Below, one piece after another: positions 1 through 64,000 of a stretch of DNA of 64,000 nt. The notes beneath the pieces are model-generated. The model worked only from the letters and a program-made list of their open reading frames with translations, had not been told where the DNA came from and did no database searches. The stretch is from assembly GCA_030426605.1 (NCBI GenBank), contig JAUHXM010000003.1, positions 9,406 through 73,405 on the forward strand, given 5' to 3'. The DNA comes from Phycisphaerae bacterium. GTDB lineage: Bacteria; Planctomycetota; Phycisphaerae; Phycisphaerales; UBA1924. The position numbers and the translations under genes were made by a program. The stretch's first letter is position 1. Every line of letters begins with the position of its first letter.

Positions 1-775
1 CCAGGTCGCTGCCCGTCTCGAGCACGTGGTTCATCAGCGGGATGAGCGACTCGGCGCCCTCGAGGCTGAAGCGTTTCTCGCCAGGGTAGCGTTTGCCCAG
101 GAACTTCTCGAACAGCTCGGATTTGACGAGTTGCTCAAGGATGTGCACCTTCTGCCCGCGGCTGAGCGGCACGCGCCCGCCGATGGACTCGAACCGATCC
201 AGCAGCCACGACCGCTGCTCGACATCGGCGATGTGCATGAACTCGACGCCGATCGAGCCGCAGAATGTCTCTTCGAGCCGCTCGATCACGTCCCGCAGGG
301 GGACCTGGCCGTCGAGACCGAAACGGACGCCGTCCACGGGCTGCCCCAGATCCGCCTCGGTGAGACCGTGGTGGGCGAGCGAGAGCGTGTCTGGTCGGTC
401 GCGGTCGCGTCCGAACGGGTCGATCCGCGCGGCGAGGTGCCCCTGATCGCGGTAGCTGTCAACGAGGTCATCGACGACGGCCTCGAAGAAGCTGCCCGTC
501 TTCCCTGCCGGCTGGAAGCCGCCCGAGCTCACCCGGACCGGCCCCGGGGCAACCGGTCGGCTCGACGGAATCGGGGCTGCCGCCGGCGACGCCCCGCCCG
601 CGCCCGGCGAGAGCTTCAGCTCCCCGGCCTGCGCCAGCTCGAATCCATGGAAGAACGACCGCAGCTCGGGCTCGACGCTCTCCGGGTCCTGCTGGAAGGC
701 CCGATATCGCTCGTCGAGGAACTCCGGGCTCCAGCTGTTGATGCTCGCGGGCACAGGACGCGGCGGCACACTCAT
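1..775 (-). CDS. sucA: 2-oxoglutarate dehydrogenase E1 component, N-terminal part (partial, runs off the window start)
   Basis: The minus-strand frame is open from nt 1 to ATG at 775..773. Hand translation gives MSVPPRPVPASINSWSPEFLDERYRAFQQDPESV...GKRYPGEKRFSLEGAESLIPLMNHVLETGSDL. The KRFSLEG..SLIP block is typical of OGDH E1. It is absent from the ORF track because it is truncated by the window. Confidence 0.8.
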   Translation of the reverse strand, partial: MSVPPRPVPASINSWSPEFLDERYRAFQQDPESVEPELRSFFHGFELAQAGELKLSPGAGGASPAAAPIPSSRPVAPGPVRVSSGGFQPAGKTGSFFEAVVDDLVDSYRDQGHLAARIDPFGRDRDRPDTLSLAHHGLTEADLGQPVDGVRFGLDGQVPLRDVIERLEETFCGSIGVEFMHIADVEQRSWLLDRFESIGGRVPLSRGQKVHILEQLVKSELFEKFLGKRYPGEKRFSLEGAESLIPLMNHVLETGSDL

Positions 776-884
776 GCAATCCTCCCGGGCGAAAAACGCA
801 CCGGCAACGTGGCATGCGGTCCCCCATCGGGGCGGCCGAGGGGAGTCTAGACAGCGCTATCGGCTTTGGGCCTGATCGACATCG

Positions 885-917
885 GGAAAACCGCCACCAC
901 GACCGGGATTGGGCGGG
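885..917 (-). terminator. Candidate weak intrinsic terminator after pstB
   Basis: On the minus strand, CCGCC (916..912) pairs with GGCGG (895..891) around a 16-nt loop and is followed by TTTT (890..887). It lies just downstream of the pstB TAA stop (922..920). The stem is short and the loop long, so confidence is low. Confidence 0.25.
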
Positions 918-919
918 AA

Positions 920-1822
920 TTATCCGAACCGGCCCGTGACGTACTGCTCGGTCTCGGGCAGGATCGGGCGGCTGAAGATCGCCTCGCTGGGCCCGTACTC
1001 CACCAGCCGCCCCAAATACATGAACGCCGTGAAGTTGCTCACCCGGGCCGCCTGCTGCATGTTGTGGGTCACGATCAGGACGGTGTACCGCTCGGCGATC
1101 TCGGAGATCAGTTCCTCGATCCGCATCGTCGCGACGGGGTCGAGGGCCGAACAGGGCTCGTCGAGCAGCAGGACCTCCGGGTCCGCGACGATCGCCCGTG
1201 CGATGCACAGACGCTGTTGCTGCCCGCCGGAGAGTCCCAACGCGGATTGCTTGAGCCTGTCTTTGACCTCGTCCCACAGCGCCGCCTGCCGTAACGCCCG
1301 TTCGCACGCCTGGGCGAGCACGCCCTTACGCCGCTCGCCGTCGATGCGGAGGGGATAGACCACGTTCTCGAAGATCGACATCGGGAAGGGGTTGGGCTTC
1401 TGAAAGACCATCCCGAGGCGTTTGCGGAGCTCGATGACATCCACCCGCGGGTCGTAGATCGATTCGCCCTCGAGCCGGATCTCACCATCGACGCGGACGC
1501 CGTCCACGAGGTCGTTCATGCGGTTGACCGAGCGGAGGAGGGTGGACTTTCCGCACCCCGATGGCCCGATGAGCGCGGTGACCTTGCCGCGGGGCAGCTT
1601 CATCGAGATGTCGTACAGCGCCCGCGACTCCCCGTACCACAGGCTGAAGGTGTCGGCACGCAGGATCTCGGGCTCGTCGGCGAGTTCGGCGTGCACCTCG
1701 GCATCGAACGACTCGCCCGCGCGGATGACCTCGGCGACCCGCAGACCGCGACGCTCGGACCCGAGTCCTTTCTTCGGTTCGATCACCGCGTCCCCCATCG
1801 CCCGCTCCGCGAGAGTCGTCAT
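920..1822 (-). CDS. pstB: Phosphate ABC transporter ATP-binding protein PstB
   Basis: This is the C-terminal 300 aa of ORF 920..2587. It has Walker [30 protein letters not shown] and the PstB tail [12 protein letters not shown] at 1822..1820 overlaps the pstA stop by 1 nt (TGATG). The upstream 255 aa of the ORF is Arg/Gly-rich shadow and was rejected. Confidence 0.95.
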
Positions 1823-4068
1823 CAGATGGCCGCCCCGTGCTTGCCCCGGAGCTTCGCCCGGATCATGACCGCCGCCAGGTTCAACGCCACCACGATCGCC
1901 ACCAGCAGCAGCGTCGTCGTCCAGACGAGCGGTTCCGTCGCCTGCGAGTCCGGGCTCTGGAACCCGAGATTGTAGATGTGGAAGCCGAGGTGCATGAACG
2001 TGCGGTCGCCGTGCAGGAACGGGGCCTCGGCGCTCACGGGCGAGGATTGCGTGAAATTCACCGCTCCGACGAGCATCAGGGGCGCGACCTCGCCCGCCCC
2101 ACGCGCCATCGCGAGGATTGCCCCCGTCATGATGCCTGGCAGCGCCCCGGGCAGGACCACCCGCCGGATCGTCTGCCACCGGCTCGCGCCCGACGCGATG
2201 CTGCCCTCGCGGATCGAGTTGGGCACGGCGCTGATCGCCTCCTCCGTCGCGACGATGACCACCGGGAGGGTGAGCAACGCGAGCGTGAGCGAGGCCCAGA
2301 GGATGCCCCGCCCGCCGAACGTCGGACGCTCGGGCAGCTTCTCCGTGAACCACCCGTCGAAGTAGGGCGTGCTCGACACGAGGTAGACCGCCAACCCGGC
2401 CGCGCTGAGCCACATCACCCACGCCAGTGCGCCCGCAAACCGGTTGACCGCCGTCGCCGGTCGCCCGGGACGGCGTGCCGCGAACATCACGGAGATCACG
2501 CCGCCCAGCACGATGACCCCGGTGAGCCCAACGAGCCCCCACCAGAACCCGCGCGGCGCCGCGTTCGCAGGCCCGGAGTCCACCCACCCCCCGAGCCCGT
2601 AGCAGAAGAAGCCGAGCCCGAACATCCCGTACACGATGCTCGGCACGCCCGCGAGGTTGTTGATCGCGATCCGGATCAGGCTCGTGACGATCCCCTGCCG
2701 CGCGTACTCACGCAGGTAGAGCGCCGAGATCACGCCCAGCGGCACCACCGCGACGGTCAGCAGCAGCGTCAGCGTCACCGTCCCCACGATGACTGGGAAG
2801 ACGCCGCCCTCGGCGCCGTTCGCCCGCGGCCGGTCGCTTAGAAACTCCCACCATCGTGCGAGGTACACGCGGAGCTTGCCCGCGAGCCCCAGGTCGTTCG
2901 CTGCGACGACGCGGACGACGTCCGCGACTGCCATCGGCTCGCCCGGCTCGGACACACTCAGCGGGCTGAACCGCCCGCCCGTCGGCTCGACGATCACGAC
3001 GCGGACCCGGTCCAATCGCTCGCGCCGCGCGTTGATCTCCTCGAGCACCCGTCCGAGTTCCTCGCTCAGCCGGGCGCGGTCCGCGTCGATGTCCGCGATC
3101 AACTCAGACGCGCGTTCGACCGGGATCGAGTCGTCGGACCACGGGTGCTCGGTCACGACGCCCAGCACGCCCATCGCGCACAAAATCGCGGCCGCCATGC
3201 TGAGCACGCGGAGCCCGTACTTTCGGCTCCCGCGGGGCACCATCCGCGAGAGCCGGGCCGCGCCCAAGCCCGTGGCGATCGTCGCCAACGCGGTGAGCCC
3301 CCACGTCCAGACGGGCATGACCTCACGCCGGCTTGCGCCCGTGCGGCGTTCGATGCCTCGGCGTTTCCATTCGAGCCGGGACAGCCGCTCCTGTAAGAGC
3401 GGCACGCGGTGGCGGTTCAGCGACTCGATCGATGCCCGTCGATCGAGCACGGTGTCGTGCACGTGCCCGAAGATTCCGCGCGCCTCGGGCGCGTCGTCCG
3501 CCAACACAAGGTGCGCGAGCACCCGTCGGTCGCCGTCTTCTGTCTCCGATTCCTGGATCACCCGGACCGTCGCGGGCCCGAAGTCCGTGTTGACCCGCTC
3601 GCCGTCCGCCGGCCCGCCCGCGCCGGGCTCGTACTCCTGCTCGCGGATCAGATACACCCTCTGAATCCGCCCGAAGAAGACGCCCCATTCCCGGCGTTCG
3701 ACCATCACGCCGTCGCTCGGCGTCGCGATCGACGCGATCTCATCAGACCGCACCCACCGGTACGAATCCTGCCCGAGATCGCGGTTGCCGACGCGGTACC
3801 GCCGGCGGGTCTGCCCATCCTCGCCCGGCACCGCCTCGGACTCGAACGGCGACCCAAGGAACACCGTGCCGTCGGCGAGGGTCACCTCGTGCACCGGGCG
3901 GACGAGGAACGTCGATCCTCCGCGCCACACGATCACGATCGCAAGCCCGAGGATGAGCGCCAGGCACAGGATCAATGCCCCCGCCGTCACCCACATCGCG
4001 GGCTCGCCGTGCGCCGAGATGGGCGTGCGGCGTTGGTGCCGATCCGGGTTGGGACTCGTCGTGCTCAC
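1822..4068 (-). CDS. pstA: Phosphate ABC transporter permease PstA, long form (about 748 aa)
   Basis: The C-terminal third carries PstA-type permease sequence ([65 protein letters not shown]). I prefer the GTG at 4068..4066, which overlaps the pstC TGA (GTGA). The track start at 4158 would overlap pstC by 94 nt. Confidence 0.85.
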
Positions 4069-6695
4069 AGCGCCGCGTTCCTTTTGCGGAAGCGTTGGCG
4101 GACCAGTTCGGCGGTTGTGTTGATGGCAAGCGTCATCACAAACAGCACGAGCCCGCACAGGAAGAGCACGCGGTAGTGCGTCCCGCCGCGTGGCGCTTCG
4201 GGCAACTCGACCGCGATGTTCGCCGCGAGCGTGCGGAACCCGCCGAAGATATTCAAGGACATCTCGGGGGTGTTCCCGGTCGCCATCAGGACGATCATGG
4301 TCTCACCGACCGCACGCCCGAGCCCGATCATGATGGCGCTGAAGATGCCCGACGCCGCGACCGGCAGCACGACCCGGACCGCCGTCTGCCACGCCGTTGC
4401 GCCGCACCCGGTGGAGGCGAACCGCAGGCTCTTTGGCACGGCCATCAACGCGTCGTCGGCGATCGTAAAGATGATCGGGATCACCGCGACTCCCATCACG
4501 ACGCCCACGACGAGCGTGTTGCGTTGGCTGAAGGGGCCGAAGATGGACCGCCGCGGGTCGAACCCGGCGGCCGTGAGCACCCACGCCGAGAACGCCGCGA
4601 GCCCGAGCACCGCGAGGATCTGTACCGCCAGCACGCCGAGCTGCGCGAGCCCGGCGCTGGTGCGTGACATGCCGTCCGTGATCGCGTTCCATTTGGTGAC
4701 GATCAACGCCCACCAGAGTGCCATGACCGCCGCCGCGGCGGGCAGGATCATCGCCATGAACCACCCGGGCCAGGCGCTCCCCTGCCCGCTGTCGAGCCAG
4801 GCGCGGAGCCCCGCCGCTGCGTGTTCGCCGCCCTCAAACAGCGCCGCGTCGATCGCATCGCCGGAGACCGACGCGAGCGCGACGCCCGCGCCGATCACGA
4901 TCACGACGAGACCCGTGAGCGCCACGGTCGGCACGCGCCGGCGCGTGCTCATCGGAATCATCCGCCACACCCCGGCCCCGACGAGCACCGCGACCGGCAC
5001 CACGCCCATCGAGACGATCACACCCGGAAGCCACGCCGCGATGTACGGTGCCACCAACATCGCCGCGATGAACCCGAGCACCACCGAGGGCAGCGAGGCC
5101 ATCAACTCGATCGTCGGCTTGACCGCCTTCCGCCACGACGGGTGCAGGAACTCGCTCGTGTAGATCGCCGCGAGCACCGCGAGTGGCACCGCGAACAACA
5201 TCGCGACGACCGTCGCCTTCATCGTGCCCCAGATCAGCGGCACCAAGCTCAGCTTCGGCTCGCTCCCCGGCGACCCCGTGGACTGATACACGAACGTCGG
5301 CTCGTCGTACCCCTCGTACGGCACCCGCCCGAAGAGGCTGAGCCACGTCGCCTCGGGGTGACCCGGCTCGAGTCGCCAGACCCGGAGCGTCCCGTCGGCG
5401 TGCACTCCGACCGCCGCGTTCACCGCGGGTGCGACGCCCGCCGCGACGACAGCGCCGCCCTCGCCCTTCCAGCCCGCGACTCGTTTCCCGCTCGTGAGGT
5501 TCTCGAGCACGAGCGAGCCGTCTTCGAACCCGACGGCGACGGTGCGGTCCCGCCGACCCACCCCGATCGACGTGACCGCGGCCGTCCCTTCACGCACCGA
5601 GATCGATCGCGTGAGCTTTGACTCGGCGTCACGGCCCGCGCCCTCGGAAGACGTCAGCCGCCAACTCGTGACGCGCCCCTCTGCGTCGCCGATCAGGATC
5701 GCGTTGCCGCCGAGTGCCGCCACCGCGGCGGTCAACCTCGTCCCGCCGTCGTCGAAACGTCCTCGTTCCGCCAGCGCCCACACGCCCCGCTCGACCTCGG
5801 CGTACCGCTCGAACCGGCCGTCCTGCCAGACCATGACCACGTCGGCGTTGGTGCCCACAAGAAAGACCCAACGCGGCGGCACAGCATCGACCGCCGCGTC
5901 CTCGACAATCGGCGTCACGCTCACCCGCTCGCGCGCGGGGCCGCCATCGAGGCGACGCACCGACCGGGCCGACGCGACATAGGCCCGCCCGTTCTCGAGC
6001 ACGGCGACGGTCACACGTTCTCGCGAAGAGACCTGCCGGGACGCGATCGCCGAGACGCCCGCCAGCCCGTCTCCAAGCGAAGCGACCTCTCCGCGCTCCG
6101 CCGCGAGCTCCCAGACCCGGGCCCCGCCCTCCGCGGGCTCCATCGCGACGACCCGGTCATCCGCGTGATCGAACCGAGCCGCCCGCGCGAGCCGATCGGC
6201 CTGTCCCTCATCGACGGCACGCAGCCCAGTCGCCCCTTCGCCGGCCGCGTCCGCGACGAGCGCGTACCCGCTTCGGACCGCGCCGCCGACGAACGCCCCG
6301 CCCTCGAACCCCGCCGCGACCTCACCCGTGCTGGCGCTGACCTCGAGCACCCTGGCCTCGACGCCTTCGGGCAGCAGCGACACCGTCCCCCACGCGTGCC
6401 CCGCGCCGATCTCGACCACCGTCGCCCGGCCACGCGGCGAGACCAGCATCGCCTGCTCGCCCGTCTCGTCGAACACGATGACAGAGGGCAACACCTCGGA
6501 GTCAACAACGACATCCGGCTCGCGTTGAGCATCGCCCCCGCGGAACAGCGGCGCAGCGCTCCCGACAAGGAACACGCAGATCGCGAGCATGGACCCGAGT
6601 ACCGCGAGCCCGCCGAGTGTGATGACGACACCCGCCGCGCTGTCACCCACGCGCACGAGCCGCCCGGTCCGCCTCCTGCCCGACGCGTGCGCCAT
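4065..6695 (-). CDS. pstC: Phosphate ABC transporter permease PstC, long form (about 876 aa) with a large N-terminal periplasmic domain
   Basis: The C-terminal ~330 aa has PstC-type permease sequence (AVPKSLRFASTGCGATAWQTAVRVVLPVAASGIFSAIMIGLGRAVGETMIVLMATGN). The N-terminus has one TM helix followed by ~420 aa of beta-rich repeats. The start is taken at ATG 6695; the track start at 6698 is a TTG one codon upstream. Confidence 0.85.
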   Translation of the reverse strand: MAHASGRRRTGRLVRVGDSAAGVVITLGGLAVLGSMLAICVFLVGSAAPLFRGGDAQREPDVVVDSEVLPSVIVFDETGEQAMLVSPRGRATVVEIGAGHAWGTVSLLPEGVEARVLEVSASTGEVAAGFEGGAFVGGAVRSGYALVADAAGEGATGLRAVDEGQADRLARAARFDHADDRVVAMEPAEGGARVWELAAERGEVASLGDGLAGVSAIASRQVSSRERVTVAVLENGRAYVASARSVRRLDGGPARERVSVTPIVEDAAVDAVPPRWVFLVGTNADVVMVWQDGRFERYAEVERGVWALAERGRFDDGGTRLTAAVAALGGNAILIGDAEGRVTSWRLTSSEGAGRDAESKLTRSISVREGTAAVTSIGVGRRDRTVAVGFEDGSLVLENLTSGKRVAGWKGEGGAVVAAGVAPAVNAAVGVHADGTLRVWRLEPGHPEATWLSLFGRVPYEGYDEPTFVYQSTGSPGSEPKLSLVPLIWGTMKATVVAMLFAVPLAVLAAIYTSEFLHPSWRKAVKPTIELMASLPSVVLGFIAAMLVAPYIAAWLPGVIVSMGVVPVAVLVGAGVWRMIPMSTRRRVPTVALTGLVVIVIGAGVALASVSGDAIDAALFEGGEHAAAGLRAWLDSGQGSAWPGWFMAMILPAAAAVMALWWALIVTKWNAITDGMSRTSAGLAQLGVLAVQILAVLGLAAFSAWVLTAAGFDPRRSIFGPFSQRNTLVVGVVMGVAVIPIIFTIADDALMAVPKSLRFASTGCGATAWQTAVRVVLPVAASGIFSAIMIGLGRAVGETMIVLMATGNTPEMSLNIFGGFRTLAANIAVELPEAPRGGTHYRVLFLCGLVLFVMTLAINTTAELVRQRFRKRNAAL

Positions 6696-6722
6696 CAAAT
6701 CCCCGGTCCGAGTGCGTACGGA

Positions 6723-7766
6723 TCAGAACCCCGGCTCGAGCCCCAGGCTCTCGAGCTCTTCACGTGCGACGCTCGCGGGGATGGGGTACGACCCATCCTT
6801 GAGCACGCCCTCCTGGCCTTCCCGGCTGAACATCATCCGCACGAACTCCGCGCGCAGCGCGTCAAGCTCGCTCAGCCGGTCGAAGTTCATGTAAACATAG
6901 AGGAATCGAGCCAGCGGGTAATCCCCCGTGACGGCATACTCCGCGCTGGGCTCGAATGCGTCGTCCCCCGTCTCAACCGACACGCGCAGGGCCTTCACGC
7001 CCGTGGTCAGGTATCCCACGCCCGAGTATCCCATCGCGTACGGGTCCGTCGCGATCGCCTGGATCACGCCCGACGAGCCCGGCTGCTCCTTGACGGTCGG
7101 CTTGAAGTCGTGCCCGTCGAGCGCCATCTTCTTGAAGAATTTGTACGTCCCCGACGCCGAATTCCGCCCGTACACGGACACGGGTCGCGACGCCCACGCC
7201 CGGTCGGTCACGCCCAGGTCACCCCAGGTCGCGGTGCTTCCCTCGACGCTGAAGACGTCCACGAGCTGCTCGAGCGAGATCTCGTCGAGGGGGCAGTCTT
7301 TGTTAACGAAGACCGCGACGCAGTCGATCGCCACGCGGAGTTCGGTCGGCTCGTACCCGAACTTCTCGCGGAACTCGTCGATCTCCTTCGGGTCCATCGC
7401 GCGGCTCATCGGGCCGAACTGCGACTGCCCCTCCATCAACGCCGGCGGCGCGGTGGACGACCCCTTGCCCTCGACATGCACCCGCACGCCCGGGTAATAC
7501 TCGCCGAAAGTCTGCGACCAGGTGCCCATAAGATTGAGCATCGTGTCCGACCCGACCGATCGGATGTCCCCCGAGATCCCGCGGACCGGCTTGTACGCGG
7601 GGAGTTCCGGGTCGATCGGGGTCGCCTGGGCCTCGCGTGTGGAGTCCGTCCAGACGCCTGTCTCGAGTCCCTCGGCCGACACCGATTCCGAGGCGACGCC
7701 GCGGTCGCACCCAAACCCGAGTACCGCCACGCACGCGGCGATCGCCGCCTTGTTCCAGAATGCCAT
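6723..7766 (-). CDS. pstS: Phosphate-binding lipoprotein PstS family
   Basis: It contains GSDTMLNLMGTWSQTF...VEGKGSSTAPPAL...GPMSRAM, typical of PBP-type phosphate binders. ATG at 7766 has GGAGG 5 nt upstream and gives the lipoprotein signal MAFWNKAAIAACVAVLGFGC. It sits upstream of pstCAB. Confidence 0.85.
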   Translation of the reverse strand: MAFWNKAAIAACVAVLGFGCDRGVASESVSAEGLETGVWTDSTREAQATPIDPELPAYKPVRGISGDIRSVGSDTMLNLMGTWSQTFGEYYPGVRVHVEGKGSSTAPPALMEGQSQFGPMSRAMDPKEIDEFREKFGYEPTELRVAIDCVAVFVNKDCPLDEISLEQLVDVFSVEGSTATWGDLGVTDRAWASRPVSVYGRNSASGTYKFFKKMALDGHDFKPTVKEQPGSSGVIQAIATDPYAMGYSGVGYLTTGVKALRVSVETGDDAFEPSAEYAVTGDYPLARFLYVYMNFDRLSELDALRAEFVRMMFSREGQEGVLKDGSYPIPASVAREELESLGLEPGF

Positions 7767-7892
7767 CGCAGCCTCCAATCGCACCCGGAACGATCTCCGG
7801 TGCACTAAGTCTGCCCACCTCGGGATGGTTTGTCAGAGCCCTGGCGCAAAGGTTCGGTTAAAACGACAGCCTGGGGCCTCACAACGGCCGTA

Positions 7893-8417
7893 TCAGTTCG
7901 CACCGAGCGGCACCGCGGCGGATCCCTGACTCGTTACCGTCCGCCCACTCGCACCGCGGAAGACCCCCGAGAGCTCCAGGTTCGTACGCGGCATCCGATC
8001 GGCGTCTGCACCAAGTCTCAGGAAGAACGAGTACGCGGGTCCCGGGGGGAGTTGCTGTCGCGAGCCGTCCACAACGTCGGCCGGGAAGATCCACCGGGCC
8101 ACCAGGTGCTGATTGCTGTCCAGCAGACGAAACTCGAACTCGCCGTCGGCCCAGACCGGTGTTTGCGACTCCTCGGCACGCGGGAAGAGATAGACGACCA
8201 CCGGGATGGTGTCGGCGTACCCGTCGCCGTCCGAGTCCGTCGGGGTACCGCGAGACAGGAACACCTGAACCGGCTCGGCGTTGCTGTTCCCGATCGGCGT
8301 CGCCCGCGGTGCCACACGCGCCGGAGCCGACCGCGCCGACGAAGTTGACCCGTCGAGCGAGCACCCGCCCGCCGCCAAGCACACCGTGAGCCACGCGGCC
8401 GCCCGTGTCTTACTCAT
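7893..8417 (-). CDS. Small lipoprotein, translationally coupled to the secretin (candidate pilotin-like accessory)
   Basis: ATG at 8417 overlaps the secretin stop (8412..8410) by 8 nt. It has the signal and lipobox MSKTRAAAWLTVCLAAGGC and a DSDGDGYAD calcium-binding-like motif. I recognise no family. Confidence 0.6.
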   Translation of the reverse strand: MSKTRAAAWLTVCLAAGGCSLDGSTSSARSAPARVAPRATPIGNSNAEPVQVFLSRGTPTDSDGDGYADTIPVVVYLFPRAEESQTPVWADGEFEFRLLDSNQHLVARWIFPADVVDGSRQQLPPGPAYSFFLRLGADADRMPRTNLELSGVFRGASGRTVTSQGSAAVPLGAN

Positions 8418-11400
8418 CGGCCCACTCCTTGTCGTACAACGGGATCCACCGGTCCTCATCCGCGTTCGGGTCATCACCGAGCCTCAGCATCCCGTCCACT
8501 CCAGACCGGTCCTGCAGGCTGTTCAACGAACGCTCGGACAGGTCGCGCTGCAGCTGGCCCGACACGCCGTTGCGATCGCCGGGGATGACATGCGGCGTCA
8601 GAATCACGAGCAGCTCGGTCTTGATCTGCGCCTGATCTGTCGAGCGGAACAGCCCACCGACGACGGGCAGATCGCCGAAGAACGGTGTCTTGGTCTTTGT
8701 CACGCTGTCGCTCGTCTGGATGAGCCCGCCGATCACGACGGTCTCGCCGTCCTTGATCGTGACGGTCGTGTCCACCCGCCGCTGGGTGATGATCGGTGCC
8801 TGGAAGTTCTCGTCGATCTGCGTCGTGCGATCGGACAGAATCGAGATCTCCGGCTGAATGTCCAGGCGGACGTACCCGTCCGAGCTGATCGAGGGCGTCA
8901 CGTCGAGGGTGATGCCCACGTTCTCGCGCCGGACGATCGCGGTTGTCACGTTGTCGCGCCGCTCAACCCCGTCCGTGATCGCGATGTTCTCACCGACGTT
9001 GATAAACGCGGCCTCGTTGTCGTTCACCTGGACCTGCGGGCGGCTCAGAACCTCGAGCTTCCCCTGGCTCTGCAGCGCCCGAATGATGAGCCCGAAGTCC
9101 GAGCTCGCGACGGCGAGGTTGGGCACCCCCAACGCCGTCGCGACGCCGGTGCCCGCGCTCAACGCGTCGAACACAAACCCGTCTCCGCCGATCCGGCTGC
9201 CGCCCACCTGGTTGGTCAGCCCGTTCTCCGTCGTGGTCGCGATCGTGCCCCCGATCGCGATATCGACGCCGTACTCCTCGCTCGCGTTCAGCGTCACCTC
9301 GGCGATGAGCACCTCGATCATCACCTGCGGCGGCGACGCGTCGAGCTCCTCAACGATCGCCCGGACCGTGTCGATGTATCGCGGCGACGCCGAGATGATC
9401 AGCTTGTTCGAGCTCGGGTCACCGATCACAGTCACCTCCTGTTCGAGCTCGCGCAGCAGCGAACCAGACAGCTGCGGGCCGAGCGTCGCACGACGCAACT
9501 CCGACTCGCCCGCGAAGTACTGCTGAAGTGTGGTCGCGAGCTCGTCCGCCTGCGCGTTCTTGAGGTGATACACGACGCGCTCGCGCTCGTTCGCCTCGAT
9601 CGCGTCGAGCGCCGCGACCACTCGACTGACCTCCTCCATCAATTCGGGAGTCCCGCTCGCGAGCAGCGTGTTCGTGCGGCGATCGACGGTCACCGCGAGC
9701 TCGCGTCGCTCGTCCGAGATGGGCGTGACGGCCCGCGCCGAGAGCGGAACCTCGCCATCGCCAGGGGCTTGCCCGTCCTCTACCGGGGCCTCGCCGTACG
9801 GCGTCAGCACGTACCGATCGCCGCGTCGCTCGAGGTTGAAGAGATCAACCAGCAGCTCCTGCATCTGCACCGCGTCCGCGTTCGTAAGCCGGAACGCCTC
9901 GATGACGCGGTCGCCGCGCGTCTCGCCGTCCAGGTCCTCGACCATCGCCGCGATCAGGTCCATCAGCTCCGGCGGCGCTTTGACGAGCACCGAGTTTGTC
10001 CGAGGGTCGGGCGTAAGCGTCACCTGATCGCGGATGTCGCCGTCCAGCAGCGCCTCCGCCCGCGCCTCCTCGAGCCGATCACTCAGCACGCGCACGCGCG
10101 TCGCCCGCTGCCCCGCGCCGGCACCAGAGATCGACCGCCCGGCCAGCACGTCCTCGATCAACGCGACGGTGTCCCGCGCGTTCGCCGAATCGAGCGGGAT
10201 CCGCCGAACCTCCTCGATCAGGCCCGGCGCCGCCGTGTCCAGCCGCTCGGCGATCTCGCGGATAGCCGCGACGTCATCGGCCGTTCCCGTCACGAGCAAC
10301 GCGTTGAGTCGCTCGCTTGGAACGACCGCCACCGCGCGCGCGCCGCGACGCTCGATCTGCGGCTGCACATACAACTCATCCACAGCCCGAGACACCTCGA
10401 CCGCGCGCCCCGGTGCCTGGAGTTGAATGAGCGTCGTGCCCTCCGGTGACTCCGCGGCGAGCCCGCCGGTCAGCGCTCCAATCAGCTCGTTCACGAGCAC
10501 GAGATTCTCCTCGCTGCACGCGACGATCAGCACGCCGGCGGCCTGATCGGCTTCGATCGAGAAGACGTCCATCGGAGATTCACGCCCGCCGCGCGCCCGC
10601 GCCGCGTCCAGCCGGTCGCGCATGAGACGCTCGATCCGTGGCGCCAGCGCGTCCACGTCCGCTCCCGGCACCTCGATCACGTGCAGCCCGACCGCGAACC
10701 GCGCCTCGGGCTGGTCGAGCGTCGCGATGAGCTCTTGGAGAATCTCGAAGCTCCGCGGGCTCGTCGAGACAACCAGCGCGTTCGTCCGCTCGTCCACGTT
10801 CACCGTCACCCGGTCTTCTTCTCGTGCCGAGGGCAGACGCGCGCGTTCGTCGAACGTGTCGTCCACGATGTCCGCGACCCGGCGCGCATCCGCGTGCACT
10901 AGCGGGATGACACGCACGCTGTTGCCCGACCCGGCCCCCTCGACATCCAGCAACGCCACCAACTCCTCGATCGCGCGCACGTTCGTCGGGGTCGCGACCA
11001 CGACCAACGCGTTCATCGACTCCTCGGGCGTGATGACCACCCCCGCCATCGGGGCGAACACATCCGTCTCGACACCGCCCTCGGCCGCACCCACGCGGAG
11101 CCGGCCGATCTGCCTGCGGAGGCCGACCGCCTCGGGCGTCTCGCCGACGCCCTCGATCAGCACCTCTCGCAACAGTTCCGACATTGTCACGGCGTCGGCG
11201 TGTTCGAGTGGGAGCAGCACAACGTCCAGCCACCCACGGTTGGCCGCATCGCCGTCGAGCTGCGCGATCAGCACCTCGACGAGGGCCAGCGACTGTTCAG
11301 GGCCGGCGACGATCACCGAGTTCGTGCGCTCCTCCGTGGTGACCGAGATCTCTCCCGCGAGGGCCTGCCCCGCCGCCGTGGTCGGCATGGTCGCTCGGTC

Positions 11401-14400
11401 GGTCCCGCTGGCGCGGCGCACCCGCTCACCCTCGCGGAACAGGTCGTCGAGCACGCGCTCGACACGGTCCGCCGCCGCGTTCTCGAGCGGGAAGATCCGC
11501 ACCGTGACCGCCTCGCCGAGCGGCAGCCTGTCGAACAGACGCACCACCTCCTCGACCGCCGCGACGTTCGGCTCGCTCGACGCGATCAGCACCGAGTTGC
11601 TGCCGCCGTCCGCGATCAGACGCACGGGGATCGAAAGATCCAGCACGACCGGCTCGCCGCCGCGCCGCAGTCGCAGCCGGCGGACATGCTCGGCCAGCGC
11701 CCGCGCCGGGCCGGCGTCCGTCACGCTCGCGTCGCCGTCCAGCATCGCGCGCACGCGTTGGACAACCTGCCCCGCATCCGCCAGGCGAAGCCGCACCATG
11801 CCCACGTACTGCTCACCAGTCCCGGCGGACTGATCGAGCACGCTCACGAGCCGCTGGATCACCGCGACATCCGCCGCCGTCCCGACGACACCGATCGCTG
11901 ATCGCTCGGGCAGTTCGACCAGGGAGACCGGGTCGATCACGAGCCCGGGCCGGTCCGCCGGCGACGCGCGCGTCACACCCATCCGCTCGAGCGTCCGGAT
12001 CATCTCGACCGGGGTTGTCTTCGTGATCTCGACGACGGTCATCCCTGCCCCGAACCCCGCCGCGCCCATGGCGGGCGACTCATCGCGTGGGGCTTCCTGG
12101 GCGTCGGGCCCGCCGTCGAGGTCCTCGACGAGCCCGCGCACCTGCTCGAACATCTCGTTGGACGCCGAGACAATGAGCGCGTTCGTCGTGCGCTCGACCT
12201 GCACACTCAGCACCTCGCCCCGCTGGCGCGCGATCGGCCCGAGCGAACGCTGCACCGCGTCGCGAACCCGCGCCGCCGGGAGCGACCGGATCCGAACCAC
12301 CCGTGCCCGCGGCTGTGTCGTCTCCGCCTGGTGCTCCATCTCCGCGATGAATGACCGGATCTCACCAAACTCGGCGCCATCGGCGCGCACGAGCACCGCG
12401 CCCGAGAGGTCGTCACCCTCGATCAGCACGCGGCGCGGGTTCGAACCGGTGCCTTGCGCCACGAACACCCGGCGCGCCGCGTCCGCGATCACGCTCGCCC
12501 GCCCGTGCCTGATCGGCACAATCCGCGCGTCGGGCAAATCAAGGAAGTCAGGGACGTCGAGCTGCTCGACAATCTGGCGGATCCGATTGAGCTCCTTGCG
12601 GCCCGCGAAGACGAGCAGCGAGTTCGTCTGTACCTCCGCCGAGACTACGGGTACACCCTCGGAACCGACCAGCACCGCGGGCTCGACGAAGTCGCGATCG
12701 CGGTTGCCGCGAGCACGGCGCTCTGCTTCCAGGCGCACCCGCTCCTGGTCGAGCTGGTCTTCAAGCGGCTGGCGGAAGCCCTCGTTGAGCGCGCGAGCGA
12801 CGCTGACCGCCGACGCGTGCTTCAGCGGCATCACGACCAGCTGCTGCGACGTGTCGTACTCCTCCGTATCGAGCGTCACGAGCAGCTCGCGGATGCCTTC
12901 CCAGGTGGAAGCGTCCGCGCTGATGACGAGCGAGTTGGATGCCGGGTCGGGCACGATGCTGACCGCGCGCTCCGCGCTGGTGGTCGCCTCGGGCGCGAAC
13001 CGTCCGTAGAACACCTTGAGCGCCTCGGCGGTCTGTTCCGCATCGGCGTACTCCAGGCGCACAAACTCGGTCGTCCGCTCGCTCTCGCGTTCAACGTCAA
13101 ACTGCTCGATCATGCGCGCGATGAACGCCATCTCATCGACGGTCGCGGTCACCGCGATCGTGTTCGAATCCAGCAGGTAGTCGATCCCCGGACGGGGCTC
13201 ACCATCGCCGCGTGGGCGATTTCTGACCAACTCACGGAGCACGATCGCCAGTTCCGTCGCGTCCGCGTGGTCGAGCGCGAACCGCTGAAACTCGACGGGC
13301 GGCTGCTCGGGCTCGGTGTCCAGTTCCGCGATCTTGGTGCGGACGATCTCCAGATCATCGGGTGCCCCGGTCAGCATGACAGAGTTCGTGCGCGTGACGG
13401 GCGTCACCTTGACGCGCACCGTCTCGGGCAACGCGCTCGTCAGGGCCCGCGACAGGTCCGCCGCGCGGGCCGAGGTGAGCGCGATCACCTCGACAACCTC
13501 GCCCTCGCCGACGCCCGCCTCGACGATCGACTCGACCTGGAGCACCGCCTCCTCGACGAGCGAGCGTTTGCCCACGAGCAGCAGCACCTGCCGACGGCGA
13601 TCGACCTCGACCTCGACCTTGTTGGGGTCGCGCCCGCGCCAGGGGTACCAATTGGGCGTGCCGGACGTGTTCTCGACGATCCGCGCGATCGCGTTGAGAT
13701 CGGTCCCCGGTGCCGCGACGGCACGCACGATCACACCGCCCACGTCGTCGCCGGGGCGGTCGAGCTCCGAGATGATGCGTTCGATGATGTCGAACGTGTC
13801 GCCGTTCCCGAAGAGCAGAACGGTGTTCGTTCGCTCGTTGGTCTGGACGTAGACCCGATCGTCGGAGCCCGAGCCGCGGATGCCGCGGAACCAGGGGGAA
13901 CGCTCCCACTGCAGCTCCCAGGTGATGTTCTGGACGGTGTCCTCGATGTCGCTGACCTGGATGTGCTCGAGCGTGATGATTCGGTAGTCGAACTCACGCC
14001 CCTCCGCGGGTGCGTCAAACTGTGTAATCAGCGACGCGATCTGAGCGTAGTCGTCGTCGGATGCAGAAACGATGATCGTGCCGGACCGCTTATCGCCGAT
14101 GATCGCGGCGTCCCCCCCGCCGGACCGGATCCCGCGTTGGCGGTTGATCCGCGCGCGATCGCGGAAGAAGGTGCGGAGCGAGTCCGCGACCGCCTCGGCG
14201 TCCGCGCTCTCGAGCTTGATCGAACGCACCGGGTAGCTCGCGCCCTGCTCCTGATCCAGCTGCGCGACGAGTGAGCGGATCTCTTCGATGTCGGCTTCGG
14301 GAGCCCGCACCACGAGCACCCGGGCATCATCCTGCGGCGAGATCCGCATGGATTCACGCTTGCCGGGATCCCGCCCGACGAGGACCTCCTCGATTACGCG

Positions 14401-17400
14401 CGCGATCGCGCTGGGTCGTCCGTCGCGGATCCCGATGATCTCGAGGACCGAGTCCGGGAGGTCCTCGGACCTGTCCGCCTCGGCGAGGATGCCCTCGACC
14501 TCCTCGTGCTGGGCGCGCGTCGCCGTGACCAGCAACGCGTTGGATCGGTCATCGGCGACGAACCGGGCTCGGGGCGCTTCCCACGCAACCGGCCCCTGGC
14601 GTGACGCGTCGAACAAGGCTTGCAGGGTGCGTGCCAGCGCGTTCGCCTCCGCGTGCTCGAGCTCGTAGCGTCGGATCGCGAGCCGCTCGCCCGCCGGGCT
14701 CTTGTCGATGCTCTCGACCAGCGCGTCGATGACATCAAACGCGGCGTCCGGCGCGGCGATCACGAGCGCGGTGTAGCTGGGATCCGTCGTCACCGTCACC
14801 ACCGCCGGGTCGATCGCGGCAGTCCGGTCGGGCTCGCCCTCGACGCCAGGAAGCGTGATCTGTACCTCGCCCGTTCGGCGTCCCGGTCCTCGGTTGGGGT
14901 TGAGCAGGCCCTGCATGGTCTGGCGCGCTCGGTTCGCGTTCACGTTGTCGAGTTGGTAGATCTTGACTGTGAGCTCGATCGGGCGCTCGGCCCGCGCCAG
15001 TCCGCCGATGAGCTCGCGGACCGAGACAAAGTCCGTGTCGTTCGCCCAGACGATGAGCGACCCCGTCGCGCGGTCCGGTGTGACGCCGACGCGCCCCGTG
15101 AACCCGCCCGGGTTGTCCGCGCTCGTGCGCCCGAGCATCCGCACCGTCTGGTTCACGTACGACGCGATCGCGTTCGGGTCCACGCCCGCCGGGAGCTCGA
15201 CGATGCGCACCGCGGTCGCCTCGGGCGGCGTCTGGCGCTCCAGATCACGCACGATGCGCTGCACCTGATCGCTCACACGCTCCGAGCCCTCAACTACAAG
15301 CGAGTTCGTCGCGGGATCGACGGTGATCCGCACGACGGGCTCGTCCGCGTCCTCGTCGGTTGCGGCCTCGCTTTCCGGCGCGGGCTGCCACCCGACGACG
15401 GGTCCAACCATCCACGACCACGGCGCCACCCACCCGGCGTCAGACCGCTGATCTTGTGATTCGTTCTCCCCTGCCGCATCGGGATCGGGCTCGCTCTTCG
15501 CGCCCTCCATGAGTTCCTCGGCGCTGATGACTTCGACGCGGACCCCACCGCGCCGTTCGAGCAAATCGCGCACACGGCGTGCGGCTTCCTCGGCGTCCAT
15601 CCGCGACGGATCGACCGGGACCGTGCGCACGTTCCCGGTTGCGGACGCCGCCGCCGCATCGAGTCGGCGGGCCAGATCGCGCACGGCGCCGACCTGCTCG
15701 GGCGTGCCGCGCACGATGATCGCGTTGCTGGACCGGTCCGAACGGACCGTCGGCGGCGCGATCGCGGACTCGGCGTCGTCGTCGAACATCGCCCGTACCG
15801 CGGGCTCCACCTGCGCCGCGTCGGCGTTCGCGAGCGGGATCACGTCGATGCGCCGGTCGTCGCCGGCGTCCGCGTCTCCGGGCACGTCGAGCGAGCGGGC
15901 GAGCTCCTCGCCCATGTCGAGCAGGTCGAGCGGGGCGGTGATGAGGACGGCGTTCGTGCGCGCGTCCGCCGCGACGCGCGCCGTTCGCACATCCACGGGG
16001 CGCCCGCGACGCTCGAGTTCCCACACCATCTGCCATCGGAGCCACACGGGGACCAGGTCCACGAGGTTGTCCTGGGCGAGCAGCCGCTCGACGGTCGGCG
16101 CGACCGCCTCGGCGCGGGCGTGCTGCAGCACGACGGTCCGGACACCAAGCCCCGCGACCTCCGCGCGCTCGTCGAGCGCGGCGACGAGGTCCTCGGCTCG
16201 GCGCATGGCATCGGCGCTGCCGGTCACGACCACCGTGTTCGACCCTGCTTCGGGGGTCACGCTGGGCACCGGATCACCCGGGGGGACGTCCGCGTTGAGC
16301 GCCGCGTTGAGCGCCCGGGCGACGCTCTCGGCTTCGCCCTCCTCGAGTCGGAACGCGCGGACCTCGACCGGCGTTGTCGGCGGTGCATCCAGGGTCGCGA
16401 TCATGGACGCCGCGAGTTCCATGAGCGACGCGGGTGCCTCAACGATCACCCGATTCGTGCTCGCCTCGGCACGCGCCGTGGGACGTCCGATCGGCTCGCC
16501 CGACGCCTGCGCGCGGCGCAGCGACTCGGGCCACCGGTTGCGGTCGTTGAGCACGCGGTCTAGCTCGCGCGCGACACCCGCGGCGTCGGCGCCCGCGAGG
16601 TCGAACGCGCGCGTGACGATCTCGGGCGTTTGGGCAACGCGGTCGAGCCGCGACGCGAGGTCGGAGACCACACGGTGCGTCTCGGCGTCCGCCGTGATGA
16701 CGAGCGCGTTCGACGCTTCGATCACGCGGATGCTTGGCGGGTCCACCCCTTCGAGTTCGGGGGTCTGTGCGAGCATGGCCAGCAGCGGCTCGACAAGATC
16801 CGCCGCGTCCATCGCGCGGACGTCGATCACGCGGGTGATGAACCGGCTCGCGATCTCGCTCTGCCCCTCGGCGATGAGACGCTGCACGCGGGCGACGCCG
16901 GCCGCGGACCCGATGAGCGTGACGGACCGGTCCTCAGCGTCCACCATCGCCTGGACAGGGTCACGCCGGCCCTCATCGGTCAGCGTGTCGATCCGGATTG
17001 CATCGCTCACGACCGCTTCCGGTTCGCCCCGTGCGATGGGGATTCGCCGCGCCGTGGCGCGGACGCTCGGTTCAACATCAAGCGACGTCAGGACGGAGAC
17101 CACGGAGGCCGCCGCGTCGCTCGGTCCGGCGATCGCGATGCCCGACCCGTCGGGCGTCGGCGTGGTCCGCACGGTCGAGCTCACGTGCCGTGGCAGCAAG
17201 CGGTCGAGCAACCCCTGCACGGATCTTGCGTCGAGGTGCTCGAGCTTGACGACGCGGACCTCGCCCTCGGGCATGCCCTCACGCCCGGTGATGCCGGGGT
17301 CGAGGTCTTCGAGAACCGTCTCGAACTCCTGGATCTGCTCGTCCGTGCCGGATACGACCAGGCGGGCGACCGAGGGGAGCGCTCTGATGACCGGGCGATT

Positions 17401-18351
17401 GGGCGCGGGCACGCCCGCGAAGAGCGGCGCGAGGTGCCTCTGTGCCTCGTTCGCGTCGAGGCGTTCGACGCGGTACGAACGAACAATGCGGCCAGTGCCT
17501 CCGCCCGCGGGGACGTCGAGTTCCTTGATCAGGTCGTCGATCACCTGCAACCGCGCCGGCGGGCCGACCGCGATGACCGCGTTGAGCTCGTCCGAGGGAG
17601 ACAAACGCAGTGGCGGCTTGGAGACGTCGTCGTAGACCTTCGGCTGCTTGTTGTTGTCCATCACCACCAGTTGATCGCGTTCCGGGACGAGATCGCGGAG
17701 CGTCTGCACGAGCTTGCCCGCCTGCGCGTGGCGCAGCGGGAAGAGCCCGTAGTCCACATCGGCGGGACGCTGGGCGTCCACCCGTGCGATGAGCCGCGCG
17801 AGTCGTCGGCACTGCTCGCCGGTCTCGACGATGACGAGGAGATTCTGTGCGTCCACCGATTGGACCATGCCGGGTTCGCCCACGAGTGGGGCGAGGCGTT
17901 CGGCGAGCACCGCCGCGAGCGCGTTCTCGAGCGGGATCGAGAGCGTGACGTACTCGTCCGCCGGGACGTCATCGAGTTGATCGAGCCCGACGACAGGCGT
18001 CGGACGGCGCGCGGCGTCGGCGATGGATCGCAGGAACAGGAACGAATCCTCACGCTCCACGCGCACGCCGTGCGTCTTGAATGTGAGGTTGATGATCTCG
18101 ACCGCATCCGCGACCGAGTAGGCCTCGGGGGAGATGAACGTCATCGTCGCCTCGGGCACCGGCGTCTGCCGGATGACGGGCATGCCCGTCTGCCGGGCGA
18201 GCACGTCGAGCACCTGATCGTACGGCGCGCCGTTCAGCGTGAACCGCACGGGTGCGTTTTGCGCGTCATCCGTCGCATCTTGCGCGAGCACGCCAGTCGG
18301 CGTGACGACACAAAAAACGAGTGCGGCGAGTACGGATCGTGTCACCCTCAT
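8410..18351 (-). CDS. gspD: Giant secretin (GspD/PilQ superfamily), 3,313 aa, N0 + ~34 N-domain repeats + C-terminal secretin pore domain
   Basis: A single uninterrupted ORF. It begins with signal peptide MRVTRSVLAALVFCVVTPTGVLAQ and an N0-like start. It ends with a secretin domain at aa ~3086-3259 (nt 8575..9096): LSRPQVQVNDNEAAFINVGE, ITLDVTPSISSDGYVRLDIQPEIS, PFFGDLPVVGGLFRS, ELLVILTPHVI. In between, modules ending in xR[T/S]N[AST][LV][LI]V ... LD recur. ATG at 18351 overlaps the upstream stop (ATGA). Confidence 0.9.
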   Translation of the reverse strand: MRVTRSVLAALVFCVVTPTGVLAQDATDDAQNAPVRFTLNGAPYDQVLDVLARQTGMPVIRQTPVPEATMTFISPEAYSVADAVEIINLTFKTHGVRVEREDSFLFLRSIADAARRPTPVVGLDQLDDVPADEYVTLSIPLENALAAVLAERLAPLVGEPGMVQSVDAQNLLVIVETGEQCRRLARLIARVDAQRPADVDYGLFPLRHAQAGKLVQTLRDLVPERDQLVVMDNNKQPKVYDDVSKPPLRLSPSDELNAVIAVGPPARLQVIDDLIKELDVPAGGGTGRIVRSYRVERLDANEAQRHLAPLFAGVPAPNRPVIRALPSVARLVVSGTDEQIQEFETVLEDLDPGITGREGMPEGEVRVVKLEHLDARSVQGLLDRLLPRHVSSTVRTTPTPDGSGIAIAGPSDAAASVVSVLTSLDVEPSVRATARRIPIARGEPEAVVSDAIRIDTLTDEGRRDPVQAMVDAEDRSVTLIGSAAGVARVQRLIAEGQSEIASRFITRVIDVRAMDAADLVEPLLAMLAQTPELEGVDPPSIRVIEASNALVITADAETHRVVSDLASRLDRVAQTPEIVTRAFDLAGADAAGVARELDRVLNDRNRWPESLRRAQASGEPIGRPTARAEASTNRVIVEAPASLMELAASMIATLDAPPTTPVEVRAFRLEEGEAESVARALNAALNADVPPGDPVPSVTPEAGSNTVVVTGSADAMRRAEDLVAALDERAEVAGLGVRTVVLQHARAEAVAPTVERLLAQDNLVDLVPVWLRWQMVWELERRGRPVDVRTARVAADARTNAVLITAPLDLLDMGEELARSLDVPGDADAGDDRRIDVIPLANADAAQVEPAVRAMFDDDAESAIAPPTVRSDRSSNAIIVRGTPEQVGAVRDLARRLDAAAASATGNVRTVPVDPSRMDAEEAARRVRDLLERRGGVRVEVISAEELMEGAKSEPDPDAAGENESQDQRSDAGWVAPWSWMVGPVVGWQPAPESEAATDEDADEPVVRITVDPATNSLVVEGSERVSDQVQRIVRDLERQTPPEATAVRIVELPAGVDPNAIASYVNQTVRMLGRTSADNPGGFTGRVGVTPDRATGSLIVWANDTDFVSVRELIGGLARAERPIELTVKIYQLDNVNANRARQTMQGLLNPNRGPGRRTGEVQITLPGVEGEPDRTAAIDPAVVTVTTDPSYTALVIAAPDAAFDVIDALVESIDKSPAGERLAIRRYELEHAEANALARTLQALFDASRQGPVAWEAPRARFVADDRSNALLVTATRAQHEEVEGILAEADRSEDLPDSVLEIIGIRDGRPSAIARVIEEVLVGRDPGKRESMRISPQDDARVLVVRAPEADIEEIRSLVAQLDQEQGASYPVRSIKLESADAEAVADSLRTFFRDRARINRQRGIRSGGGDAAIIGDKRSGTIIVSASDDDYAQIASLITQFDAPAEGREFDYRIITLEHIQVSDIEDTVQNITWELQWERSPWFRGIRGSGSDDRVYVQTNERTNTVLLFGNGDTFDIIERIISELDRPGDDVGGVIVRAVAAPGTDLNAIARIVENTSGTPNWYPWRGRDPNKVEVEVDRRRQVLLLVGKRSLVEEAVLQVESIVEAGVGEGEVVEVIALTSARAADLSRALTSALPETVRVKVTPVTRTNSVMLTGAPDDLEIVRTKIAELDTEPEQPPVEFQRFALDHADATELAIVLRELVRNRPRGDGEPRPGIDYLLDSNTIAVTATVDEMAFIARMIEQFDVERESERTTEFVRLEYADAEQTAEALKVFYGRFAPEATTSAERAVSIVPDPASNSLVISADASTWEGIRELLVTLDTEEYDTSQQLVVMPLKHASAVSVARALNEGFRQPLEDQLDQERVRLEAERRARGNRDRDFVEPAVLVGSEGVPVVSAEVQTNSLLVFAGRKELNRIRQIVEQLDVPDFLDLPDARIVPIRHGRASVIADAARRVFVAQGTGSNPRRVLIEGDDLSGAVLVRADGAEFGEIRSFIAEMEHQAETTQPRARVVRIRSLPAARVRDAVQRSLGPIARQRGEVLSVQVERTTNALIVSASNEMFEQVRGLVEDLDGGPDAQEAPRDESPAMGAAGFGAGMTVVEITKTTPVEMIRTLERMGVTRASPADRPGLVIDPVSLVELPERSAIGVVGTAADVAVIQRLVSVLDQSAGTGEQYVGMVRLRLADAGQVVQRVRAMLDGDASVTDAGPARALAEHVRRLRLRRGGEPVVLDLSIPVRLIADGGSNSVLIASSEPNVAAVEEVVRLFDRLPLGEAVTVRIFPLENAAADRVERVLDDLFREGERVRRASGTDRATMPTTAAGQALAGEISVTTEERTNSVIVAGPEQSLALVEVLIAQLDGDAANRGWLDVVLLPLEHADAVTMSELLREVLIEGVGETPEAVGLRRQIGRLRVGAAEGGVETDVFAPMAGVVITPEESMNALVVVATPTNVRAIEELVALLDVEGAGSGNSVRVIPLVHADARRVADIVDDTFDERARLPSAREEDRVTVNVDERTNALVVSTSPRSFEILQELIATLDQPEARFAVGLHVIEVPGADVDALAPRIERLMRDRLDAARARGGRESPMDVFSIEADQAAGVLIVACSEENLVLVNELIGALTGGLAAESPEGTTLIQLQAPGRAVEVSRAVDELYVQPQIERRGARAVAVVPSERLNALLVTGTADDVAAIREIAERLDTAAPGLIEEVRRIPLDSANARDTVALIEDVLAGRSISGAGAGQRATRVRVLSDRLEEARAEALLDGDIRDQVTLTPDPRTNSVLVKAPPELMDLIAAMVEDLDGETRGDRVIEAFRLTNADAVQMQELLVDLFNLERRGDRYVLTPYGEAPVEDGQAPGDGEVPLSARAVTPISDERRELAVTVDRRTNTLLASGTPELMEEVSRVVAALDAIEANERERVVYHLKNAQADELATTLQQYFAGESELRRATLGPQLSGSLLRELEQEVTVIGDPSSNKLIISASPRYIDTVRAIVEELDASPPQVMIEVLIAEVTLNASEEYGVDIAIGGTIATTTENGLTNQVGGSRIGGDGFVFDALSAGTGVATALGVPNLAVASSDFGLIIRALQSQGKLEVLSRPQVQVNDNEAAFINVGENIAITDGVERRDNVTTAIVRRENVGITLDVTPSISSDGYVRLDIQPEISILSDRTTQIDENFQAPIITQRRVDTTVTIKDGETVVIGGLIQTSDSVTKTKTPFFGDLPVVGGLFRSTDQAQIKTELLVILTPHVIPGDRNGVSGQLQRDLSERSLNSLQDRSGVDGMLRLGDDPNADEDRWIPLYDKEWADE

Positions 18352-19340
18352 GGGGTTGCCTCCTCGGCGCGTGCCTGCGCCGCCTGATCAGCGTGTTCCG
18401 GCGCGGGGCGCCGATCGTCGAGCGTGTCGCCGACGCGGACGGCGTGGGTCTCGCCGTCGATGATGAAGATGGCCCGCTCGCCCGAGCCCGTCTCGAAGGT
18501 CGCGTTGAGCACACGCCCTCCGGGGACGACGACCCGGCGTTCGCCCGAGCGTTGATTCAGCATGAGCGCCTCGACCCGCACCCCCTCGATAAGCCCGGTG
18601 ACACGCCACTCGGCGTACCCCGGCAGCGGGTCGGACGGGGGCGGTGATGGCTCCTCCGCGACGGCCAACTCGGCCCCGAACGGGTTCGCATGCAACACCG
18701 CCGCGAGGTCGGCGAGCGTGGCCTCGTTGGGCATCGCGAGCGCAGGCAACCCGTCGATGCCGCGCGGGATTGTGTCCATCCGCAGCGACGCGAGATCGAC
18801 GCGCAGCTCGAACCGCGTCCGCTTGCGGTTCGCGGGCTTGATCGTGAAACCCTCGATGCGGTGCACCCAGGGTTGCGCGCGGAGCGTCGCGATGGTTGTC
18901 AGAACGGACTCTAAATCGCCCTCGCCCGCGAGCCACGCGTGCACAACGTGAAAGTCTGGCGCCGACCGCAGGATCGGGCCGAGCCGGCGTCCGGCGCGCC
19001 GAGCCGCGGGGCTCGCCATCGCAACGGGACGACCGTTTCCCGACGAGACCGACCCGAGCCCCGCGTGGTCCGCGACGGCCGCGAGACCGGCTCGGAGGGT
19101 GTGCTCGAACTCGTCGGACGGGCCGGCGATCATCGTGGAACCGAGGGCATCGCGCCGCGCCGCCCACGCCGCACGCCCCGACATGAGTGATTCCGCGTCG
19201 CGGCGCATTTTCTCGGCGCTCTCGATCTCCACGATGAGCGACCGCGCGGGCGCGAGGTAGAACCGCTCGGCGAGCGCCCATGCCGCGAGGGCGAGCACGA
19301 GCGACCCGACAGCCGTGATGGCGAGGCGTGTCCGCGTCAC
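18348..19340 (-). CDS. Bitopic inner-membrane assembly protein, GspM/PilO-like N-half fused to a PilP/GspC-like C-terminal beta domain
   Basis: The N-terminus is a TM helix (LAITAVGSLVLALAAWAL) followed by a coiled segment. The C-terminus (VTGLIEGVRVEALMLNQRSGERRVVVPGGRV...AIFIIDGETHAVRVGDTL) resembles PilP/GspC HR-type beta domains. The call also rests on its position between the gspL-like gene and gspD. GTG at 19340 overlaps the upstream stop (GTGA). Confidence 0.5.
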   Translation of the reverse strand: MTRTRLAITAVGSLVLALAAWALAERFYLAPARSLIVEIESAEKMRRDAESLMSGRAAWAARRDALGSTMIAGPSDEFEHTLRAGLAAVADHAGLGSVSSGNGRPVAMASPAARRAGRRLGPILRSAPDFHVVHAWLAGEGDLESVLTTIATLRAQPWVHRIEGFTIKPANRKRTRFELRVDLASLRMDTIPRGIDGLPALAMPNEATLADLAAVLHANPFGAELAVAEEPSPPPSDPLPGYAEWRVTGLIEGVRVEALMLNQRSGERRVVVPGGRVLNATFETGSGERAIFIIDGETHAVRVGDTLDDRRPAPEHADQAAQARAEEATP

Positions 19341-20785
19341 GGCACCTCCCCGTCCTGCTCGCGGAGCGTCTTGACAAGATCGAACGTGTACCCGTCGCCC
19401 GCGTCCGGGCCTTGGGTGAGCACGTGGAACTCGCCTTCATCGAGGAACGAACGGCGGAGCGCACGCGTACCGGTCGCGTCCTGCGCTTCGCCCGAGACGC
19501 GGAGGGTCGTCTGGGTTTCGCGGGTCCAGACCCCGGGGTAGGCGTTGGTTCCCGGGGCGTAGGTGATGCCGATCCGTGCGTCGCCACGGAGCTCTTCGAG
19601 GGCTGTGCCCGGAACGGACTGGACCGCCTGCGCGACGCTCCGGATCGGGGGCACCCAGGACTCTCCCGCCCGCACCCACTGCTCGGCGTGTGTCAGGCGT
19701 GCATCCCGCGCGTAATACTGGCCGAGCTGCGCGACGGACTCCGTCGCGCTCGCCTCGGCACGGTCGAGCCTCGCTTGCAGTCGCGAGAGGTGGATCGAGC
19801 CGGCCAGGATCGAACCGCCGACCAACGCGACGAGCGCCAAGAGCGCGAGCAACGCGAGTTGCCGGCGTTTGGCCCCCACATCCGGCGGCCGGTGCGGCGA
19901 GACAAAATCGATCGCGTCGAGCCCGCGCGCCTGTCTGGCGATGATCCCGGCGAGCGGCGCCGACGCCCGGCGTTCCACGGACGACACCCCGCTTGGCCAG
20001 TCGATCGCGACGGAGGCTTCAGAAGGGCTCAGCCCGAGTTCGAGTTCGCAGGCGCTGGAGATGCCTTCGGTCAGCTGGTCCGAACCGAGCACGACGATCC
20101 GCGAGGGCTCCGTGTCGATCCCCGCGGCCCGAGCGCCCATGAGCGTGCGTTTGACCTCGACGGCGGTGCGCGCCGAGACACGGTCGAGCGCGCTCAGCTC
20201 GGGGTCGCCGATGCCGATCTCGGAGTCGATCGAGCGAGCGAAGACGGGGACACCATCGATCGCGAGGACGATCTCGGTCGTGCGGTCGCCGGGTGCCACG
20301 ACCACGGCGTGCCCGTTCCCCCCAAACACGGCCGCGCCCGCGGCGACCATCTCAGCACCCACGAGCCTGAGCCTTGACCGGCTGCACGCCTCGCGCACCG
20401 CCTCGATACGCTCGGACGCGGTCGATCCCGCGATCGCGTGGGCGTGCGTGCCGTCTCGGACGAGGAGTGCGTCGTGGACCGAGTCCCCGGTGCGAGGTGT
20501 GGCGTGCCGCTCGATCTGCAGCGTTGCCATCCCGAGCCACTCGCCGGTGGAGGCGAGTTCGGGTGGCACATCGAACCGCTTGAGGATCGTCTCCGAACGC
20601 GGGACGGCGAGCACGACCGGGCAACGCGGGAGCCCGAGACGCTCGATGATCGACGCGATCGAGGCGTCATCGCCGCACGCGGCGCTGTCGCATCGCACCA
20701 CGCGCACGCCCGTGGACGAATCGCGGCCCACGAGCGCCCGGAGTTCTCCCTGGTCCAACAGGATGACGCATCGGGTGGCAGCCAT
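19337..20785 (-). CDS. gspL: GspL-like protein (PilM-like cytoplasmic actin-fold domain + TM + PilN-like periplasmic domain)
   Basis: The architecture is a ~290-aa cytoplasmic domain, a TM helix (LALLALLALVALVGGSILAGSI) and a ~170-aa periplasmic domain. It lies between gspK and the gspM-like gene. ATG at 20785 (MAATRCVILLD) overlaps the gspK stop by 1 nt. The track start at 20812 was rejected. Confidence 0.6.
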   Translation of the reverse strand: MAATRCVILLDQGELRALVGRDSSTGVRVVRCDSAACGDDASIASIIERLGLPRCPVVLAVPRSETILKRFDVPPELASTGEWLGMATLQIERHATPRTGDSVHDALLVRDGTHAHAIAGSTASERIEAVREACSRSRLRLVGAEMVAAGAAVFGGNGHAVVVAPGDRTTEIVLAIDGVPVFARSIDSEIGIGDPELSALDRVSARTAVEVKRTLMGARAAGIDTEPSRIVVLGSDQLTEGISSACELELGLSPSEASVAIDWPSGVSSVERRASAPLAGIIARQARGLDAIDFVSPHRPPDVGAKRRQLALLALLALVALVGGSILAGSIHLSRLQARLDRAEASATESVAQLGQYYARDARLTHAEQWVRAGESWVPPIRSVAQAVQSVPGTALEELRGDARIGITYAPGTNAYPGVWTRETQTTLRVSGEAQDATGTRALRRSFLDEGEFHVLTQGPDAGDGYTFDLVKTLREQDGEVP

Positions 20786-22170
20786 CAGCCCGCACCCCCT
20801 ACCGAAAACCAACGCCCGATTCGGGGCGTAACGTCACGCGACTCTTGCGATTCGTCGCTTGTAGGGGGTTCGGCCGCGGCGCCCTGCGTCGCACGCGGGC
20901 GTGCCCCGGCCGTCTCCGCGAGCGTATTCGGATCTGTCTCCGGCGGTGCGGTGTGCGCCTCGACCTGTGCCCACGCCGATTCGGACGTCACATCCCGGAT
21001 CGACGCCACACGAGGCGGGCTCTCGCTCGCGTCGATCACGACCTCCCACTCGACGCGGCTGGAGAGCCGATCGGTTCGGGCGTTATCGCGCAGCTCCGCC
21101 GCAGAAAGCGTGTCGTCGTCGCCCGCGAGGGCGAACCCGGCACGGACGCGGACGCGCACCTGCAGCGACCGGTTCGTGAGCCACGGGATCGCTTCCTGGA
21201 ATGCTTCCTGGGATAACGCGGCGAACTCGACCGGCCACGTGAGCGTTCGCCGCGTCTCTTCGCCGAGCCGCGATCGTGTGCTGACGATCGTGCGTGCGGC
21301 GTCGGCCGAGATCCCGGGGACCGCGGCAAGGACGACCTCGGGAGCGGAGAGCAGATCGACGCGTCCGATCGCGATGGCATCGTCCTCGAAGCACACGACG
21401 TCGAGCAGTGTTGCCCATGAATCCTGTGGCACTCCATGCTCGACGCATGCCGCGATGAGTGAGGAACGGGAATCAATGGCGCCCGCCTCAAGCGCCTGGC
21501 GCACCGCGTCTGCCGCCTCGATCGAGAGGGTGTCGTCCAGTACGGACAACAGAGCCTCCTGTTGTTTCAGGATGTTGATCCGTGGCTCGCCCGCGTACTC
21601 GGGACCCGCGACGCCGGATTGGATCTCCGGCTCGCACGAGCCAACGCAGAGCGACTCGGCGACCGCTACGAGATCGACGTCGCAGCGGGCCGCCGCCTCG
21701 GCAACCGACGCGAACGGGCCGCGCGCGCGTTCCGAGATGATCGAAGCCGCGCCCGACGTGCCAAGCCCTTCGAGCGCCCCGAGCATGCTCTCGTCCGCGC
21801 TGTTCATGTTCAGGCACGCCGCGGTGGGATGCAGCACGGTGGCGCTCTGCGAGAACGTGTCGTCCGATTCATCCGCGACCAGCTGAACGACAGCGAACTC
21901 GCCCGCCGCTGTCGTGAACAGCTCGGTGCGTTGCGTGAGCGTTGGTACCTCGCCGGCAATCATCTGATTGCGCTGCTCAGCGAGCTCGTCGATCACGATC
22001 TGCACGCCCGACCACGCGATTGCCTCCGAGGCTTGGCGGCGGTCCGATGCATCCGCATGCACGCGGGTTGCACCGCCGAGCGAGACAATCGACAAGGCCA
22101 CGAGGGCCGACATCGTCACGACCATCAGGACCGCGAGGATCACCAAGCCGGCGCGTGCTTCGGGCATCAC
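20785..22170 (-). CDS. gspK: GspK-like minor pseudopilin (large, no Glu5)
   Basis: The N-terminus is hydrophobic and lacks Glu5 (MMPEARAGLVILAVLMVVTMSAL). It has an LNMNSADESML motif resembling the GspK INVNTA..LL motif, and HhH-like segments. GTG at 22170 or ATG at 22167 both overlap the gspJ stop. Confidence 0.65.
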   Translation of the reverse strand: MMPEARAGLVILAVLMVVTMSALVALSIVSLGGATRVHADASDRRQASEAIAWSGVQIVIDELAEQRNQMIAGEVPTLTQRTELFTTAAGEFAVVQLVADESDDTFSQSATVLHPTAACLNMNSADESMLGALEGLGTSGAASIISERARGPFASVAEAAARCDVDLVAVAESLCVGSCEPEIQSGVAGPEYAGEPRINILKQQEALLSVLDDTLSIEAADAVRQALEAGAIDSRSSLIAACVEHGVPQDSWATLLDVVCFEDDAIAIGRVDLLSAPEVVLAAVPGISADAARTIVSTRSRLGEETRRTLTWPVEFAALSQEAFQEAIPWLTNRSLQVRVRVRAGFALAGDDDTLSAAELRDNARTDRLSSRVEWEVVIDASESPPRVASIRDVTSESAWAQVEAHTAPPETDPNTLAETAGARPRATQGAAAEPPTSDESQESRDVTPRIGRWFSVGGAG

Positions 22171-22784
22171 GCACCTCCATCGGCGTCGGTGATCGCGATG
22201 ACGCGCCGGCGGTCGGGCTCGCGCTCGGGGTACGCGGGTTCTGCGCTGGCAACGTCGCTCTCGCCGGTCGGCTGGACGCCGAACCAGACGGAAAGCTCGA
22301 CCGCACGCGGCAACTGCCCGGCTGATCCTGAGTCGAACGTATCACGCCAGGCGCCTCCGTCGTGATACCGCAGGCGGGCGCGGGCGTTGCTCGCGATCGG
22401 ATGCTCCGCTGTGCCGTTCGTGCCGAACGCCGGCCCCCACCGGGCGGCGATCGTGCGCGCGTCCGCGTCCGCGGCAAGCTCAAACCGGGCGACATCGCCT
22501 GCCGCGTCCCGGCCGAGCGACGCTGTCCGCGTGAGCACGGCGACGCGATCGGCGTCGCCAGCGATGCCCGCGCCGATCGTCGGCACCTCGACCATCGTTG
22601 TCCGCAGCGCCGTCGCGAGCCGGTCGATCGCGACGCTGACATCACGCTGGCGGGCGGTCCGCTCGCCGACCCACTCCGCGCGCAGCCGCATGGTGTTCAT
22701 CGACCCGACCATGAGCGCGACGAGCAACGCCAGCAGCGCGAGGGCCGCGAGGACCTCGATGATCGTGAACCCCGGGCGGCGCAT
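22167..22784 (-). CDS. gspJ: GspJ-like minor pseudopilin
   Basis: It has a prepilin N-terminus MRRPG|FTIIEVLAALALLALL and occupies the operon position after gspI. ATG at 22784 overlaps the gspI stop by 1 nt. The upstream 54 codons of the track ORF were rejected. Confidence 0.65.
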   Translation of the reverse strand: MRRPGFTIIEVLAALALLALLVALMVGSMNTMRLRAEWVGERTARQRDVSVAIDRLATALRTTMVEVPTIGAGIAGDADRVAVLTRTASLGRDAAGDVARFELAADADARTIAARWGPAFGTNGTAEHPIASNARARLRYHDGGAWRDTFDSGSAGQLPRAVELSVWFGVQPTGESDVASAEPAYPEREPDRRRVIAITDADGGA

Positions 22785-23188
22785 CACGGCTGCCCCCCCA
22801 TCGCGGTGCGCGGCGTCCCCAGACGGACAAGCTGGCGGGCGACGTACACGGGCCTGTCGGACGACGACCCGGCGCGTCGGGCCTCGACGATCACGAGCGT
22901 CAGCCCGGCGTGCTCGGTGCGCTGCGTGTCGATGCGGACGTCCCACGCGCGTTCCGAATCGTCACGCTCGCCGGTTCCCGAGGAGTTGTTCAGCGACTCT
23001 GGCGTTTCGATGCCCGCGTCGATGAGCGCCATGGCGGACCACGCCGCGTCTGCGGCACGCGTCCGATCGTCGGCGCGGACGATCGTGTCCGTCGTGCGCC
23101 CGATCGCGGCACCGATGGCCAGCATTCCCGCAACGAGCACCGCGAGGGACAGGAGGATCTCCAACAGCAACACCGCGCGGCGCGTCAT
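22784..23188 (-). CDS. gspI: GspI-like minor pseudopilin (non-canonical leader)
   Basis: It begins MTRRAVLLLEILLSLAVLVAG, which has Glu at +5 if cleaved after Ala. It is small (134 aa) and lies between the gspH-like and gspJ-like genes. ATG at 23188 overlaps the gspH stop (ATGA). Confidence 0.55.
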   Translation of the reverse strand: MTRRAVLLLEILLSLAVLVAGMLAIGAAIGRTTDTIVRADDRTRAADAAWSAMALIDAGIETPESLNNSSGTGERDDSERAWDVRIDTQRTEHAGLTLVIVEARRAGSSSDRPVYVARQLVRLGTPRTAMGGQP

Positions 23189-23766
23189 CTGGAGCCCCCC
23201 ACGGACCCGGACGGCGCCTCGAGAACCCTCCCGGTCCACGCGTCGATCGTGATGAACGCGGTGCCGCGTGGGGTTGCCAGTTCAATCGAGCCGGCGTTCG
23301 CGAACGTGCCGTCCGGCAACGCCCAGCCGAGCACGATCTCACCCGCGTCATCGTCCGAGGCACGCGGCGCGCCGAACGCCTCCGGCTCCGTCACGCGGTC
23401 GTCGGCGCTCGGGGCGCGCACGGCGCACGCCGCGGGGAGTTCACCTAGCGGGCGCCGGGGGGGCTTGGTGCCTGATGTCGATTCTGACGCCGCCTGCGGC
23501 TCGCTGACCAGTCGTTGGACTGTCCCACCGACCGCGAGCACTCGAACGGGCTCTCCGACGAGGCTCGCTTCGGCCTGCGCCCGAACGACCGCGGCGGTGA
23601 TCCGCGCGCGGGCTTCGATCGCGGCGCGCCGGTCCAGGCGCGGCCCGATCGCGGGCATCACCATCGCGGCGATCACCACCAGCAGCGCGAGCACGATGGC
23701 GACCTCGAGCAGGCTGAAGCCCGACCGCCCGGCGCACCGTCCCCACTTGCCGCGCTTTCCGTCCAC
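23185..23766 (-). CDS. gspH: GspH-like pseudopilin
   Basis: It has the prepilin motif RSG|FSLLEVAIVLALLVVIAAM. I prefer the GTG at 23766 with GGAGG 5 nt upstream. The track start at 23787 is a TTG. Confidence 0.65.
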   Translation of the reverse strand: MDGKRGKWGRCAGRSGFSLLEVAIVLALLVVIAAMVMPAIGPRLDRRAAIEARARITAAVVRAQAEASLVGEPVRVLAVGGTVQRLVSEPQAASESTSGTKPPRRPLGELPAACAVRAPSADDRVTEPEAFGAPRASDDDAGEIVLGWALPDGTFANAGSIELATPRGTAFITIDAWTGRVLEAPSGSVGGSR

Positions 23767-23811
23767 TGGAACCTCCGGCCCTTCCAAACAACCCGAACTG
23801 TGACGCCCGGG

Positions 23812-24342
23812 TCAGGGCCCGTCGCTGGGGACGAGATCGCCCCCGAGATCACTCTCGTCCTCGCCGGACCCCGAACCGCTCGCGCGGATGTCGTCGTCCG
23901 TCCCGTCCTCGCCGTCGGGCCCGTATGACCAGAGGTCGTACGGCGCCACGGCGGCCGTGTTCTCTTCTTCGCCCGAGTCGAAGTCCTCGACTTGCTGGGC
24001 GTACCCCCACTCATTGCCCCACACATCGGTCGGGATCGGCTTGGTGAGGTACGTCGCCCACAGCGAGCCGTCGGCCTCGCTGTCGAGCTTCTCCTTGTCC
24101 CACAGCACGGCGAGCCCTTCGTCGTCCGTCGGGTAGCGCCGGTAGTCAAGCCGGAACGCATCGAGCGCGTCGCCGAGCGTGCTGATATTGATCTGGGTCG
24201 CCTGGACGTCCGCCTGGTCGCGCCGCGCGAAGAGGCTGACGCTGACGAAGCCGGCGATCATCACGATGATCGCGAGCACGATGAGCACTTCGATGAGGGT
24301 GAAGGCGCCGCGGGCACGCGCGGGAGGGGTCAGAGCGGTCAT
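23812..24342 (-). CDS. gspG: Major pseudopilin GspG with acidic C-terminal extension
   Basis: It reads ARGA|FTLIEVLIVLAIIVMIAGF, then QINISTLGDALDAFRLDYRRYPTDDEGLAVLW...PTDVWGNEWGY...WSYGPDGEDGTDDDI, which is the GspG pattern. AGGTGA lies 7 nt upstream of ATG 24342. Confidence 0.85.
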   Translation of the reverse strand: MTALTPPARARGAFTLIEVLIVLAIIVMIAGFVSVSLFARRDQADVQATQINISTLGDALDAFRLDYRRYPTDDEGLAVLWDKEKLDSEADGSLWATYLTKPIPTDVWGNEWGYAQQVEDFDSGEEENTAAVAPYDLWSYGPDGEDGTDDDIRASGSGSGEDESDLGGDLVPSDGP

Positions 24343-24447
24343 CGTGTCGTCACCTGCCGATTCCGTTCGAGGCGCGCCCGGGAGGGCAGCGTCTGGTCCT
24401 GAAGATGGGGGGTGGCAGGGGTCCGGTTCCCCCGCCCAACCTAGTAC

Positions 24448-24476
24448 ACACTAATCAAACCCGCCGCGCGGTGCAA
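24448..24476 (-). promoter_or_regulatory. Candidate sigma70-like promoter for gspG-to-gspD
   Basis: The minus strand reads TTGCAC (24476..24471), a 17-nt spacer, then TAGTGT (24453..24448). It sits in the only AT-richer patch of the 198-nt gspF-gspG gap, about 100 nt upstream of the gspG ATG. This is motif-level only. Confidence 0.25.
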
Positions 24477-24540
24477 CAGGGAAGGCAGCGTACCGCGCCC
24501 ACGCCCGCAAACCAAGGGGGCACAGGGTGTTAGACTCGCA

Positions 24541-25731
24541 TTACCCCGCCGCGTCGCTGAGTTGAACGAGGGGCAGGATCAGCCCGATCGCCAGAATCGC
24601 GATGATAACCGCGAGGGCGACCAGCAGGCAGGGCTCGAGAAGGCGGACGAGGGTCGCCAACAGGCGGTCCACGCGGGCCTCGATGGTGTCGGCCGTCCGC
24701 AGGAGGACCTCATCCACGTTCCCGGCAGACTCACCCACGGCGATCATCTCGACCACATCGTCATCGAACAGCCCGGACTGCCCCAGAGGCTCGGCGAGCG
24801 ACTTGCCCGCCCGGACGGCGTCCGTCGCGTCCGAGATCGCCTCTTCCATCCGCACGTTGCCCGCGGCGCTCTTCGCGATCGTGAGGGCGCTGAGCAGGGG
24901 GACGCCGTTGCCCTCCATCGTGCCAAGCATGCGGCAGAACCGGGCCGCTGCGAGCGAGCGGATGAGCGGGCCGATCAGCGGCGCGCACGTGAGCCAGACG
25001 TTCACCTGACGGCGTGCTTCCTCGCGGCGCGTCCACCACCAAAGCGCGCCCAAACCCAATGCGATCAGCGTGAACGTCACGAGCCCGTAGCGCGTCAGCG
25101 CGTCCGCGACGCCCAGCACGACGTGCGTGAGGAACGGGAGTTCGTCAAGGCGCTCGAACTCGCCCCGGAACTTGGGGACGAAGAACGTGAAAAGCGCGAT
25201 CAGAATCAACCCGCCGAGCCCGACGAGAAACGCCGGGTACGTCAACGCGCCGAGCACGCGCCCGCGCAGCTCGGCCTGGCGGATGACGAACTGCGCGAGC
25301 CGCTCGAAGACTTGCTCGAGGAAGGCTCCGCGCTCGCCGGCCCGCACCATCGCGACGTGAATCGGCGGGAAGAACCCGTTCTGCGCGTCCATCGCGTCGG
25401 CGAGGTCCGCCCCGTCCGACACGCGCTCACGCAGATCGCCGTAGACCGCCCCCAATCGCTCCGATCCGCGATTGTGCGACAGGATCTCCAACGACCGCAT
25501 CAGCGGCACGCCCGCCGCGACGAGGTCCGCGAGCTGCTGGTAGCTCGCGCCGAGCTTGCGAGCGGAGACGCCGCGGCGGGATGCGCCGCGGGCCCGCTGC
25601 TCGGAGATCGACACCGGGGTGAGCCGGCGTGCTTCGAGCTCCGCGGTGATCGCCCCGGCCGACGCGCCCGCCAGCGTCCCGGACACGCGCGTGCCCGCCG
25701 CATCGATCGCGATGTACTCGAACGTCGCCAC
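24541..25731 (-). CDS. gspF: Type II secretion inner-membrane platform protein GspF
   Basis: The product is 396 aa, begins MATFEYIAIDAAGTRVSG, and has duplicated GspF/PilC-type domains with three TM segments. The start codon is GTG at 25731. Confidence 0.9.
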   Translation of the reverse strand: MATFEYIAIDAAGTRVSGTLAGASAGAITAELEARRLTPVSISEQRARGASRRGVSARKLGASYQQLADLVAAGVPLMRSLEILSHNRGSERLGAVYGDLRERVSDGADLADAMDAQNGFFPPIHVAMVRAGERGAFLEQVFERLAQFVIRQAELRGRVLGALTYPAFLVGLGGLILIALFTFFVPKFRGEFERLDELPFLTHVVLGVADALTRYGLVTFTLIALGLGALWWWTRREEARRQVNVWLTCAPLIGPLIRSLAAARFCRMLGTMEGNGVPLLSALTIAKSAAGNVRMEEAISDATDAVRAGKSLAEPLGQSGLFDDDVVEMIAVGESAGNVDEVLLRTADTIEARVDRLLATLVRLLEPCLLVALAVIIAILAIGLILPLVQLSDAAG

Positions 25732-25746
25732 AGCGATCCCCAGCGA

Positions 25747-26433
25747 TCAGCCGCCCGGAGAGGCCGGGATGCTCCCCGTGTGCTCTTCGCGGCCCAGCAG
25801 GTGATCGATCGCGACGGTCACCCGGGGATCGTCGGGCGCGACGCGCGGCTCGAACCGCTCGACCACATGCCCGCTCTCGTCGATCAGGAACTTCGTAAAG
25901 TTCCATCTCGGCTCGCCGCCCAGGGGCTCGGGGAGTTCTTCGAGCTGCTTGTACAGCGGGTGCTTGTTCTCGCCCGTGACCACGATCTTCTCGAACATGG
26001 GGAACGTCACGCCGTACTCGAGCGAGCAGAACTGGGCGATCTCCTCGTTCGTGCCGGGCTCCTGCCCGCGGAAGTCGTTGGCCGGGAAGCCGATCACAAC
26101 GAACCCCTCGTCCTTGTACCGCTGGTAGAGCTCCTCGAGGGCTTCGTACTGCGGAGTCAGCCCGCACTTGCTGGCGACGTTGACCATCAGCACAACCTTA
26201 CCGCGGTAGATCTCGAGTTCTTCCGGCTCGCCGTCGATGCGGTTCATCACGTAGTGGAGCACGTCCGCCGGGTGATGGTCGGCCTGCTCAGAGCGGATCA
26301 CGGGCTGTGCTTCGGCGGCGACACCCGCAGCCTCTGGCTCGCGGTCGCTCATCGAGATGACCAAGATCGGGACCAGCGACGCGATCAGCACAGACGTGGT
26401 CGCGGCGTTCCCCTTGGCGCAGCAGCACTTCAT
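25747..26433 (-). CDS. Glutathione peroxidase family protein (secreted or membrane-anchored)
   Basis: It contains VVLMVNVASKCGLTPQY...GFPANDFRGQEPG...WNFTKFLID. ATG at 26433 has AGGAG upstream and gives a hydrophobic N-terminus (MKCCCAKGNAATTSVLIASLVPILVI). The upstream part of the track ORF (to 26700) was rejected. Confidence 0.9.
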   Translation of the reverse strand: MKCCCAKGNAATTSVLIASLVPILVISMSDREPEAAGVAAEAQPVIRSEQADHHPADVLHYVMNRIDGEPEELEIYRGKVVLMVNVASKCGLTPQYEALEELYQRYKDEGFVVIGFPANDFRGQEPGTNEEIAQFCSLEYGVTFPMFEKIVVTGENKHPLYKQLEELPEPLGGEPRWNFTKFLIDESGHVVERFEPRVAPDDPRVTVAIDHLLGREEHTGSIPASPGG

Positions 26434-26514
26434 AGGCGGGCTCCTTCTGGTGCATCCTACCGGCGGGGACGCCGCGAACCGAGGGGCGTGCCGGTTGATT
26501 CCTACAGTTCGTGC

Positions 26515-27324
26515 ATGGTCCTGTTGCGTCGCACGGTGAGGTTCGCGGTCAACCCGGACGAGTCCTGCGACGGCTCGAACGGGGATGGCGGCGTCCCCGT
26601 GGCGGCCGGGCTCGCCCGCTGGTACGAGCTCGAGATCTCCTGCGAGGGCGAACCGGACCCCGCCTCTGGCTATCTGGTGAACATCAAGGCAATCGACCAC
26701 GCCGTCCGCGAGCGGGCGATCCCGGTCATCGCGCTGGCGTGCTCGGACGACCCGACCACCGACCCCGCCCGGCTGTTATCGGCCCTCGCGGACGCGGTGC
26801 AGGGCGGGCTCACGCCGCGCGTTGCGAGCGTGCGCTGGAACCTCACCCCGTCGCTCTCGATGGAGCTCCGCATGGACGACCCGAACCGAGTCCTGATCCG
26901 CCAGCGTTTTGACCTCGCATGCGCTCATCGACTGCACAACCCAGAGCTCTCCGACGAGGAAAACCGGGCGCTCTATGGCAAGTGCAACAACCCCAACGGG
27001 CACGGGCACAACTACCGCGTCGAGCCCTGCATCGCCGTTCCGACGCCTGAAAACAAGCCCCAGGCGATCTCGGTCGCCCGGCTCGAAGCGATCGTGCACG
27101 ACGCGATCGTCGAGCCCTACGACCACACACACCTCAATGATGACACCGACGCCTTCGCGACCGAGACGGGCGTGGTCCCCTCCGTGGAGAACATCGCGCG
27201 GGTGTTCTACGAAGCGCTCGGGGCCGCGCTGAACGAGCACGCGCCGGGCGCGGAGCTCGTCACGATGACGGTCTGGGAGACCGATCGGACGTCTTGCACG
27301 TATCCGGGTGGGGCTTCGGTCTGA
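26515..27324 (+). CDS. 6-pyruvoyl-tetrahydropterin synthase / QueD family protein, double-length (269 aa)
   Basis: This is the last 269 aa of the 920-aa track ORF. It carries CNNPNGHGHNY, the PTPS catalytic motif as in mammalian PTPS. The first in-frame ATG after the antisense shadow of gspF/gpx is at 26515 (MVLLRRTVRFAVNP). Confidence 0.8.
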   Translation: MVLLRRTVRFAVNPDESCDGSNGDGGVPVAAGLARWYELEISCEGEPDPASGYLVNIKAIDHAVRERAIPVIALACSDDPTTDPARLLSALADAVQGGLTPRVASVRWNLTPSLSMELRMDDPNRVLIRQRFDLACAHRLHNPELSDEENRALYGKCNNPNGHGHNYRVEPCIAVPTPENKPQAISVARLEAIVHDAIVEPYDHTHLNDDTDAFATETGVVPSVENIARVFYEALGAALNEHAPGAELVTMTVWETDRTSCTYPGGASV

Positions 27325-27349
27325 GCTCGGATGGGGGTAGACTGACGGC

Positions 27350-29026
27350 ATGAGCGTCGAGCACGTGTTGTTGGGGCGGGGTGTGGTGACACCCGAGCAG
27401 GTGGCGGATGCCCGCCGCGCCGCCACAGGGACCGACGAACGGCTCGATCAGGCCCTCGTGCGTCTCGGGCACACGACGCGCGACGCCGTCCTCGCGGCGT
27501 TCGCCCACGACTTCCATATGCCCGTCGTCGATCTCGTGGAGATTTCCCCCGAGCCAGAGGTGATCGACCTGCTGCCGGCCGCGCTGGTCTACCGCCAGAA
27601 GTGCGTGCCGATCGCGCGCCACAACGGGACCCTCACCGTCGCGACGAGCGACCCGTTCGAGATCGCGGCGCACGACGAGCTGCGGCTCGTCACGGGGTGC
27701 TCCATCGAGCTGGTGCTCGCCGACGAGCTCGAGCTCGAGCGGTTTATGCGCCGCCACTACGGCGTGGGCGGCGACACCCTCGACGCGATGGCCGAGAGCG
27801 ATGCGCCGGTCGCCGAGTCGTCCGACGCCGCCGAAGAGATCGAGCGAGCTCAGGAGGCGTCCGTCATCAAGCTTGTGAACGACGTGCTGACCGAAGCCGT
27901 CTCCGAGCGCGCCACCGATGTCCACATCGAGCCCTACGAGCACGAGCTCGTTGTCCGTTACCGCATCGACGGCGTGCTCCAGCGCGCGAGCGTCCCCCCC
28001 ACCATCCACCGCTACGGTGCGGCGATTGTCTCGCGTATCAAGATCATGGCGAGCCTGAACATCGCCGAGAAACGCCGCCCGCAGGACGGGCGGATCTCAT
28101 TCGCGACGCGGCTCGACGGACGCGTCCACGAGTTTGACATGCGCGTGAGTGTCATCCCGATGCTCTTCGGCGAGGGCGTTGTCCTCCGTGTGCTCGACAA
28201 TTCCGCGGCCCTCATGTCTCTCGACGACCTTGGCATGGATGGCGACACGCTCGCCCGCTGGGACCAGCTCATCGCCAAGCCCCACGGCATCGTGCTCGTC
28301 ACGGGCCCGACGGGCTCGGGTAAATCGACGACGCTTTACGCGTCGCTCAACCGCATCGTGACCGACGAGATCAAGGCGGTCACGATCGAGGATCCCGTCG
28401 AGTACCACGCGTCGGGCGTGAACCAGATCCAGGTGAACACCAAGACCGGGCTTACGTTCGCGGCGGGACTGCGCTCCGTGCTGCGCCACGACCCGGACGT
28501 CGTGATGGTCGGTGAGATTCGGGACAAGGAAACCGCCGAGACCGCGATCCAGGCGTCTCTCACCGGCCACCTCGTGTTCAGCACGCTGCACACGAACGAC
28601 GCCGCGGGGGCACCGACGCGCTTGCTCGACATGGGCGTCGAGCCGTTCTTGGTGAGCTCGTCCGTCGAGGGCGTGCTCGCCCAGCGGCTGGTGCGCCGCA
28701 TCTGTCGGGACCATTACGAGGACTACACGCCCGACCCGGGCGATCTGCCGCGAGGCTTCGAGCTGCCCGCGTCGGGGACCCTCCGACGCGGCGTGCCCGA
28801 CCGGTCCAACCGCAACACCGGGTACCGCGGGCGTTTGGGCGTTTTCGAGCTGCTCACGCTCTCGCACGAGATCCGCGAGATGATCATGTCCCGCGCCAAC
28901 GCCCCCGAGCTCGCGAAGGCCGCGATGGCGTCGGACGACCTCCGCCCGATGCGGGTCGATGGGTACGAGAAAGTGCGGTCGGGCAAGACGACGCTCAGCG
29001 AGCTCGCCCGGGCGCTGGCGGTCTGA
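27350..29026 (+). CDS. gspE: Type II secretion ATPase GspE
   Basis: It has an N-terminal T2SSE_N-like domain, Walker A GPTGSGKSTT, Asp and His boxes (DPVEY, VGEIRD, TGHLVFSTLHTND) and a GspE C-terminus. Confidence 0.92.
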   Translation: MSVEHVLLGRGVVTPEQVADARRAATGTDERLDQALVRLGHTTRDAVLAAFAHDFHMPVVDLVEISPEPEVIDLLPAALVYRQKCVPIARHNGTLTVATSDPFEIAAHDELRLVTGCSIELVLADELELERFMRRHYGVGGDTLDAMAESDAPVAESSDAAEEIERAQEASVIKLVNDVLTEAVSERATDVHIEPYEHELVVRYRIDGVLQRASVPPTIHRYGAAIVSRIKIMASLNIAEKRRPQDGRISFATRLDGRVHEFDMRVSVIPMLFGEGVVLRVLDNSAALMSLDDLGMDGDTLARWDQLIAKPHGIVLVTGPTGSGKSTTLYASLNRIVTDEIKAVTIEDPVEYHASGVNQIQVNTKTGLTFAAGLRSVLRHDPDVVMVGEIRDKETAETAIQASLTGHLVFSTLHTNDAAGAPTRLLDMGVEPFLVSSSVEGVLAQRLVRRICRDHYEDYTPDPGDLPRGFELPASGTLRRGVPDRSNRNTGYRGRLGVFELLTLSHEIREMIMSRANAPELAKAAMASDDLRPMRVDGYEKVRSGKTTLSELARALAV

Positions 29027-29036
29027 TGCCTCCGGC

Positions 29037-30101
29037 GTGTATCGTCTGCCCGTGCGCCACCCACGCAAGATCCTGCTGATCCGCCCGAGCGCACTGGGCG
29101 ATGTCTGTCGAACGGTCCCCGTGGTCGCGTCGCTCCGCCGGGCGTACCCGGACGCGGCGATCGACTGGCTCGTGCAGGACACGTTCGTGGACGCCGTGGC
29201 GCATCACCCCGCCCTTCGGCGTGTGATCCCATTCCCTCGCAAGGCGCTGGGCCGTTCGTTGCTGCGGGGCAACCCGCTGCCCACGCTCGCGTTCCTGCGC
29301 ACACTGAGATCCGAGCATTACGACCTGACGATCGACGCGCAGGGGCTCGGGCGGTCCGGGCTGTTCGCGTGGGCAACGCGTGCCGCCCGCCGGGTCGGGT
29401 ACGCGCACGCGCCCGAGGGCGCGTGGCTGGGGTATACGCACCTCGCCCGTGAGCCGAAGTCGCGTCACACGGTGGATCGGATGCTCGGCCTCCTTCGCCC
29501 GCTGGGCGTGCCCGCGGTAAGCGACTTGCGACTCTTCGCGGACCCGCAGGCGGTGTCGGACGTCGTCGTGGAGCACGCCGAGCCGTACGCGTTGCTCGCG
29601 CCGACAAGCCGGTGGGCATCCAAGCGTTGGCCCGCGGACCGGTTTGCCGAGCTTGCTCGTCGGCTGATCGAGCGGGGCGTGCCTCGCATCGTCGTCGTCG
29701 GTTCACCCAGCGAACGCAACCAGTGCACCCCGCTCCTCGAACTCGCAGCAAGCTCCCCCCGGGTGACCGACCGGGTGGGCTCAACGAGCGTCGCCCAGCT
29801 GATGGCGCTCGTCTCGCGCGCGAAGCTGGTCGTCGCGAACGACTCCGCCGCCCTGCACATGGCGGTTGGTTTCGACCGACCCACCGTCGCGCTCTACGGC
29901 CCGACGGACGTGTCGCGTGTCGGGCCATACCGACGCGATGCGGACGTCGTCCAGCACATCCGGCGCCGCGACCCGATCGACCACAAGACCGACGCCAACG
30001 TCGCGCTCATGGAACGCATCACGACCGATGAGGTCTACGACGCATGCATCGAGCGCCTCGACAACGCTCCGGCGTACCCGCGGGCGGCGCAGACCGGGTA
30101 A
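29037..30101 (+). CDS. Glycosyltransferase family 9 (ADP-heptose:LPS heptosyltransferase-like)
   Basis: It contains KILLIRPSALGDVCRTVPVVASLRRAYPDAAIDWLV...WPADRFAELARRL...NDSAALHMAVGFDRPTVALYGPT. The start is uncertain: GTG at 29037 or 29052. The track start at 28959 overlaps gspE by 68 nt. Confidence 0.75.
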   Translation: MYRLPVRHPRKILLIRPSALGDVCRTVPVVASLRRAYPDAAIDWLVQDTFVDAVAHHPALRRVIPFPRKALGRSLLRGNPLPTLAFLRTLRSEHYDLTIDAQGLGRSGLFAWATRAARRVGYAHAPEGAWLGYTHLAREPKSRHTVDRMLGLLRPLGVPAVSDLRLFADPQAVSDVVVEHAEPYALLAPTSRWASKRWPADRFAELARRLIERGVPRIVVVGSPSERNQCTPLLELAASSPRVTDRVGSTSVAQLMALVSRAKLVVANDSAALHMAVGFDRPTVALYGPTDVSRVGPYRRDADVVQHIRRRDPIDHKTDANVALMERITTDEVYDACIERLDNAPAYPRAAQTG

Positions 30102-30104
30102 CGA

Positions 30105-31205
30105 TCAGGCGCTCGCCGCGGCATGCTCGTGGGCGAACTCCTTCATGTACGCGACGAGCGCTTCGGCACCCGCCTTCGGGAAGGCGTTGTACATGCTCGC
30201 CCGCATGCCCTGAATCTGCCGATGACCCGCGAGCCCGTCGAGCCCCTTCTTCTCGGCACCCTCGATGAACATCGCGTCCAGGTCCGTCGTCGGGCACTTG
30301 AAGGTGATGTTCATCATGCTCCGGCTCGCCTTCTCGGCGTGCGGGATGAAGAAATCCTGCGAGTCGAGGAAGTCATACACCACCATCGCCTTCTCGCGGT
30401 TTTTCTCGGCCATCGCATTGAGCCCGCCCTCGGCGAGGATCCAGCGGAACACCTGCCCCATCAGGTACACGCCGAAGGTGTTGGGCGTGTTGTACCGCCC
30501 CTCTTTCTTCGCGTGGTTCGAGTATTGCATCATCTGGGGCAGCTCACGCACCGGCTCCTCGAGCAGGTCCCTCCGCGCGATCAGCAGGGTCGTGCCCGAC
30601 GGGCCCAGGTTCTTTTGCGCCCCGGCATAGATGAGCCCATACTTCGACACGTCGATGGGCTTCGAGTAGATGTTGCTCGATGCATCGCACACCAGGAACG
30701 CGCCCTCGGGCGCATCGGGCTCGGACGCGAACTCGGTGCCCATGATCGTGTTGTTGGACGTAAACTGCACGTAGACCGGGTCGTCCGAGTACTCCACTTG
30801 GTCGCCGGTGGGGATGTATGAGAAATTGCTTTCCTTGGACGACCCGCAGATGTGCAGCCCGCCATAGAGGGGCACCTCCCTGATCGAGTCCTGCGCCCAC
30901 TTGCCCGTCTCGAAGTAATCCGCCGTCCGATCGGCGGGCAGGAAGTTCGCCGGCACGAAGTAGCACTGGCTCGTCGCGCCGCCCATCATCCAGAAGATCG
31001 CGTGCGAGTCGGGCACGCTGCCGACTTCCCGGCAGGCCGCCTCGGTCTCGTGCGTCACCCGGTCGAACACCTTGCCACGGTGCGAGTGCTCCATGATCCC
31101 GATGCCGGAGTCGTAGATGTCCCAGATGTCCTTCTGTGCCTGCTTGATGACGGGCTCGGGCAGACACGCGGGCCCGGCGGAGAAGTTGAAGATGCGTTCG
31201 CTCAT
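30105..31205 (-). CDS. serC: Phosphoserine aminotransferase
   Basis: It begins MSERIFNFSAGPACLPEPV, contains MEHSHRGK and YAGAQKNLGPSG, and is the full SerC length (366 aa). Confidence 0.95.
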   Translation of the reverse strand: MSERIFNFSAGPACLPEPVIKQAQKDIWDIYDSGIGIMEHSHRGKVFDRVTHETEAACREVGSVPDSHAIFWMMGGATSQCYFVPANFLPADRTADYFETGKWAQDSIREVPLYGGLHICGSSKESNFSYIPTGDQVEYSDDPVYVQFTSNNTIMGTEFASEPDAPEGAFLVCDASSNIYSKPIDVSKYGLIYAGAQKNLGPSGTTLLIARRDLLEEPVRELPQMMQYSNHAKKEGRYNTPNTFGVYLMGQVFRWILAEGGLNAMAEKNREKAMVVYDFLDSQDFFIPHAEKASRSMMNITFKCPTTDLDAMFIEGAEKKGLDGLAGHRQIQGMRASMYNAFPKAGAEALVAYMKEFAHEHAAASA

Positions 31206-31229
31206 GACAATCCCCTCGTCGCCGCGTGC

Positions 31230-32213
31230 TCAGAGGCCCGCGGGGTCGTTGACCATGTTTTCAAACTTGCCCGAGTCCCGGTAGACCTCGACGATGCGGC
31301 ACGTCTCCTCCGCAACCGCCAGCTGCGCCTGATCGGTCGAGGCGCCGCAGTGGTGCGTCAGGCTCACGCCGGGCAACGACGCGACCTCGGGCTTGAAGTC
31401 CGCGACCTTGTCGGCGGGCTGGTCGGCATAGACGTCGAGCCCGGCGCGGATGCCCTTCTCGTTGATCGCCTTGACAAGTTCGGCCTCGTCCACGATGTCG
31501 CCGCGTGAGGTGTTGATGAAGAACGCGCCGGGCTTCATCGCGCCGAAAAACCCAGGGCCGCAGAGGTTTTTGGTGTCGGGCGTGGACGCGACATGGATGC
31601 TCACGGCGTCTACCTCGCCCAGCGCCTCGGTGATCGCCTCGCGGGTGTACGCGATGGGTTTGATCCCCAACGCCCGGGCGGTGTCGTCGCCGAGCCGGCG
31701 GGACTGGGCCCAGACCTCCATGCCCAGCGCTTTGGCCCGCGTGATGACGGCCGTCCCGATCGCGCCGGTGCCGATGACCAGGAGCCTGCGCCCCTTGAGA
31801 CCGCGGGCCTTTGAGTACTCCGCCTTGTTCCACTTCCCGACGCGCAGCGCGGCGGTCTGTTCGCCGATGCGCCGGTCGAGGTTGATCAGGTGCCCGATCG
31901 CGAGCTCGGCGACCGCGATGGCGTTCATGCCGGGGCAGTTGCAGACGGCGATGCCCTTCGCCGCCGCCGCGGCGCCGTCGATGTTGTCGTACCCAGCGCC
32001 GGCGCGGATGATTCCCATGAGCGTGCTCGCGCCCTCGATCACCGAGGTGGGCACCTTCGTGGATCGCACGATCAGGATCTCCGCCTCGCTCGCACGCAGC
32101 GCGTCGGGCAGCGTGTCAGGGCCCAGCGACGGGTCAGACACCACATCGCACCCGAGCGCCTCGAGCTGCTCGATGCCTTCGGCCTCGAATTTATCCGCGA
32201 TGAGCACCTTCAT
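31230..32213 (-). CDS. serA: D-3-phosphoglycerate dehydrogenase family (short form, 327 aa)
   Basis: It has a 2-hydroxyacid dehydrogenase fold with GTGAIGTAV (NAD-binding site) and catalytic R/E/H context (FINTSRGDIVDE, THHCGAST). It lies immediately upstream of serC. Confidence 0.85.
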   Translation of the reverse strand: MKVLIADKFEAEGIEQLEALGCDVVSDPSLGPDTLPDALRASEAEILIVRSTKVPTSVIEGASTLMGIIRAGAGYDNIDGAAAAAKGIAVCNCPGMNAIAVAELAIGHLINLDRRIGEQTAALRVGKWNKAEYSKARGLKGRRLLVIGTGAIGTAVITRAKALGMEVWAQSRRLGDDTARALGIKPIAYTREAITEALGEVDAVSIHVASTPDTKNLCGPGFFGAMKPGAFFINTSRGDIVDEAELVKAINEKGIRAGLDVYADQPADKVADFKPEVASLPGVSLTHHCGASTDQAQLAVAEETCRIVEVYRDSGKFENMVNDPAGL

Positions 32214-32282
32214 CGTCGCCCCTCCAATCGCGCCCTCCCCCGGGCACGGGAGTGTAGGAGAACCGACGCGCTCAGCAACGGG

Positions 32283-33098
32283 TCACGGCGACTCCGCGGG
32301 CGACGATTCCGTGGGCGGCTCGTTCGAGCCCGCGAGCCTGCCCATCACAAACATCGCGGCGCCCCCCGCGAGCACGAGCACCGCGGTGAGCACAACGTAC
32401 ATCGCACGCTGGCGCGCGCGGGCCGCGTGGTGCTGGGCAAGTCGTTTCCGAGCGGCGGAATCACGGTTCGGCGAGCTCATCTTCGCACCGGCCGGCGCCG
32501 CCGGGGTTGGCTGCGGTGCCACGACGGGGGCGGGTGTGGTCGGCGCGACCGGGGACGGTTCTTGCTCCAGCAGTACGCCGCCCATCGACGCCACCACTTG
32601 CTCGGCGGGCGCCTGCCCCGCGATCAACCGGATCGGTCCGACGCCGAGGTGCTGGCGGTCCTTGTCCACCTCGAAGACCGCACCGCACGTGCCGCAGGCA
32701 TAATCATCAGTTGTCGTTCCCGCCTGGCAGTTGTGGCACACGCCCAGCAGGTGGGCGACGCCCGGCACACGGGTCGCAAGCATCCAGAACTGACGCGTGC
32801 TCGGGCCGCGGACGACCGTGTCGCGTCGGACGATGCCGCGCTCCACGAGCCGGCGGAGGGTCTCATACGAGCACCCGGCCCGCGTGGGCACCATCGGGTC
32901 GATGAACGACCACGGGCCCATCGCGTTCTGCGTCGCCTGTCGTGAGAGCGGGTCGAACCGCCCGGAGCACCGGGCGCACCGAGCGGTATCGCCCGAGACG
33001 TGCCCGCAGTAGGGGCAGACGACCGCCCGGGGCTGGGGCGTTGGCGGGGGGACCGCCGCGTTCGTTCCGTTGGATGCTGGATTCTGCGTCACCGCCAA
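32283..33098 (-). CDS. Hypothetical zinc-ribbon protein with C-terminal TM anchor
   Basis: It has two Cys4 clusters (CPYCG...CARC and CHNC...CGTC), a Pro/Ala-rich linker and a C-terminal TM helix (MYVVLTAVLVLAGGAAMFVMG). I recognise no family. Confidence 0.5.
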   Translation of the reverse strand: MAVTQNPASNGTNAAVPPPTPQPRAVVCPYCGHVSGDTARCARCSGRFDPLSRQATQNAMGPWSFIDPMVPTRAGCSYETLRRLVERGIVRRDTVVRGPSTRQFWMLATRVPGVAHLLGVCHNCQAGTTTDDYACGTCGAVFEVDKDRQHLGVGPIRLIAGQAPAEQVVASMGGVLLEQEPSPVAPTTPAPVVAPQPTPAAPAGAKMSSPNRDSAARKRLAQHHAARARQRAMYVVLTAVLVLAGGAAMFVMGRLAGSNEPPTESSPAESP

Positions 33099-33178
33099 GA
33101 GCGTACCCCTCCGGAGCCCCGGTACGCAGCGGACGCCACGCGGTTGACCTGAGGGCGCGGGACCGCTCAGATCGTGTG

Positions 33179-34147
33179 ATGCCCAGCCGCCGACTGACGT
33201 GGATCCCGATCACCCTCACCGTGTCCGGGCTGGGAGCGTGCGCGACCGAACCCGCGAACGGCCCCACCCGGGCCGCGCCCCCCGCCCCGCCGGTGGTGCT
33301 GATGGACGGCGTGCCGCTGGATGCGCGCGAGCTCGCGGTACGCGCCGGAGAGATCGCCGGGGGCGCGGCGATCGAGGAACTCGTCCTCGAGCGTTCGCTC
33401 GCACAAGCCTGCCGAGATGCGGGCATCTTGATCACGGACCGAGACGTGGACGCCGAGCGAGGCGCGCTGATCGACTCCGTCGTCGCCGGCGCGGCCGGCT
33501 CAGCGGGGACGCTGCTGGACCGTATCCGCACCCAGCGCGGGCTCGGCCCGGTGCGGTTCGAGGCATTGCTGCGTCGCAACGCGATGCTGCGGGCGTTGGT
33601 CCGTGCCGCGGTTTCGGTCTCCGACGAGGAGGTCCGGCTCGCGCACGCGATCCGGTCCGGTCGGCGCGTGGAGGCCAGCCTGATCGTCACGCCGACACGA
33701 GACCTCGCCTCACTCGCGATGGAACGCGTCCGTGCGAATGCTGAGCGTGATGGGTTGGCATCGGCCTTCGCCGACCAGGCCCGGCGCGTCTCGACGCACG
33801 CGAGCGCCTCGAGCGGCGGCGATCTGGGCAGCGTCAGCCTCTCCGACCCTGCGTACCCGTCCGCACTGCGCGAGCAGCTCGCAGAGACGCTGCCCGGAGC
33901 GCTGACCGAGCCGTTCGCGGTGGGTGATGCGTTCGGGTTCGCGCTCGTCCGGCGCGTCATCGACACCGAGCCGCCGGGCGATCTCACTGCGGACGAGCGA
34001 GCGGCCGTCCGCGACGAAATCCGACGCCGCAAGGAGCGGATCGAGATGGAGCGGCTCGCCGAGCGGCTCGTGCGGACCGCAGACGTGCAGGTGCTCGACC
34101 CCTCCCTCGGGTGGTCATTCCGCACACGCACCGGGCGCGGCGGTTGA
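33179..34147 (+). CDS. Parvulin-type peptidyl-prolyl isomerase-like lipoprotein (SurA/PrsA-like)
   Basis: ATG at 33179 gives MPSRRLTWIPITLTVSGLGAC, a lipobox signal. The C-terminal half (STHASASSGGDLGSVSL...LPGALTEPFAVGDAFGFALV) resembles the PPIC rotamase domain. The upstream 79 codons of the track ORF were rejected. Confidence 0.6.
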   Translation: MPSRRLTWIPITLTVSGLGACATEPANGPTRAAPPAPPVVLMDGVPLDARELAVRAGEIAGGAAIEELVLERSLAQACRDAGILITDRDVDAERGALIDSVVAGAAGSAGTLLDRIRTQRGLGPVRFEALLRRNAMLRALVRAAVSVSDEEVRLAHAIRSGRRVEASLIVTPTRDLASLAMERVRANAERDGLASAFADQARRVSTHASASSGGDLGSVSLSDPAYPSALREQLAETLPGALTEPFAVGDAFGFALVRRVIDTEPPGDLTADERAAVRDEIRRRKERIEMERLAERLVRTADVQVLDPSLGWSFRTRTGRGG

Positions 34148-34965
34148 ACCGGGCCGGGCATCACCCCGGCGCCGCGCGCGAACTGGGCGTCTGGTCTGCG
34201 TTCTACGTCGCCGGGATCGCGTTCCTCGCAGCACAGTTGCTGCTGGGCGTGCCGCGACCCGAATGGGGCATCGAGGTCTACACCTTTCTGATCGGGCTGG
34301 GCGTCTATCTGCTGGACCGGGTCGGCGTCGTGGTCGCGGACCCGGACGGCGGGAACGCATGGCCACGGACCGGACACACGCTCGCCCGGGTCGGTGCGAT
34401 AGTCGCCCTTGCCGCCGCGAGCGTGGTCGGGTGGACGCTGCGCCCGGGTCTCGCGCTCGGGCCATGGATCGGGCTCGCGATCGTCGCCGCGTACGCCCGC
34501 CCTGGAAAATGGCGGCTCCGGAACTTCGTTTGGCTCAAGGGGCCCGTCGTCGCGATCTGCCTGGTCGCACTCGGCGTGCTCGCGGCGGGCGCGGACCGCG
34601 CGCTCGCCAACGGTCCCGCCGTATGGATCACCGCGTTCGGGCTTGCACTGCTCGTGCTCGGCGACTGTGTGCTGTCCGATCTCGATGACGTCCGGCTCGA
34701 TCGCGCGTCAAGCGTGGGGTCCGTCGCGGTATTCGTGGGCGAACGGCACGCGCGCACCGTCGCGCTCGGGCTGCACGTGCTCTCGGGGGCGGCGCTGCTG
34801 GCGGGGGCCGCCCCACGGCTCTCCGCGGGCATCACCAGCGGCACCGTCGTGCTCACGACTTGGGCGCTCGTCGTGGCAAAGCCCGCCCGCGTGCGCACGA
34901 TCGTGGACCTTCGGGTGCCGGCGCTCGCCGTCGCGTTGTGGCTGATCGAATCCCGCGCGGGCTAG
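34111..34965 (+). CDS. Polytopic membrane protein, tentatively UbiA-like prenyltransferase family
   Basis: It has about 8 hydrophobic segments and an Asp-rich loop (LSDLDDVRLDR). The family assignment is weak. The start is uncertain: the track start at 34111 or TTG at 34144, which overlaps the upstream TGA. Confidence 0.4.
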   Translation: MVIPHTHRARRLNRAGHHPGAARELGVWSAFYVAGIAFLAAQLLLGVPRPEWGIEVYTFLIGLGVYLLDRVGVVVADPDGGNAWPRTGHTLARVGAIVALAAASVVGWTLRPGLALGPWIGLAIVAAYARPGKWRLRNFVWLKGPVVAICLVALGVLAAGADRALANGPAVWITAFGLALLVLGDCVLSDLDDVRLDRASSVGSVAVFVGERHARTVALGLHVLSGAALLAGAAPRLSAGITSGTVVLTTWALVVAKPARVRTIVDLRVPALAVALWLIESRAG

Positions 34966-36563
34966 CGGGCGATCTCGATCGCCCGTGTCTCACGCAGCAC
35001 CGTCACGCGGATCTCACCGGGGAAGGTCATCTCGTCAGAAACGCGCTTCGCGATGTTGTGCGCGATCAGGTACGCCTCATCGTCGGACACCCGCTCGGCA
35101 TCGATCATCACACGCACCTCACGCCCCGCCTGAATCGCGTGCGCCTCGATCACGCCGGGCTGGGAGAGCGCAATGTCCTGGAGCTCGGTCAGCCGCTGGA
35201 CGTAGCGTTCCATCGACTCGCGGCGGGCACCCGGGCGGGCACTTGAGACGGCGTCCGCCGCCATCACGATCGGGGTGTAGAACGTGGTCGCGGGGATGTC
35301 CGCGTGGTGCCCGCCGATCGCGTTGAGGACGGCCTCTTCCTTCTCGCCGTGCTGCTTCGCGAAATCCATCCCGATCTTGGGGTGCCCGCCCTCCATCTCG
35401 TGGTCCATCGCCTTGCCGATGTCGTGGAGAAACCCACACCGGCGTGCGAGGCGCCCGTCGAGCCCGAGTTGCTCGGCGATGATCTGGCTCAGGAACGCGA
35501 CCTCGACCGAGTGCCGCAGCACGTTCTGTCCGTAGCTGGTGCGGTAATGCAGCTTGCCCATCGCCTCGATGATCTTGGGGTTGAACCCGCGGAGGGACGT
35601 CTCGACCGCCGCGTCCTTGCCCGCCTTCACGACTTTCTCGCCGATCTCGCTCTGAACCTTCTCAACGACCTCCTCGATCCGCGTCGGGTGCATCCGCCCG
35701 TCGGCGACGAGCCGGCTCAACGCCTCGACGGCGATCGCCTGCCGGACCTTGTCGAAGCAGGAGACCACGATCACGCCGGGCGTGTCGTCCACGATGATGT
35801 CCACGCCCGTCGCCTTCTCGATCGCCCGAATGTTGCGTCCCTCACGCCCGATGATCCGCCCCTTCATGTCATCGGACGGGATGGGGACCGACCGGACCGT
35901 CGCGTCCGAGGTCGTCTCACTGGCGTACCGCTGGATCGCCTGGAGGAGGATCTCCTGGGTCTTCTCGCGGGCCCCCGCCTCGGCCTCCTCATGGATCTCC
36001 CGGACCCGCTTGGCGACCTCCGCCCGGTTCTCGTCCTCGACGCGTGAGAGCAGGATTTCTTTGGCCTGGTCGGCCGAGAGCTGCGTCACCCGATGGAGCT
36101 CGGCGGTCTGCTTGCGGACGAGCTCGACCGCCTCGGCCTCACGTTCGGCGATCGTGGCGTCCCGCTGATCGAGGTTCCTGGTCCGGTCCGCGATGGACTG
36201 TTCCTTGGACGCCAGCGCGTCCTGGGCTCGCTCAAGCTTGGACTCGCGTTTGGTGAGCGACCGCTCGGTCTCCATCAGTTCGCTTCGGGAGGCCTCGATC
36301 TCTTTGTCGGCTTGTCTCTTGCGGTCCAGGGCAGCCTTGTCCGCCTCCACCTCGGCCTTGTTGCGGATCGAGTCCGCCTCGGTCTTTGCCTTCGCGACGA
36401 TCGACTTGGCGAACAGGAGCACACCCACCACACCCAGAGCAATGCCGAGCACGAGCGCGCCGGCCGCCGGGAGGGCCCAGTGCACGCCTTGCGAGCCGGT
36501 GATCGGGGTCGTGGTTGCCAGTGGGAGCAGGGCGTCGATCATGGCGCGTGCCGATCTGAACAA
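34962..36563 (-). CDS. rny: Ribonuclease Y
   Basis: It has an N-terminal TM helix, a coiled coil, a KH domain (RIIGREGRNIRAIEKATGVDIIVDD) and an HD domain (FLHDIGKA...GGHH). The C-terminus reads GEIRVTVLRETRAIEIAR. An alternative start is ATG 36542. Confidence 0.92.
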   Translation of the reverse strand: MFRSARAMIDALLPLATTTPITGSQGVHWALPAAGALVLGIALGVVGVLLFAKSIVAKAKTEADSIRNKAEVEADKAALDRKRQADKEIEASRSELMETERSLTKRESKLERAQDALASKEQSIADRTRNLDQRDATIAEREAEAVELVRKQTAELHRVTQLSADQAKEILLSRVEDENRAEVAKRVREIHEEAEAGAREKTQEILLQAIQRYASETTSDATVRSVPIPSDDMKGRIIGREGRNIRAIEKATGVDIIVDDTPGVIVVSCFDKVRQAIAVEALSRLVADGRMHPTRIEEVVEKVQSEIGEKVVKAGKDAAVETSLRGFNPKIIEAMGKLHYRTSYGQNVLRHSVEVAFLSQIIAEQLGLDGRLARRCGFLHDIGKAMDHEMEGGHPKIGMDFAKQHGEKEEAVLNAIGGHHADIPATTFYTPIVMAADAVSSARPGARRESMERYVQRLTELQDIALSQPGVIEAHAIQAGREVRVMIDAERVSDDEAYLIAHNIAKRVSDEMTFPGEIRVTVLRETRAIEIAR

Positions 36564-36946
36564 GGGCCCGGAGGTCCGGTGCCGGTGATCGGCGGTGTGC
36601 GGGGTCGCGGGCTCGGGCGGGCGCGCGCGAGGTCCGGCGCCGGCACCTGAGACTGAATGGATCGTCCGGGAGGACGGACGCGATCGTGTCAGCGGGCCGG
36701 GCGAGCCGGACCGAGGTGGGTCGTGCGACCCCGGCAGCCGCCGGGGGGTTGGTCTGTGCCGGTCGGAGGACCGGTTCCGGGATGGTACCCGATCAGGAGG
36801 GCAACGTCACGCGGGGCACGCCCGTTGCTGGGCGTGAGGGCCGAGAACTCCTTCCGCGGCGTGGGTCGGACCGATCGAGTAGAGTTGCGGCCCCGGGCTG
36901 CCGAATCCGTCGAACGCCCCCCGCCTGACCCCCGTACGAGACGCGC

Positions 36947-37792
36947 ATGATGCGAACCCGATCTCTGAGTGTCATTCTGACCGGTGTGATGATCGCCACG
37001 ACGGCGATGACCGCCGGGTGCGGTGCCCCGCCCCCGGGCAAGCGCAAGGGCGGCATCCGCGCCCGCATGGTCCTGTGGGACCGCGAGCGGACCGTCCCGA
37101 TCGAGAACGGCCCGATCACCCTCGGGCGGTTCCTCGGTGTGGATGCCACCAACAACGCCGGCGGGATCTACGTCGAGGTCCACGAGCGGTACGATGAGGC
37201 CAAGGTGCGCTTCCGGGTGCGGCATATGCCGCTGCTGCGCCGGCTTGCCAATGCCGAGGGGTGGGACGAGGACGTCCTTCGCGGGCCTTGGTTCAAAGCC
37301 GAGTACGACCACTCGTCGCAGACCGGCGTGCTGACGATCCGCCCAACGGACCGGACGCTACCGGACGGGTCGCGCCCGCTGCTGGACGTCTTCATCTACA
37401 CGCCCGTGTGCGACGGCGCAACGATCGAGAACACGCACGGCGACGTTGAGCTCGTCGGCGTCCGCGGCGAGCTCGACGTGCTCTCCACGGGGCGCGTCGA
37501 GATCCGAACCGACGACCCGCTCGTCGAGAACCTGAACCTCCGCAGCACCGGAGACGGCGTGGTCGTGGTCGCACCGCCCGAGTCCAGCGGCATCATGCTC
37601 ATCACAGCCCCGCAGGGACGCGCGACGTTCACGTCACGCTACGGCACCGCCCGCAGTGTGACCTCCGAACGATCGCGCTGGAACGGTGTCTGGAACGACG
37701 GCCCCAACACCGTGACGATGCAGGCCGACAACGGGCACGCGCGATACATGGTCAAGGAAAACGCCGAGCTCTACACGCCGACGTTCCAGTGA
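36947..37792 (+). CDS. Hypothetical lipoprotein
   Basis: It begins MMRTRSLSVILTGVMIATTAMTAGC (lipobox). The remainder is beta-rich with clean coding composition. I recognise no family. Confidence 0.55.
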   Translation: MMRTRSLSVILTGVMIATTAMTAGCGAPPPGKRKGGIRARMVLWDRERTVPIENGPITLGRFLGVDATNNAGGIYVEVHERYDEAKVRFRVRHMPLLRRLANAEGWDEDVLRGPWFKAEYDHSSQTGVLTIRPTDRTLPDGSRPLLDVFIYTPVCDGATIENTHGDVELVGVRGELDVLSTGRVEIRTDDPLVENLNLRSTGDGVVVVAPPESSGIMLITAPQGRATFTSRYGTARSVTSERSRWNGVWNDGPNTVTMQADNGHARYMVKENAELYTPTFQ

Positions 37793-37798
37793 TCGCGG

Positions 37799-38641
37799 TC
37801 AGGCCGCCCGCTTCTGCTGGGCGTTGAGGTAGCCCTCGATCTGATCGAGCACGAATCGGCGATGCGTCGGGTTGTGCCCGAATTCGAAGGCCATGCCCGC
37901 GTAGGTCCGTTGCTGTGAATCCACGTGCGTGTGGGCGAGTTTCGCGCTCAGCGCGAGCGGCGCTGGCAGCACCGGGCTCAGATCGATGCTCAACCAATAC
38001 ATCGGGCCCGCGTCCAGGGCCCCGGCGTGCTCGGACTCGACGATCAACCCCACGCCGCCGCCGCCCACGTTGGACAGGCGCGCGGGGAAGGTCGTGCCGA
38101 CGTCCGGCAGCAACGCGTCTCCCGACGGGACGTGCCCGGTGATGTCCGAGTCCTGAGCGTCCTGCATGCGGACGCGCGAGGCGACCTCGGCGGGGATCGC
38201 CGAGCGTATGTCCCGCAGTGACCAGCACTCCACCATCGGCAGGTTGAGCTGCGCGGAAGAGATCCGATCGAACGAGCGGCGCTGACAACGCTCGACGCGA
38301 TCGGGCATCCTGAGACGCAACGCGGTGACCGGTCCCGACCGACCGTTGAGATCGAGCGTGCCGATCACCTCGGTGTGGAACATCCACCGGTTCTGCCCGA
38401 CGGACATGATGCCGAGCAGCGACGACCCGATCTCGATGTTGAACGCACGCCCCATCGCGCCCGGGATCTCGATGTGGATCTCGTCGTCGGTGAGCCCGAG
38501 GATGCGGACGCGCCAGACGAGATCTTTCGCGGGCGATCGAGCGTCGTCGGCGTTGAGGGCGAACTCGAGCCCCCCGCCGCGCTCGTAGATCCTCCACAGC
38601 GATTCACGCCACCGTTCGGTCCGGGATCGGCTCGCGGGCAT
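37799..38641 (-). CDS. PilZ domain protein (YcgR-like two-domain architecture)
   Basis: ATG at 38641 has GGAGAA upstream. It carries the PilZ motifs QRRSFDR and LSNVGGGGVGL (RxxxR ... D/NxSxxG). The upstream 279 codons of the track ORF are antisense shadow of the transglutaminase gene and were rejected. Confidence 0.7.
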   Translation of the reverse strand: MPASRSRTERWRESLWRIYERGGGLEFALNADDARSPAKDLVWRVRILGLTDDEIHIEIPGAMGRAFNIEIGSSLLGIMSVGQNRWMFHTEVIGTLDLNGRSGPVTALRLRMPDRVERCQRRSFDRISSAQLNLPMVECWSLRDIRSAIPAEVASRVRMQDAQDSDITGHVPSGDALLPDVGTTFPARLSNVGGGGVGLIVESEHAGALDAGPMYWLSIDLSPVLPAPLALSAKLAHTHVDSQQRTYAGMAFEFGHNPTHRRFVLDQIEGYLNAQQKRAA

Positions 38642-38793
38642 CGGGTTCTCCTCTCTCTCGCTCGCGGGACCCAGTCGGAGCGGGGCCCCCTGCCGAGGGG
38701 GTATCGCGGCATGACCGCGCCGGCTTGACGGGCGTGCATGGACACGGCGACACACGCGTCTGGTCGCGCCGCTGAGGACGGATCGGCGGGCGG

Positions 38794-41103
38794 TTATCGG
38801 CGCTTGCGCGACCAGTCGCGGACCGCGCGGGCGTCCGCCGCGAGCGCCTTGCGGGCGGGCCCGTCGGGCGTCTGAGCGCCGTACGCAACGCCGTAGAGCG
38901 TCCGCGCGATGCGTCGGGCCTGCGACGCGACGGGCGGCTCGTGCTCGCCCGCGAGCGCGGCCTCCACGCGAACAGCCAGCGGGTCGCTCTCGGGCGCCGC
39001 CGGTGCGGCGGCCTTGACGAACTCGAGTGCTGCGTCGTAGGCCTGCTGGAGTTCGGGCGCGCCGAGCAGGGGGCGGAAGCCCCGCCCGCCGCGTCTGCGG
39101 AACCGCAGCCACGCGGGAAGCCTCCACCCAAAGAAACCGTGCCGCGCGACGCGCGAGGCCAGCGCGCTTGCCGCCCACCCGAGCCCGAGCGTTGCGCCGA
39201 ACACGAGCCCGCCGATCGCCGCCGCCCGGATCACGGCCGTGTTGTCTCGGGATGTGAAGCGCGAGCTGACGCGTGCTTCCGCCCGGCGAGCCCACGCCGC
39301 GATCGTCGAGACGCCCAGCGCGCGGTCCTGCGAGTTTGAGCTGAACCCGACAACGTTGGAGACCCAGGCGAACTCGATCGCCTCGGCCATGCTCTTGGCT
39401 CGGGCCCAGAGCCACGAGGTCGGCTTCTGGTGCAGGTTCTGGAAGTCGTTCCGCGGTGTCGGGTCGTACGTCCGCCACAGCTCAAGGTAACGGTCTACCC
39501 CGCCCGGCGCCTGCCGTCTCGCGGTGGTATCCCGCGCCACGAGCACCTCGACCCATGCGTGCGCATTCGACTGGCGAACGACGTACCGCCCCGTGAGATC
39601 GTTGTACTCCGTCGCGACATACCCGGTGATGACGCGAGCCGGGATGCCGATGGACCGGCACATCAACGCCATCGCGGAGGCAAAATATTCGCAGTGCCCC
39701 GCGCGGGTAATGGTCAGAAAGTCAACCGTCGGGTCGATCCCGGGGCGGACGGGCAGTGGTGAGAGCGTGTACTCGTAGCCGCCCTCTGCCTGAAGAAACG
39801 ACTCGATCGCGCGGGCCGCCGCGCCGTCACGATCGACCGGGCGCGTCTGCGGGTCGGGATCGATCCCCGCGTCGGTCAGGATCCGACGGGCCAGCTCGAG
39901 CGCCTCGGGCGGGACCGTCCCGCCCACGACCGGCACCCGCTCCTGAGACCGCTGGATGCTGTCGATCCCCTGGGCCGCCCGGTCGAGCGAGCGGACCGCG
40001 TAGCTGAACTGCGCCCCCGACATGTCCGGCAGCAGCCCGGACGCAAGATTGCGCGTGAACGTGAACGAGATCGAGTTGTGAGACCAGTTCGTCGTTTGAT
40101 CGAACCATACGAACATCGGCTCGTTCACCGCGAACAGAGACGCCGTGCCCGCCGCGGCTTCGCGGAGCGTGATCCGCTGCTCGATCTGCCACGGGTCGGA
40201 CTCACGCAAAGCAGCGAGCGTGTCCCAAGATCGGAAGTTGGTGTCGGGCTGGTCGTTGTGCCGCTCGGGCGACCACTTCCATCGTCCATCCCGCGGGTCC
40301 TGCTGGTACACAGAAAGCGCGGCACCGCGCAGGTAGAAGACCCGTCCAATCGAGCCGATGGACCGCCCGTCGGGATCGAGCACCTGCAGGTCGAGCACGG
40401 GCGTCGCGGATTCGGAGATCCGCCCGATCGAACCGAGCTCGATCTCGTCGTCGAAACCGGTCTGGGCGTTCCCCGCGACTTCGCGCCACGACCCGAACGC
40501 CCGCTCGCCCAGCTCACGCGGAAAAAGGAGAAACATCAGCGTGCTGCCCGCGAAGACGGCGATCGTGGTGACGATCACGACGCGCCGCGCGTCCCGCCGG
40601 ATGGTCGGCCGTATCGGGGGGGCTGTCGAGAGCCCCGCCGCCTCGTGCGCCGCGACGAGCTGATACCCGAGCACCGCCGAGATGAGCAGCGGCGCGATGA
40701 TCAGGATCGTCAGTCCGACGCCGATATTGTTGCTCGTCAGGATCGCGCCGATGCACAAAAACACCGCCAGCGTGAGCACCTGCGCGTCATCGCGGGCGCG
40801 ACGACGATCGAGCATCTTCACCGCGAGCAGCATGATGATGAACTCGCAGAAGAGCCCGACGGTGAACCCCGATCCCATCGCCGCGCGGAGCAGCGCCAGG
40901 CTCGTGACCGCGACGATCAGCGCGATGACGACCGGCATGGGCAGCGGCGTCCGCGCCCCACGCGATCGCCCAACCACGTACCCGAACACGACCCCCGCGA
41001 TAGCGAGAACGAACACCGCGATCGACTGCTCCGCCAGCGCGTACATCACGATCGCAAGGACCGACACGGTCAACAACCGGCGTTCGAACGTTCGCGGGGT
41101 CAC
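38794..41103 (-). CDS. Transglutaminase-like membrane protein (DUF3488-type N-terminus + TGase core)
   Basis: The N-terminus has multiple TM segments. The TGase core reads [28 protein letters not shown]...NAHAWVEV (Cys-His-Asp type). The start codon is GTG at 41103. Confidence 0.85.
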
Positions 41104-41106
41104 GCC

Positions 41107-42249
41107 TCAGCCCCCACAGGAAGCATGACATCGGGCAGCCGGGCCCCCGGTGCAAGCCACGAGCGCGTTGACATGCTCGCGCCCGGTCCGCCCGCCGAGC
41201 CCGATGGTGAGTGCTTCATCGCCGGCACCGGGCCCTCGGAACCCGCGGGCAAGGGTCTCGGTTGGTTCTACGCTCGCCAGCGCCCTCAGCAGCCGGTAGA
41301 GCGATCGCTGCCCGGGCGCGGGCGTCACGGACACGCCACCCCATCCCGCGGAGAGCCCGACCGCCGCCCCGTGCTTGGCGAGGTTCGTCGCGATGCTCGC
41401 CGCCGCGGCCAACGCGAGTTCACGCTCCGCCTCGGGCGCGTCGGCGATAGAGTCGTCGAGCACGATCCACGGCCGGGCTGGCAGCGACGACGCGGTCCGT
41501 CGGACGACCATTGATCCGAGCGACGCCGAACGCTTCCACGCGATCGAGACGAGCGCGTCGCCCGGTCGGTACTCGGAGATGCTGTAGAACTCGACGCCCT
41601 CGGGGTTCATCACACGCGTGCCGGCGCTCGTGCGCGCGGACCGCGTGCGCACGCGCCGGTCAAGCCCGCGCGTGGGCAACACCGCCGGCAGGGTCAGGAC
41701 GGTCCCGGGCAGCTCGAACACAACCGATTTGCGGACCAGCCCGAACGGGTACGAGGACGACAGCCGCACGTACCGCAGCTCGGTCACGCCCCGTTTCGTT
41801 GCGATGACGGACGCCCGCGCCCGCCCCCGCCCGCGTGGCGGGCAGTGCGTCAGCACCGCCGGCTTCGTCTCGAACCGCTCGAGCCGGGACTTCCCGCTCT
41901 GGTTGGTCCCGAGTTCCTCGATCAGCACCGCGAACGCCGGCAGCACCCGGTGCCCGTTGAGCACCTGGTACCGCAGCTGAAGCGACTCGCCCACGTGCGG
42001 CGTCCCCGTCGGCTCGCGCGTCACGCGCAGCTTGAGCATCGTCCCGCCCGAGATGAGCCCGGAGACGATCACGCCGCACACGGCGGCACCGAACGCCCAG
42101 TACAGCAGGTTGTTCTGCGAGTTCACCGCGCCGACGGCCAGGAACAGCGCCGTCGCGATATACACGAAGCTCGGCCACCGGAGCTCGTAGCGTCGGGAGA
42201 CCGGCGATGCGGAGCGCGCGTCCGAATTCTCGGGCGCGCGCGCAATCAC
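41107..42249 (-). CDS. DUF58 domain protein
   Basis: It contains YSISEYRPGDALVSIAWKRSA, the DUF58 signature, and has two N-terminal TM helices. It lies directly upstream of the transglutaminase gene, as in MoxR/DUF58/TGase clusters. Confidence 0.8.
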   Translation of the reverse strand: MIARAPENSDARSASPVSRRYELRWPSFVYIATALFLAVGAVNSQNNLLYWAFGAAVCGVIVSGLISGGTMLKLRVTREPTGTPHVGESLQLRYQVLNGHRVLPAFAVLIEELGTNQSGKSRLERFETKPAVLTHCPPRGRGRARASVIATKRGVTELRYVRLSSSYPFGLVRKSVVFELPGTVLTLPAVLPTRGLDRRVRTRSARTSAGTRVMNPEGVEFYSISEYRPGDALVSIAWKRSASLGSMVVRRTASSLPARPWIVLDDSIADAPEAERELALAAAASIATNLAKHGAAVGLSAGWGGVSVTPAPGQRSLYRLLRALASVEPTETLARGFRGPGAGDEALTIGLGGRTGREHVNALVACTGGPAARCHASCGG

Positions 42250-42680
42250 TCGGTGGTCTCGCTGGCCCCCGAAGTCCGGCGCTCACGCACGTTCACGAGC
42301 ACCGCCTGGCCCTGGCGCGGGGGGTAGATCCGCGTGCTGGTGCGGAGCGTGCCGTCGCCCTCGGTCAGAATCACGACGGGCCCGCGCACCTTGTCCGCGT
42401 CCCTGAGGCGCATCGAGAAGTTGCCCGACCCGTCCGAGACGGCGGTTGCGAGCGGGGCGACGCCGCCGGAAGTCTCGCTGCCGACGCGCACGATCTTGAG
42501 TTCGACGCCCGGGATGCCCTGCTCGCTCAAACGCTCGTCGCGCTCGTCCACCACGACGGCCCGCCCGATGGGCGACCCCACCACGGTGCCGCGGACCGTG
42601 ATCCCCCCGCACCCCGCGAGCAGCGAGAGCAGACAACACGCGGTGATGGCTCGGATCCTGCTGAACGTGTGCATGGTCAT
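42246..42680 (-). CDS. Small lipoprotein with carboxypeptidase-regulatory-like beta-sandwich
   Basis: ATG at 42680 overlaps the scpB stop (ATGA). It begins MTMHTFSRIRAITACCLLSLLAGC, followed by VRGTVVGSPIG...GIPGVELKIV...AVSDGSGNFSMRL. The remainder of the 395-aa track ORF was rejected. Confidence 0.55.
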   Translation of the reverse strand: MTMHTFSRIRAITACCLLSLLAGCGGITVRGTVVGSPIGRAVVVDERDERLSEQGIPGVELKIVRVGSETSGGVAPLATAVSDGSGNFSMRLRDADKVRGPVVILTEGDGTLRTSTRIYPPRQGQAVLVNVRERRTSGASETTE

Positions 42681-43348
42681 CCTTCGTCTGCCTCTCCGGT
42701 TCGGACAGGCTCGGGTTCGGGTTCCGCGGCGGGCGCCTTCGTCACGATTTCCGCGCCGCCGCCTTTGCCTGGGTCGGCCGACGGCGGCAGGTCCTTCAGC
42801 GAGGCCAGCCCGAACTGGTCCAGGAAATGCTTCGTCGTCCCGTACAGCATCGGACGCCCCAGCTCCTCGGCACGCCCCTTGATCATGAGGAACTTCCGGT
42901 CCAGCAGCGATCGGAGAACCTCCCCGCACGCCACGCCCCGGATCGCCTCCAGGTCCGCCCGGGTGATGGGCTGGCGATAGGCAACGATCGCGAGGGTCTC
43001 GAGCGCCGCCCGTGAGAGCCGCCCGGACTCCCGGCTCTTTCGCACGCAGGCGATCGCGGGCGCGTACGCCGGGAGCGTCATGAGCCTCAGGCCGCCCCCC
43101 ACGCGTTCGATGCGGAACGACCGCCCCGTCGCGCCGTACTGCTCGTTGAGGCGTTCGACGGCGGCGTCGATGTCCTCCACCGTCACGTCCGCCTGCCCGC
43201 CCGAGGTCAGGGCCTCGGCGAGCTTGCTCGCGGGGGTCGGGCGGTCGAGCGTGACGAGCACCGATTCGATGGTCGCGTCGAGCGAGAGCCCGGCGGGGTG
43301 GGTGTCGGTCGCCGCGTCCGTGCCGGCGTGCGTGTCGTGATCCGTCAT
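42677..43348 (-). CDS. scpB: Segregation and condensation protein B
   Basis: It contains SRAALETLAIVAYRQPITRADLEAIRGV...LRSLLDRKFL...GRAEELGRPMLYGTTKHFLDQFGL. Confidence 0.88.
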   Translation of the reverse strand: MTDHDTHAGTDAATDTHPAGLSLDATIESVLVTLDRPTPASKLAEALTSGGQADVTVEDIDAAVERLNEQYGATGRSFRIERVGGGLRLMTLPAYAPAIACVRKSRESGRLSRAALETLAIVAYRQPITRADLEAIRGVACGEVLRSLLDRKFLMIKGRAEELGRPMLYGTTKHFLDQFGLASLKDLPPSADPGKGGGAEIVTKAPAAEPEPEPVRTGEADEG

Positions 43349-43398
43349 GCCCGGATGGTACTCGCCCGGGGCGGGGGCCGGGCGGATAGGCTCGGGCG

Positions 43399-44343
43399 AT
43401 GTCCGCCGAGCCCCTGCCCAGCATCCAGCACACCTACCCGGGGCTGCCCAAGCTCGCCGAGCACGTGGTCCACCGGCGGCGCGAGCGGGTCTTCCTGGTC
43501 TTCGCCGGGCTCTTCCTGGGCACGCTGGCGATGCTCAACATCCTGGGCATCACCCGGTTCATCAAGCTCTTCGAGATCGACTTCGACACGAGCACCCCGG
43601 AGAAGACCGCCTTCGCGGTCGCCGTGGGCGTCTTGCCCTACCCGATCACGTTCCTGTGCACGGACTTCATCTCCGAGCTCTACGGGCGGACGCGGGCGAA
43701 CTGGGTGGTCTTCGTCGGTCTCATCCTGAACGTGTGGGTGATGGGCATCCTGTGGCTTGGTGGAACGCTGCCCGGGTTCGAGGGAGTCAACCCAGAAACT
43801 CAGCAAGTCATGGATTCATGGTTGGCGACCCTTCCGTCACTCGAGGATGCACCGCATGATGCCGCACGCTCCTCCATCGAGGCAATCGAGCTCATCCACG
43901 GGGCCATGGACCGCGAGCCCGTCTTCTTCGAGGTCCGCACGCTCGCGTTCGGCGCCGTGACGGCCTCGATGATCGCCTACCTCGTCGCCCAATTCGTGGA
44001 CGTCCAAGTCTTCCACTTCTGGAAGTGGCTGACCAAGGGCAAGCACCTGTGGCTGCGCAACAACGGGTCCACGATCATCAGCCAGCTCGTGGACACGACC
44101 GCCGTGATCCTCATCACGCACTTCTACGCCAAGGCGCTCCCCATCGACGCCCAGCAGGCGTTGTGGCCGCAGCTCATGGTCTTCATCGCGACGGGGTACG
44201 CCTTCAAGCTCGCCGCCGCGTTGCTGGACACGGTCCCGTTCTACCTGGGCACGCCCGCGCTGGCCCGATACCTGCGCCTCCCGCCCGCGACCTACCTGGA
44301 GCCCGCGTCGGGCGCGGCGGCGGTCGAAGCGGGCGTGGGCTGA
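43399..44343 (+). CDS. Queuosine-precursor transporter family (YhhQ/DUF165, VUT family)
   Basis: It contains LPYPITFLCTDFISELYG and NGSTIISQLVDTTAVILITH, in a polytopic membrane protein. Confidence 0.8.
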   Translation: MSAEPLPSIQHTYPGLPKLAEHVVHRRRERVFLVFAGLFLGTLAMLNILGITRFIKLFEIDFDTSTPEKTAFAVAVGVLPYPITFLCTDFISELYGRTRANWVVFVGLILNVWVMGILWLGGTLPGFEGVNPETQQVMDSWLATLPSLEDAPHDAARSSIEAIELIHGAMDREPVFFEVRTLAFGAVTASMIAYLVAQFVDVQVFHFWKWLTKGKHLWLRNNGSTIISQLVDTTAVILITHFYAKALPIDAQQALWPQLMVFIATGYAFKLAAALLDTVPFYLGTPALARYLRLPPATYLEPASGAAAVEAGVG

Positions 44344-44483
44344 GCCGGCCCGCCCGATAACGCTCGGACCGTCACGAGCGACGGACTCCAACACCGCCGG
44401 TTTCAGTTGAAAGCGGTTGCGGTCGTTCATCCCCCCCATCTGGCCGATGACACCCCGTCGCTGCGCGACGAGGAGGAGGCATC

Positions 44484-44882
44484 ATGCCCGGCCAGACCGT
44501 CCTGCTCGCCGATGACGAGCCCCACATCACGCACATCGTCTCCCGGAAGCTCGAGGGTGCCGGGTTCACGACGATCACCGCACGCGACGGTGAGGAAGCC
44601 CTGCGTGTCGCGCTCGAGGTCCTCCCCGACATCGTCGTGACGGACCTGCAGATGCCGCACATGAACGGGTTCGAATTCGCGACCGAGCTGCGTCGCAACC
44701 AATCCACCACCGACATCCCCGTGCTCATGCTCACCGCCCGCGGGTACTTCCTGAGCCAGGAAGAACTCGAGCAGACCAACATCCGCGAGGTGCTGAGCAA
44801 GCCGTTCACCGCCCGCGGGTTGCTCGAGAAGGTCATACAGCTCGCCGGGTCGGCGGGCGCAGAAGCCAGGAACGCCGCGTGA
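44484..44882 (+). CDS. Single-domain response regulator (CheY-like receiver)
   Basis: It reads VLLADDEP...DIVVTDLQMPHMNGFEF...PVLMLTA...KPF. There is a strong RBS, GAGGAGGAGG. Its stop overlaps the next gene's GTG start (GTGA). Confidence 0.9.
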   Translation: MPGQTVLLADDEPHITHIVSRKLEGAGFTTITARDGEEALRVALEVLPDIVVTDLQMPHMNGFEFATELRRNQSTTDIPVLMLTARGYFLSQEELEQTNIREVLSKPFTARGLLEKVIQLAGSAGAEARNAA

Positions 44883-46417
44883 TTCCCACCCCCAGCGAGA
44901 ACGTCTCGAGCGAGATCGCCCGCCGGTTCACCGAACGGTGCGGGCAACTCGGGCTCGGCGTCTGGCGCCTCGGCGCGGACGGATCCGTCAGCAGCGCCCC
45001 GGAAAATCCGGACGCGGCGCTCGACGCCCACGCGCTGACCGCGCTCGCACACGCGTGGGCCGACGTGCCCGCGCCGGAGCCCGTTCGGCTGGAGAACGGC
45101 GGCTGGGTCCTGCCCTTCCCCGTGCTCGAACGCCGCGCCCGTGCCGGGCATTACGCGGCCTTCTTGCCCGCGGAGCCCTCGGGAGCCTCGCCCCCGGCGG
45201 GCACGGTCCACCAACTCCACCAAACACTCGCGTGGCTGCTCGATGAGCTGCGCACCGGCTCCACCGCCCGGGCGGACCTCGAGTACGTCACCGACCAGCT
45301 CACCGACTCGTACGAGTCCTTCCACTCGCTGTACGAAGTCGGCCGAGCGATGGGTCAGATCGACGAGCCCGACCGGTTCGTCCGCGGGCTCGTCGCCGAG
45401 CTGGGCGAGACGCTCCCATTCGCCTGGTTCCGCTGCGTGACAACCGACGGCGCGACGGGCGACGAATCCGTCGATGAACGCCGGTTCGAGCACGGCGATT
45501 TCCCGGCCGACGACGCCGACTTCGACCGCGTCATGGACCTCGTCCGCGCCCGCGAGACCGAGACCGGCGGTGACCGCACGATCATCCTCACGACGCCCCA
45601 CGATCTCGTGGGCGCCCTCGGCCCGCAGGTGATCGCCCAGCCCGTGCGCGCGGGCGGGCGCGGCATCGCGATGCTCGTCGCGGGCTCACGACAGGGCGCC
45701 GAGCCCGACGTCACGAGCCACGAGACCAAGCTCATCGAGGCCGCCGGCGGGTTGCTCGGCACCTTCCTCGAGAACGCCGGGCTCTATGTCGAGAAGGAAC
45801 GCACCTTCATCGGCACCATCCGCTCGATGACTTCCGCGATCGATGCCAAGGACCGCTACACCCGCGGCCACTCGATCCGCGTTGCCAAACTCTCGCGCCG
45901 CATCGCCCTCGCCGCGGGTCTCGACGACAAGACCGCCGAGCAGATCTATATCTCAGGGCTCGTGCACGATGTCGGCAAGATCGGCGTCCCCGAGGCCGTC
46001 CTCACCAAAGCCGGACGCCTGACCGACGAGGAGTTCGAGCTCATCAAGCGCCACCCAGACATCGGGCACGAGATCCTGAGCGGCATCCCCTCGCTCAAGC
46101 CGATCCTCCCGGGCGTGCTCCACCACCACGAACGCTGGGACGGCGCCGGCTACCCCCGCGGGCTCGCCGGGGCGGACATCCCCCTCATGGCGCGCGTCAT
46201 CGGGCTCGCCGACACCTTCGACGCCATGAGCTCAACACGCTCCTACCGCTCGGCCATGCCGCGCGACAAGGTCCTCGCCGAGATCGAACGCTGCGCGGGC
46301 ACCCAGTTCGACCCCGTCCTCGCGGCCCTCATGCCCACGATCGACCTCAGCGAGTACGACGCCCTCGTCGAAGAGCACCGCGCGACGGACCCGACCCACA
46401 CGCTCACCGCCGCCTGA
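44879..46417 (+). CDS. HD-GYP domain c-di-GMP phosphodiesterase with N-terminal sensory (GAF-like) region
   Basis: It contains RGHSIRVA...LVHDVGKIGVPEAVL...HHHERWDGAGYPRGL...DTFDAMSSTRSYR. Confidence 0.88.
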   Translation: MIPTPSENVSSEIARRFTERCGQLGLGVWRLGADGSVSSAPENPDAALDAHALTALAHAWADVPAPEPVRLENGGWVLPFPVLERRARAGHYAAFLPAEPSGASPPAGTVHQLHQTLAWLLDELRTGSTARADLEYVTDQLTDSYESFHSLYEVGRAMGQIDEPDRFVRGLVAELGETLPFAWFRCVTTDGATGDESVDERRFEHGDFPADDADFDRVMDLVRARETETGGDRTIILTTPHDLVGALGPQVIAQPVRAGGRGIAMLVAGSRQGAEPDVTSHETKLIEAAGGLLGTFLENAGLYVEKERTFIGTIRSMTSAIDAKDRYTRGHSIRVAKLSRRIALAAGLDDKTAEQIYISGLVHDVGKIGVPEAVLTKAGRLTDEEFELIKRHPDIGHEILSGIPSLKPILPGVLHHHERWDGAGYPRGLAGADIPLMARVIGLADTFDAMSSTRSYRSAMPRDKVLAEIERCAGTQFDPVLAALMPTIDLSEYDALVEEHRATDPTHTLTAA

Positions 46418-46422
46418 ACCCA

Positions 46423-47712
46423 TCAATCCAGATCTCGCCGCCACGGCTGCATCGTGAGAGTTGTCCCCGAGTCGCCGTCGGCGTACCCGGGCGGCGGCAC
46501 GTTCCGCGCTTCGCTCCAGGTGTCGAGTCGCAGGATCGCACCTACGTCCATCGTGATCTCGTTATCCGCGAACAAGTGCCCCTCGATCACAAGGTTCGCG
46601 CCGGTCGCGATCACGGCGTCACCCTCGATGTGGACAATGCCCTCGATCGAGCTCGGGTAGGTGTCGGCGGTGTCCGAGTCCTCCACGCCGCGCGCGTCGG
46701 GCACGCCCGCGGGGTTGAAGTTCACGCCCACGGACGATTCGGACAGATCGTCCGCGGTCATCTGGAACGTCATATCGCCCTCGCTCACGATCAACGCGGG
46801 GTACCCCTCCACGACCGGCGTGAACGAGTTCGACCCACGGATCACCGAGCCCGATCCGGGGTTGTACAGCACCAGAGTGCCGTGCATGCGGAAGTTCTCG
46901 ATTACCACATCCCGCCCGTTGAGCATGATCGAGTAGATGCCATCATCGTTGAGCGTGTTCGACTTGTACGGGTTGTGCCCAGGCCCGAGCGCCGCGTTCG
47001 TGAGCAGATGCACGTTGCTCACCCGTGGGATCTGCGATCTCGGGATCAGGACCCCCATCATGTCGTACGTGCGGGCGATATCAGCGCACGCGGGCAGCGT
47101 GCGCGCGCTCACGCTGCTCGCCGTGGTCGAGGTGTACACCGCGCCTTCGACCTTGTTCTCCGCTTCCACGGGCACGTGCACGAACGCGGTGTTGGCCTTC
47201 ACGTCGATCTTGGACGCGAGAGTCTCATCGCCCAGCACGGCGGCGTTGAACTCAAGCGTGACCGTATTCCCCCCAAGAGCGCCGACTTCCAGACAGTCGA
47301 GCGCTTTCGCCGACGAGACGGCCTCGAACGGGACGATGATCTGGCGGCGGGCGTCGCCGTACGTGCCGATACCGATCATCTCAAAGGGGTCGTCCGGGTC
47401 GGCACCCAGCGTCGCACCGCTGGGGCCGCAAACGGTGAGGGTGAACGTCCCGTCGCGCTCGTCGCCGGTCGGGGCGGCGTCAGCGAACCATTCCCCTTTC
47501 CCGCGGTCGGTCCGCCATCGATCGTCTTCCGAGATGTGCTGCATCCCCAGCTCGACCGCCGCCCGCGCGAGCGCCGCGGCCCGCGCGGTGTCGTGCGCCG
47601 TCTCCGCCCGCGCCCGCTGGCGCGTCTGCGCGAGCACGCCCGCGGTGCCGAGCAACGCGACGACGGTGACCGTCGAGAGCACGACCAGGTAGATGGATCC
47701 ACGCCGATGCAT
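46423..47712 (-). CDS. Large terminal minor-pilin-like protein (PilX/GspK-like N-terminus, beta-rich C-terminal domain)
   Basis: ATG at 47712 has GAGGAG 6 nt upstream. It begins MHRRGSIYLVVLSTVTVVALLG (hydrophobic, no Glu5). It is the last gene of the pilin block. The C-terminal half has repetitive beta-strand-like segments. Confidence 0.5.
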   Translation of the reverse strand: MHRRGSIYLVVLSTVTVVALLGTAGVLAQTRQRARAETAHDTARAAALARAAVELGMQHISEDDRWRTDRGKGEWFADAAPTGDERDGTFTLTVCGPSGATLGADPDDPFEMIGIGTYGDARRQIIVPFEAVSSAKALDCLEVGALGGNTVTLEFNAAVLGDETLASKIDVKANTAFVHVPVEAENKVEGAVYTSTTASSVSARTLPACADIARTYDMMGVLIPRSQIPRVSNVHLLTNAALGPGHNPYKSNTLNDDGIYSIMLNGRDVVIENFRMHGTLVLYNPGSGSVIRGSNSFTPVVEGYPALIVSEGDMTFQMTADDLSESSVGVNFNPAGVPDARGVEDSDTADTYPSSIEGIVHIEGDAVIATGANLVIEGHLFADNEITMDVGAILRLDTWSEARNVPPPGYADGDSGTTLTMQPWRRDLD

Positions 47713-47722
47713 CGTCACCTCC

Positions 47723-48340
47723 TCAGCGCCCCAGCAGCCCGCCGATGCCCAGCACGTCCAGCAGCCCGCCGCCGTCGTCGGAAGCGTCGGCGGGCGGCAT
47801 GCCCGAGCGGATCGCGTCCGCGCCGAGCGTGCGCAGGCCGACCGCGCGACCGACGACCTTGCGGTCGTGGGTGACCGTGACCGTGATCCGCTTGACCCCC
47901 TGCCCGCCCGAGAGCACGCCCAGGTCGGCCAGGGTGTCCGCGTTCACGAGCTTGACCTCGACGGACCGAGTCCAGGACTTGGAGTACCCAGCCAGCGCGG
48001 TGCCGTCCCCATCCGTCGGCGGGGAGGCCGACCACCCGTCGAAGTCGTCCACGTCGTCGAACGACCCCCACTGTGTCGGCGAGCCTTCATCGGACTCAAT
48101 TTTGATGATGCCCAGATCGATCGCGAGGTCCGGGTCCGAGTAGGGCAACGCCGAGATCGCGTCGAGCAGGTCCTCGGCGAGCAGCTGCCCGCGGGCCTGG
48201 TCCACGGTGCGCTCACGCTCGAGCACCGAGGCCCCCACCGCGTTCATCGCCGCGAGCATGAGCCCCGCGATCAGCATCGTCGAGATGACGACCTCGATGA
48301 GGGTGAGCGCACGCCGGGTTGTCCGCATGGATCGCATCAC
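47723..48340 (-). CDS. Prepilin-type minor pilin/pseudopilin
   Basis: The N-terminus is TTRRA|LTLIEVVISTMLIAGLMLAAM. Its start overlaps the upstream stop (ATGA). Confidence 0.65.
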   Translation of the reverse strand: MMRSMRTTRRALTLIEVVISTMLIAGLMLAAMNAVGASVLERERTVDQARGQLLAEDLLDAISALPYSDPDLAIDLGIIKIESDEGSPTQWGSFDDVDDFDGWSASPPTDGDGTALAGYSKSWTRSVEVKLVNADTLADLGVLSGGQGVKRITVTVTHDRKVVGRAVGLRTLGADAIRSGMPPADASDDGGGLLDVLGIGGLLGR

Positions 48341-48837
48341 TCGGGCCCGTTCACGAGCTGGACGCGCCGGCGGAACGGCTCGCCCGGCATGTCCATGAGG
48401 GTGATCTCGATGGTGACGGCGACCGTCGCCGCCCCGTCCCGTTCTGCCTGCGCCGAGAAGGTCGCAACGCCGTCCAGCAGAACGAGCGTCCGCTGGTCCG
48501 GATCGCTCCAGACGGCGACGAGCTCGTCGGTGTCCACGTCCACGCCGTACTTGACCCGCTCGTCCGCCTTGTCGCCGTTTCGGTCGGCGACCGTCGCGTT
48601 GATGCGCGATGCCACAGCGATGGTCTGCGCGTACGCGAGGTCGTCGGCGATGATCTCCAACGCCCGGGCCGCCTCGATGGCCCGCGCCGCCCGGCTGTCC
48701 GGGTCCGGGATCGCCCGCGACGCGAGCACCATGACGGACCCCATCGAGACGAGCAGCACCGTCGCGATCGACAGGCTGACCGCCATCTCCGCGAGCGTGA
48801 ACGCGCGGGCGCGATGTCCTGGCCGCCGGGCCATCAA
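48337..48837 (-). CDS. Prepilin-type minor pilin/pseudopilin
   Basis: The N-terminus is HRARA|FTLAEMAVSLSIATVLLVSM. Its start overlaps the upstream stop (ATGA). Confidence 0.65.
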   Translation of the reverse strand: MMARRPGHRARAFTLAEMAVSLSIATVLLVSMGSVMVLASRAIPDPDSRAARAIEAARALEIIADDLAYAQTIAVASRINATVADRNGDKADERVKYGVDVDTDELVAVWSDPDQRTLVLLDGVATFSAQAERDGAATVAVTIEITLMDMPGEPFRRRVQLVNGPE

Positions 48838-49409
48838 GGCGTCAGTTCCTTCAATTCGATCGCTTCTGCCTTCGCCTCGGTCGCAACCAGCACCGTGTCC
48901 GGCGCGAGCGAGCCGACGCTGAGGTCCACCGACCCGCCGCCCCAGAGGCGCAGCTCGGAGATCTCCACGGTGCTCTGCCCCGCCTGGACGGCGACGACGG
49001 CGTAGTACCGCCCCGCCATCACCGCGATGTATGCGTCCTCCGTCGCGAGCCCCTGCGCGTCAAACACGGGCGACCCGAGCGCCGCCGCACGCTGGGCGAG
49101 GTACAGGTCGCTGTCGTACGGCGATGAATCCAACGCAAACTTCGAGCGCACCTCACCCGCGAGCGGTCCGGACACGAACGTCACATTCAACGACTCAGCC
49201 ACCATGTCCGCGTTCGCGGTCACCTCACATTCCTGGGCCCGCGCGAGCTCGGACGCGAACCGAAGTTCCTCGGCGATGCGCCGCGCCGCCAGGTCCGCCC
49301 GGTAGCGTGTCGCCGCCATGCCGTACCGCGGCGCCGCGACCGCCGCGATCACCGCGATGATCGCGACGACGATCACGAGCTCGATCAGGCTGAACGCGCG
49401 GGGGTGCAT
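48834..49409 (-). CDS. GspH/FimT-like minor pilin
   Basis: It begins MHPRA|FSLIELVIVVAIIAVIAAVAAPRY, followed by RRIAEELRFASELA, typical of GspH/FimT family N-termini. Confidence 0.65.
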   Translation of the reverse strand: MHPRAFSLIELVIVVAIIAVIAAVAAPRYGMAATRYRADLAARRIAEELRFASELARAQECEVTANADMVAESLNVTFVSGPLAGEVRSKFALDSSPYDSDLYLAQRAAALGSPVFDAQGLATEDAYIAVMAGRYYAVVAVQAGQSTVEISELRLWGGGSVDLSVGSLAPDTVLVATEAKAEAIELKELTP

Positions 49410-49420
49410 GCGGGCTCCTC

Positions 49421-49480
49421 AACGAGAAAGCCGCCGACACTCACACCCGCAGCGAATGCTGCACGGCGTGGGCGGCGGCG
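49421..49480 (-). terminator. Candidate attenuator/terminator hairpin downstream of the major pilin gene
   Basis: A GC-rich outer stem (GCCGCCG 49430..49436 pairing with CGGCGGC 49473..49479) encloses a perfect inner hairpin, GCAGC-GAAT-GCTGC (49449..49462). On the minus strand it is followed by CTTTCTCGTT (49430..49421). It lies in the 104-nt gap between the pilin gene and the minor-pilin block. Confidence 0.25.
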
Positions 49481-49513
49481 ACCCCATTGGTTCGTCCAGC
49501 GGGTGAGCGAGAC

Positions 49514-50011
49514 TTAGTACGACGAGTACGCCACGCCGCGGTCGTCGGTCTCGGTGCCCGGCAGGTTCGCCGAGATGGTGCCGGTGTCCTCGTCGTACAC
49601 CCACCCGGCGGTCGTGCCGCCCTGCGTCGCGACGATGCCGTTCTGACCGCGGTTGGTCCCAACCTTGAGGGCCGGGATCGAGCGGAGGTAGGGCCCATAG
49701 ATATGGGTCGAGTCCTTGGTCGCGCTCGTCGCACCGGCGGCGCTCGTGAACTGGGTCAGCTCATCCTCGAACGCCGCGAACGAGGGGTAGTCGCCGCCGT
49801 GCTCGGCCTCGTAGAGGTCGATCGCGTTGCGGAGCACCGCGAGGTCCGCGACAAGGGCCGAATCGGCGGCGCCCGCGGCACCGCGGCTCATCCGCGGGAT
49901 CGCGATGGCACCGATGATGCCGATGATGACCACGACGATCACGAGCTCGATCATGCTGAACGCACGCGCTCGGCTCGCTCCCTGAATACGACTCTGAAGT
50001 GCTGCCAGCAT
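49514..50011 (-). CDS. Major pilin/pseudopilin-like protein (system 2)
   Basis: It reads SRARA|FSMIELVIVVVIIGIIGAIAIPRM, then DLAVLRNAIDLYEAEHGGDYP, a GspG/type IV pilin-like pattern. The product is 165 aa. It is the first pilin gene after the assembly genes and has its own flanking gaps. Confidence 0.75.
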   Translation of the reverse strand: MLAALQSRIQGASRARAFSMIELVIVVVIIGIIGAIAIPRMSRGAAGAADSALVADLAVLRNAIDLYEAEHGGDYPSFAAFEDELTQFTSAAGATSATKDSTHIYGPYLRSIPALKVGTNRGQNGIVATQGGTTAGWVYDEDTGTISANLPGTETDDRGVAYSSY

Positions 50012-50081
50012 GGCTCATGTCTCCAAACGGGGTTTCCCTGACGGGTTCGCGATTCACAGATCGGTGCGATGACACCCCGGC

Positions 50082-50672
50082 TTAAGTGTCCGGGCCCGAT
50101 CCAGAATCTCCCGCCGGCGCAACCCCACCCCGGGGTGTTATCGGCTTCATATACGGCGCCTCTCTCATCTTCAGCGTGTGCTCTCGGGCGCCGTCGCGGA
50201 GGACGGCAGACCCCGTCCGCACGCTGATGAGCCGATAACCGGTCCCGGGGACCACCTCGCCGACGCGCACCGAGTGCCCGTTGATGATCGCCAACCCCGA
50301 CGCGCCCGGCAGCACCGCGCTGAGCGACAGCGCACGCGCGGGATCGATGCCCGGCTCTTCAACCCCATCCGTGCCCGCGGACGCGGCGATCCCACCCCAC
50401 GACTCCGGGATGCTGAACGCATCGCTGAGCGTGTGCCCCTCGACCCCGGTCTCGCGCACACGACGCGCGATCGGCGCGAGCGAACCGGTCTTGGGCGCCG
50501 CCCCCGCGTCCTCGGCCAGAACCGTCGGGGCCGCGCCCGCGGACGCGTCCGCCGGCGGCACCGTCCCCGCAGAGACCGAAGCCGGCGCAAAGAACACCTG
50601 ATCCATGAGCAGCGCCGCGACCGCGACGACGAGCACGCCCACAAACACCTTGCGTTCCTTCGTCAGCTTCAT
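50082..50672 (-). CDS. PilP/GspC-like protein
   Basis: ATG at 50672 overlaps the pilO-like stop by 1 nt. It begins MKLTKERKVFVGVLVVAVAALLM (a TM helix), followed by an Ala/Pro linker and a C-terminal domain (LAIINGHSVRVGEVVPGTGYRLISVRTGSAVL) resembling PilP/GspC beta domains. The rest of the track ORF (to 50993) was rejected. Confidence 0.5.
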   Translation of the reverse strand: MKLTKERKVFVGVLVVAVAALLMDQVFFAPASVSAGTVPPADASAGAAPTVLAEDAGAAPKTGSLAPIARRVRETGVEGHTLSDAFSIPESWGGIAASAGTDGVEEPGIDPARALSLSAVLPGASGLAIINGHSVRVGEVVPGTGYRLISVRTGSAVLRDGAREHTLKMREAPYMKPITPRGGVAPAGDSGSGPDT

Positions 50673-51217
50673 CAGTCCGCTCCCTCGGCCGAGTCCGAGA
50701 ACCACGCGAGCCGCATCGAGAAGCCGCCGTCGCCTGTCCGGGCGTCGCCGCGCAGCTCGAACGAGTCGATGGTGACGTTGGGCATCCGCTCGATGACATC
50801 GGACATGAACAAGGCACAGGCCTCGAACGCACCAACGCCGTCCGCCTCGATGGGGGTCACATCGAACAGCTGCGTCCGGCTTGCATCGCCCGCGCTGAGG
50901 GAATCCAGCCGGACGCCGCGCTCCGTCGCGATCGAGGCGAGCCGGGCCATGCCCGCGTTGAGCGTCCCCCGTTGGTCCCGCTGCGCGGCCCAACCGGCAC
51001 CCAGATCCTGCACCGCGACGAGCTCCTCACGCATCGCCCGCTGCTCCTGTAGCGCCACGTCGCGATCCGCGAGCAGACGCGCACGCTCTTCGTTGAGCTC
51101 GCGCTGGACCTCGTTCCGGTCGAGCTCGGGCAGCACACCAACGACGACCCCACCCGCGATCACGCCCACCAGGGCGACGCCCCCGATGGCGTGTGTTCTC
51201 CAGCCCGCCGCGTTCAT
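50672..51217 (-). CDS. pilO: PilO/GspM-like protein
   Basis: ATG at 51217 overlaps the pilN-like stop (ATGA). It has a TM helix (AIGGVALVGVIAGGVVVGVL), a coiled coil and an alpha/beta C-terminal domain. It follows pilN in the operon. Confidence 0.55.
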   Translation of the reverse strand: MNAAGWRTHAIGGVALVGVIAGGVVVGVLPELDRNEVQRELNEERARLLADRDVALQEQRAMREELVAVQDLGAGWAAQRDQRGTLNAGMARLASIATERGVRLDSLSAGDASRTQLFDVTPIEADGVGAFEACALFMSDVIERMPNVTIDSFELRGDARTGDGGFSMRLAWFSDSAEGAD

Positions 51218-51828
51218 GGCGTCACCTCCGCGACCCGCGCCTCGCCCCAGAGGTCGGCATCCAACTCGAACGACACGCACGCGCGAGACCCGATCGTCAC
51301 GGGCCCCGTCCGCATGGGCGACACCCGGTCGAACAGCCCGGACTCCTCCAACGCCAACGCGTACGCCTGAGCGCTCGCCAGGTCACGCCCCACGCCCTCG
51401 AGCGTGATCGACACCCGCGACCCACCCCCCGGTTCCGCGGGCGTCCCGTCCGCCGCCAGCGTGCCGAGATCCACACGCACGATCGTGACCCGCTCGGCGC
51501 GGTGCGCGTCGAGCGTCGCCAGCAGCCGGCCCCAGTCCGGGCGGTCCGACAACCGCGTCGCGGCCCCCGCTTCGGCTCGGGCACGCGCCATCAGCCCGCG
51601 CATCCGCTCGAGGTCCGACCCGATGTCGGTCAGCTGTGCCTTCAGACGTGCGACGTCTCCCCGCGCCGACCGAACCCCCGCGTCGGAGCCGACCCGCAAC
51701 CCGGCCGTCCCCAGCGCCACCAGCGCGGCAGCGGAGACGACCGCGATGCCCCAGCGCAGCCGCCACCGACGCTCGGCGCGGTGCTCGAGAATCACACCGG
51801 GGATCAGGTTGACACGAACGTGCGTCAT
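51214..51828 (-). CDS. pilN: PilN-like protein
   Basis: ATG at 51828 overlaps the pilM stop (ATGA). It begins MTHVRVNLIP, matching the PilN N-terminal INLLP-type motif that binds PilM. A TM helix and coiled coil follow. Confidence 0.6.
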   Translation of the reverse strand: MTHVRVNLIPGVILEHRAERRWRLRWGIAVVSAAALVALGTAGLRVGSDAGVRSARGDVARLKAQLTDIGSDLERMRGLMARARAEAGAATRLSDRPDWGRLLATLDAHRAERVTIVRVDLGTLAADGTPAEPGGGSRVSITLEGVGRDLASAQAYALALEESGLFDRVSPMRTGPVTIGSRACVSFELDADLWGEARVAEVTP

Positions 51829-52877
51829 CCAGCCCCCCCGCCATCGAGACCGGCCAGGGCGCACGCCGCCGCGAGCGTCGGCCCCGGTGCCGTCGAGACC
51901 GCGTCGGAGGCGTTCGTCACCAGACGATCGGCCACCAACGGCGTTGTCTCGATCCCACCGATCGTGTTGACCCGATCCACAACGACGCTCAGCGACGCCC
52001 CGCCACCGCACAGCAGGACCGCTCCCGCCGCGTCCTTGCGGTACCGGTGCGAGGCGTACCCGAGCGACGCCTGGATCTCGGTGACCAGCGTCCCCGCGAG
52101 TTCGTCGATCGCACGGCGCACCGACGCATGGCCCGAAACCCCACGCAACGTCGCGTCCCGCACGAGCATCTCAGCCGACCCCGGATCCATCCGCCCCGTC
52201 GTGCTCGCCCGCGCCACGACGCCACTCAAACCGCACGACTCGCATTCACGCTGATACACAAGCACGCCCTGGTACATCACACCCAGCGTGGTGCTCGCCC
52301 ACCCAACGTCCGCGATCACCGTGAACGGCTCCGCGCCCAAACCGCGCGCGGCGACCGCCGTGCACAGCGCCGTGAGCACCGGCTCGGCGCCGACCACCTC
52401 GATCCCGACCTCCTCGAACCGCTCCACGACCTCGACCAGCGGGGACCGCTCGGTCGCGAGGGCCATGGCCGTCCCGCCCGATGAACGCCGACCACTCGAT
52501 GGCATCTCCCACCACGCCTGCTCGATCGAGGACGGGTCGAGCTTGCGGACACGTGCGATCTCCGCGGCCACGATCTGATCGACCGGAACGCCGTCCGCCT
52601 TGGGGGGGCGCTCGATCTCCTCGAACATCGCCGCCGAACGCGGCACGCCGAGCACCACCGCGTGACCGGTGAACCCCTGCCGGAACAAAACGCGCTCGAT
52701 CCGTGCGATCTCTTCCGCGTCCGGGTAGACCCCGGTGCCCGTGCGGGCGAACTCGGTCGCCGCCGCAAGCTGCACCGCCACCCCCGGCGCACGCACCTGC
52801 GCGGCCTTGATCGTCTTCGACCCCACGTCGAGCCCGATCGGAGATCGCGTCGTGTTGTTCGCCAGCGGGTTTCTCAC
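51825..52877 (-). CDS. pilM: PilM-like actin-fold pilus assembly protein
   Basis: It contains IGLDVGSKTIKAAQV and LLCGGGASL, actin/HSP70-like phosphate motifs. The product is 350 aa and lies upstream of pilN. GTG at 52877 overlaps the pilC stop (GTGA). Confidence 0.75.
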   Translation of the reverse strand: MRNPLANNTTRSPIGLDVGSKTIKAAQVRAPGVAVQLAAATEFARTGTGVYPDAEEIARIERVLFRQGFTGHAVVLGVPRSAAMFEEIERPPKADGVPVDQIVAAEIARVRKLDPSSIEQAWWEMPSSGRRSSGGTAMALATERSPLVEVVERFEEVGIEVVGAEPVLTALCTAVAARGLGAEPFTVIADVGWASTTLGVMYQGVLVYQRECESCGLSGVVARASTTGRMDPGSAEMLVRDATLRGVSGHASVRRAIDELAGTLVTEIQASLGYASHRYRKDAAGAVLLCGGGASLSVVVDRVNTIGGIETTPLVADRLVTNASDAVSTAPGPTLAAACALAGLDGGGAG

Positions 52878-54106
52878 ACCGGCGGCCCTCCCCCGCCCGC
52901 CGTCGCGGTCAGGTCAAACAACGGCAGGAACATGCTCACAGCCACGAACCCCACGATCAGACCCAGCACGATCATGATCACCGGCTCGATCAGCGACGAC
53001 AGCGACTTGATCACCGTCTCGTTCTCTTCATCCAGGTAATCCGCGACGTTGAGCAGCACCGCGCCGAGCTTGCCGCTCTGCTCGCCGTTGCGGATCGCCT
53101 CACACACCGACGGCGCAATCAGATCGGACCCACCAAGCGCACTGCTGACCGACTCGCCCTTGGTGACCAGCTCCTCGGCACGCTCGATCAACGCGGTGTA
53201 GTTGCGGTTGCTCATCGCCGCGCGCGTCAGTGGCAGCGCCTCCATCAGCGGAACCCGGCTCTCGAGCAGCACGCCCAGCAGACGCGCGATCCGCGCCGTC
53301 GCGAACGAACGCACCAGCACGCCGATCTTGGGCAGCTTGAGCACCATGCCGTCGCGGAACGCCGCCCCGCCCTCGCTGCGCAGCCACCAGACGAATCCGA
53401 CCACCGATGCAACCGCGGCGGGCACGATCCCCCACCAGTACGACCGAAGGATGTCCGAGAGCGTCATCAGGATGTCCGTCGTCGGCGGAAGCGGCGTGTC
53501 CAGCGTCTCGAACAGCCCGCCGAACCGCGGCAGGACGAACGCCACCATGAGCCCGAGCACGATCGCCGCGATGCAGATCAAAAGTGCCGGGTAGACCATC
53601 GCGCCCGCGATGGCGCTCTGCGCCGCCGCCTGCCGGCGCGCGAGCGACGCGAGCCGCTCGAGCATCTTGTCGAGCTGGCCCGACGACTCACCCGCCGCGA
53701 CAAGACTCCGAGAGACAGCGTCGAACATCTGCGGCTGCTCACCCATCGCCTCGGAGAGCGGCATGCCTTCTTCGACCTTCGCGCTCACCGCGCCGATCGC
53801 GGCCTTCACGCCCTCGTTCGTGCTCTGCCGCTCGATCGCGTGCAACGCCTCGACCACCGGCGTGCCCGTCGAGACGAGCACCGACATCTCGCGCGCAAAG
53901 ACCGCGACCTGCTTCGGGCTCGACCGCCGCTTCTTCCCCGGCTTCGCGCCAGACGCACGCTCGGCGTCCCCTGAGGCTTCCTCGGTGGAGACCACGAACA
54001 GGCCGCGTTTGCGCAGCCGTTCCGCCGCGTCATCCGCGGATGCCGCCTCGATGATCTCCACGACCGACTCGCCCGACTTGCTGTACGCCGTGCAACGAAT
54101 CCTCAT
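52874..54106 (-). CDS. pilC: PilC/GspF-type inner-membrane platform protein (system 2)
   Basis: The product is 410 aa with duplicated GspF-type domains and three TM segments. ATG at 54106 overlaps the pilB stop (ATGA). Confidence 0.9.
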   Translation of the reverse strand: MRIRCTAYSKSGESVVEIIEAASADDAAERLRKRGLFVVSTEEASGDAERASGAKPGKKRRSSPKQVAVFAREMSVLVSTGTPVVEALHAIERQSTNEGVKAAIGAVSAKVEEGMPLSEAMGEQPQMFDAVSRSLVAAGESSGQLDKMLERLASLARRQAAAQSAIAGAMVYPALLICIAAIVLGLMVAFVLPRFGGLFETLDTPLPPTTDILMTLSDILRSYWWGIVPAAVASVVGFVWWLRSEGGAAFRDGMVLKLPKIGVLVRSFATARIARLLGVLLESRVPLMEALPLTRAAMSNRNYTALIERAEELVTKGESVSSALGGSDLIAPSVCEAIRNGEQSGKLGAVLLNVADYLDEENETVIKSLSSLIEPVIMIVLGLIVGFVAVSMFLPLFDLTATAGGGGPPV

Positions 54107-55908
54107 GCCGCGGCCTCCCGTGGAGACGTGATCTCCTCCTCATTGCCGTCATCGGAGTGCGTCACGCGCAGCACCTCTTCCAGACTCGTCTTGCCCGCGA
54201 TCGCGAGCAGGACGCCCTCCTCGCGAAGCGACAACCGCCCGAGATCGCGCAGCCGCGCCCGGATCTCGTGCGTCGGCGCGTTCCGATAGATCATCCGACG
54301 GATGTCGGGGGTGACCTCCATGAACTCGTAGACGCCCAGACGCCCTCGGAACCCCGAGTCATGACAGCTCTGGCACCCGGCGCCCTTGCGGAACGACCGC
54401 CCGACCATGTCGCCCAGCCCGGCGTCGGCGAGCACCAGCTCGCTCGGGTAGTACTTCGTCGCGCATTCCTGGCAGATCGTCCGGGCCAGCCGCTGAGCGA
54501 CCACGCCGTTGATCGCCGAGCTCAGCAGGTAGCTCTCCACGTTCATGTCGAGCAGCCGCGCGACCGCGCCGGGCGCGTCGTTCGTGTGCAGCGTTGCGAG
54601 CACGCCGTGCCCCGTCAGCGCCGCCTGCACCGCGACCCGGGCCGTCTCTTCGTCGCGGATCTCGCCGACCATGATCACGTCCGGGTCCTGACGCAGCACG
54701 CTTCGCAGCACCCGCGCAAAGCTCAGCCCGATGCCCTCGTTCACCTGGATCTGGTTCACCAGGTCGAGCTGGTATTCCACCGGGTCCTCGACCGTGATGA
54801 TGTTCCGCTCCGGGCTGCGCAACAGATCGAGCGCCGAGTACAGCGTCGTCGTCTTGCCCGACCCCGTCGGCCCGGTCACCAGCACCAGGCCGTGCGGCTG
54901 ATTCAGCACGCGCTTGAACGACCCGAGCTCCTCCGTCCGGAACCCAAGATCCTCGAGCTTCACCTTCAGGTTCTGCTTGTCGAGCACGCGGATCACGAGC
55001 TTCTCGCCCAGCAGCGTCGGGATGCTCGACACGCGTAAATCGACCTCGCGCCCCTCCGCCACGATCCGCACCCGCCCCTCCTGGGGCAGCCGCTTCTCGG
55101 CGATATCCATCTTCCCGATGATCTTGATGCGGCTCACGATGGCCGCGTGCATGTTCTGCGGCGGGTTCATCAGGTCACGCAGCGCGCCGTCCATCCGGTA
55201 CCGGATCCGCGTGCCGCGCTTGTCGGGCTCGACGTGGATATCGCTCGCCCCGTCCTTCACAGCGCGAAGCAACGCCACGTTCACGAGGTTCACGATCGGC
55301 GACCCATCGACCATCTGGTCCAGGTCCGTCGAGGGCCCCTCGTCCACGCTCTCACGCTCGACGACCTCAACGTCCGACTCCGCGAGGCTCGTCAGGAACG
55401 CGTCCACGTCCACGTTGCCGCCGGCGCACTTCTTCACAAACTCGCGGATGTTCGCTTCCATCGCGAGCACCGGACGCACGGTGCACCCCGTGAGCTGCAC
55501 GATCCGGTCGATCGTCGGCAGGCTCTGCGGCTCGGCCATCGCGACCGTCAGCTCGTTGCGCACCTTAAACAGCGGGATCGCCCGCAGGCGCTCCGCCTCG
55601 TCGTCGCCGAGCAGGCTCAGCAGCGACGGGTCGATCAAACCGTGCCGCAGCACCACGCCGGGCATCCCGATCGCCCGCGCCAGCGCCTGCACGAGCACCT
55701 GCGGCGTCAGCAGGCCCTGCTCGATGAGCACCTCGCCGAGCATCGTGCCCGAAGTCTTCTGCTGCCGAAGCGCGCGCGACACCTGCTCGTCGGAGACAAG
55801 CCCCTGCGCAACGAGCACCTCGCCCACGCGCATCTTCGCGCCCGGCGTGGGCGTGGGCGGGCTCGTCTCGCCCGCCCGCTCCTCGATGGGGCGTTCCGCC
55901 TCGCTCAC
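54103..55908 (-). CDS. pilB: PilB/GspE-family assembly ATPase with MshEN-type N-terminal domain (system 2)
   Basis: It has Walker A GPTGSGKTTT, VGEIRDEETA, TGHGVLATLHTND and a tetracysteine motif (CQEC...CQSC). The N-terminus carries RVGEVLVAQGLVSDEQVSRALRQQ plus MLGEVLIEQGLLTPQVLVQALARA. GTG at 55908 overlaps the STAS gene stop (GTGA). Confidence 0.92.
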   Translation of the reverse strand: MSEAERPIEERAGETSPPTPTPGAKMRVGEVLVAQGLVSDEQVSRALRQQKTSGTMLGEVLIEQGLLTPQVLVQALARAIGMPGVVLRHGLIDPSLLSLLGDDEAERLRAIPLFKVRNELTVAMAEPQSLPTIDRIVQLTGCTVRPVLAMEANIREFVKKCAGGNVDVDAFLTSLAESDVEVVERESVDEGPSTDLDQMVDGSPIVNLVNVALLRAVKDGASDIHVEPDKRGTRIRYRMDGALRDLMNPPQNMHAAIVSRIKIIGKMDIAEKRLPQEGRVRIVAEGREVDLRVSSIPTLLGEKLVIRVLDKQNLKVKLEDLGFRTEELGSFKRVLNQPHGLVLVTGPTGSGKTTTLYSALDLLRSPERNIITVEDPVEYQLDLVNQIQVNEGIGLSFARVLRSVLRQDPDVIMVGEIRDEETARVAVQAALTGHGVLATLHTNDAPGAVARLLDMNVESYLLSSAINGVVAQRLARTICQECATKYYPSELVLADAGLGDMVGRSFRKGAGCQSCHDSGFRGRLGVYEFMEVTPDIRRMIYRNAPTHEIRARLRDLGRLSLREEGVLLAIAGKTSLEEVLRVTHSDDGNEEEITSPREAAA

Positions 55909-56240
55909 AGGAAACTCCGCGCCGCGTGGTGCGCATCCTCGTAGTGCTCGAACTCGTCAGACAAACCCGTCAGGTTCAACGCCTCACGCAGCGTCTCGCC
56001 CGCCTGGCACAGCTTGAGCGTCTGCCCGCTCGGCGCGAGCAGCTCGGTGATCTCGAGCAACGCCTCGAGCCCCTGCGAATCGACGAACGGGATCTCCGCC
56101 GCGTCGAGCACGAACCGCCCGCGCGTCTGCGTGAACACCTCGTGCGCCCGGCGCGCAAGGCCCTTCGCGTCGTCCCCGATCACCGGCCCGCGCGGACGCA
56201 GCACCGTGACGGCCCCTTGCTTGTGCTCTTCGATCTCCAT
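55905..56240 (-). CDS. STAS-domain protein (anti-sigma-factor-antagonist-like)
   Basis: The product is 111 aa and reads VTVLRPRGPVIGDDAKGL...FVLDAAEIPFVDSQGLEALLEI...LKLCQAGETLREALNLTGL, the SpoIIAA/RsbV pattern, including the conserved DSxG (phosphorylatable Ser context). Confidence 0.8.
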   Translation of the reverse strand: MEIEEHKQGAVTVLRPRGPVIGDDAKGLARRAHEVFTQTRGRFVLDAAEIPFVDSQGLEALLEITELLAPSGQTLKLCQAGETLREALNLTGLSDEFEHYEDAHHAARSFL

Positions 56241-56253
56241 GGGCGCCCCCTCC

Positions 56254-58089
56254 TCACGCCGCCCGCGCCGGACGCTCGCGCGCCGGCACCGTCAGCGTGA
56301 ACGTGCTCCCCTCGTTCAGGACCGACTCGACCGTGATGTCTCCGCCATGCAGACGAGCGACCTCGCGTGCCAGCGACAGCCCGATCCCCGAGCCCGTGAT
56401 ATCCCGCACACGCTCGTCGTCGGCCCGCCCGAACCGCTCGAACACCTTGTCGATCTGCTCCGGCGCGATGCCGATGCCCGAATCCACGACCTCGATGGCA
56501 ACCGAGTCGTCGGTCCCCACGCTCACACGCACCGTCACCGTGCCCCCCGAGGGCGTGTACTTCAGCGCGTTGCTGATCAGGTTGTGGATCGCCAGGCACA
56601 GCTTGTCCCGGTCCGCGTGGATCACCGGCAGTTTGGGCGGCATCTCAAACCGCAGCGTGATGTTCCGGTCATTCGCCTGCGCGACATAATCCAACTGCAA
56701 CGAGTCGAACATCTGATCCAGCCGCACGTCGTCCTCGCGAAGCGCGATCGAGCCCGCCTCCAGCTCGGACACACTGAGCATGTCCGCGACAATCCGGTCC
56801 AGGCGAGCCGTCTCCTGGCTAATCACGTTGATCGCCCGGGCCCGAAGGGCCGCGTCCTCCTCGCCCTCATCGATGAGCTGCTCGATGTAGAGCCGGATGT
56901 TTGTGAGCGGCGCCCGCAGCTCATGCGTCGCCTGCGCCACGAACGCGTTGCGCGAGTCTTCCGCGAGCTTCAGCTGCGTGACATCCTCGATCGAAACGAG
57001 CACCGCCGCGTCAGGCACGCCCCGCGCCGCCCGCACCCCCAGGCGGAGCACGGTCCCGCCCTCGTCGTCCATCGCGACGTCCACGACGTCACGCCGGCGT
57101 GAGCCAGATTTTGTCGCCTCCCCGATGGCCTCCGCGACATCGCCCGCGTCCAACGGTGCGGGCGCGGGCGCGCCGATCAGGTCATCGCGGGCCACCCCGA
57201 GCAGCACCGCCGCGGCACCGTTCGCGTACGTCACGACCCCCGACGTGTCCAGCAGCACGACGCCGTCCGTAAGAAGGTCGCACACCGCCGAGCCCTCGCC
57301 GCCGACCATCGCCCCGCCGCTGGCCTGCTCGACGCGGGCGTCGGTGTCGCGCCGACGCCCCTCGTCCCGCTCGGCCAGCAGCGTGTTCCACGCCACAGCC
57401 TCCGGGCCGAACGACTCGTGCACGGCGAGCACCGCCGTCTCGTCCTCGCCGCCAGCGAGTTCGAGCAGCGCCTCACGCACCGCCCCGATCGCGCCCAGAC
57501 GCGACCGGAACCGCCGATAGACCAGCAGCATCATCGCCAGGCCCACCACGCCGCTCACAAGCGAACCGAGCAGGACCGCGCTCCGCGCCCGATGCACGCC
57601 GGGCGGCTCGATTTCCAACTCGCACATCGCCGCACCACGGCCCGGCACCGAGATCCCGCGCCGCACGAGCAACCCGACCGACTCCGCGTCACCGCTCGCG
57701 TTCCCGGACCAGGTCTCGGGCACTTCCCCGGTGTCGATCCGCGCGGGCTCCGAATCCGCAACCACACGCCCATCAGGCAGCAACACCCGGCACGCACGCA
57801 CGCCCCGGGTCTGCGCCGTCTCCATCACGATGCGCCGCAATGCGCTCGTCTCACCCGCCGCGAGCAGCAGCTCGGACGTGCTCGCCACCACTCCCGCGAT
57901 CTCGCTGACTTCTGCCCGGCGCGTCGCCTCGGCGTCCCGCTCGAGCGTGTCGGTCATCCACCACGCCGACGCCCCGGTCACGCACAGCAGCACCGCCGCG
58001 CACGCGAACGCCGTCGATGCGATCAGGGATTCCCCGCGCACCAGCCACCGCCGTGCCCAAGCCGATCTGGTCAGGTCGATGCCACCCAT
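56254..58089 (-). CDS. Sensor histidine kinase (2 TM + periplasmic loop, PAS-like, HisKA, HATPase_c)
   Basis: The H-box is FVAQATHELRAPLT. The N/G boxes are ISNALKYTP, DSGIGI and GSGIGLSLAREV. GGAGG lies upstream of ATG 58089. Confidence 0.88.
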   Translation of the reverse strand: MGGIDLTRSAWARRWLVRGESLIASTAFACAAVLLCVTGASAWWMTDTLERDAEATRRAEVSEIAGVVASTSELLLAAGETSALRRIVMETAQTRGVRACRVLLPDGRVVADSEPARIDTGEVPETWSGNASGDAESVGLLVRRGISVPGRGAAMCELEIEPPGVHRARSAVLLGSLVSGVVGLAMMLLVYRRFRSRLGAIGAVREALLELAGGEDETAVLAVHESFGPEAVAWNTLLAERDEGRRRDTDARVEQASGGAMVGGEGSAVCDLLTDGVVLLDTSGVVTYANGAAAVLLGVARDDLIGAPAPAPLDAGDVAEAIGEATKSGSRRRDVVDVAMDDEGGTVLRLGVRAARGVPDAAVLVSIEDVTQLKLAEDSRNAFVAQATHELRAPLTNIRLYIEQLIDEGEEDAALRARAINVISQETARLDRIVADMLSVSELEAGSIALREDDVRLDQMFDSLQLDYVAQANDRNITLRFEMPPKLPVIHADRDKLCLAIHNLISNALKYTPSGGTVTVRVSVGTDDSVAIEVVDSGIGIAPEQIDKVFERFGRADDERVRDITGSGIGLSLAREVARLHGGDITVESVLNEGSTFTLTVPARERPARAA

Positions 58090-58278
58090 GGCCCGATCGC
58101 CACCTCCCCGCGGCCTGAAAACGGCCGCTCGGCGTGCTATCGGTCACAAGTCACGACACTTCAGGTCCCAGGCGCGATGAGCCCGGATCGCCCACTCGGG
58201 CACCCCCCACCGGCCGCACAGACATCACGCCGCGCGTCCGGAAACGCGCGCGCCGCGGATATGCGGTTGCACGGGAAA

Positions 58279-58360
58279 TGGGCGAGGAGGGATTCGAACC
58301 CCCGAAGGCGATGCCAGCAGATTTACAGTCTGCCCCCGTTGGCCACTTGGGTACTCGCCC
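58279..58360 (-). tRNA. tRNA-Tyr (anticodon GTA), type II with long variable arm
   Basis: Hand-folded: GGGCGAG acceptor stem, anticodon stem-loop GCAGA-CTGTAAA-TCTGC, 13-nt variable arm, T-arm GGGGG-TTCGAAT-CCCTC, discriminator A. No CCA is encoded. Confidence 0.9.
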
Positions 58361-58422
58361 GTGATCGATCATCAAATTGTCGCGGGGTCATCGGCCGACC
58401 CCGCCCCCAACTCATCCGGAAG

Positions 58423-58495
58423 AGCCGCCTGCCGGACTCGAACCGGCGACCGTCGGTTTACAAAACCGATGCTCTACCAACTGAGCTAAAGCGGC
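58423..58495 (-). tRNA. tRNA-Thr (anticodon TGT)
   Basis: Hand-folded 73-nt cloverleaf: GCCGCTT acceptor stem, D-arm GCTC-AGTTGGTA-GAGC, anticodon stem-loop TCGGT-TTTGTAA-ACCGA, T-arm GCCGG-TTCGAGT-CCGGC. No CCA is encoded. Confidence 0.9.
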
Positions 58496-58544
58496 GGGTG
58501 CGGACACTCCCGCGTCTCGACCCCCCCCGACGGAGAGAGCCGAA

Positions 58545-58618
58545 TGGGCGATACAGGACTCGAACCTGTGACCCCCAGTGTGTCATACTGGTGCGCTAGC
58601 CAACTGCGCCAATCGCCC
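58545..58618 (-). tRNA. tRNA-Val (anticodon GAC)
   Basis: Hand-folded 74-nt cloverleaf: GGGCGAT acceptor stem, anticodon stem-loop CCAGT-ATGACAC-ACTGG, T-arm ACAGG-TTCGAGT-CCTGT. No CCA is encoded. Confidence 0.9.
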
Positions 58619-58633
58619 GGATGTGAGGCCGAG

Positions 58634-58639
58634 AGTATA
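58634..58639 (-). promoter_or_regulatory. Candidate -10 box (TATACT) for the tRNA-Val/Thr/Tyr cluster
   Basis: The minus strand reads GGGGGTATACTCTCGGCCTCACATCC and then the tRNA-Val 5' end. The hexamer lies 16-21 nt upstream of the mature 5' end. I see no convincing -35 box. Confidence 0.25.
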
Positions 58640-58702
58640 CCCCCGCCGCCCGCGACGACCAGCGTCCGGACGATCCGGGCAGCACCCAACGACCGAGAAC
58701 CA

Positions 58703-58720
58703 CCCCCGCCCGAGCGGGGG
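58703..58720 (-). terminator. Candidate intrinsic terminator after the OmpA-like gene
   Basis: A perfect 7-bp GC stem, CCCCCGC-(4-nt loop)-GCGGGGG, starts 4 nt after the stop codon (58726..58724). On the minus strand it is followed by TGGTTCTCGGTCGTT, which is only moderately U-rich. Confidence 0.4.
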
Positions 58721-58723
58721 GCC

Positions 58724-59392
58724 TCAATTCGCCCCGAGGACCACGATCTCCACCCGCCGGCTGTCCTGCTTGGTCGCCCGCTGGTTCGCGGGCCCGAACG
58801 CCGCTGAATAGATCCGATCCGGGTCCACGCCCTTGCTCACCAGGTACGCCTCGACCGCCAGCGCCCGCTCCGAACTCAGCCGCTCGTTCGTCTTCCACGA
58901 GCTCTTGCGGATCGGGTCCGTGTCCGTGTACCCCTCGACGCGGATCATCTGAGACCCGTACCGAGACTGGAGCACCCGAGCCACGCTGTCGAGCGACGAC
59001 TTCGCCGAGTTCTTCAGCGTCACCGAGCCCGACGCGAACAGCACGTCGCCCGCGACCTCAACCGCGATCGCGTCCGTCCGCCCGCTCACGTTCACGCCCG
59101 GGATGTTCTCGAAGCCCGAGCTCGTCGCCGCAGGCTGGGTCGTCTGCGACGCCAGCTGGGTGCGGAGCATCTGCGACTCGGTCGCCAGCGCCGTCTTCTC
59201 GTTCTCGCACGCCGCGATGGACTCGTTCGCCTGCCGGACAACGTCCTGCAGCCCGGCGATCCGCTCGCGCAGCTCCGTGTTCTCCTGAATCGCCGCGTCG
59301 TAGTCGGCCTTGTTGACCGTCTTGCACCCGCCGACCAACGCCGCCGTGAGGGCCAGCCCGGCCGCGCACCGAATCATCTTCGTCCTGTCCAT
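58724..59392 (-). CDS. OmpA/MotB C-terminal-domain lipoprotein with coiled-coil N-half
   Basis: ATG at 59392 has GGAG 8 nt upstream and gives MDRTKMIRCAAGLALTAALVGGC (lipobox). The C-terminus (VLFASGSVTL...IRVEGYTDTDPI...NERLSSERALAVEAYL...RRVEIVV) is the OmpA-like peptidoglycan-binding domain. Confidence 0.85.
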   Translation of the reverse strand: MDRTKMIRCAAGLALTAALVGGCKTVNKADYDAAIQENTELRERIAGLQDVVRQANESIAACENEKTALATESQMLRTQLASQTTQPAATSSGFENIPGVNVSGRTDAIAVEVAGDVLFASGSVTLKNSAKSSLDSVARVLQSRYGSQMIRVEGYTDTDPIRKSSWKTNERLSSERALAVEAYLVSKGVDPDRIYSAAFGPANQRATKQDSRRVEIVVLGAN

Positions 59393-59548
59393 CCGTGAGT
59401 CTCCGTGTTGTCGTGATGCAGCGTCCTCCGGACGCGCCATCGTCCGGCATCAATGTATCCGCGATCCGCGCCGTCTGCCTGCACCCGAGAACAATCCGGA
59501 CGTTCCACCCGCCCACCTCAGGCCGGGAACCCCGCTGGCATCACCGAG

Positions 59549-60934
59549 TTAGGGCAGGTCGATCGAGTACCCGAACACCCGGACCAGCCCCGCCTCGATC
59601 GCCGGCTTGCCCAGCAGGACCAGCAGCGTCGCGACCGCCAGGAAGGGCCCGTACGGCATCGCCCGGGGCATCCGACGCAGCACCACCCCGCCCGCAAGGA
59701 CGTACGCCAGCCCCACGAACGCCGCCCCGAAGAACGCGATCACCGAGTCGATCCACCCGCAGCACGCCCCGACCGCCGCCATCAGGTGCACGTCCCCCAG
59801 CCCCATCGCTTCCTTCCCGAACGCCAGCGACCCCCCAATCCGGACCGCCCAGACGACCGCCCCACCGATCAGATACCCCAGCAGCACCCCCGCCAGAACA
59901 ACCAGCCACAGCGGTGCCGCCACGAACGCGCCCCCCTCGCCCGCGGCGAGCTTCGGGCCCAGGATCGCGCCGAGGTACCCGAGCCCCGCCGGTGCCGCCA
60001 GGAACGCGAGTTCCTTCACCATCTCCCGCCGAGCGTGCGGGTACCGGATCCACATCGCCGGGTCGTCGATCGCCGCACCCGCGGCGTCGTCCGGCATCGG
60101 CGGCGGCTCGCTCGCGTCCGGCGCCGCCTTCGGCCTCGCCTCCTCGATCCGATCGAGTTCCGCGCGTTCCCACGCCTCGTAGTCGCCAAAGCTCCGCGTG
60201 ATCAGGCCGAACCGCATCATCAGCAGCGACACGCCCAGCCCGAGCGTCCCGCCCAGCGCGACCCCGATCGCGCGCCAATCCGTGAGCGCCGGCGTCGCGA
60301 GCGTCCAAACGCACCCCTCCGCCGATACCCACCGCTCGCCGTCGTCGAACCGCCAGCGCCCCGGGTCGATCTCTGAGATGACACCGTGCGCGATCTCGCT
60401 GTACGCCGCGTGCCCGACGTGGAACACGAGCGCCACCACCACCGGCACCCACGTGAGGACCAGCGGGATCGTAAACGTCCGCGCGTCGATGATCGTCATC
60501 GCGACCAGACACCCCAGCAGGACCACCAACACCACGAACGCGGGCCAGGTCTCCATCGCGCCGTTGAGCGCCCACTCCGGCTTGATCGCGCCCAGCCCCA
60601 TCGCCGCATCCGCGGGGATGACATACCACAGCGCGAAGACCGCGCCGAACAGCACCGCGACGATCGTCTCGACGATCGGGTACTCGGGCGAGATCGGCGC
60701 CGTGCAGAACCGACACCGCCCGCGCAGGAACAGCCACCCGAAGATCGGGATGTTCTCTTTCCACGTCAGCACCCTGCCGCACCACGGGCACCGCGACGAC
60801 GGGATCACGACCCCCTCGCCCCGCGGCAGCCGATAGACGAGCACATTGATCAGCGACCCCACGCACGCACCGACCGCGATCACGAAGATCAGCGTCGTCA
60901 GCAGCGGCATCATGGTCAGCAACCAGTTCGGCAC
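59549..60934 (-). CDS. pilD: Prepilin peptidase / N-methyltransferase (A24 family), unusually long (461 aa)
   Basis: The N-terminus reads GSLINVLVYRLP...RCPWCGRVLTWKENIPIFGWLFLRGRCRFCTAPIS (zinc-binding CxxC pairs). The C-terminus has GLGDVHLMAAVGA (active-site Asp context). Long inserts lie between the conserved blocks. Confidence 0.88.
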   Translation of the reverse strand: MPNWLLTMMPLLTTLIFVIAVGACVGSLINVLVYRLPRGEGVVIPSSRCPWCGRVLTWKENIPIFGWLFLRGRCRFCTAPISPEYPIVETIVAVLFGAVFALWYVIPADAAMGLGAIKPEWALNGAMETWPAFVVLVVLLGCLVAMTIIDARTFTIPLVLTWVPVVVALVFHVGHAAYSEIAHGVISEIDPGRWRFDDGERWVSAEGCVWTLATPALTDWRAIGVALGGTLGLGVSLLMMRFGLITRSFGDYEAWERAELDRIEEARPKAAPDASEPPPMPDDAAGAAIDDPAMWIRYPHARREMVKELAFLAAPAGLGYLGAILGPKLAAGEGGAFVAAPLWLVVLAGVLLGYLIGGAVVWAVRIGGSLAFGKEAMGLGDVHLMAAVGACCGWIDSVIAFFGAAFVGLAYVLAGGVVLRRMPRAMPYGPFLAVATLLVLLGKPAIEAGLVRVFGYSIDLP

Positions 60935-60940
60935 AGGGCG

Positions 60941-64000: not shown

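Follow-up and report, generated by a model that had tools for sequence, protein, structure and literature searches.

A 3,313-residue type II secretion-like secretin with 34 tandem N-domain modules in Phycisphaerales

Secretins usually carry 3-6 ring-type periplasmic domains, and in characterised members these N-domains share a KH-like fold that assembles into a stack of periplasmic rings below the pore. In type II secretion system (T2SS) secretins, N0 makes the contact with the inner-membrane platform, through the HR domain of GspC. Full-length GspD has about 650-750 aa, with N0 and three N-domains; the solved chains among the structural matches obtained here have 350-609 residues. The same small beta-alpha-beta-beta-alpha (ring-building-motif or KH-like) fold builds the stacked oligomeric rings of InvG (SctC) and related ring proteins, which have one to three such domains each. 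PilQ of Thermus thermophilus, about 750 aa long and part of a retractile type IV pilus (T4P) and DNA-uptake system, is a known secretin lengthened by extra N-domain rings, and bridges an unusually wide periplasm. No characterised secretin is near 3,313 aa in size, and apart from the giant secretin described here we know of no system with tens of KH-like ring domains on one chain. In T. thermophilus PilQ, six N-domains (N0-N5) make up a channel of stacked rings, ~35 nm in length and ~15 nm in width (PMC4463427), providing a precedent in which more N-rings make a longer channel.

In a 64,000-nt window of Phycisphaerae contig JAUHXM010000003.1, the whole stretch of DNA analysed here, an ORF of 3,313 codons plus stop, with an ATG start and no internal stop, encodes an outer-membrane secretin that is part of a type IV filament machine resembling type II secretion, in a Phycisphaerales bacterium (Table 1). 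ORF, Pfam and NCBIfam analyses agree with the original prediction of an uninterrupted secretin with a signal peptide, and the secretin superfamily features of a pore domain, Secretin_N domains, a Sec signal peptide and a fold-based N0 are all present. The N-terminus (MRVTRSVLAALVFCVVTPTGVLA, cleaved before QD) has a basic n-region, a hydrophobic core and a VLA-Q junction, by which the protein is predicted to be exported through Sec, and the N-termini of giant homologues are likewise signal-peptide-like. A single normal pore domain, placed beforehand at aa ~3086-3259, was located by Pfam PF00263 in one stretch at aa 3092-3256 (E 2e-46; 158 bits vs a cutoff of 27.5; model positions 1-168 of 169), and is predicted to fold like the gated pore of secretins: its AF2 model matched GspD, ExeD, PulD and EpsD at E 1e-25 to 1e-29 in Foldseek, and a wider set of GspD, ExeD, PulD, InvG, PilQ and pIV pores at E 1e-14 to 1e-29, the InvG structures being significant matches. 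The tail behind the pore forms low-confidence helices (model residues 547-595, protein aa 3264-3312) with no sequence resemblance to the known S-domain, and an S-domain-like role is conjectural. The best-scoring NCBIfam model was GspD (TIGR02517; 934 bits vs a cutoff of 351), a total inflated by 17 repeat matches, with the best stretch at aa 2817-3258 (model positions 162-592 of 600); the PilQ model TIGR02515 also exceeded its cutoff (342 vs 284 bits), well under the GspD score.

The N0-like identity of the start, also foreseen, is supported by its modelled fold and weakly by sequence. The Pfam N0 model found no match in the giant secretin, and the best PDB match of the N0-like profile was the PilQ N0 domain 4ar0 (E 0.005), followed by GspD/XcpQ N0 at E ~0.7. 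The AF2 model of the N-terminal part (pLDDT 82.6) matched XcpQ/GspD N0-N1-N2 crystal structures at E ~1e-10 and PulD at 1e-14. Foldseek placed GspD/PulD/XcpQ at the top for the N-terminal and the C-terminal model alike. These T2SS secretins (e.g. PDB 5wq8, 5zdh, 6hcg and 4ec5) share its domain grammar of signal peptide, N0, Secretin_N and PF00263 pore. Both AF2 monomers have confident domains and low pTM values (0.40 and 0.47), and are therefore uninformative on inter-domain geometry.

Between N0 and pore lies the array, whose 34 modules had been counted by eye in a prediction staked on no fewer than 10 Pfam hits. That count proved exact: Pfam Secretin_N (PF03958; E 3.5e-262) recognised 27 separately significant stretches, and an HMM trained on the modules of this protein found 34 contiguous ones tiling aa 130-3006, 32 of them at i-E<1e-3. 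The modules are 65-138 aa long, with linkers of 0-6 aa and one exception of 19 aa, and show beta-alpha-beta-beta-alpha secondary structure in both AF2 models; weak KH-family Pfam matches were also obtained. GspD has N0 and three N-domains and T. thermophilus PilQ, which is not specifically related by sequence, has six; the giant secretin has 35 with N0 included, tens against the one to three of InvG-type proteins. Pairwise identity among modules averages 21% (maximum 39%), with no super-repeat periodicity among the 34 and neither tandem nor long direct repeats in the DNA of the gene. One module contains a conserved Trp-rich insert, which could be an interaction site.

An ORF of this length might be an assembly artefact, a multi-gene fusion or a decaying pseudogene, especially as the high G+C content yields long spurious ORFs in other frames of the window. 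No support for such an origin was found, and it can practically be dismissed. Colinear ORFs of 3,308-3,313 aa occur in three independent assemblies, including orthologues of 3,312 aa (L001; 13 gap positions) and 3,308 aa (L081, GCA_001657375.1; 5 gap positions), each ~84% identical. The dN/dS ratio is 0.14 over the full length and 0.06-0.28 in each 300-codon window, domains occupy the ORF from end to end, and 135 of the 149 listed cluster representatives exceed 2,000 aa. The lack of DNA repeats, the low module identity, the colinear orthologues and the dN/dS together argue against an artefact, in line with the earlier view that the repeats are old rather than an assembly stutter. More distant Phycisphaerales proteins align colinearly over 2,000-2,300 aa at 37-41% identity, compared with 21% between modules within the protein; module conservation thus appears to be position-specific.

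Among the large genes of a tightly packed, translationally coupled operon, the secretin gene comes last. The order is gspF, gspG, gspH-, gspI-, gspJ- and gspK-like genes, two membrane-protein genes and the secretin gene, followed by a lipoprotein gene and accompanied by a divergent gspE. The same order, including the divergent gspE, is found in the independent genome GCA_001657375.1. Like GspD, the giant secretin is encoded with gspE/F/G/H/I/J/K-like genes. The MshEN domain of the ATPase is also a feature of the MSHA pilus ATPase. A type IVa PilQ identity is not supported: no AMIN domain was matched in the Pfam scan of the secretin, PilM/N/O/P and PilT families are absent from the cluster, no PilT-like retraction ATPase adjoins the operon, and the PilQ model scores well below that of GspD.

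Table 1 Features of the giant secretin and its gene cluster in the window
Feature	Position (nt)	Strand	Basis or remark
Giant secretin gene	8410..18351	-	ORF, Pfam and NCBIfam matches, colinear orthologues, dN/dS
Sec-type signal peptide, aa 1-23	18283..18351	-	read from sequence
N0-like domain, aa ~30-129	17965..18264	-	fold match; sequence support weak
Array of 34 contiguous Secretin_N-type (beta-alpha-beta-beta-alpha) modules, aa 130-3006	9334..17964	-	Pfam and self-trained HMM
Secretin pore domain (PF00263), aa 3092-3256	8584..9078	-	Pfam, Foldseek
C-terminal tail, aa 3257-3313, predicted helical	8413..8583	-	AF2 model
Conserved small lipoprotein gene, 174 aa, MSKTRAAAWLTVCLAAGGC...	7893..8417	-	overlaps secretin stop; tblastn conservation
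330-aa protein: N-terminal TM segment, Pro-rich linker, C-terminal beta-rich domain	18348..19340	-	stop abuts secretin ATG
491-aa protein: soluble N-terminal half, TM segment ~aa 320-340	19337..20812	-	at usual place of GspL or PilM-N
GspK-like minor pseudopilin	20785..22170	-	Pfam T2SSK E 5e-7; NCBIfam T2SS_GspK E 5e-6, under curated cutoff
GspJ-like prepilin-type protein	22167..22787	-	N_methyl motif; weak GspJ/GspI matches; corresponds to 204-aa gene of L081
GspI-like small gene, start approximate	22784..23188	-	tblastn with 134-aa L081 gene: 64% identity over 22784..23104
GspH-like prepilin-type protein	23185..23787	-	N_methyl; TIGR01708 gspH E 3e-7, under cutoff
GspG major pseudopilin	23812..24342	-	Pfam T2SSG E 8e-20 and N_methyl
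GspF platform protein	24541..25731	-	Pfam T2SSF E 1.5e-51, two stretches
GspE-type ATPase with MshEN N-terminal domain	27350..29026	+ (divergent)	Pfam T2SSE E 6e-124, MshEN E 8e-21

Unlike GspD systems, the locus has no Pfam N0 match, no recognisable GspC, GspL, GspM or GspN, and a following lipoprotein that does not resemble known pilotins in sequence. The lipoprotein gene directly follows the secretin gene in 25 loci by tblastn, and a 172-aa gene is called at its position in L081. Its product has no Pfam or NCBIfam match, and carries a signal peptide ending in a lipobox-like xGC in the 16 loci with a readable N-terminus, several of which also show a DSDG(D/N)GYxDT-type motif; it is a candidate pilotin or accessory protein. 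The 330-aa protein is kept upstream of the secretin in L001, L015, L025, L036 and L081, and the 491-aa protein in L001, L036 and L081, both without a Pfam, NCBIfam or PDB match. Neither they nor the rest of the cluster show detectable similarity to GspC, GspL, GspM, GspN or PilMNOP. Judging from its position, the 330-aa protein might dock the inner-membrane platform to N0, and the two proteins may be analogues of GspC and GspL/M diverged past detection.

The giant secretin does not stand alone; in a large family represented in public databases it lies below the median size. Among 149 best-scoring cluster representatives at 50% identity, full-length giants number 87 (2,428-5,277 aa, 20-56 modules); they have the layout signal peptide, N0, array, pore in common, and 84% of them are longer than 3,313 aa; sizes in public databases reach about 5,300-5,500 aa. 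The N0-like domain is kept at the N-terminus in 88 of the same 149. Labelled relatives come mostly from MAGs of Phycisphaerales, other Planctomycetota and Verrucomicrobiota, the nearest being Phycisphaerales MAGs, which bears out the suspected planctomycete host. These entries are true family members that do not differ in kind from the 3,313-aa protein, with equally large versions in MAGs labelled Verrucomicrobiota, while recovered loci labelled Pirellulales, Planctomycetaceae or Thermoguttaceae carry just 6-8 modules. Module number differs among lineages and the last ~2,000-2,300 aa (roughly 22 modules and the pore domain) are colinear, suggesting that the array is a tunable spacer. Database names of the giants are solely "GspD"/"type II secretion system protein D" or "secretin N-terminal domain-containing protein", and a full-text literature search found no description of equally long, multi-N-domain secretins, the kind of report that would have made the prediction old news; the sequences of the family are already public, with no structural or functional account found in the literature.

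With a probability of about 0.5, the array forms a very long stacked-ring periplasmic stalk under the secretin pore of a T2SS-like machine and serves as a tunable spacer. Some 34 tightly linked KH-like N-domains between N0 and pore would produce a rod-like, probably hollow stalk, rod-like rather than beads on a string because the linkers measure 0-6 aa. At 3-4.5 nm per ring, a conduit of about 100-150 nm is plausible, and 12-15 protomers of ~355 kDa would give a complex of about 4-5 MDa. In PVC bacteria, whose periplasm is enlarged and variable, the stalk would join the pore in the outer membrane to the pseudopilus platform in the inner membrane; the tube would house the polymerising pseudopilus or pilus, and module number would set the spacing. 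One point against such a stalk is that neither upstream protein put forward for docking N0 shows detectable similarity to GspC, GspL, GspM or PilMNOP; another is the low pTM of both AF2 monomers. Solved structures of T2SS secretins often show poor order in the distal N0-N2 rings, so modules far from the pore need not form rings. In favour of a stalk, an enlarged periplasm is reported for planctomycetes in PMC8882080, with reference to Boedeker 2017. Against it, cultured Phycisphaeraceae have cell diameters of 0.4-1.3 µm (PMC8882080); a 100-150 nm tube would take up 10-30% of that diameter, making radial fit hard unless the periplasm is locally very deep.

This length relative to the cell, together with the highly plastic module number, the conserved Trp-rich insert as a possible interaction site and the lack of fixed inter-domain geometry in the AF2 models, also suits a genuine secretin whose array is not a straight hollow stack. 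A few pore-proximal N-domains would then form rings, and the other ~30 would make 12-15 arms, flexible or bent back on themselves, that act as tethers or shape a multilayer wall, basket or cage and bind peptidoglycan, inner membrane, substrates or partners in the enlarged periplasm. We consider this somewhat unlikely: the very short linkers and position-specific module conservation better fit a defined rigid assembly, and the persistence of N0 opposite the pore, in 88 of the 149 representatives, is understandable if it must still reach the inner-membrane platform.

The cargo is a separate matter, compatible with stacked stalk or arms. PilQ/GspD-family secretins form the nozzles from which cyanobacteria and myxobacteria release slime (PMC12475490), fimbriae or a dense extracellular matrix are produced by cultured Phycisphaeraceae (PMC8882080), the ATPase has an MshEN domain and the PilQ model scores above its cutoff, all of which would fit a nozzle extruding a surface pilus, fimbria or exopolysaccharide slime instead of a protein-secreting T2SS, the long tube guiding the filament or polymer. 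Such a machine is an unlikely reading given the T2SS-type markers of the cluster (Pfam T2SSG and T2SSK, weak GspH/J matches), GspD as the best NCBIfam model, and the absence of AMIN domains and of an adjoining PilT-like ATPase. The originally suggested link to planctomycetal crateriform structures was not supported. Planctomycete pili arise from these structures (PMC12673574) and the periplasm is enlarged (PMC8882080), but crateriform structures are typically reported in class Planctomycetia (PMC8882080, PMC12673574), whose recovered Pirellulales, Planctomycetaceae and Thermoguttaceae loci have just 6-8 modules; described Phycisphaeraceae, the group nearest the host, lack them (PMC8882080), and equally large secretins occur in Verrucomicrobiota-labelled MAGs. 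A role of the giant secretin as their structural basis is disfavoured as very improbable.

Extending the stacked-ring stalk to the whole family, we tentatively propose, at somewhat less than an even chance, an envelope organelle of PVC bacteria (Phycisphaerae, other Planctomycetota and Verrucomicrobiota) in which a secretin tube of 4-8 MDa, with 20-56 stacked rings and a length of ~100-200 nm, would run from the outer membrane deep through the enlarged periplasm to a retracted inner membrane. A pseudopilus or pilus would polymerise inside it, the number of rings would serve as a ruler of periplasmic depth that evolution can adjust, and the canonical pilotin and GspC/L/M would give way to a dedicated lipoprotein and two novel proteins of the inner membrane. 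If true, this would be an envelope organelle of a previously unseen type in PVC bacteria.

The giant secretin encoded in the window, whose G+C content is ~69%, matched Secretin_N (PF03958) in Pfam with an E value of 3.5e-262 and 27 individually significant stretches, and the Secretin pore domain (PF00263) in one copy at aa 3092-3256 (E = 2e-46), in keeping with the domain architecture of the original prediction. In NCBIfam, it matched the GspD equivalog with 934 bits against a cutoff of 351. With an HMM built from the protein's own modules in one iteration, aa 130-3006 were tiled by 34 contiguous Secretin_N-type modules, 32 of which had i-E values below 1e-3; this is exactly the number that had been counted by eye. 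The modules are 65-138 aa long and are joined by linkers of 0-6 aa, with a single exception of 19 aa. Neither a super-repeat periodicity nor a favoured inter-module offset was found in the array. Identity among the modules averages 21% and reaches at most 39%, and at the DNA level nothing notable came from Tandem Repeats Finder or from a search for direct repeats. As predicted, the array is therefore an old protein-level repeat, neither a recent duplication nor an assembly stutter, and what had been observed on this protein was confirmed in every detail. Module 11 carries an insert (aa 961-1001) with a Trp/Gly/Pro-rich core, SDAGWxxPxxWMxGPxVGxQPA, which is kept in the L001 and L081 orthologues described below and is bordered on both sides by variable acidic stretches; this insert may serve for interactions or membrane contact.

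At its N-terminus, the protein has a typical Sec signal peptide, followed by a ~100-aa domain that is conserved N-terminally in 88 of 149 giant representatives (from the best 150 of 43,312 database matches). The Pfam N0 model had no match in the giant secretin, and a profile of this N0-like domain found Neisseria PilQ N0 (4ar0) as its best PDB match at E = 0.005, with GspD/XcpQ N0 at E ~0.7. An AF2 model of aa 28-430 (pLDDT 82.6) matched PulD (E = 1e-14) as well as the N0-N1-N2 crystal structures of XcpQ and GspD (E ~1e-10). The expected normal N0 thus holds at the level of the fold but not in sequence, where the domain is diverged. At the other end, an AF2 model of aa 2718-3313 (mean pLDDT 66) comprises three beta-alpha-beta-beta-alpha domains and then a large beta-structure, with GspD, ExeD, PulD and EpsD as the best PDB matches (E = 1e-25 to 1e-29), followed by InvG, PilQ, RcpA and phage pIV. 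Because pTM is low in both models (0.40, 0.47), domain packing is not reliably read from them.

A scan of species-representative genomes yielded 80 loci carrying homologous secretins. Locus L001, from a Phycisphaerales MAG (JAVJSB010000006.1), encodes a colinear orthologue of 3,312 aa with 84% identity and 13 gap columns, and L081, from a third assembly (GCA_001657375.1), has a called gene of 3,308 aa with 83.6% identity to the window protein and 5 gaps. The dN/dS ratio relative to L001 is 0.14 overall and 0.06-0.28 per 300-codon window (Nei-Gojobori), and these low values in each window indicate purifying selection over the whole length. In three more distant Phycisphaerales loci (L015, L011 and L025), the secretins are colinear with the window protein across 2,000-2,300 aa at 37-41% identity, well above the identity between modules, indicating that the modules are individually conserved in position. 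The colinear blocks lie 218-541 aa further along than in the window protein, and length differences between lineages fall mainly in the N-terminal and middle part. The giant secretin is a genuine, full-length and selected secretin of a T2SS-like machine, and the guess that its host is a planctomycete was right.

Giant secretins are not exclusive to the window. When 1.84 billion cluster representatives were searched exhaustively by HMMER with the last 1,199 aa of the protein as query, 43,312 matches were obtained, 2,837 of them at E<1e-30, and the best 150 were mostly 3,000-5,500 aa long (longest, 5,532 aa). Among 149 of these best 150 matches, fragment P0001 being left out, an N0-like start and a pore domain were both present in 87. 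These complete representatives have 2,428-5,277 aa (median 3,981) and 20-56 modules (median 39), and 84% are longer than the window protein. Across the 80 genome loci, 36-46 modules were counted in most Phycisphaerales, several other Planctomycetota and MAGs labelled Verrucomicrobia/Limisphaerales, where the ORFs often run past the 10-kb flank. Smaller arrays were seen in one group (23-26 modules), in loci with the labels Pirellulales, Planctomycetaceae or Thermoguttaceae (6-8 modules; 1,130-1,461 aa) and in Poriferisphaera (3 modules; 716 aa). Some giant-secretin contigs (L011, L042, L054 and L057; also L041, L044 and L066) are labelled, for example, Leptolyngbya, Anaerolineales, Klebsiella, Bifidobacterium or Akkermansia muciniphila. 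Mis-binning or mislabelling is the probable cause, and taxon labels in the locus list are therefore to be treated with caution.

When the C-terminal 596 aa or the N-terminal 430 aa served as query, word-indexed searches gave nothing but matches of <=1,042 aa or one fragment; the uniqueness that these searches implied was rejected given the lengths of the top exhaustive matches. The word-indexed protein search also missed the window's own protein, although it is present in the collection. This type of search seems unable to detect giant repeat proteins, so that other giants could look falsely unique.

The secretin gene belongs to an operon whose genes, all on one strand, overlap or abut at their stops and starts, in the order gspF, gspG, GspH-, GspI- and GspJ-like prepilin-type genes, a GspK-like gene, the genes for the 491-aa and 330-aa proteins, the secretin gene and a 174-aa gene; the gene order of L081 is exactly the same. 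The insertion of glutathione peroxidase and 6-pyruvoyl-tetrahydropterin synthase (PTPS) genes (window 25747..27324) is also conserved in L081. An ORF at 22962..23363 was rejected as a gene, being Arg-rich out-of-frame sequence, with the real GspI-like gene in another frame.

Features of the giant secretin locus and its surroundings (window positions)
Feature	Position	Strand	Remarks
Phosphate-type ABC transporter operon	920..7805	-	PBP_like_2, two permeases, ATPase; downstream of secretin
Lipoprotein gene	7893..8417	-	174 aa; overlaps secretin stop codon
Giant secretin gene	8410..18351	-	single unbroken ORF, ATG start, 3,313 codons
Module 11 insert	15348..15470	-	within secretin gene
330-aa protein	18348..19340	-	N-terminal TM segment, Pro-rich linker, C-terminal beta-rich domain
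491-aa protein	19337..20812	-	soluble N-terminal half, then TM segment
GspK-like gene	20785..22170	-
gspG	23812..24342	-
gspF	24541..25731	-
Glutathione peroxidase gene	25747..26700	-	between gspF and gspE
PTPS gene	about 26896..27306	+	between gspF and gspE
gspE	27350..29026		MshEN domain; divergent from operon
Second type IV filament-type gene pair	51825..55908	-
GspF/PilC-like protein	52874..54106	-
GspE/PilB-like ATPase	54103..55908	-	with MshEN

The 174-aa product, which starts MSKTRAAAWLTVCLAAGGC, has no Pfam or NCBIfam family match. By tblastn, its homologues lie directly after the giant secretin gene in 25 loci, and in the 16 loci with a readable N-terminus they have a signal peptide ending in a lipobox-like xGC. 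It is therefore predicted to be a conserved lipoprotein partner, and is a candidate pilotin or accessory factor. A DSDG(D/N)GYxDT-type, calcium-site-like motif is visible in several of the homologues. The 330-aa and 491-aa proteins are conserved and occupy the GspL/GspM/GspC slot of classical operons, and their homologues are named "hypothetical" in databases. For neither of these membrane proteins was any entry matched in Pfam (searched to E = 5), NCBIfam (to E = 1) or the PDB (by phmmer), and no link to GspL, GspM, GspC or PilMNOP emerged from these or from a homologue search; the 330-aa family had no PDB profile match, whole or with its C-terminal beta-rich domain. Since all these searches came out empty, a GspC-HR/PilP identity for the upstream proteins is only conjecture.

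The second type IV filament-type gene pair is located ~26 kb from gspE and ~36 kb from the secretin gene and is followed by unannotatable ORFs; no second secretin was found anywhere in the 64-kb window. At 877 and 778 aa, the permease ORFs of the ABC transporter operon are of unusual length, with BPD_transp_1 in the C-terminal part only, and the 877-aa ORF has weak WD40/beta-propeller matches. Their 5' ends may be over-extended in the G+C-rich DNA.

Few outer-membrane machines are as well studied as secretins, whose periplasmic part, to our knowledge, is taken in every structure and model to have 3-6 rings and to span about 10-35 nm. With 34 tightly linked domains of the ring type separating its N0 from its pore, the giant secretin could plausibly build a stacked-ring tube, and this most exciting part of the finding is one that we infer. 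In such a tube, the module array would form a long stack of rings, 35 of which, at 3-4.5 nm each (a rise scaled from Thermus PilQ and GspD structures), would measure about 100-150 nm, and 12-15 protomers of about 355 kDa each would give a complex of about 4-5 MDa. Such a tube would link the pore in the outer membrane with the platform in the inner membrane across the PVC periplasm, which is enlarged, and the pseudopilus would grow inside it. This is suggested by the short linkers, the positional conservation of the modules, the N0 retained distally and the nearest precedent, Thermus thermophilus PilQ, in which N0-N5 make up a channel of stacked rings ~35 nm in length (PMC4463427).

In the main alternative, ring formation would be confined to the N-domains close to the pore, and the remaining modules would serve as arms or a cage. 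The case for the tube is weakened by its unrecognisable platform partners. A further point against it is the expected length, which would be 10-30% of the cell diameter of cultured Phycisphaeraceae (0.4-1.3 um; PMC8882080). In solved secretins, moreover, distal N-rings are often disordered. The cargo of the machine may be protein, fibre or slime, and the polymer option is worth testing because secretins can act as slime nozzles (PMC12475490). The speculation that giant secretins underlie crateriform structures is disfavoured, since such structures are absent from described Phycisphaeraceae (PMC8882080), giants also occur in Verrucomicrobiota-labelled MAGs and the Planctomycetia-type loci among those recovered have few modules; this taxonomic distribution led us to reject it.

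In full-text literature covering planctomycete reviews, Phycisphaerae genomics, giant-gene surveys and secretin structure papers, with subscription journals mostly outside coverage, no description of multi-N-domain giant secretins was found, and the PVC giant-gene literature deals with adhesin-like and enzyme-like giants. The window protein is a hyper-expanded secretin of a large family, present in databases under no names other than "type II secretion system protein D" or "secretin N-terminal domain-containing protein". An annotation gap is evident, in which proteins of ~3,000-5,500 aa are labelled just "GspD" and their conserved partner genes "hypothetical". The 3-6-ring assumption for secretins is broken by this family, which is widespread and has 20-56 N-domains per chain; the family also bears on how long a polymer of ring-building N-domains can become, a point of interest for protein nanotube design. 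Giant secretins provide a molecular handle on a long-standing question of PVC cell biology, how envelope-spanning machines work across the enlarged and variable periplasm, making this problem experimentally approachable.

Follow-up and report, generated by a model that had tools for sequence, protein, structure and literature searches.

A conserved gene cluster for a type IV pilus-like machine, lacking a secretin gene of its own, in a marine planctomycete

In a marine planctomycete of the order Phycisphaerales, the genes at positions 46423–58089 form a genuine and conserved cluster of the type IV pilus kind that has no secretin gene of its own, which is usual for such machines. They encode a type IV pilus-like assembly apparatus specific to this lineage of Phycisphaerales. 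It is quite possible that, to get across the outer membrane, this machine uses a secretin whose gene lies at another locus and to which the HR domain of its PilP-like protein docks, and a PilQ-like secretin on contig C75 would be the most likely partner.

Results

Gene content and order

A sequence-only reading of the window (the whole stretch of DNA analysed, 64,000 nucleotides) had described a 13-gene minus-strand block at 46423–58089, and every gene was found where it had been placed, in the order histidine kinase (HK), STAS, PilB/GspE, PilC/GspF, PilM, PilN, PilO, PilP/GspC-like protein, GspG-like pilin, three minor pilins and tip pilin. The features discussed here, with domain assignments from Pfam and NCBIfam profiles, are as follows.

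8410..18351, minus strand: giant system-1 secretin, 3313 aa; 27 Secretin_N stretches and a Secretin domain
44484..44882, plus: REC, stand-alone receiver (NCBIfam response-regulator models); overlaps the HD-GYP start
44879..46417, plus: HD-GYP protein, c-di-GMP phosphodiesterase family (HD_5 8.7e-40); convergent on the operon end
46423..47718, minus: tip minor pilin, PilX/GspK position; pilin-type N-terminus; 431 aa (429 aa from ATG)
47723..48340, minus: minor pilin, GspJ/PilW position; prepilin-type N-terminus in translation, no Pfam match, synteny
48337..48837, minus: minor pilin, GspI/PilV position (N_methyl 7e-4, synteny)
48834..49409, minus: minor pilin, GspH/FimU position (N_methyl 2.7e-6, synteny)
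49514..50011, minus: major pilin, GspG-like; N_methyl motif; best NCBIfam match GspG, 36.8 bits (cut-off 88.85)
50082..50672, minus: PilP/GspC/GspB-like protein; TM anchor, disordered linker, C-terminal HR-type beta domain (about residues 115–170)
50672..51217, minus: PilO-like bitopic protein, identified by comparing a profile of its orthologs with the Pfam-positive PilO on contig C22
51214..51828, minus: bitopic PilN-like protein; the L and P of its N-terminal NLxP motif are invariant; frame analysis by third-codon-position GC (GC3) and translation
51825..52877, minus: PilM-like actin-fold protein; weak matches (PilM_2 1.7e-4 over 15–312)
52874..54106, minus: platform protein PilC/GspF (T2SSF 5.5e-54)
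54103..55908, minus: assembly ATPase, PilB/GspE type (T2SSE 1e-133); N-terminal MshEN, a c-di-GMP-binding domain (3e-13)
55905..56240, minus: STAS-domain protein (Pfam STAS 3.9e-14); 4-nt overlap with the PilB start
56254..58089, minus: sensor histidine kinase, first operon gene; PAS, HisKA, HATPase_c (Pfam)
59549..60934, minus: prepilin peptidase (A24), 461 aa; PF01478 at window positions 59696–59929, 28.7 bits (cut-off 26.5)

Most junctions had been said to overlap, and 8 of the 12 do (7 by 4 nt and 1 by 1 nt), the others being gaps of 13, 70, 104 and 4 nt. No pilQ stands between the pilP-like gene and the pilin gene that comes next, and the block contains no secretin gene, both as first described. 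The window also proves to be free of a PilT-like gene, as had been noted, because the sole T2SSE-family genes on the contig are two, the system-1 GspE gene and this PilB gene. The earlier extent of the block was right as to the 13 genes but overlooked the convergent REC/HD-GYP pair at 44484–46417 and the prepilin peptidase gene at 59549–60934. The pair belongs to the pilus cluster, which is therefore larger than the 13-gene block.

All core proteins of the block score below NCBIfam equivalog cut-offs. The ATPase reaches 583 bits against PilB (cut-off 676) and 563 bits against GspE, both below equivalog level, and by these scores is a member of the superfamily rather than the equivalog; its MshE-type tandem c-di-GMP motif (NF053729, residues 27–78) passes its cut-off of 38 bits with a score of 61.4. 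PilC/GspF scores 351 bits against GspF, below the cut-off of 424, and PilM matches the TIGR pilM model over its full length at 3e-10, under the cut-off. Neither PilN nor PilO has a Pfam match, and their ortholog profiles align with the Pfam-positive PilN and PilO of this genome's contig C22 (hhalign E = 4e-6, and E = 6e-10 over 166 columns, respectively). PilM and PilN are separate genes with a 4-nt overlap rather than a GspL-type fusion.

Conservation among relatives

An ortholog of this PilB is present in 20 of 40 relatives and in 85 of 200 genomes of the order; the orthologs are 62–91% identical, paralogs at most 49%, and in the PilB tree this system's sequences group as a separate clade. 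The core from HK to PilO is kept in all 11 loci read, and every gene from HK to tip pilin in five of them. HK is syntenic in all 11 relatives and the STAS gene lies upstream of PilB in each, an arrangement also seen in a paralogous, secretin-containing cassette of relatives. The HD-GYP gene adjoins the operon in 7 of the 11 relatives, and REC adjoins HD-GYP in seven; a weaker REC match (29% identity) occurs in an eighth, G033, without an HD-GYP match. Identity of the major pilin in relatives is 52–89%. No secretin lies in the 15–20 kb covered at any of the 11 loci, including that of the closed genome G027. The version of the cluster in G038 is without PilP and without any pilin.

The prepilin peptidase adjoins the operon only within the genus; a whole-genome search with PF01478 gave this single match, and no second prepilin peptidase in the assembly.

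Structural models of the PilP-like protein and the tip pilin

The PilP-like protein begins with a TM helix, and its translation shows no lipobox. AlphaFold pLDDT is 85–95 over residues 111–170, and the top eight PDB matches of the model include PilP (2y4y), GspC-HR/GspD (3oss), 2lnv, GspB (4wfw) and PulC-HR (6hcg), with a TM-score of 0.78 and an rmsd of 1.6 Å to the GspC-HR bound to GspD (3oss). Pfam T2SSB is matched by three of nine orthologs, and the protein is homologous over its full length to the PilP preceding the secretin in the paralogous cassette (hhalign E = 8e-18). The confident model predicts that the PilP-like protein carries an HR domain, the fold that binds secretin N0.

The tip pilin is modelled (pLDDT 87.9) as a pilin helix, a small head and a beta-solenoid of about 290 aa, and the T2SSK domain is absent from it in Pfam. 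Among PDB structures it matches ComZ of Thermus best (6qvi, 1.5e-7) and DUF3494 beta-solenoids next, and its AFDB matches are PilX_N-domain proteins, so that in its predicted structure it is ComZ-like/PilX-like. The family is small, with 11 matches and two organism names given, Phycisphaeraceae and Phycisphaerales.

Secretin inventory and the C75-type cassette

A count of PF00263 secretins, which had been proposed as a check, gives five in the assembly; the assembly is 90.7% complete, and a further secretin could therefore be missing. Those on C159 and C105 each adjoin their own ATPase and the giant secretin sits in the system-1 operon, whereas two of the five, on C75 and C29, stand apart from any motor genes. 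C4 and C133 each carry a gene of the PilT/PilU family that scores above the family cut-off.

The C75 secretin is PilQ-like, with weak N0/STN matches plus N1, and its neighbours are two or three pilins and a TPR lipoprotein, with no motor. In relatives a complete cassette of this type lies beside recJ in the order G-G-H-PilM-N-O-P-secretin-TPR-HK-REC-HD-GYP-STAS-PilB-PilC, but the recJ-flanked locus in this genome's clade retains only the pilins, the secretin and the TPR lipoprotein. The secretin's own PilMNOP and HK-REC-HD-GYP-STAS-PilB-PilC genes have thus been lost in this clade, and the genome yields no C75-type PilB ortholog (best match 43%, against 53–71% among true orthologs). Two genes of the present cluster are the best matches in this genome (G000) to members of that cassette, namely the HK and the HD-GYP protein (39% identity), and the two RECs are 51% identical. 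The PilP-M-N-O set and the HK, REC, HD-GYP and STAS set associated with PilB-PilC are shared by both systems, and their PilPs are homologous. The C75-type cassette differs in having its own PilQ-like secretin and TPR lipoprotein with G/G/H pilins only, whereas the present system has G-H-I-J-K pilins and neither secretin nor lipoprotein; the two PilBs are old paralogs (42–45% identical), and the PilB tree does not place the present system and the C75-type motor as sisters.

Within family f1 no genome has both motors: 39 have this system only, 14 the C75-type only and 3 neither, so that the two exclude each other. This pattern probably reflects one evolutionary event, since the genomes carrying this system fall into a single crown clade of a recJ tree. 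Outside f1 both motors usually coexist (29 of 56 f4 genomes), and genomes having this system have not lost the C75-type motor more often than others.

Discussion

Choice of secretin

HR domains bind the N0 domain of secretins, and in PilP, GspC and GspB this fold is not known to have a role other than secretin binding. Given the HR domain on the PilP-like protein, a secretin in trans is to be expected. Of the three options that the sequence-only reading had set out, a secretin encoded elsewhere is thus the best supported, with five PF00263 secretins in the assembly, two of them motorless, and an HR fold in the PilP-like protein.

The MshEN-bearing PilB and PilC would polymerise the GspG-like pilin, with the motor held by a PilM-PilN-PilO-PilP alignment complex and polymerisation started by a four-protein tip complex whose last member bears the ComZ-like beta-solenoid. 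Assembly may be gated by c-di-GMP, with signals passing from the operon's HK to the REC/HD-GYP pair beside it and with STAS as a possible further partner of the motor, and the fibre would be exposed on the surface. The HR domain would dock a secretin encoded elsewhere, for which the order-wide C75 PilQ-like protein, with its N0 domain, TPR lipoprotein and two or three pilins, is the most likely candidate, on circumstantial evidence.

Genus g56 has neither motor and still keeps the C75-type secretin, and some other motor can therefore use it. One candidate is the C22 PilMNOP-PilB cluster, which each of the nine relatives read at that locus possesses. C22-type PilP matches C75-type PilP at E = 6e-16 and this system's PilP does so at E = 8e-18, about equally well, and HR similarity is therefore non-discriminating. 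It is conceivable, if somewhat doubtful, that several Phycisphaerales pilus motors (this system, the C22 cluster and, where present, the secretin's own cassette) time-share one PilQ-like secretin, with each motor's c-di-GMP/HK/STAS module making the selection; this clade would then have completed the trend by deleting the secretin's cognate motor. The idea of several inner-membrane machines on one pore, raised earlier for the giant secretin, is probably right in this order, since there are more motors than secretins, but it applies to other secretins rather than specifically to the giant one.

It is unlikely that the divergent orphan C29 secretin (1286 aa) is used, alone or alongside the PilQ-like one. 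No motor, platform or pilin genes surround it, the STAS and RsbW-like kinase genes that follow it echo the STAS gene of this operon, and it was found in 41 of 41 genomes searched and is hence always available. That same universality leaves no co-variation with the present system, however, and its 1,080-aa N-terminal part is without detectable N0 (the target of the HR domain), STN or Secretin_N; it may equally serve the C22-type cluster.

Still less probable is a machine that needs no secretin, whose product would be either a short pseudopilus confined to the periplasm or a fibre with another way through the outer membrane. It would fit the lack of a linked secretin in 11 of 11 loci (closed genome G027 included), the GspG-like pilin followed by minor pilins in the T2SS order G-H-I-J-K, and the G038 cluster devoid of PilP and pilins. 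However, the PilP-like protein retains an HR domain predicted to be well folded, the T2SS pseudopilus too requires a secretin, and the tip pilin resembles ComZ, a competence-pilus pilin.

Finally, sharing of the system-1 secretin, the 3,313-aa giant encoded 28 kb away, which the sequence-only reading had preferred while calling it unusual, is highly improbable: the two systems share a contig here and, among relatives, only in G001 (same genus) and G013, but the giant secretin is absent from 6 of 20 relatives having this system (including closed genome G027, with a largest related frame of 713 aa, G038, 97% complete, and G033, 99%) and present in 11 without it, system 1 possesses its own GspC-like protein, and the PilP profile gives that protein a bare match (hhalign probability 3.6%). 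The phyletic pattern lends the sharing no support, the distribution of the giant secretin is independent of this system, and with five secretins in the genome, two of them motorless, it need not be shared.

Comparison with known systems

The preferred reading, a pilus-like machine with a secretin in trans, can be set against known systems. With the type IVa pilus (Pseudomonas, Myxococcus, Thermus) the cluster shares separate PilM, PilN and PilO, an HR-domain PilP, PilC, a PilB-type ATPase with MshEN and four minor pilins priming the fibre. Genes are also spread over several loci in both, and 99% of T4P are multi-locus (PMC4793230). PilT/PilU genes that may serve this system lie elsewhere in the genome. 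Unlike the type IVa pilus, it has no pilQ after pilP, a TM-anchored PilP rather than a lipoprotein, a major pilin closest to GspG, and HK and STAS genes inside the operon.

The T2SS (GspC-O) resembles it in the GspE/GspF-like motor, in a TM-anchored HR-domain protein like GspC/GspB, and in the G-H-I-J-K arrangement of its pilins, where a GspG-like major subunit precedes four minor ones. T2SS are 96.5% single-locus (PMC4793230), whereas GspD is missing from the locus here; a fused GspL plus GspM is likewise absent, GspL being split into PilM and PilN, the HR protein has no PDZ domain, and the terminal protein carries a beta-solenoid instead of T2SSK.

The MSHA pilus of Vibrio cholerae likewise has an extension ATPase, MshE, with the c-di-GMP-binding MshEN motif (PMC11656802). 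The MSHA locus differs in encoding its own secretin, MshL, which has no counterpart in the present locus, and in containing no HK/STAS/HD-GYP cassette. The modelled tip pilin has the same build as ComZ of Thermus thermophilus (6qvi), a pilin helix, a head and a large beta-solenoid, although the two are only about 10% identical in sequence and their global TM-score is low (0.27).

Gene content of the operon

The source assembly (3.29 Mb in 165 contigs, 90.7% complete, ~69% G+C) carries the 13 genes of system 2 on the minus strand at 46423-58089, and their description in the sequence-only reading as one block is borne out by ORF listing, third-codon-position GC (GC3) frame analysis, translation and Pfam/NCBIfam searches. 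Overlapping junctions were confirmed at 8 of 12, the pilin gene does follow the pilP-like gene directly with no pilQ between them, and the absence of PilT extends to the whole of the window's contig.

Genes of system 2 with Pfam/NCBIfam matches, and genes beside it
44484-44882, REC gene, converging with the HD-GYP gene on the operon end
44879-46417, HD-GYP gene, converging on the operon end
46423-58089, minus strand, operon, including:
minus strand, histidine kinase, PAS-HisKA-HATPase_c
minus strand, STAS protein
minus strand, PilB, T2SSE ATPase with MshEN
minus strand, platform protein, T2SSF
minus strand, PilM, weak match
minus strand, three pilins, N_methyl
58279-58618, minus strand, three tRNA genes (Tyr, Thr, Val) between the OmpA-like and kinase genes
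58724-59440, OmpA-like gene, syntenic in the two same-genus genomes
59549-60934, minus strand, A24 prepilin peptidase, oversized at 461 aa

The MshE-type c-di-GMP motif of the ATPase scores above its NCBIfam cut-off, and control of PilB/MshE by c-di-GMP through MshEN is already known (PMC11656802). PilN and PilO have no Pfam match, but profiles built from 11 orthologs of each match the Pfam-positive PilN (E = 4e-6) and PilO (E = 6e-10) of another cluster in the same genome. At position -1 of the prepilin site, all four pilins of the operon (47723-50011) have Ala instead of Gly; the orthologous pilins of relatives (loci L029-L039) have Gly or Ala there.

The fold shared by PilP, GspC-HR and GspB binds the N0 domain of secretins. 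A model of the PilP-like protein built from nine sequences consists of a transmembrane helix joined by a disordered linker to a C-terminal beta domain (pLDDT 85-95), and its eight top PDB matches consist entirely of PilP, GspC-HR, GspB or PulC-HR structures, including GspC-HR from its complex with GspD (3oss; TM 0.78, rmsd 1.6 Å). Pfam T2SSB is matched by three of nine orthologs, and a word-index search with the protein returned a single distant relative. The terminal 431-aa protein is modelled (pLDDT 87.9) as a long pilin helix with a small head and a beta-solenoid; it has no T2SSK domain, its top match among solved structures is the Thermus competence pilin ComZ, and its AlphaFold DB matches are PilX_N proteins. 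The organism names given for two of its homologs are Phycisphaeraceae and Phycisphaerales.

No second A24 prepilin peptidase was detected anywhere in the assembly. This one is located 1.5 kb upstream of the operon, with the OmpA-like gene and the three tRNA genes between it and the kinase gene, an adjacency that is limited to the genus.

Conservation across Phycisphaerales

System 2 PilB orthologs are 62-91% identical and paralogs reach at most 49%, a clean separation by which 20 of 40 relatives have an ortholog; in an order-wide sample of 200 genomes, 85 have one (families f1, 39/56; f4, 34/56; f5, 9/19; f2, 2/56; f3, 1/11). Synteny was read in 11 loci of 15-20 kb each, and the genes from histidine kinase to PilO are kept in the same order in all 11. 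The complete set from kinase to tip pilin was found by BLAST in five; in the others at least one of PilN, PilO, PilP or a minor pilin was undetected by BLAST or the locus ends earlier, and in one of the relatives (G012) PilO and the PilP-like gene were recovered by a separate ORF scan. An HD-GYP gene adjoins the operon in 7 of the 11, and the REC and HD-GYP pair likewise accompanies it in 7. No secretin is present in any of these loci. A DNA-pattern scan of genome contigs with PilM gave no match.

Shorter forms occur in f5, where one genome (G038, L031) has a motor with PilM, PilN and PilO and without PilP and pilins, and another (G033, L037) lacks H to K, its cluster ending after the major pilin beside chemotaxis genes. 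These shorter forms suggest that the parts of system 2 are modular.

Secretins and motors in the genome

Taken alone, a missing secretin is ordinary. A survey covering 1,528 genomes found 99% of type IV pili to be multi-locus and 96.5% of type II secretion systems to be single-locus (PMC4793230), so that a pilus-type operon without pilQ is unremarkable. Pilus genes are usually scattered, and the source genome has spare secretins: counting PF00263 genes, as the sequence-only reading had proposed, gives five. The giant secretin sits inside the system 1 operon, those on contigs C159 and C105 have their own ATPases adjoining, and the remaining two, on C75 and C29, are described below.

Against these five secretins stand seven full-length PilB/GspE-type genes, among eleven T2SSE-family genes in total, and the motor clusters with no secretin nearby are system 2 and those on C22 (PilM-PilN-PilO-PilP-PilB), C82 and C89. 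Two PilT/PilU-family genes are present, on C4 and C133. The C22-type cluster (L044, L100-L108) has an HD-GYP-like gene upstream and no secretin; it was found in all nine relatives whose locus was read, and PilT and PilC are located elsewhere (contig C4). On C89 (L045), the genes after PilB and PilC encode very large proteins of prepilin type (390, 429 and 685 aa), and next comes a 2001-aa protein in which no prepilin motif was detected. The closed genome G027 carries system 2 at 2.785 Mb and secretins at 0.11, 0.71, 0.83, 1.02 and 2.15 Mb, with ten near-full-length ATPase-model matches against these five secretins. In both inventories, therefore, motors outnumber secretins, a surplus over pores that deserves testing.

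Candidate secretins for system 2

Of the possibilities that had been raised from the sequence, a secretin encoded elsewhere is the best supported: the secretin of system 2 is probably encoded elsewhere, and the C75-type secretin is the leading candidate for its partner. The C75 protein (1107 aa, top NCBIfam match PilQ) has weak N0/STN matches and an N1 domain, and no motor gene lies near it; genes for a GspG-like protein, a pilin, a GspH-like protein and a 95-aa protein precede it and a TPR lipoprotein gene follows. Secretins of this type occur in 40 of 41 genomes. In relatives the complete cassette adjoining recJ reads G-G-H-PilM-N-O-P-secretin-TPR lipoprotein-HK-REC-HD-GYP-STAS-PilB-PilC, with the same regulatory set as system 2 and a PilP homologous to that of system 2 over its full length (hhalign E = 8e-18), and the REC and HD-GYP genes of the window are the best matches in their genome to those of this cassette. 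Beside recJ, the source genome and its clade retain only the pilins, secretin and lipoprotein, after loss of the usual flanking motor genes. The source genome has no ortholog of the C75-type PilB (best match 43% identical, against 53-71% among orthologs), and the two motors never occur together in f1 (system 2 only, 39; C75-type only, 14; neither, 3; both, 0).

This exclusivity may reflect a single event, because the f1 genomes with system 2 form one crown clade on the recJ tree. In f4 both motors coexist in 29 of 56 genomes, with no enrichment of C75-type motor loss in those with system 2. Reciprocal loss looked like a strong argument among the 40 relatives but amounts to about one event on the recJ tree and fails outside f1 in the 200 genomes; it is weakened further by the genus g56 (G153, G197, G206), which keeps the PilQ-like secretin, with no ATPase near it, and has neither system 2 nor the secretin's own motor cassette. 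Comparison of HR-domain profiles was likewise rejected as a partner test, as it does not discriminate between system 2 and the C22-type cluster, whose PilP matches the C75-type PilP about as well. Nor does the PilB tree support an origin of system 2 by duplication of the C75-type cassette: it has three old clades, with C75-type and C22-type motors as weak sisters and system 2 outside.

In this genus the C75 secretin (L040:3230-6553) bears an acidic, low-complexity C-terminal extension of ~590 aa past the pore domain. Frames of C75-type orthologs elsewhere are ~600-1,100 aa, mostly 650-900, and the few that were read to the C-terminal end also finish in acidic tails.

The C29 secretin is a 1286-aa orphan (L041:8630-12490) with no N0, STN or N1 matches; the genes after it encode a STAS protein and an RsbW-like kinase. 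Its type occurs in 41 of 41 genomes of the order sample, and its residues ~708-922 are paralogous to a separate ~340-aa protein found in nearly all genomes.

It had also been proposed that system 2 shares the giant secretin of system 1. Searched for with the C-terminal 699 aa of that protein, giant frames (1,605-4,834 aa) were found in 25 of 40 relatives; none was found in six genomes with system 2 (G004, G010, G019, G027, G033, G038), and eleven relatives without system 2 do have them. The proposal is not supported: the giant secretin and system 2 are distributed independently of each other, which gives no ground for obligate sharing.

Comparison with known systems

The literature searched yielded no description of the system 2 operon and none of planctomycetes in which secretins are shared, and the word STAS is absent from a 2024 review of PilB cofactors (PMC11656802). 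Because motors outnumber secretins and one clade keeps a secretin after motor loss, Phycisphaerales is a natural system in which to ask whether and how one outer-membrane pore is shared by different type IV filament motors, and the closed genomes available for the question may come from cultured strains. Within the type IV pilus/T2SS family, system 2 is a real, conserved and as yet uncharacterised variant, an order-wide pilus machine that unites T4aP-type alignment proteins with a pilin resembling GspG, a tip resembling ComZ and its own HK/REC/HD-GYP/STAS/MshEN control set.
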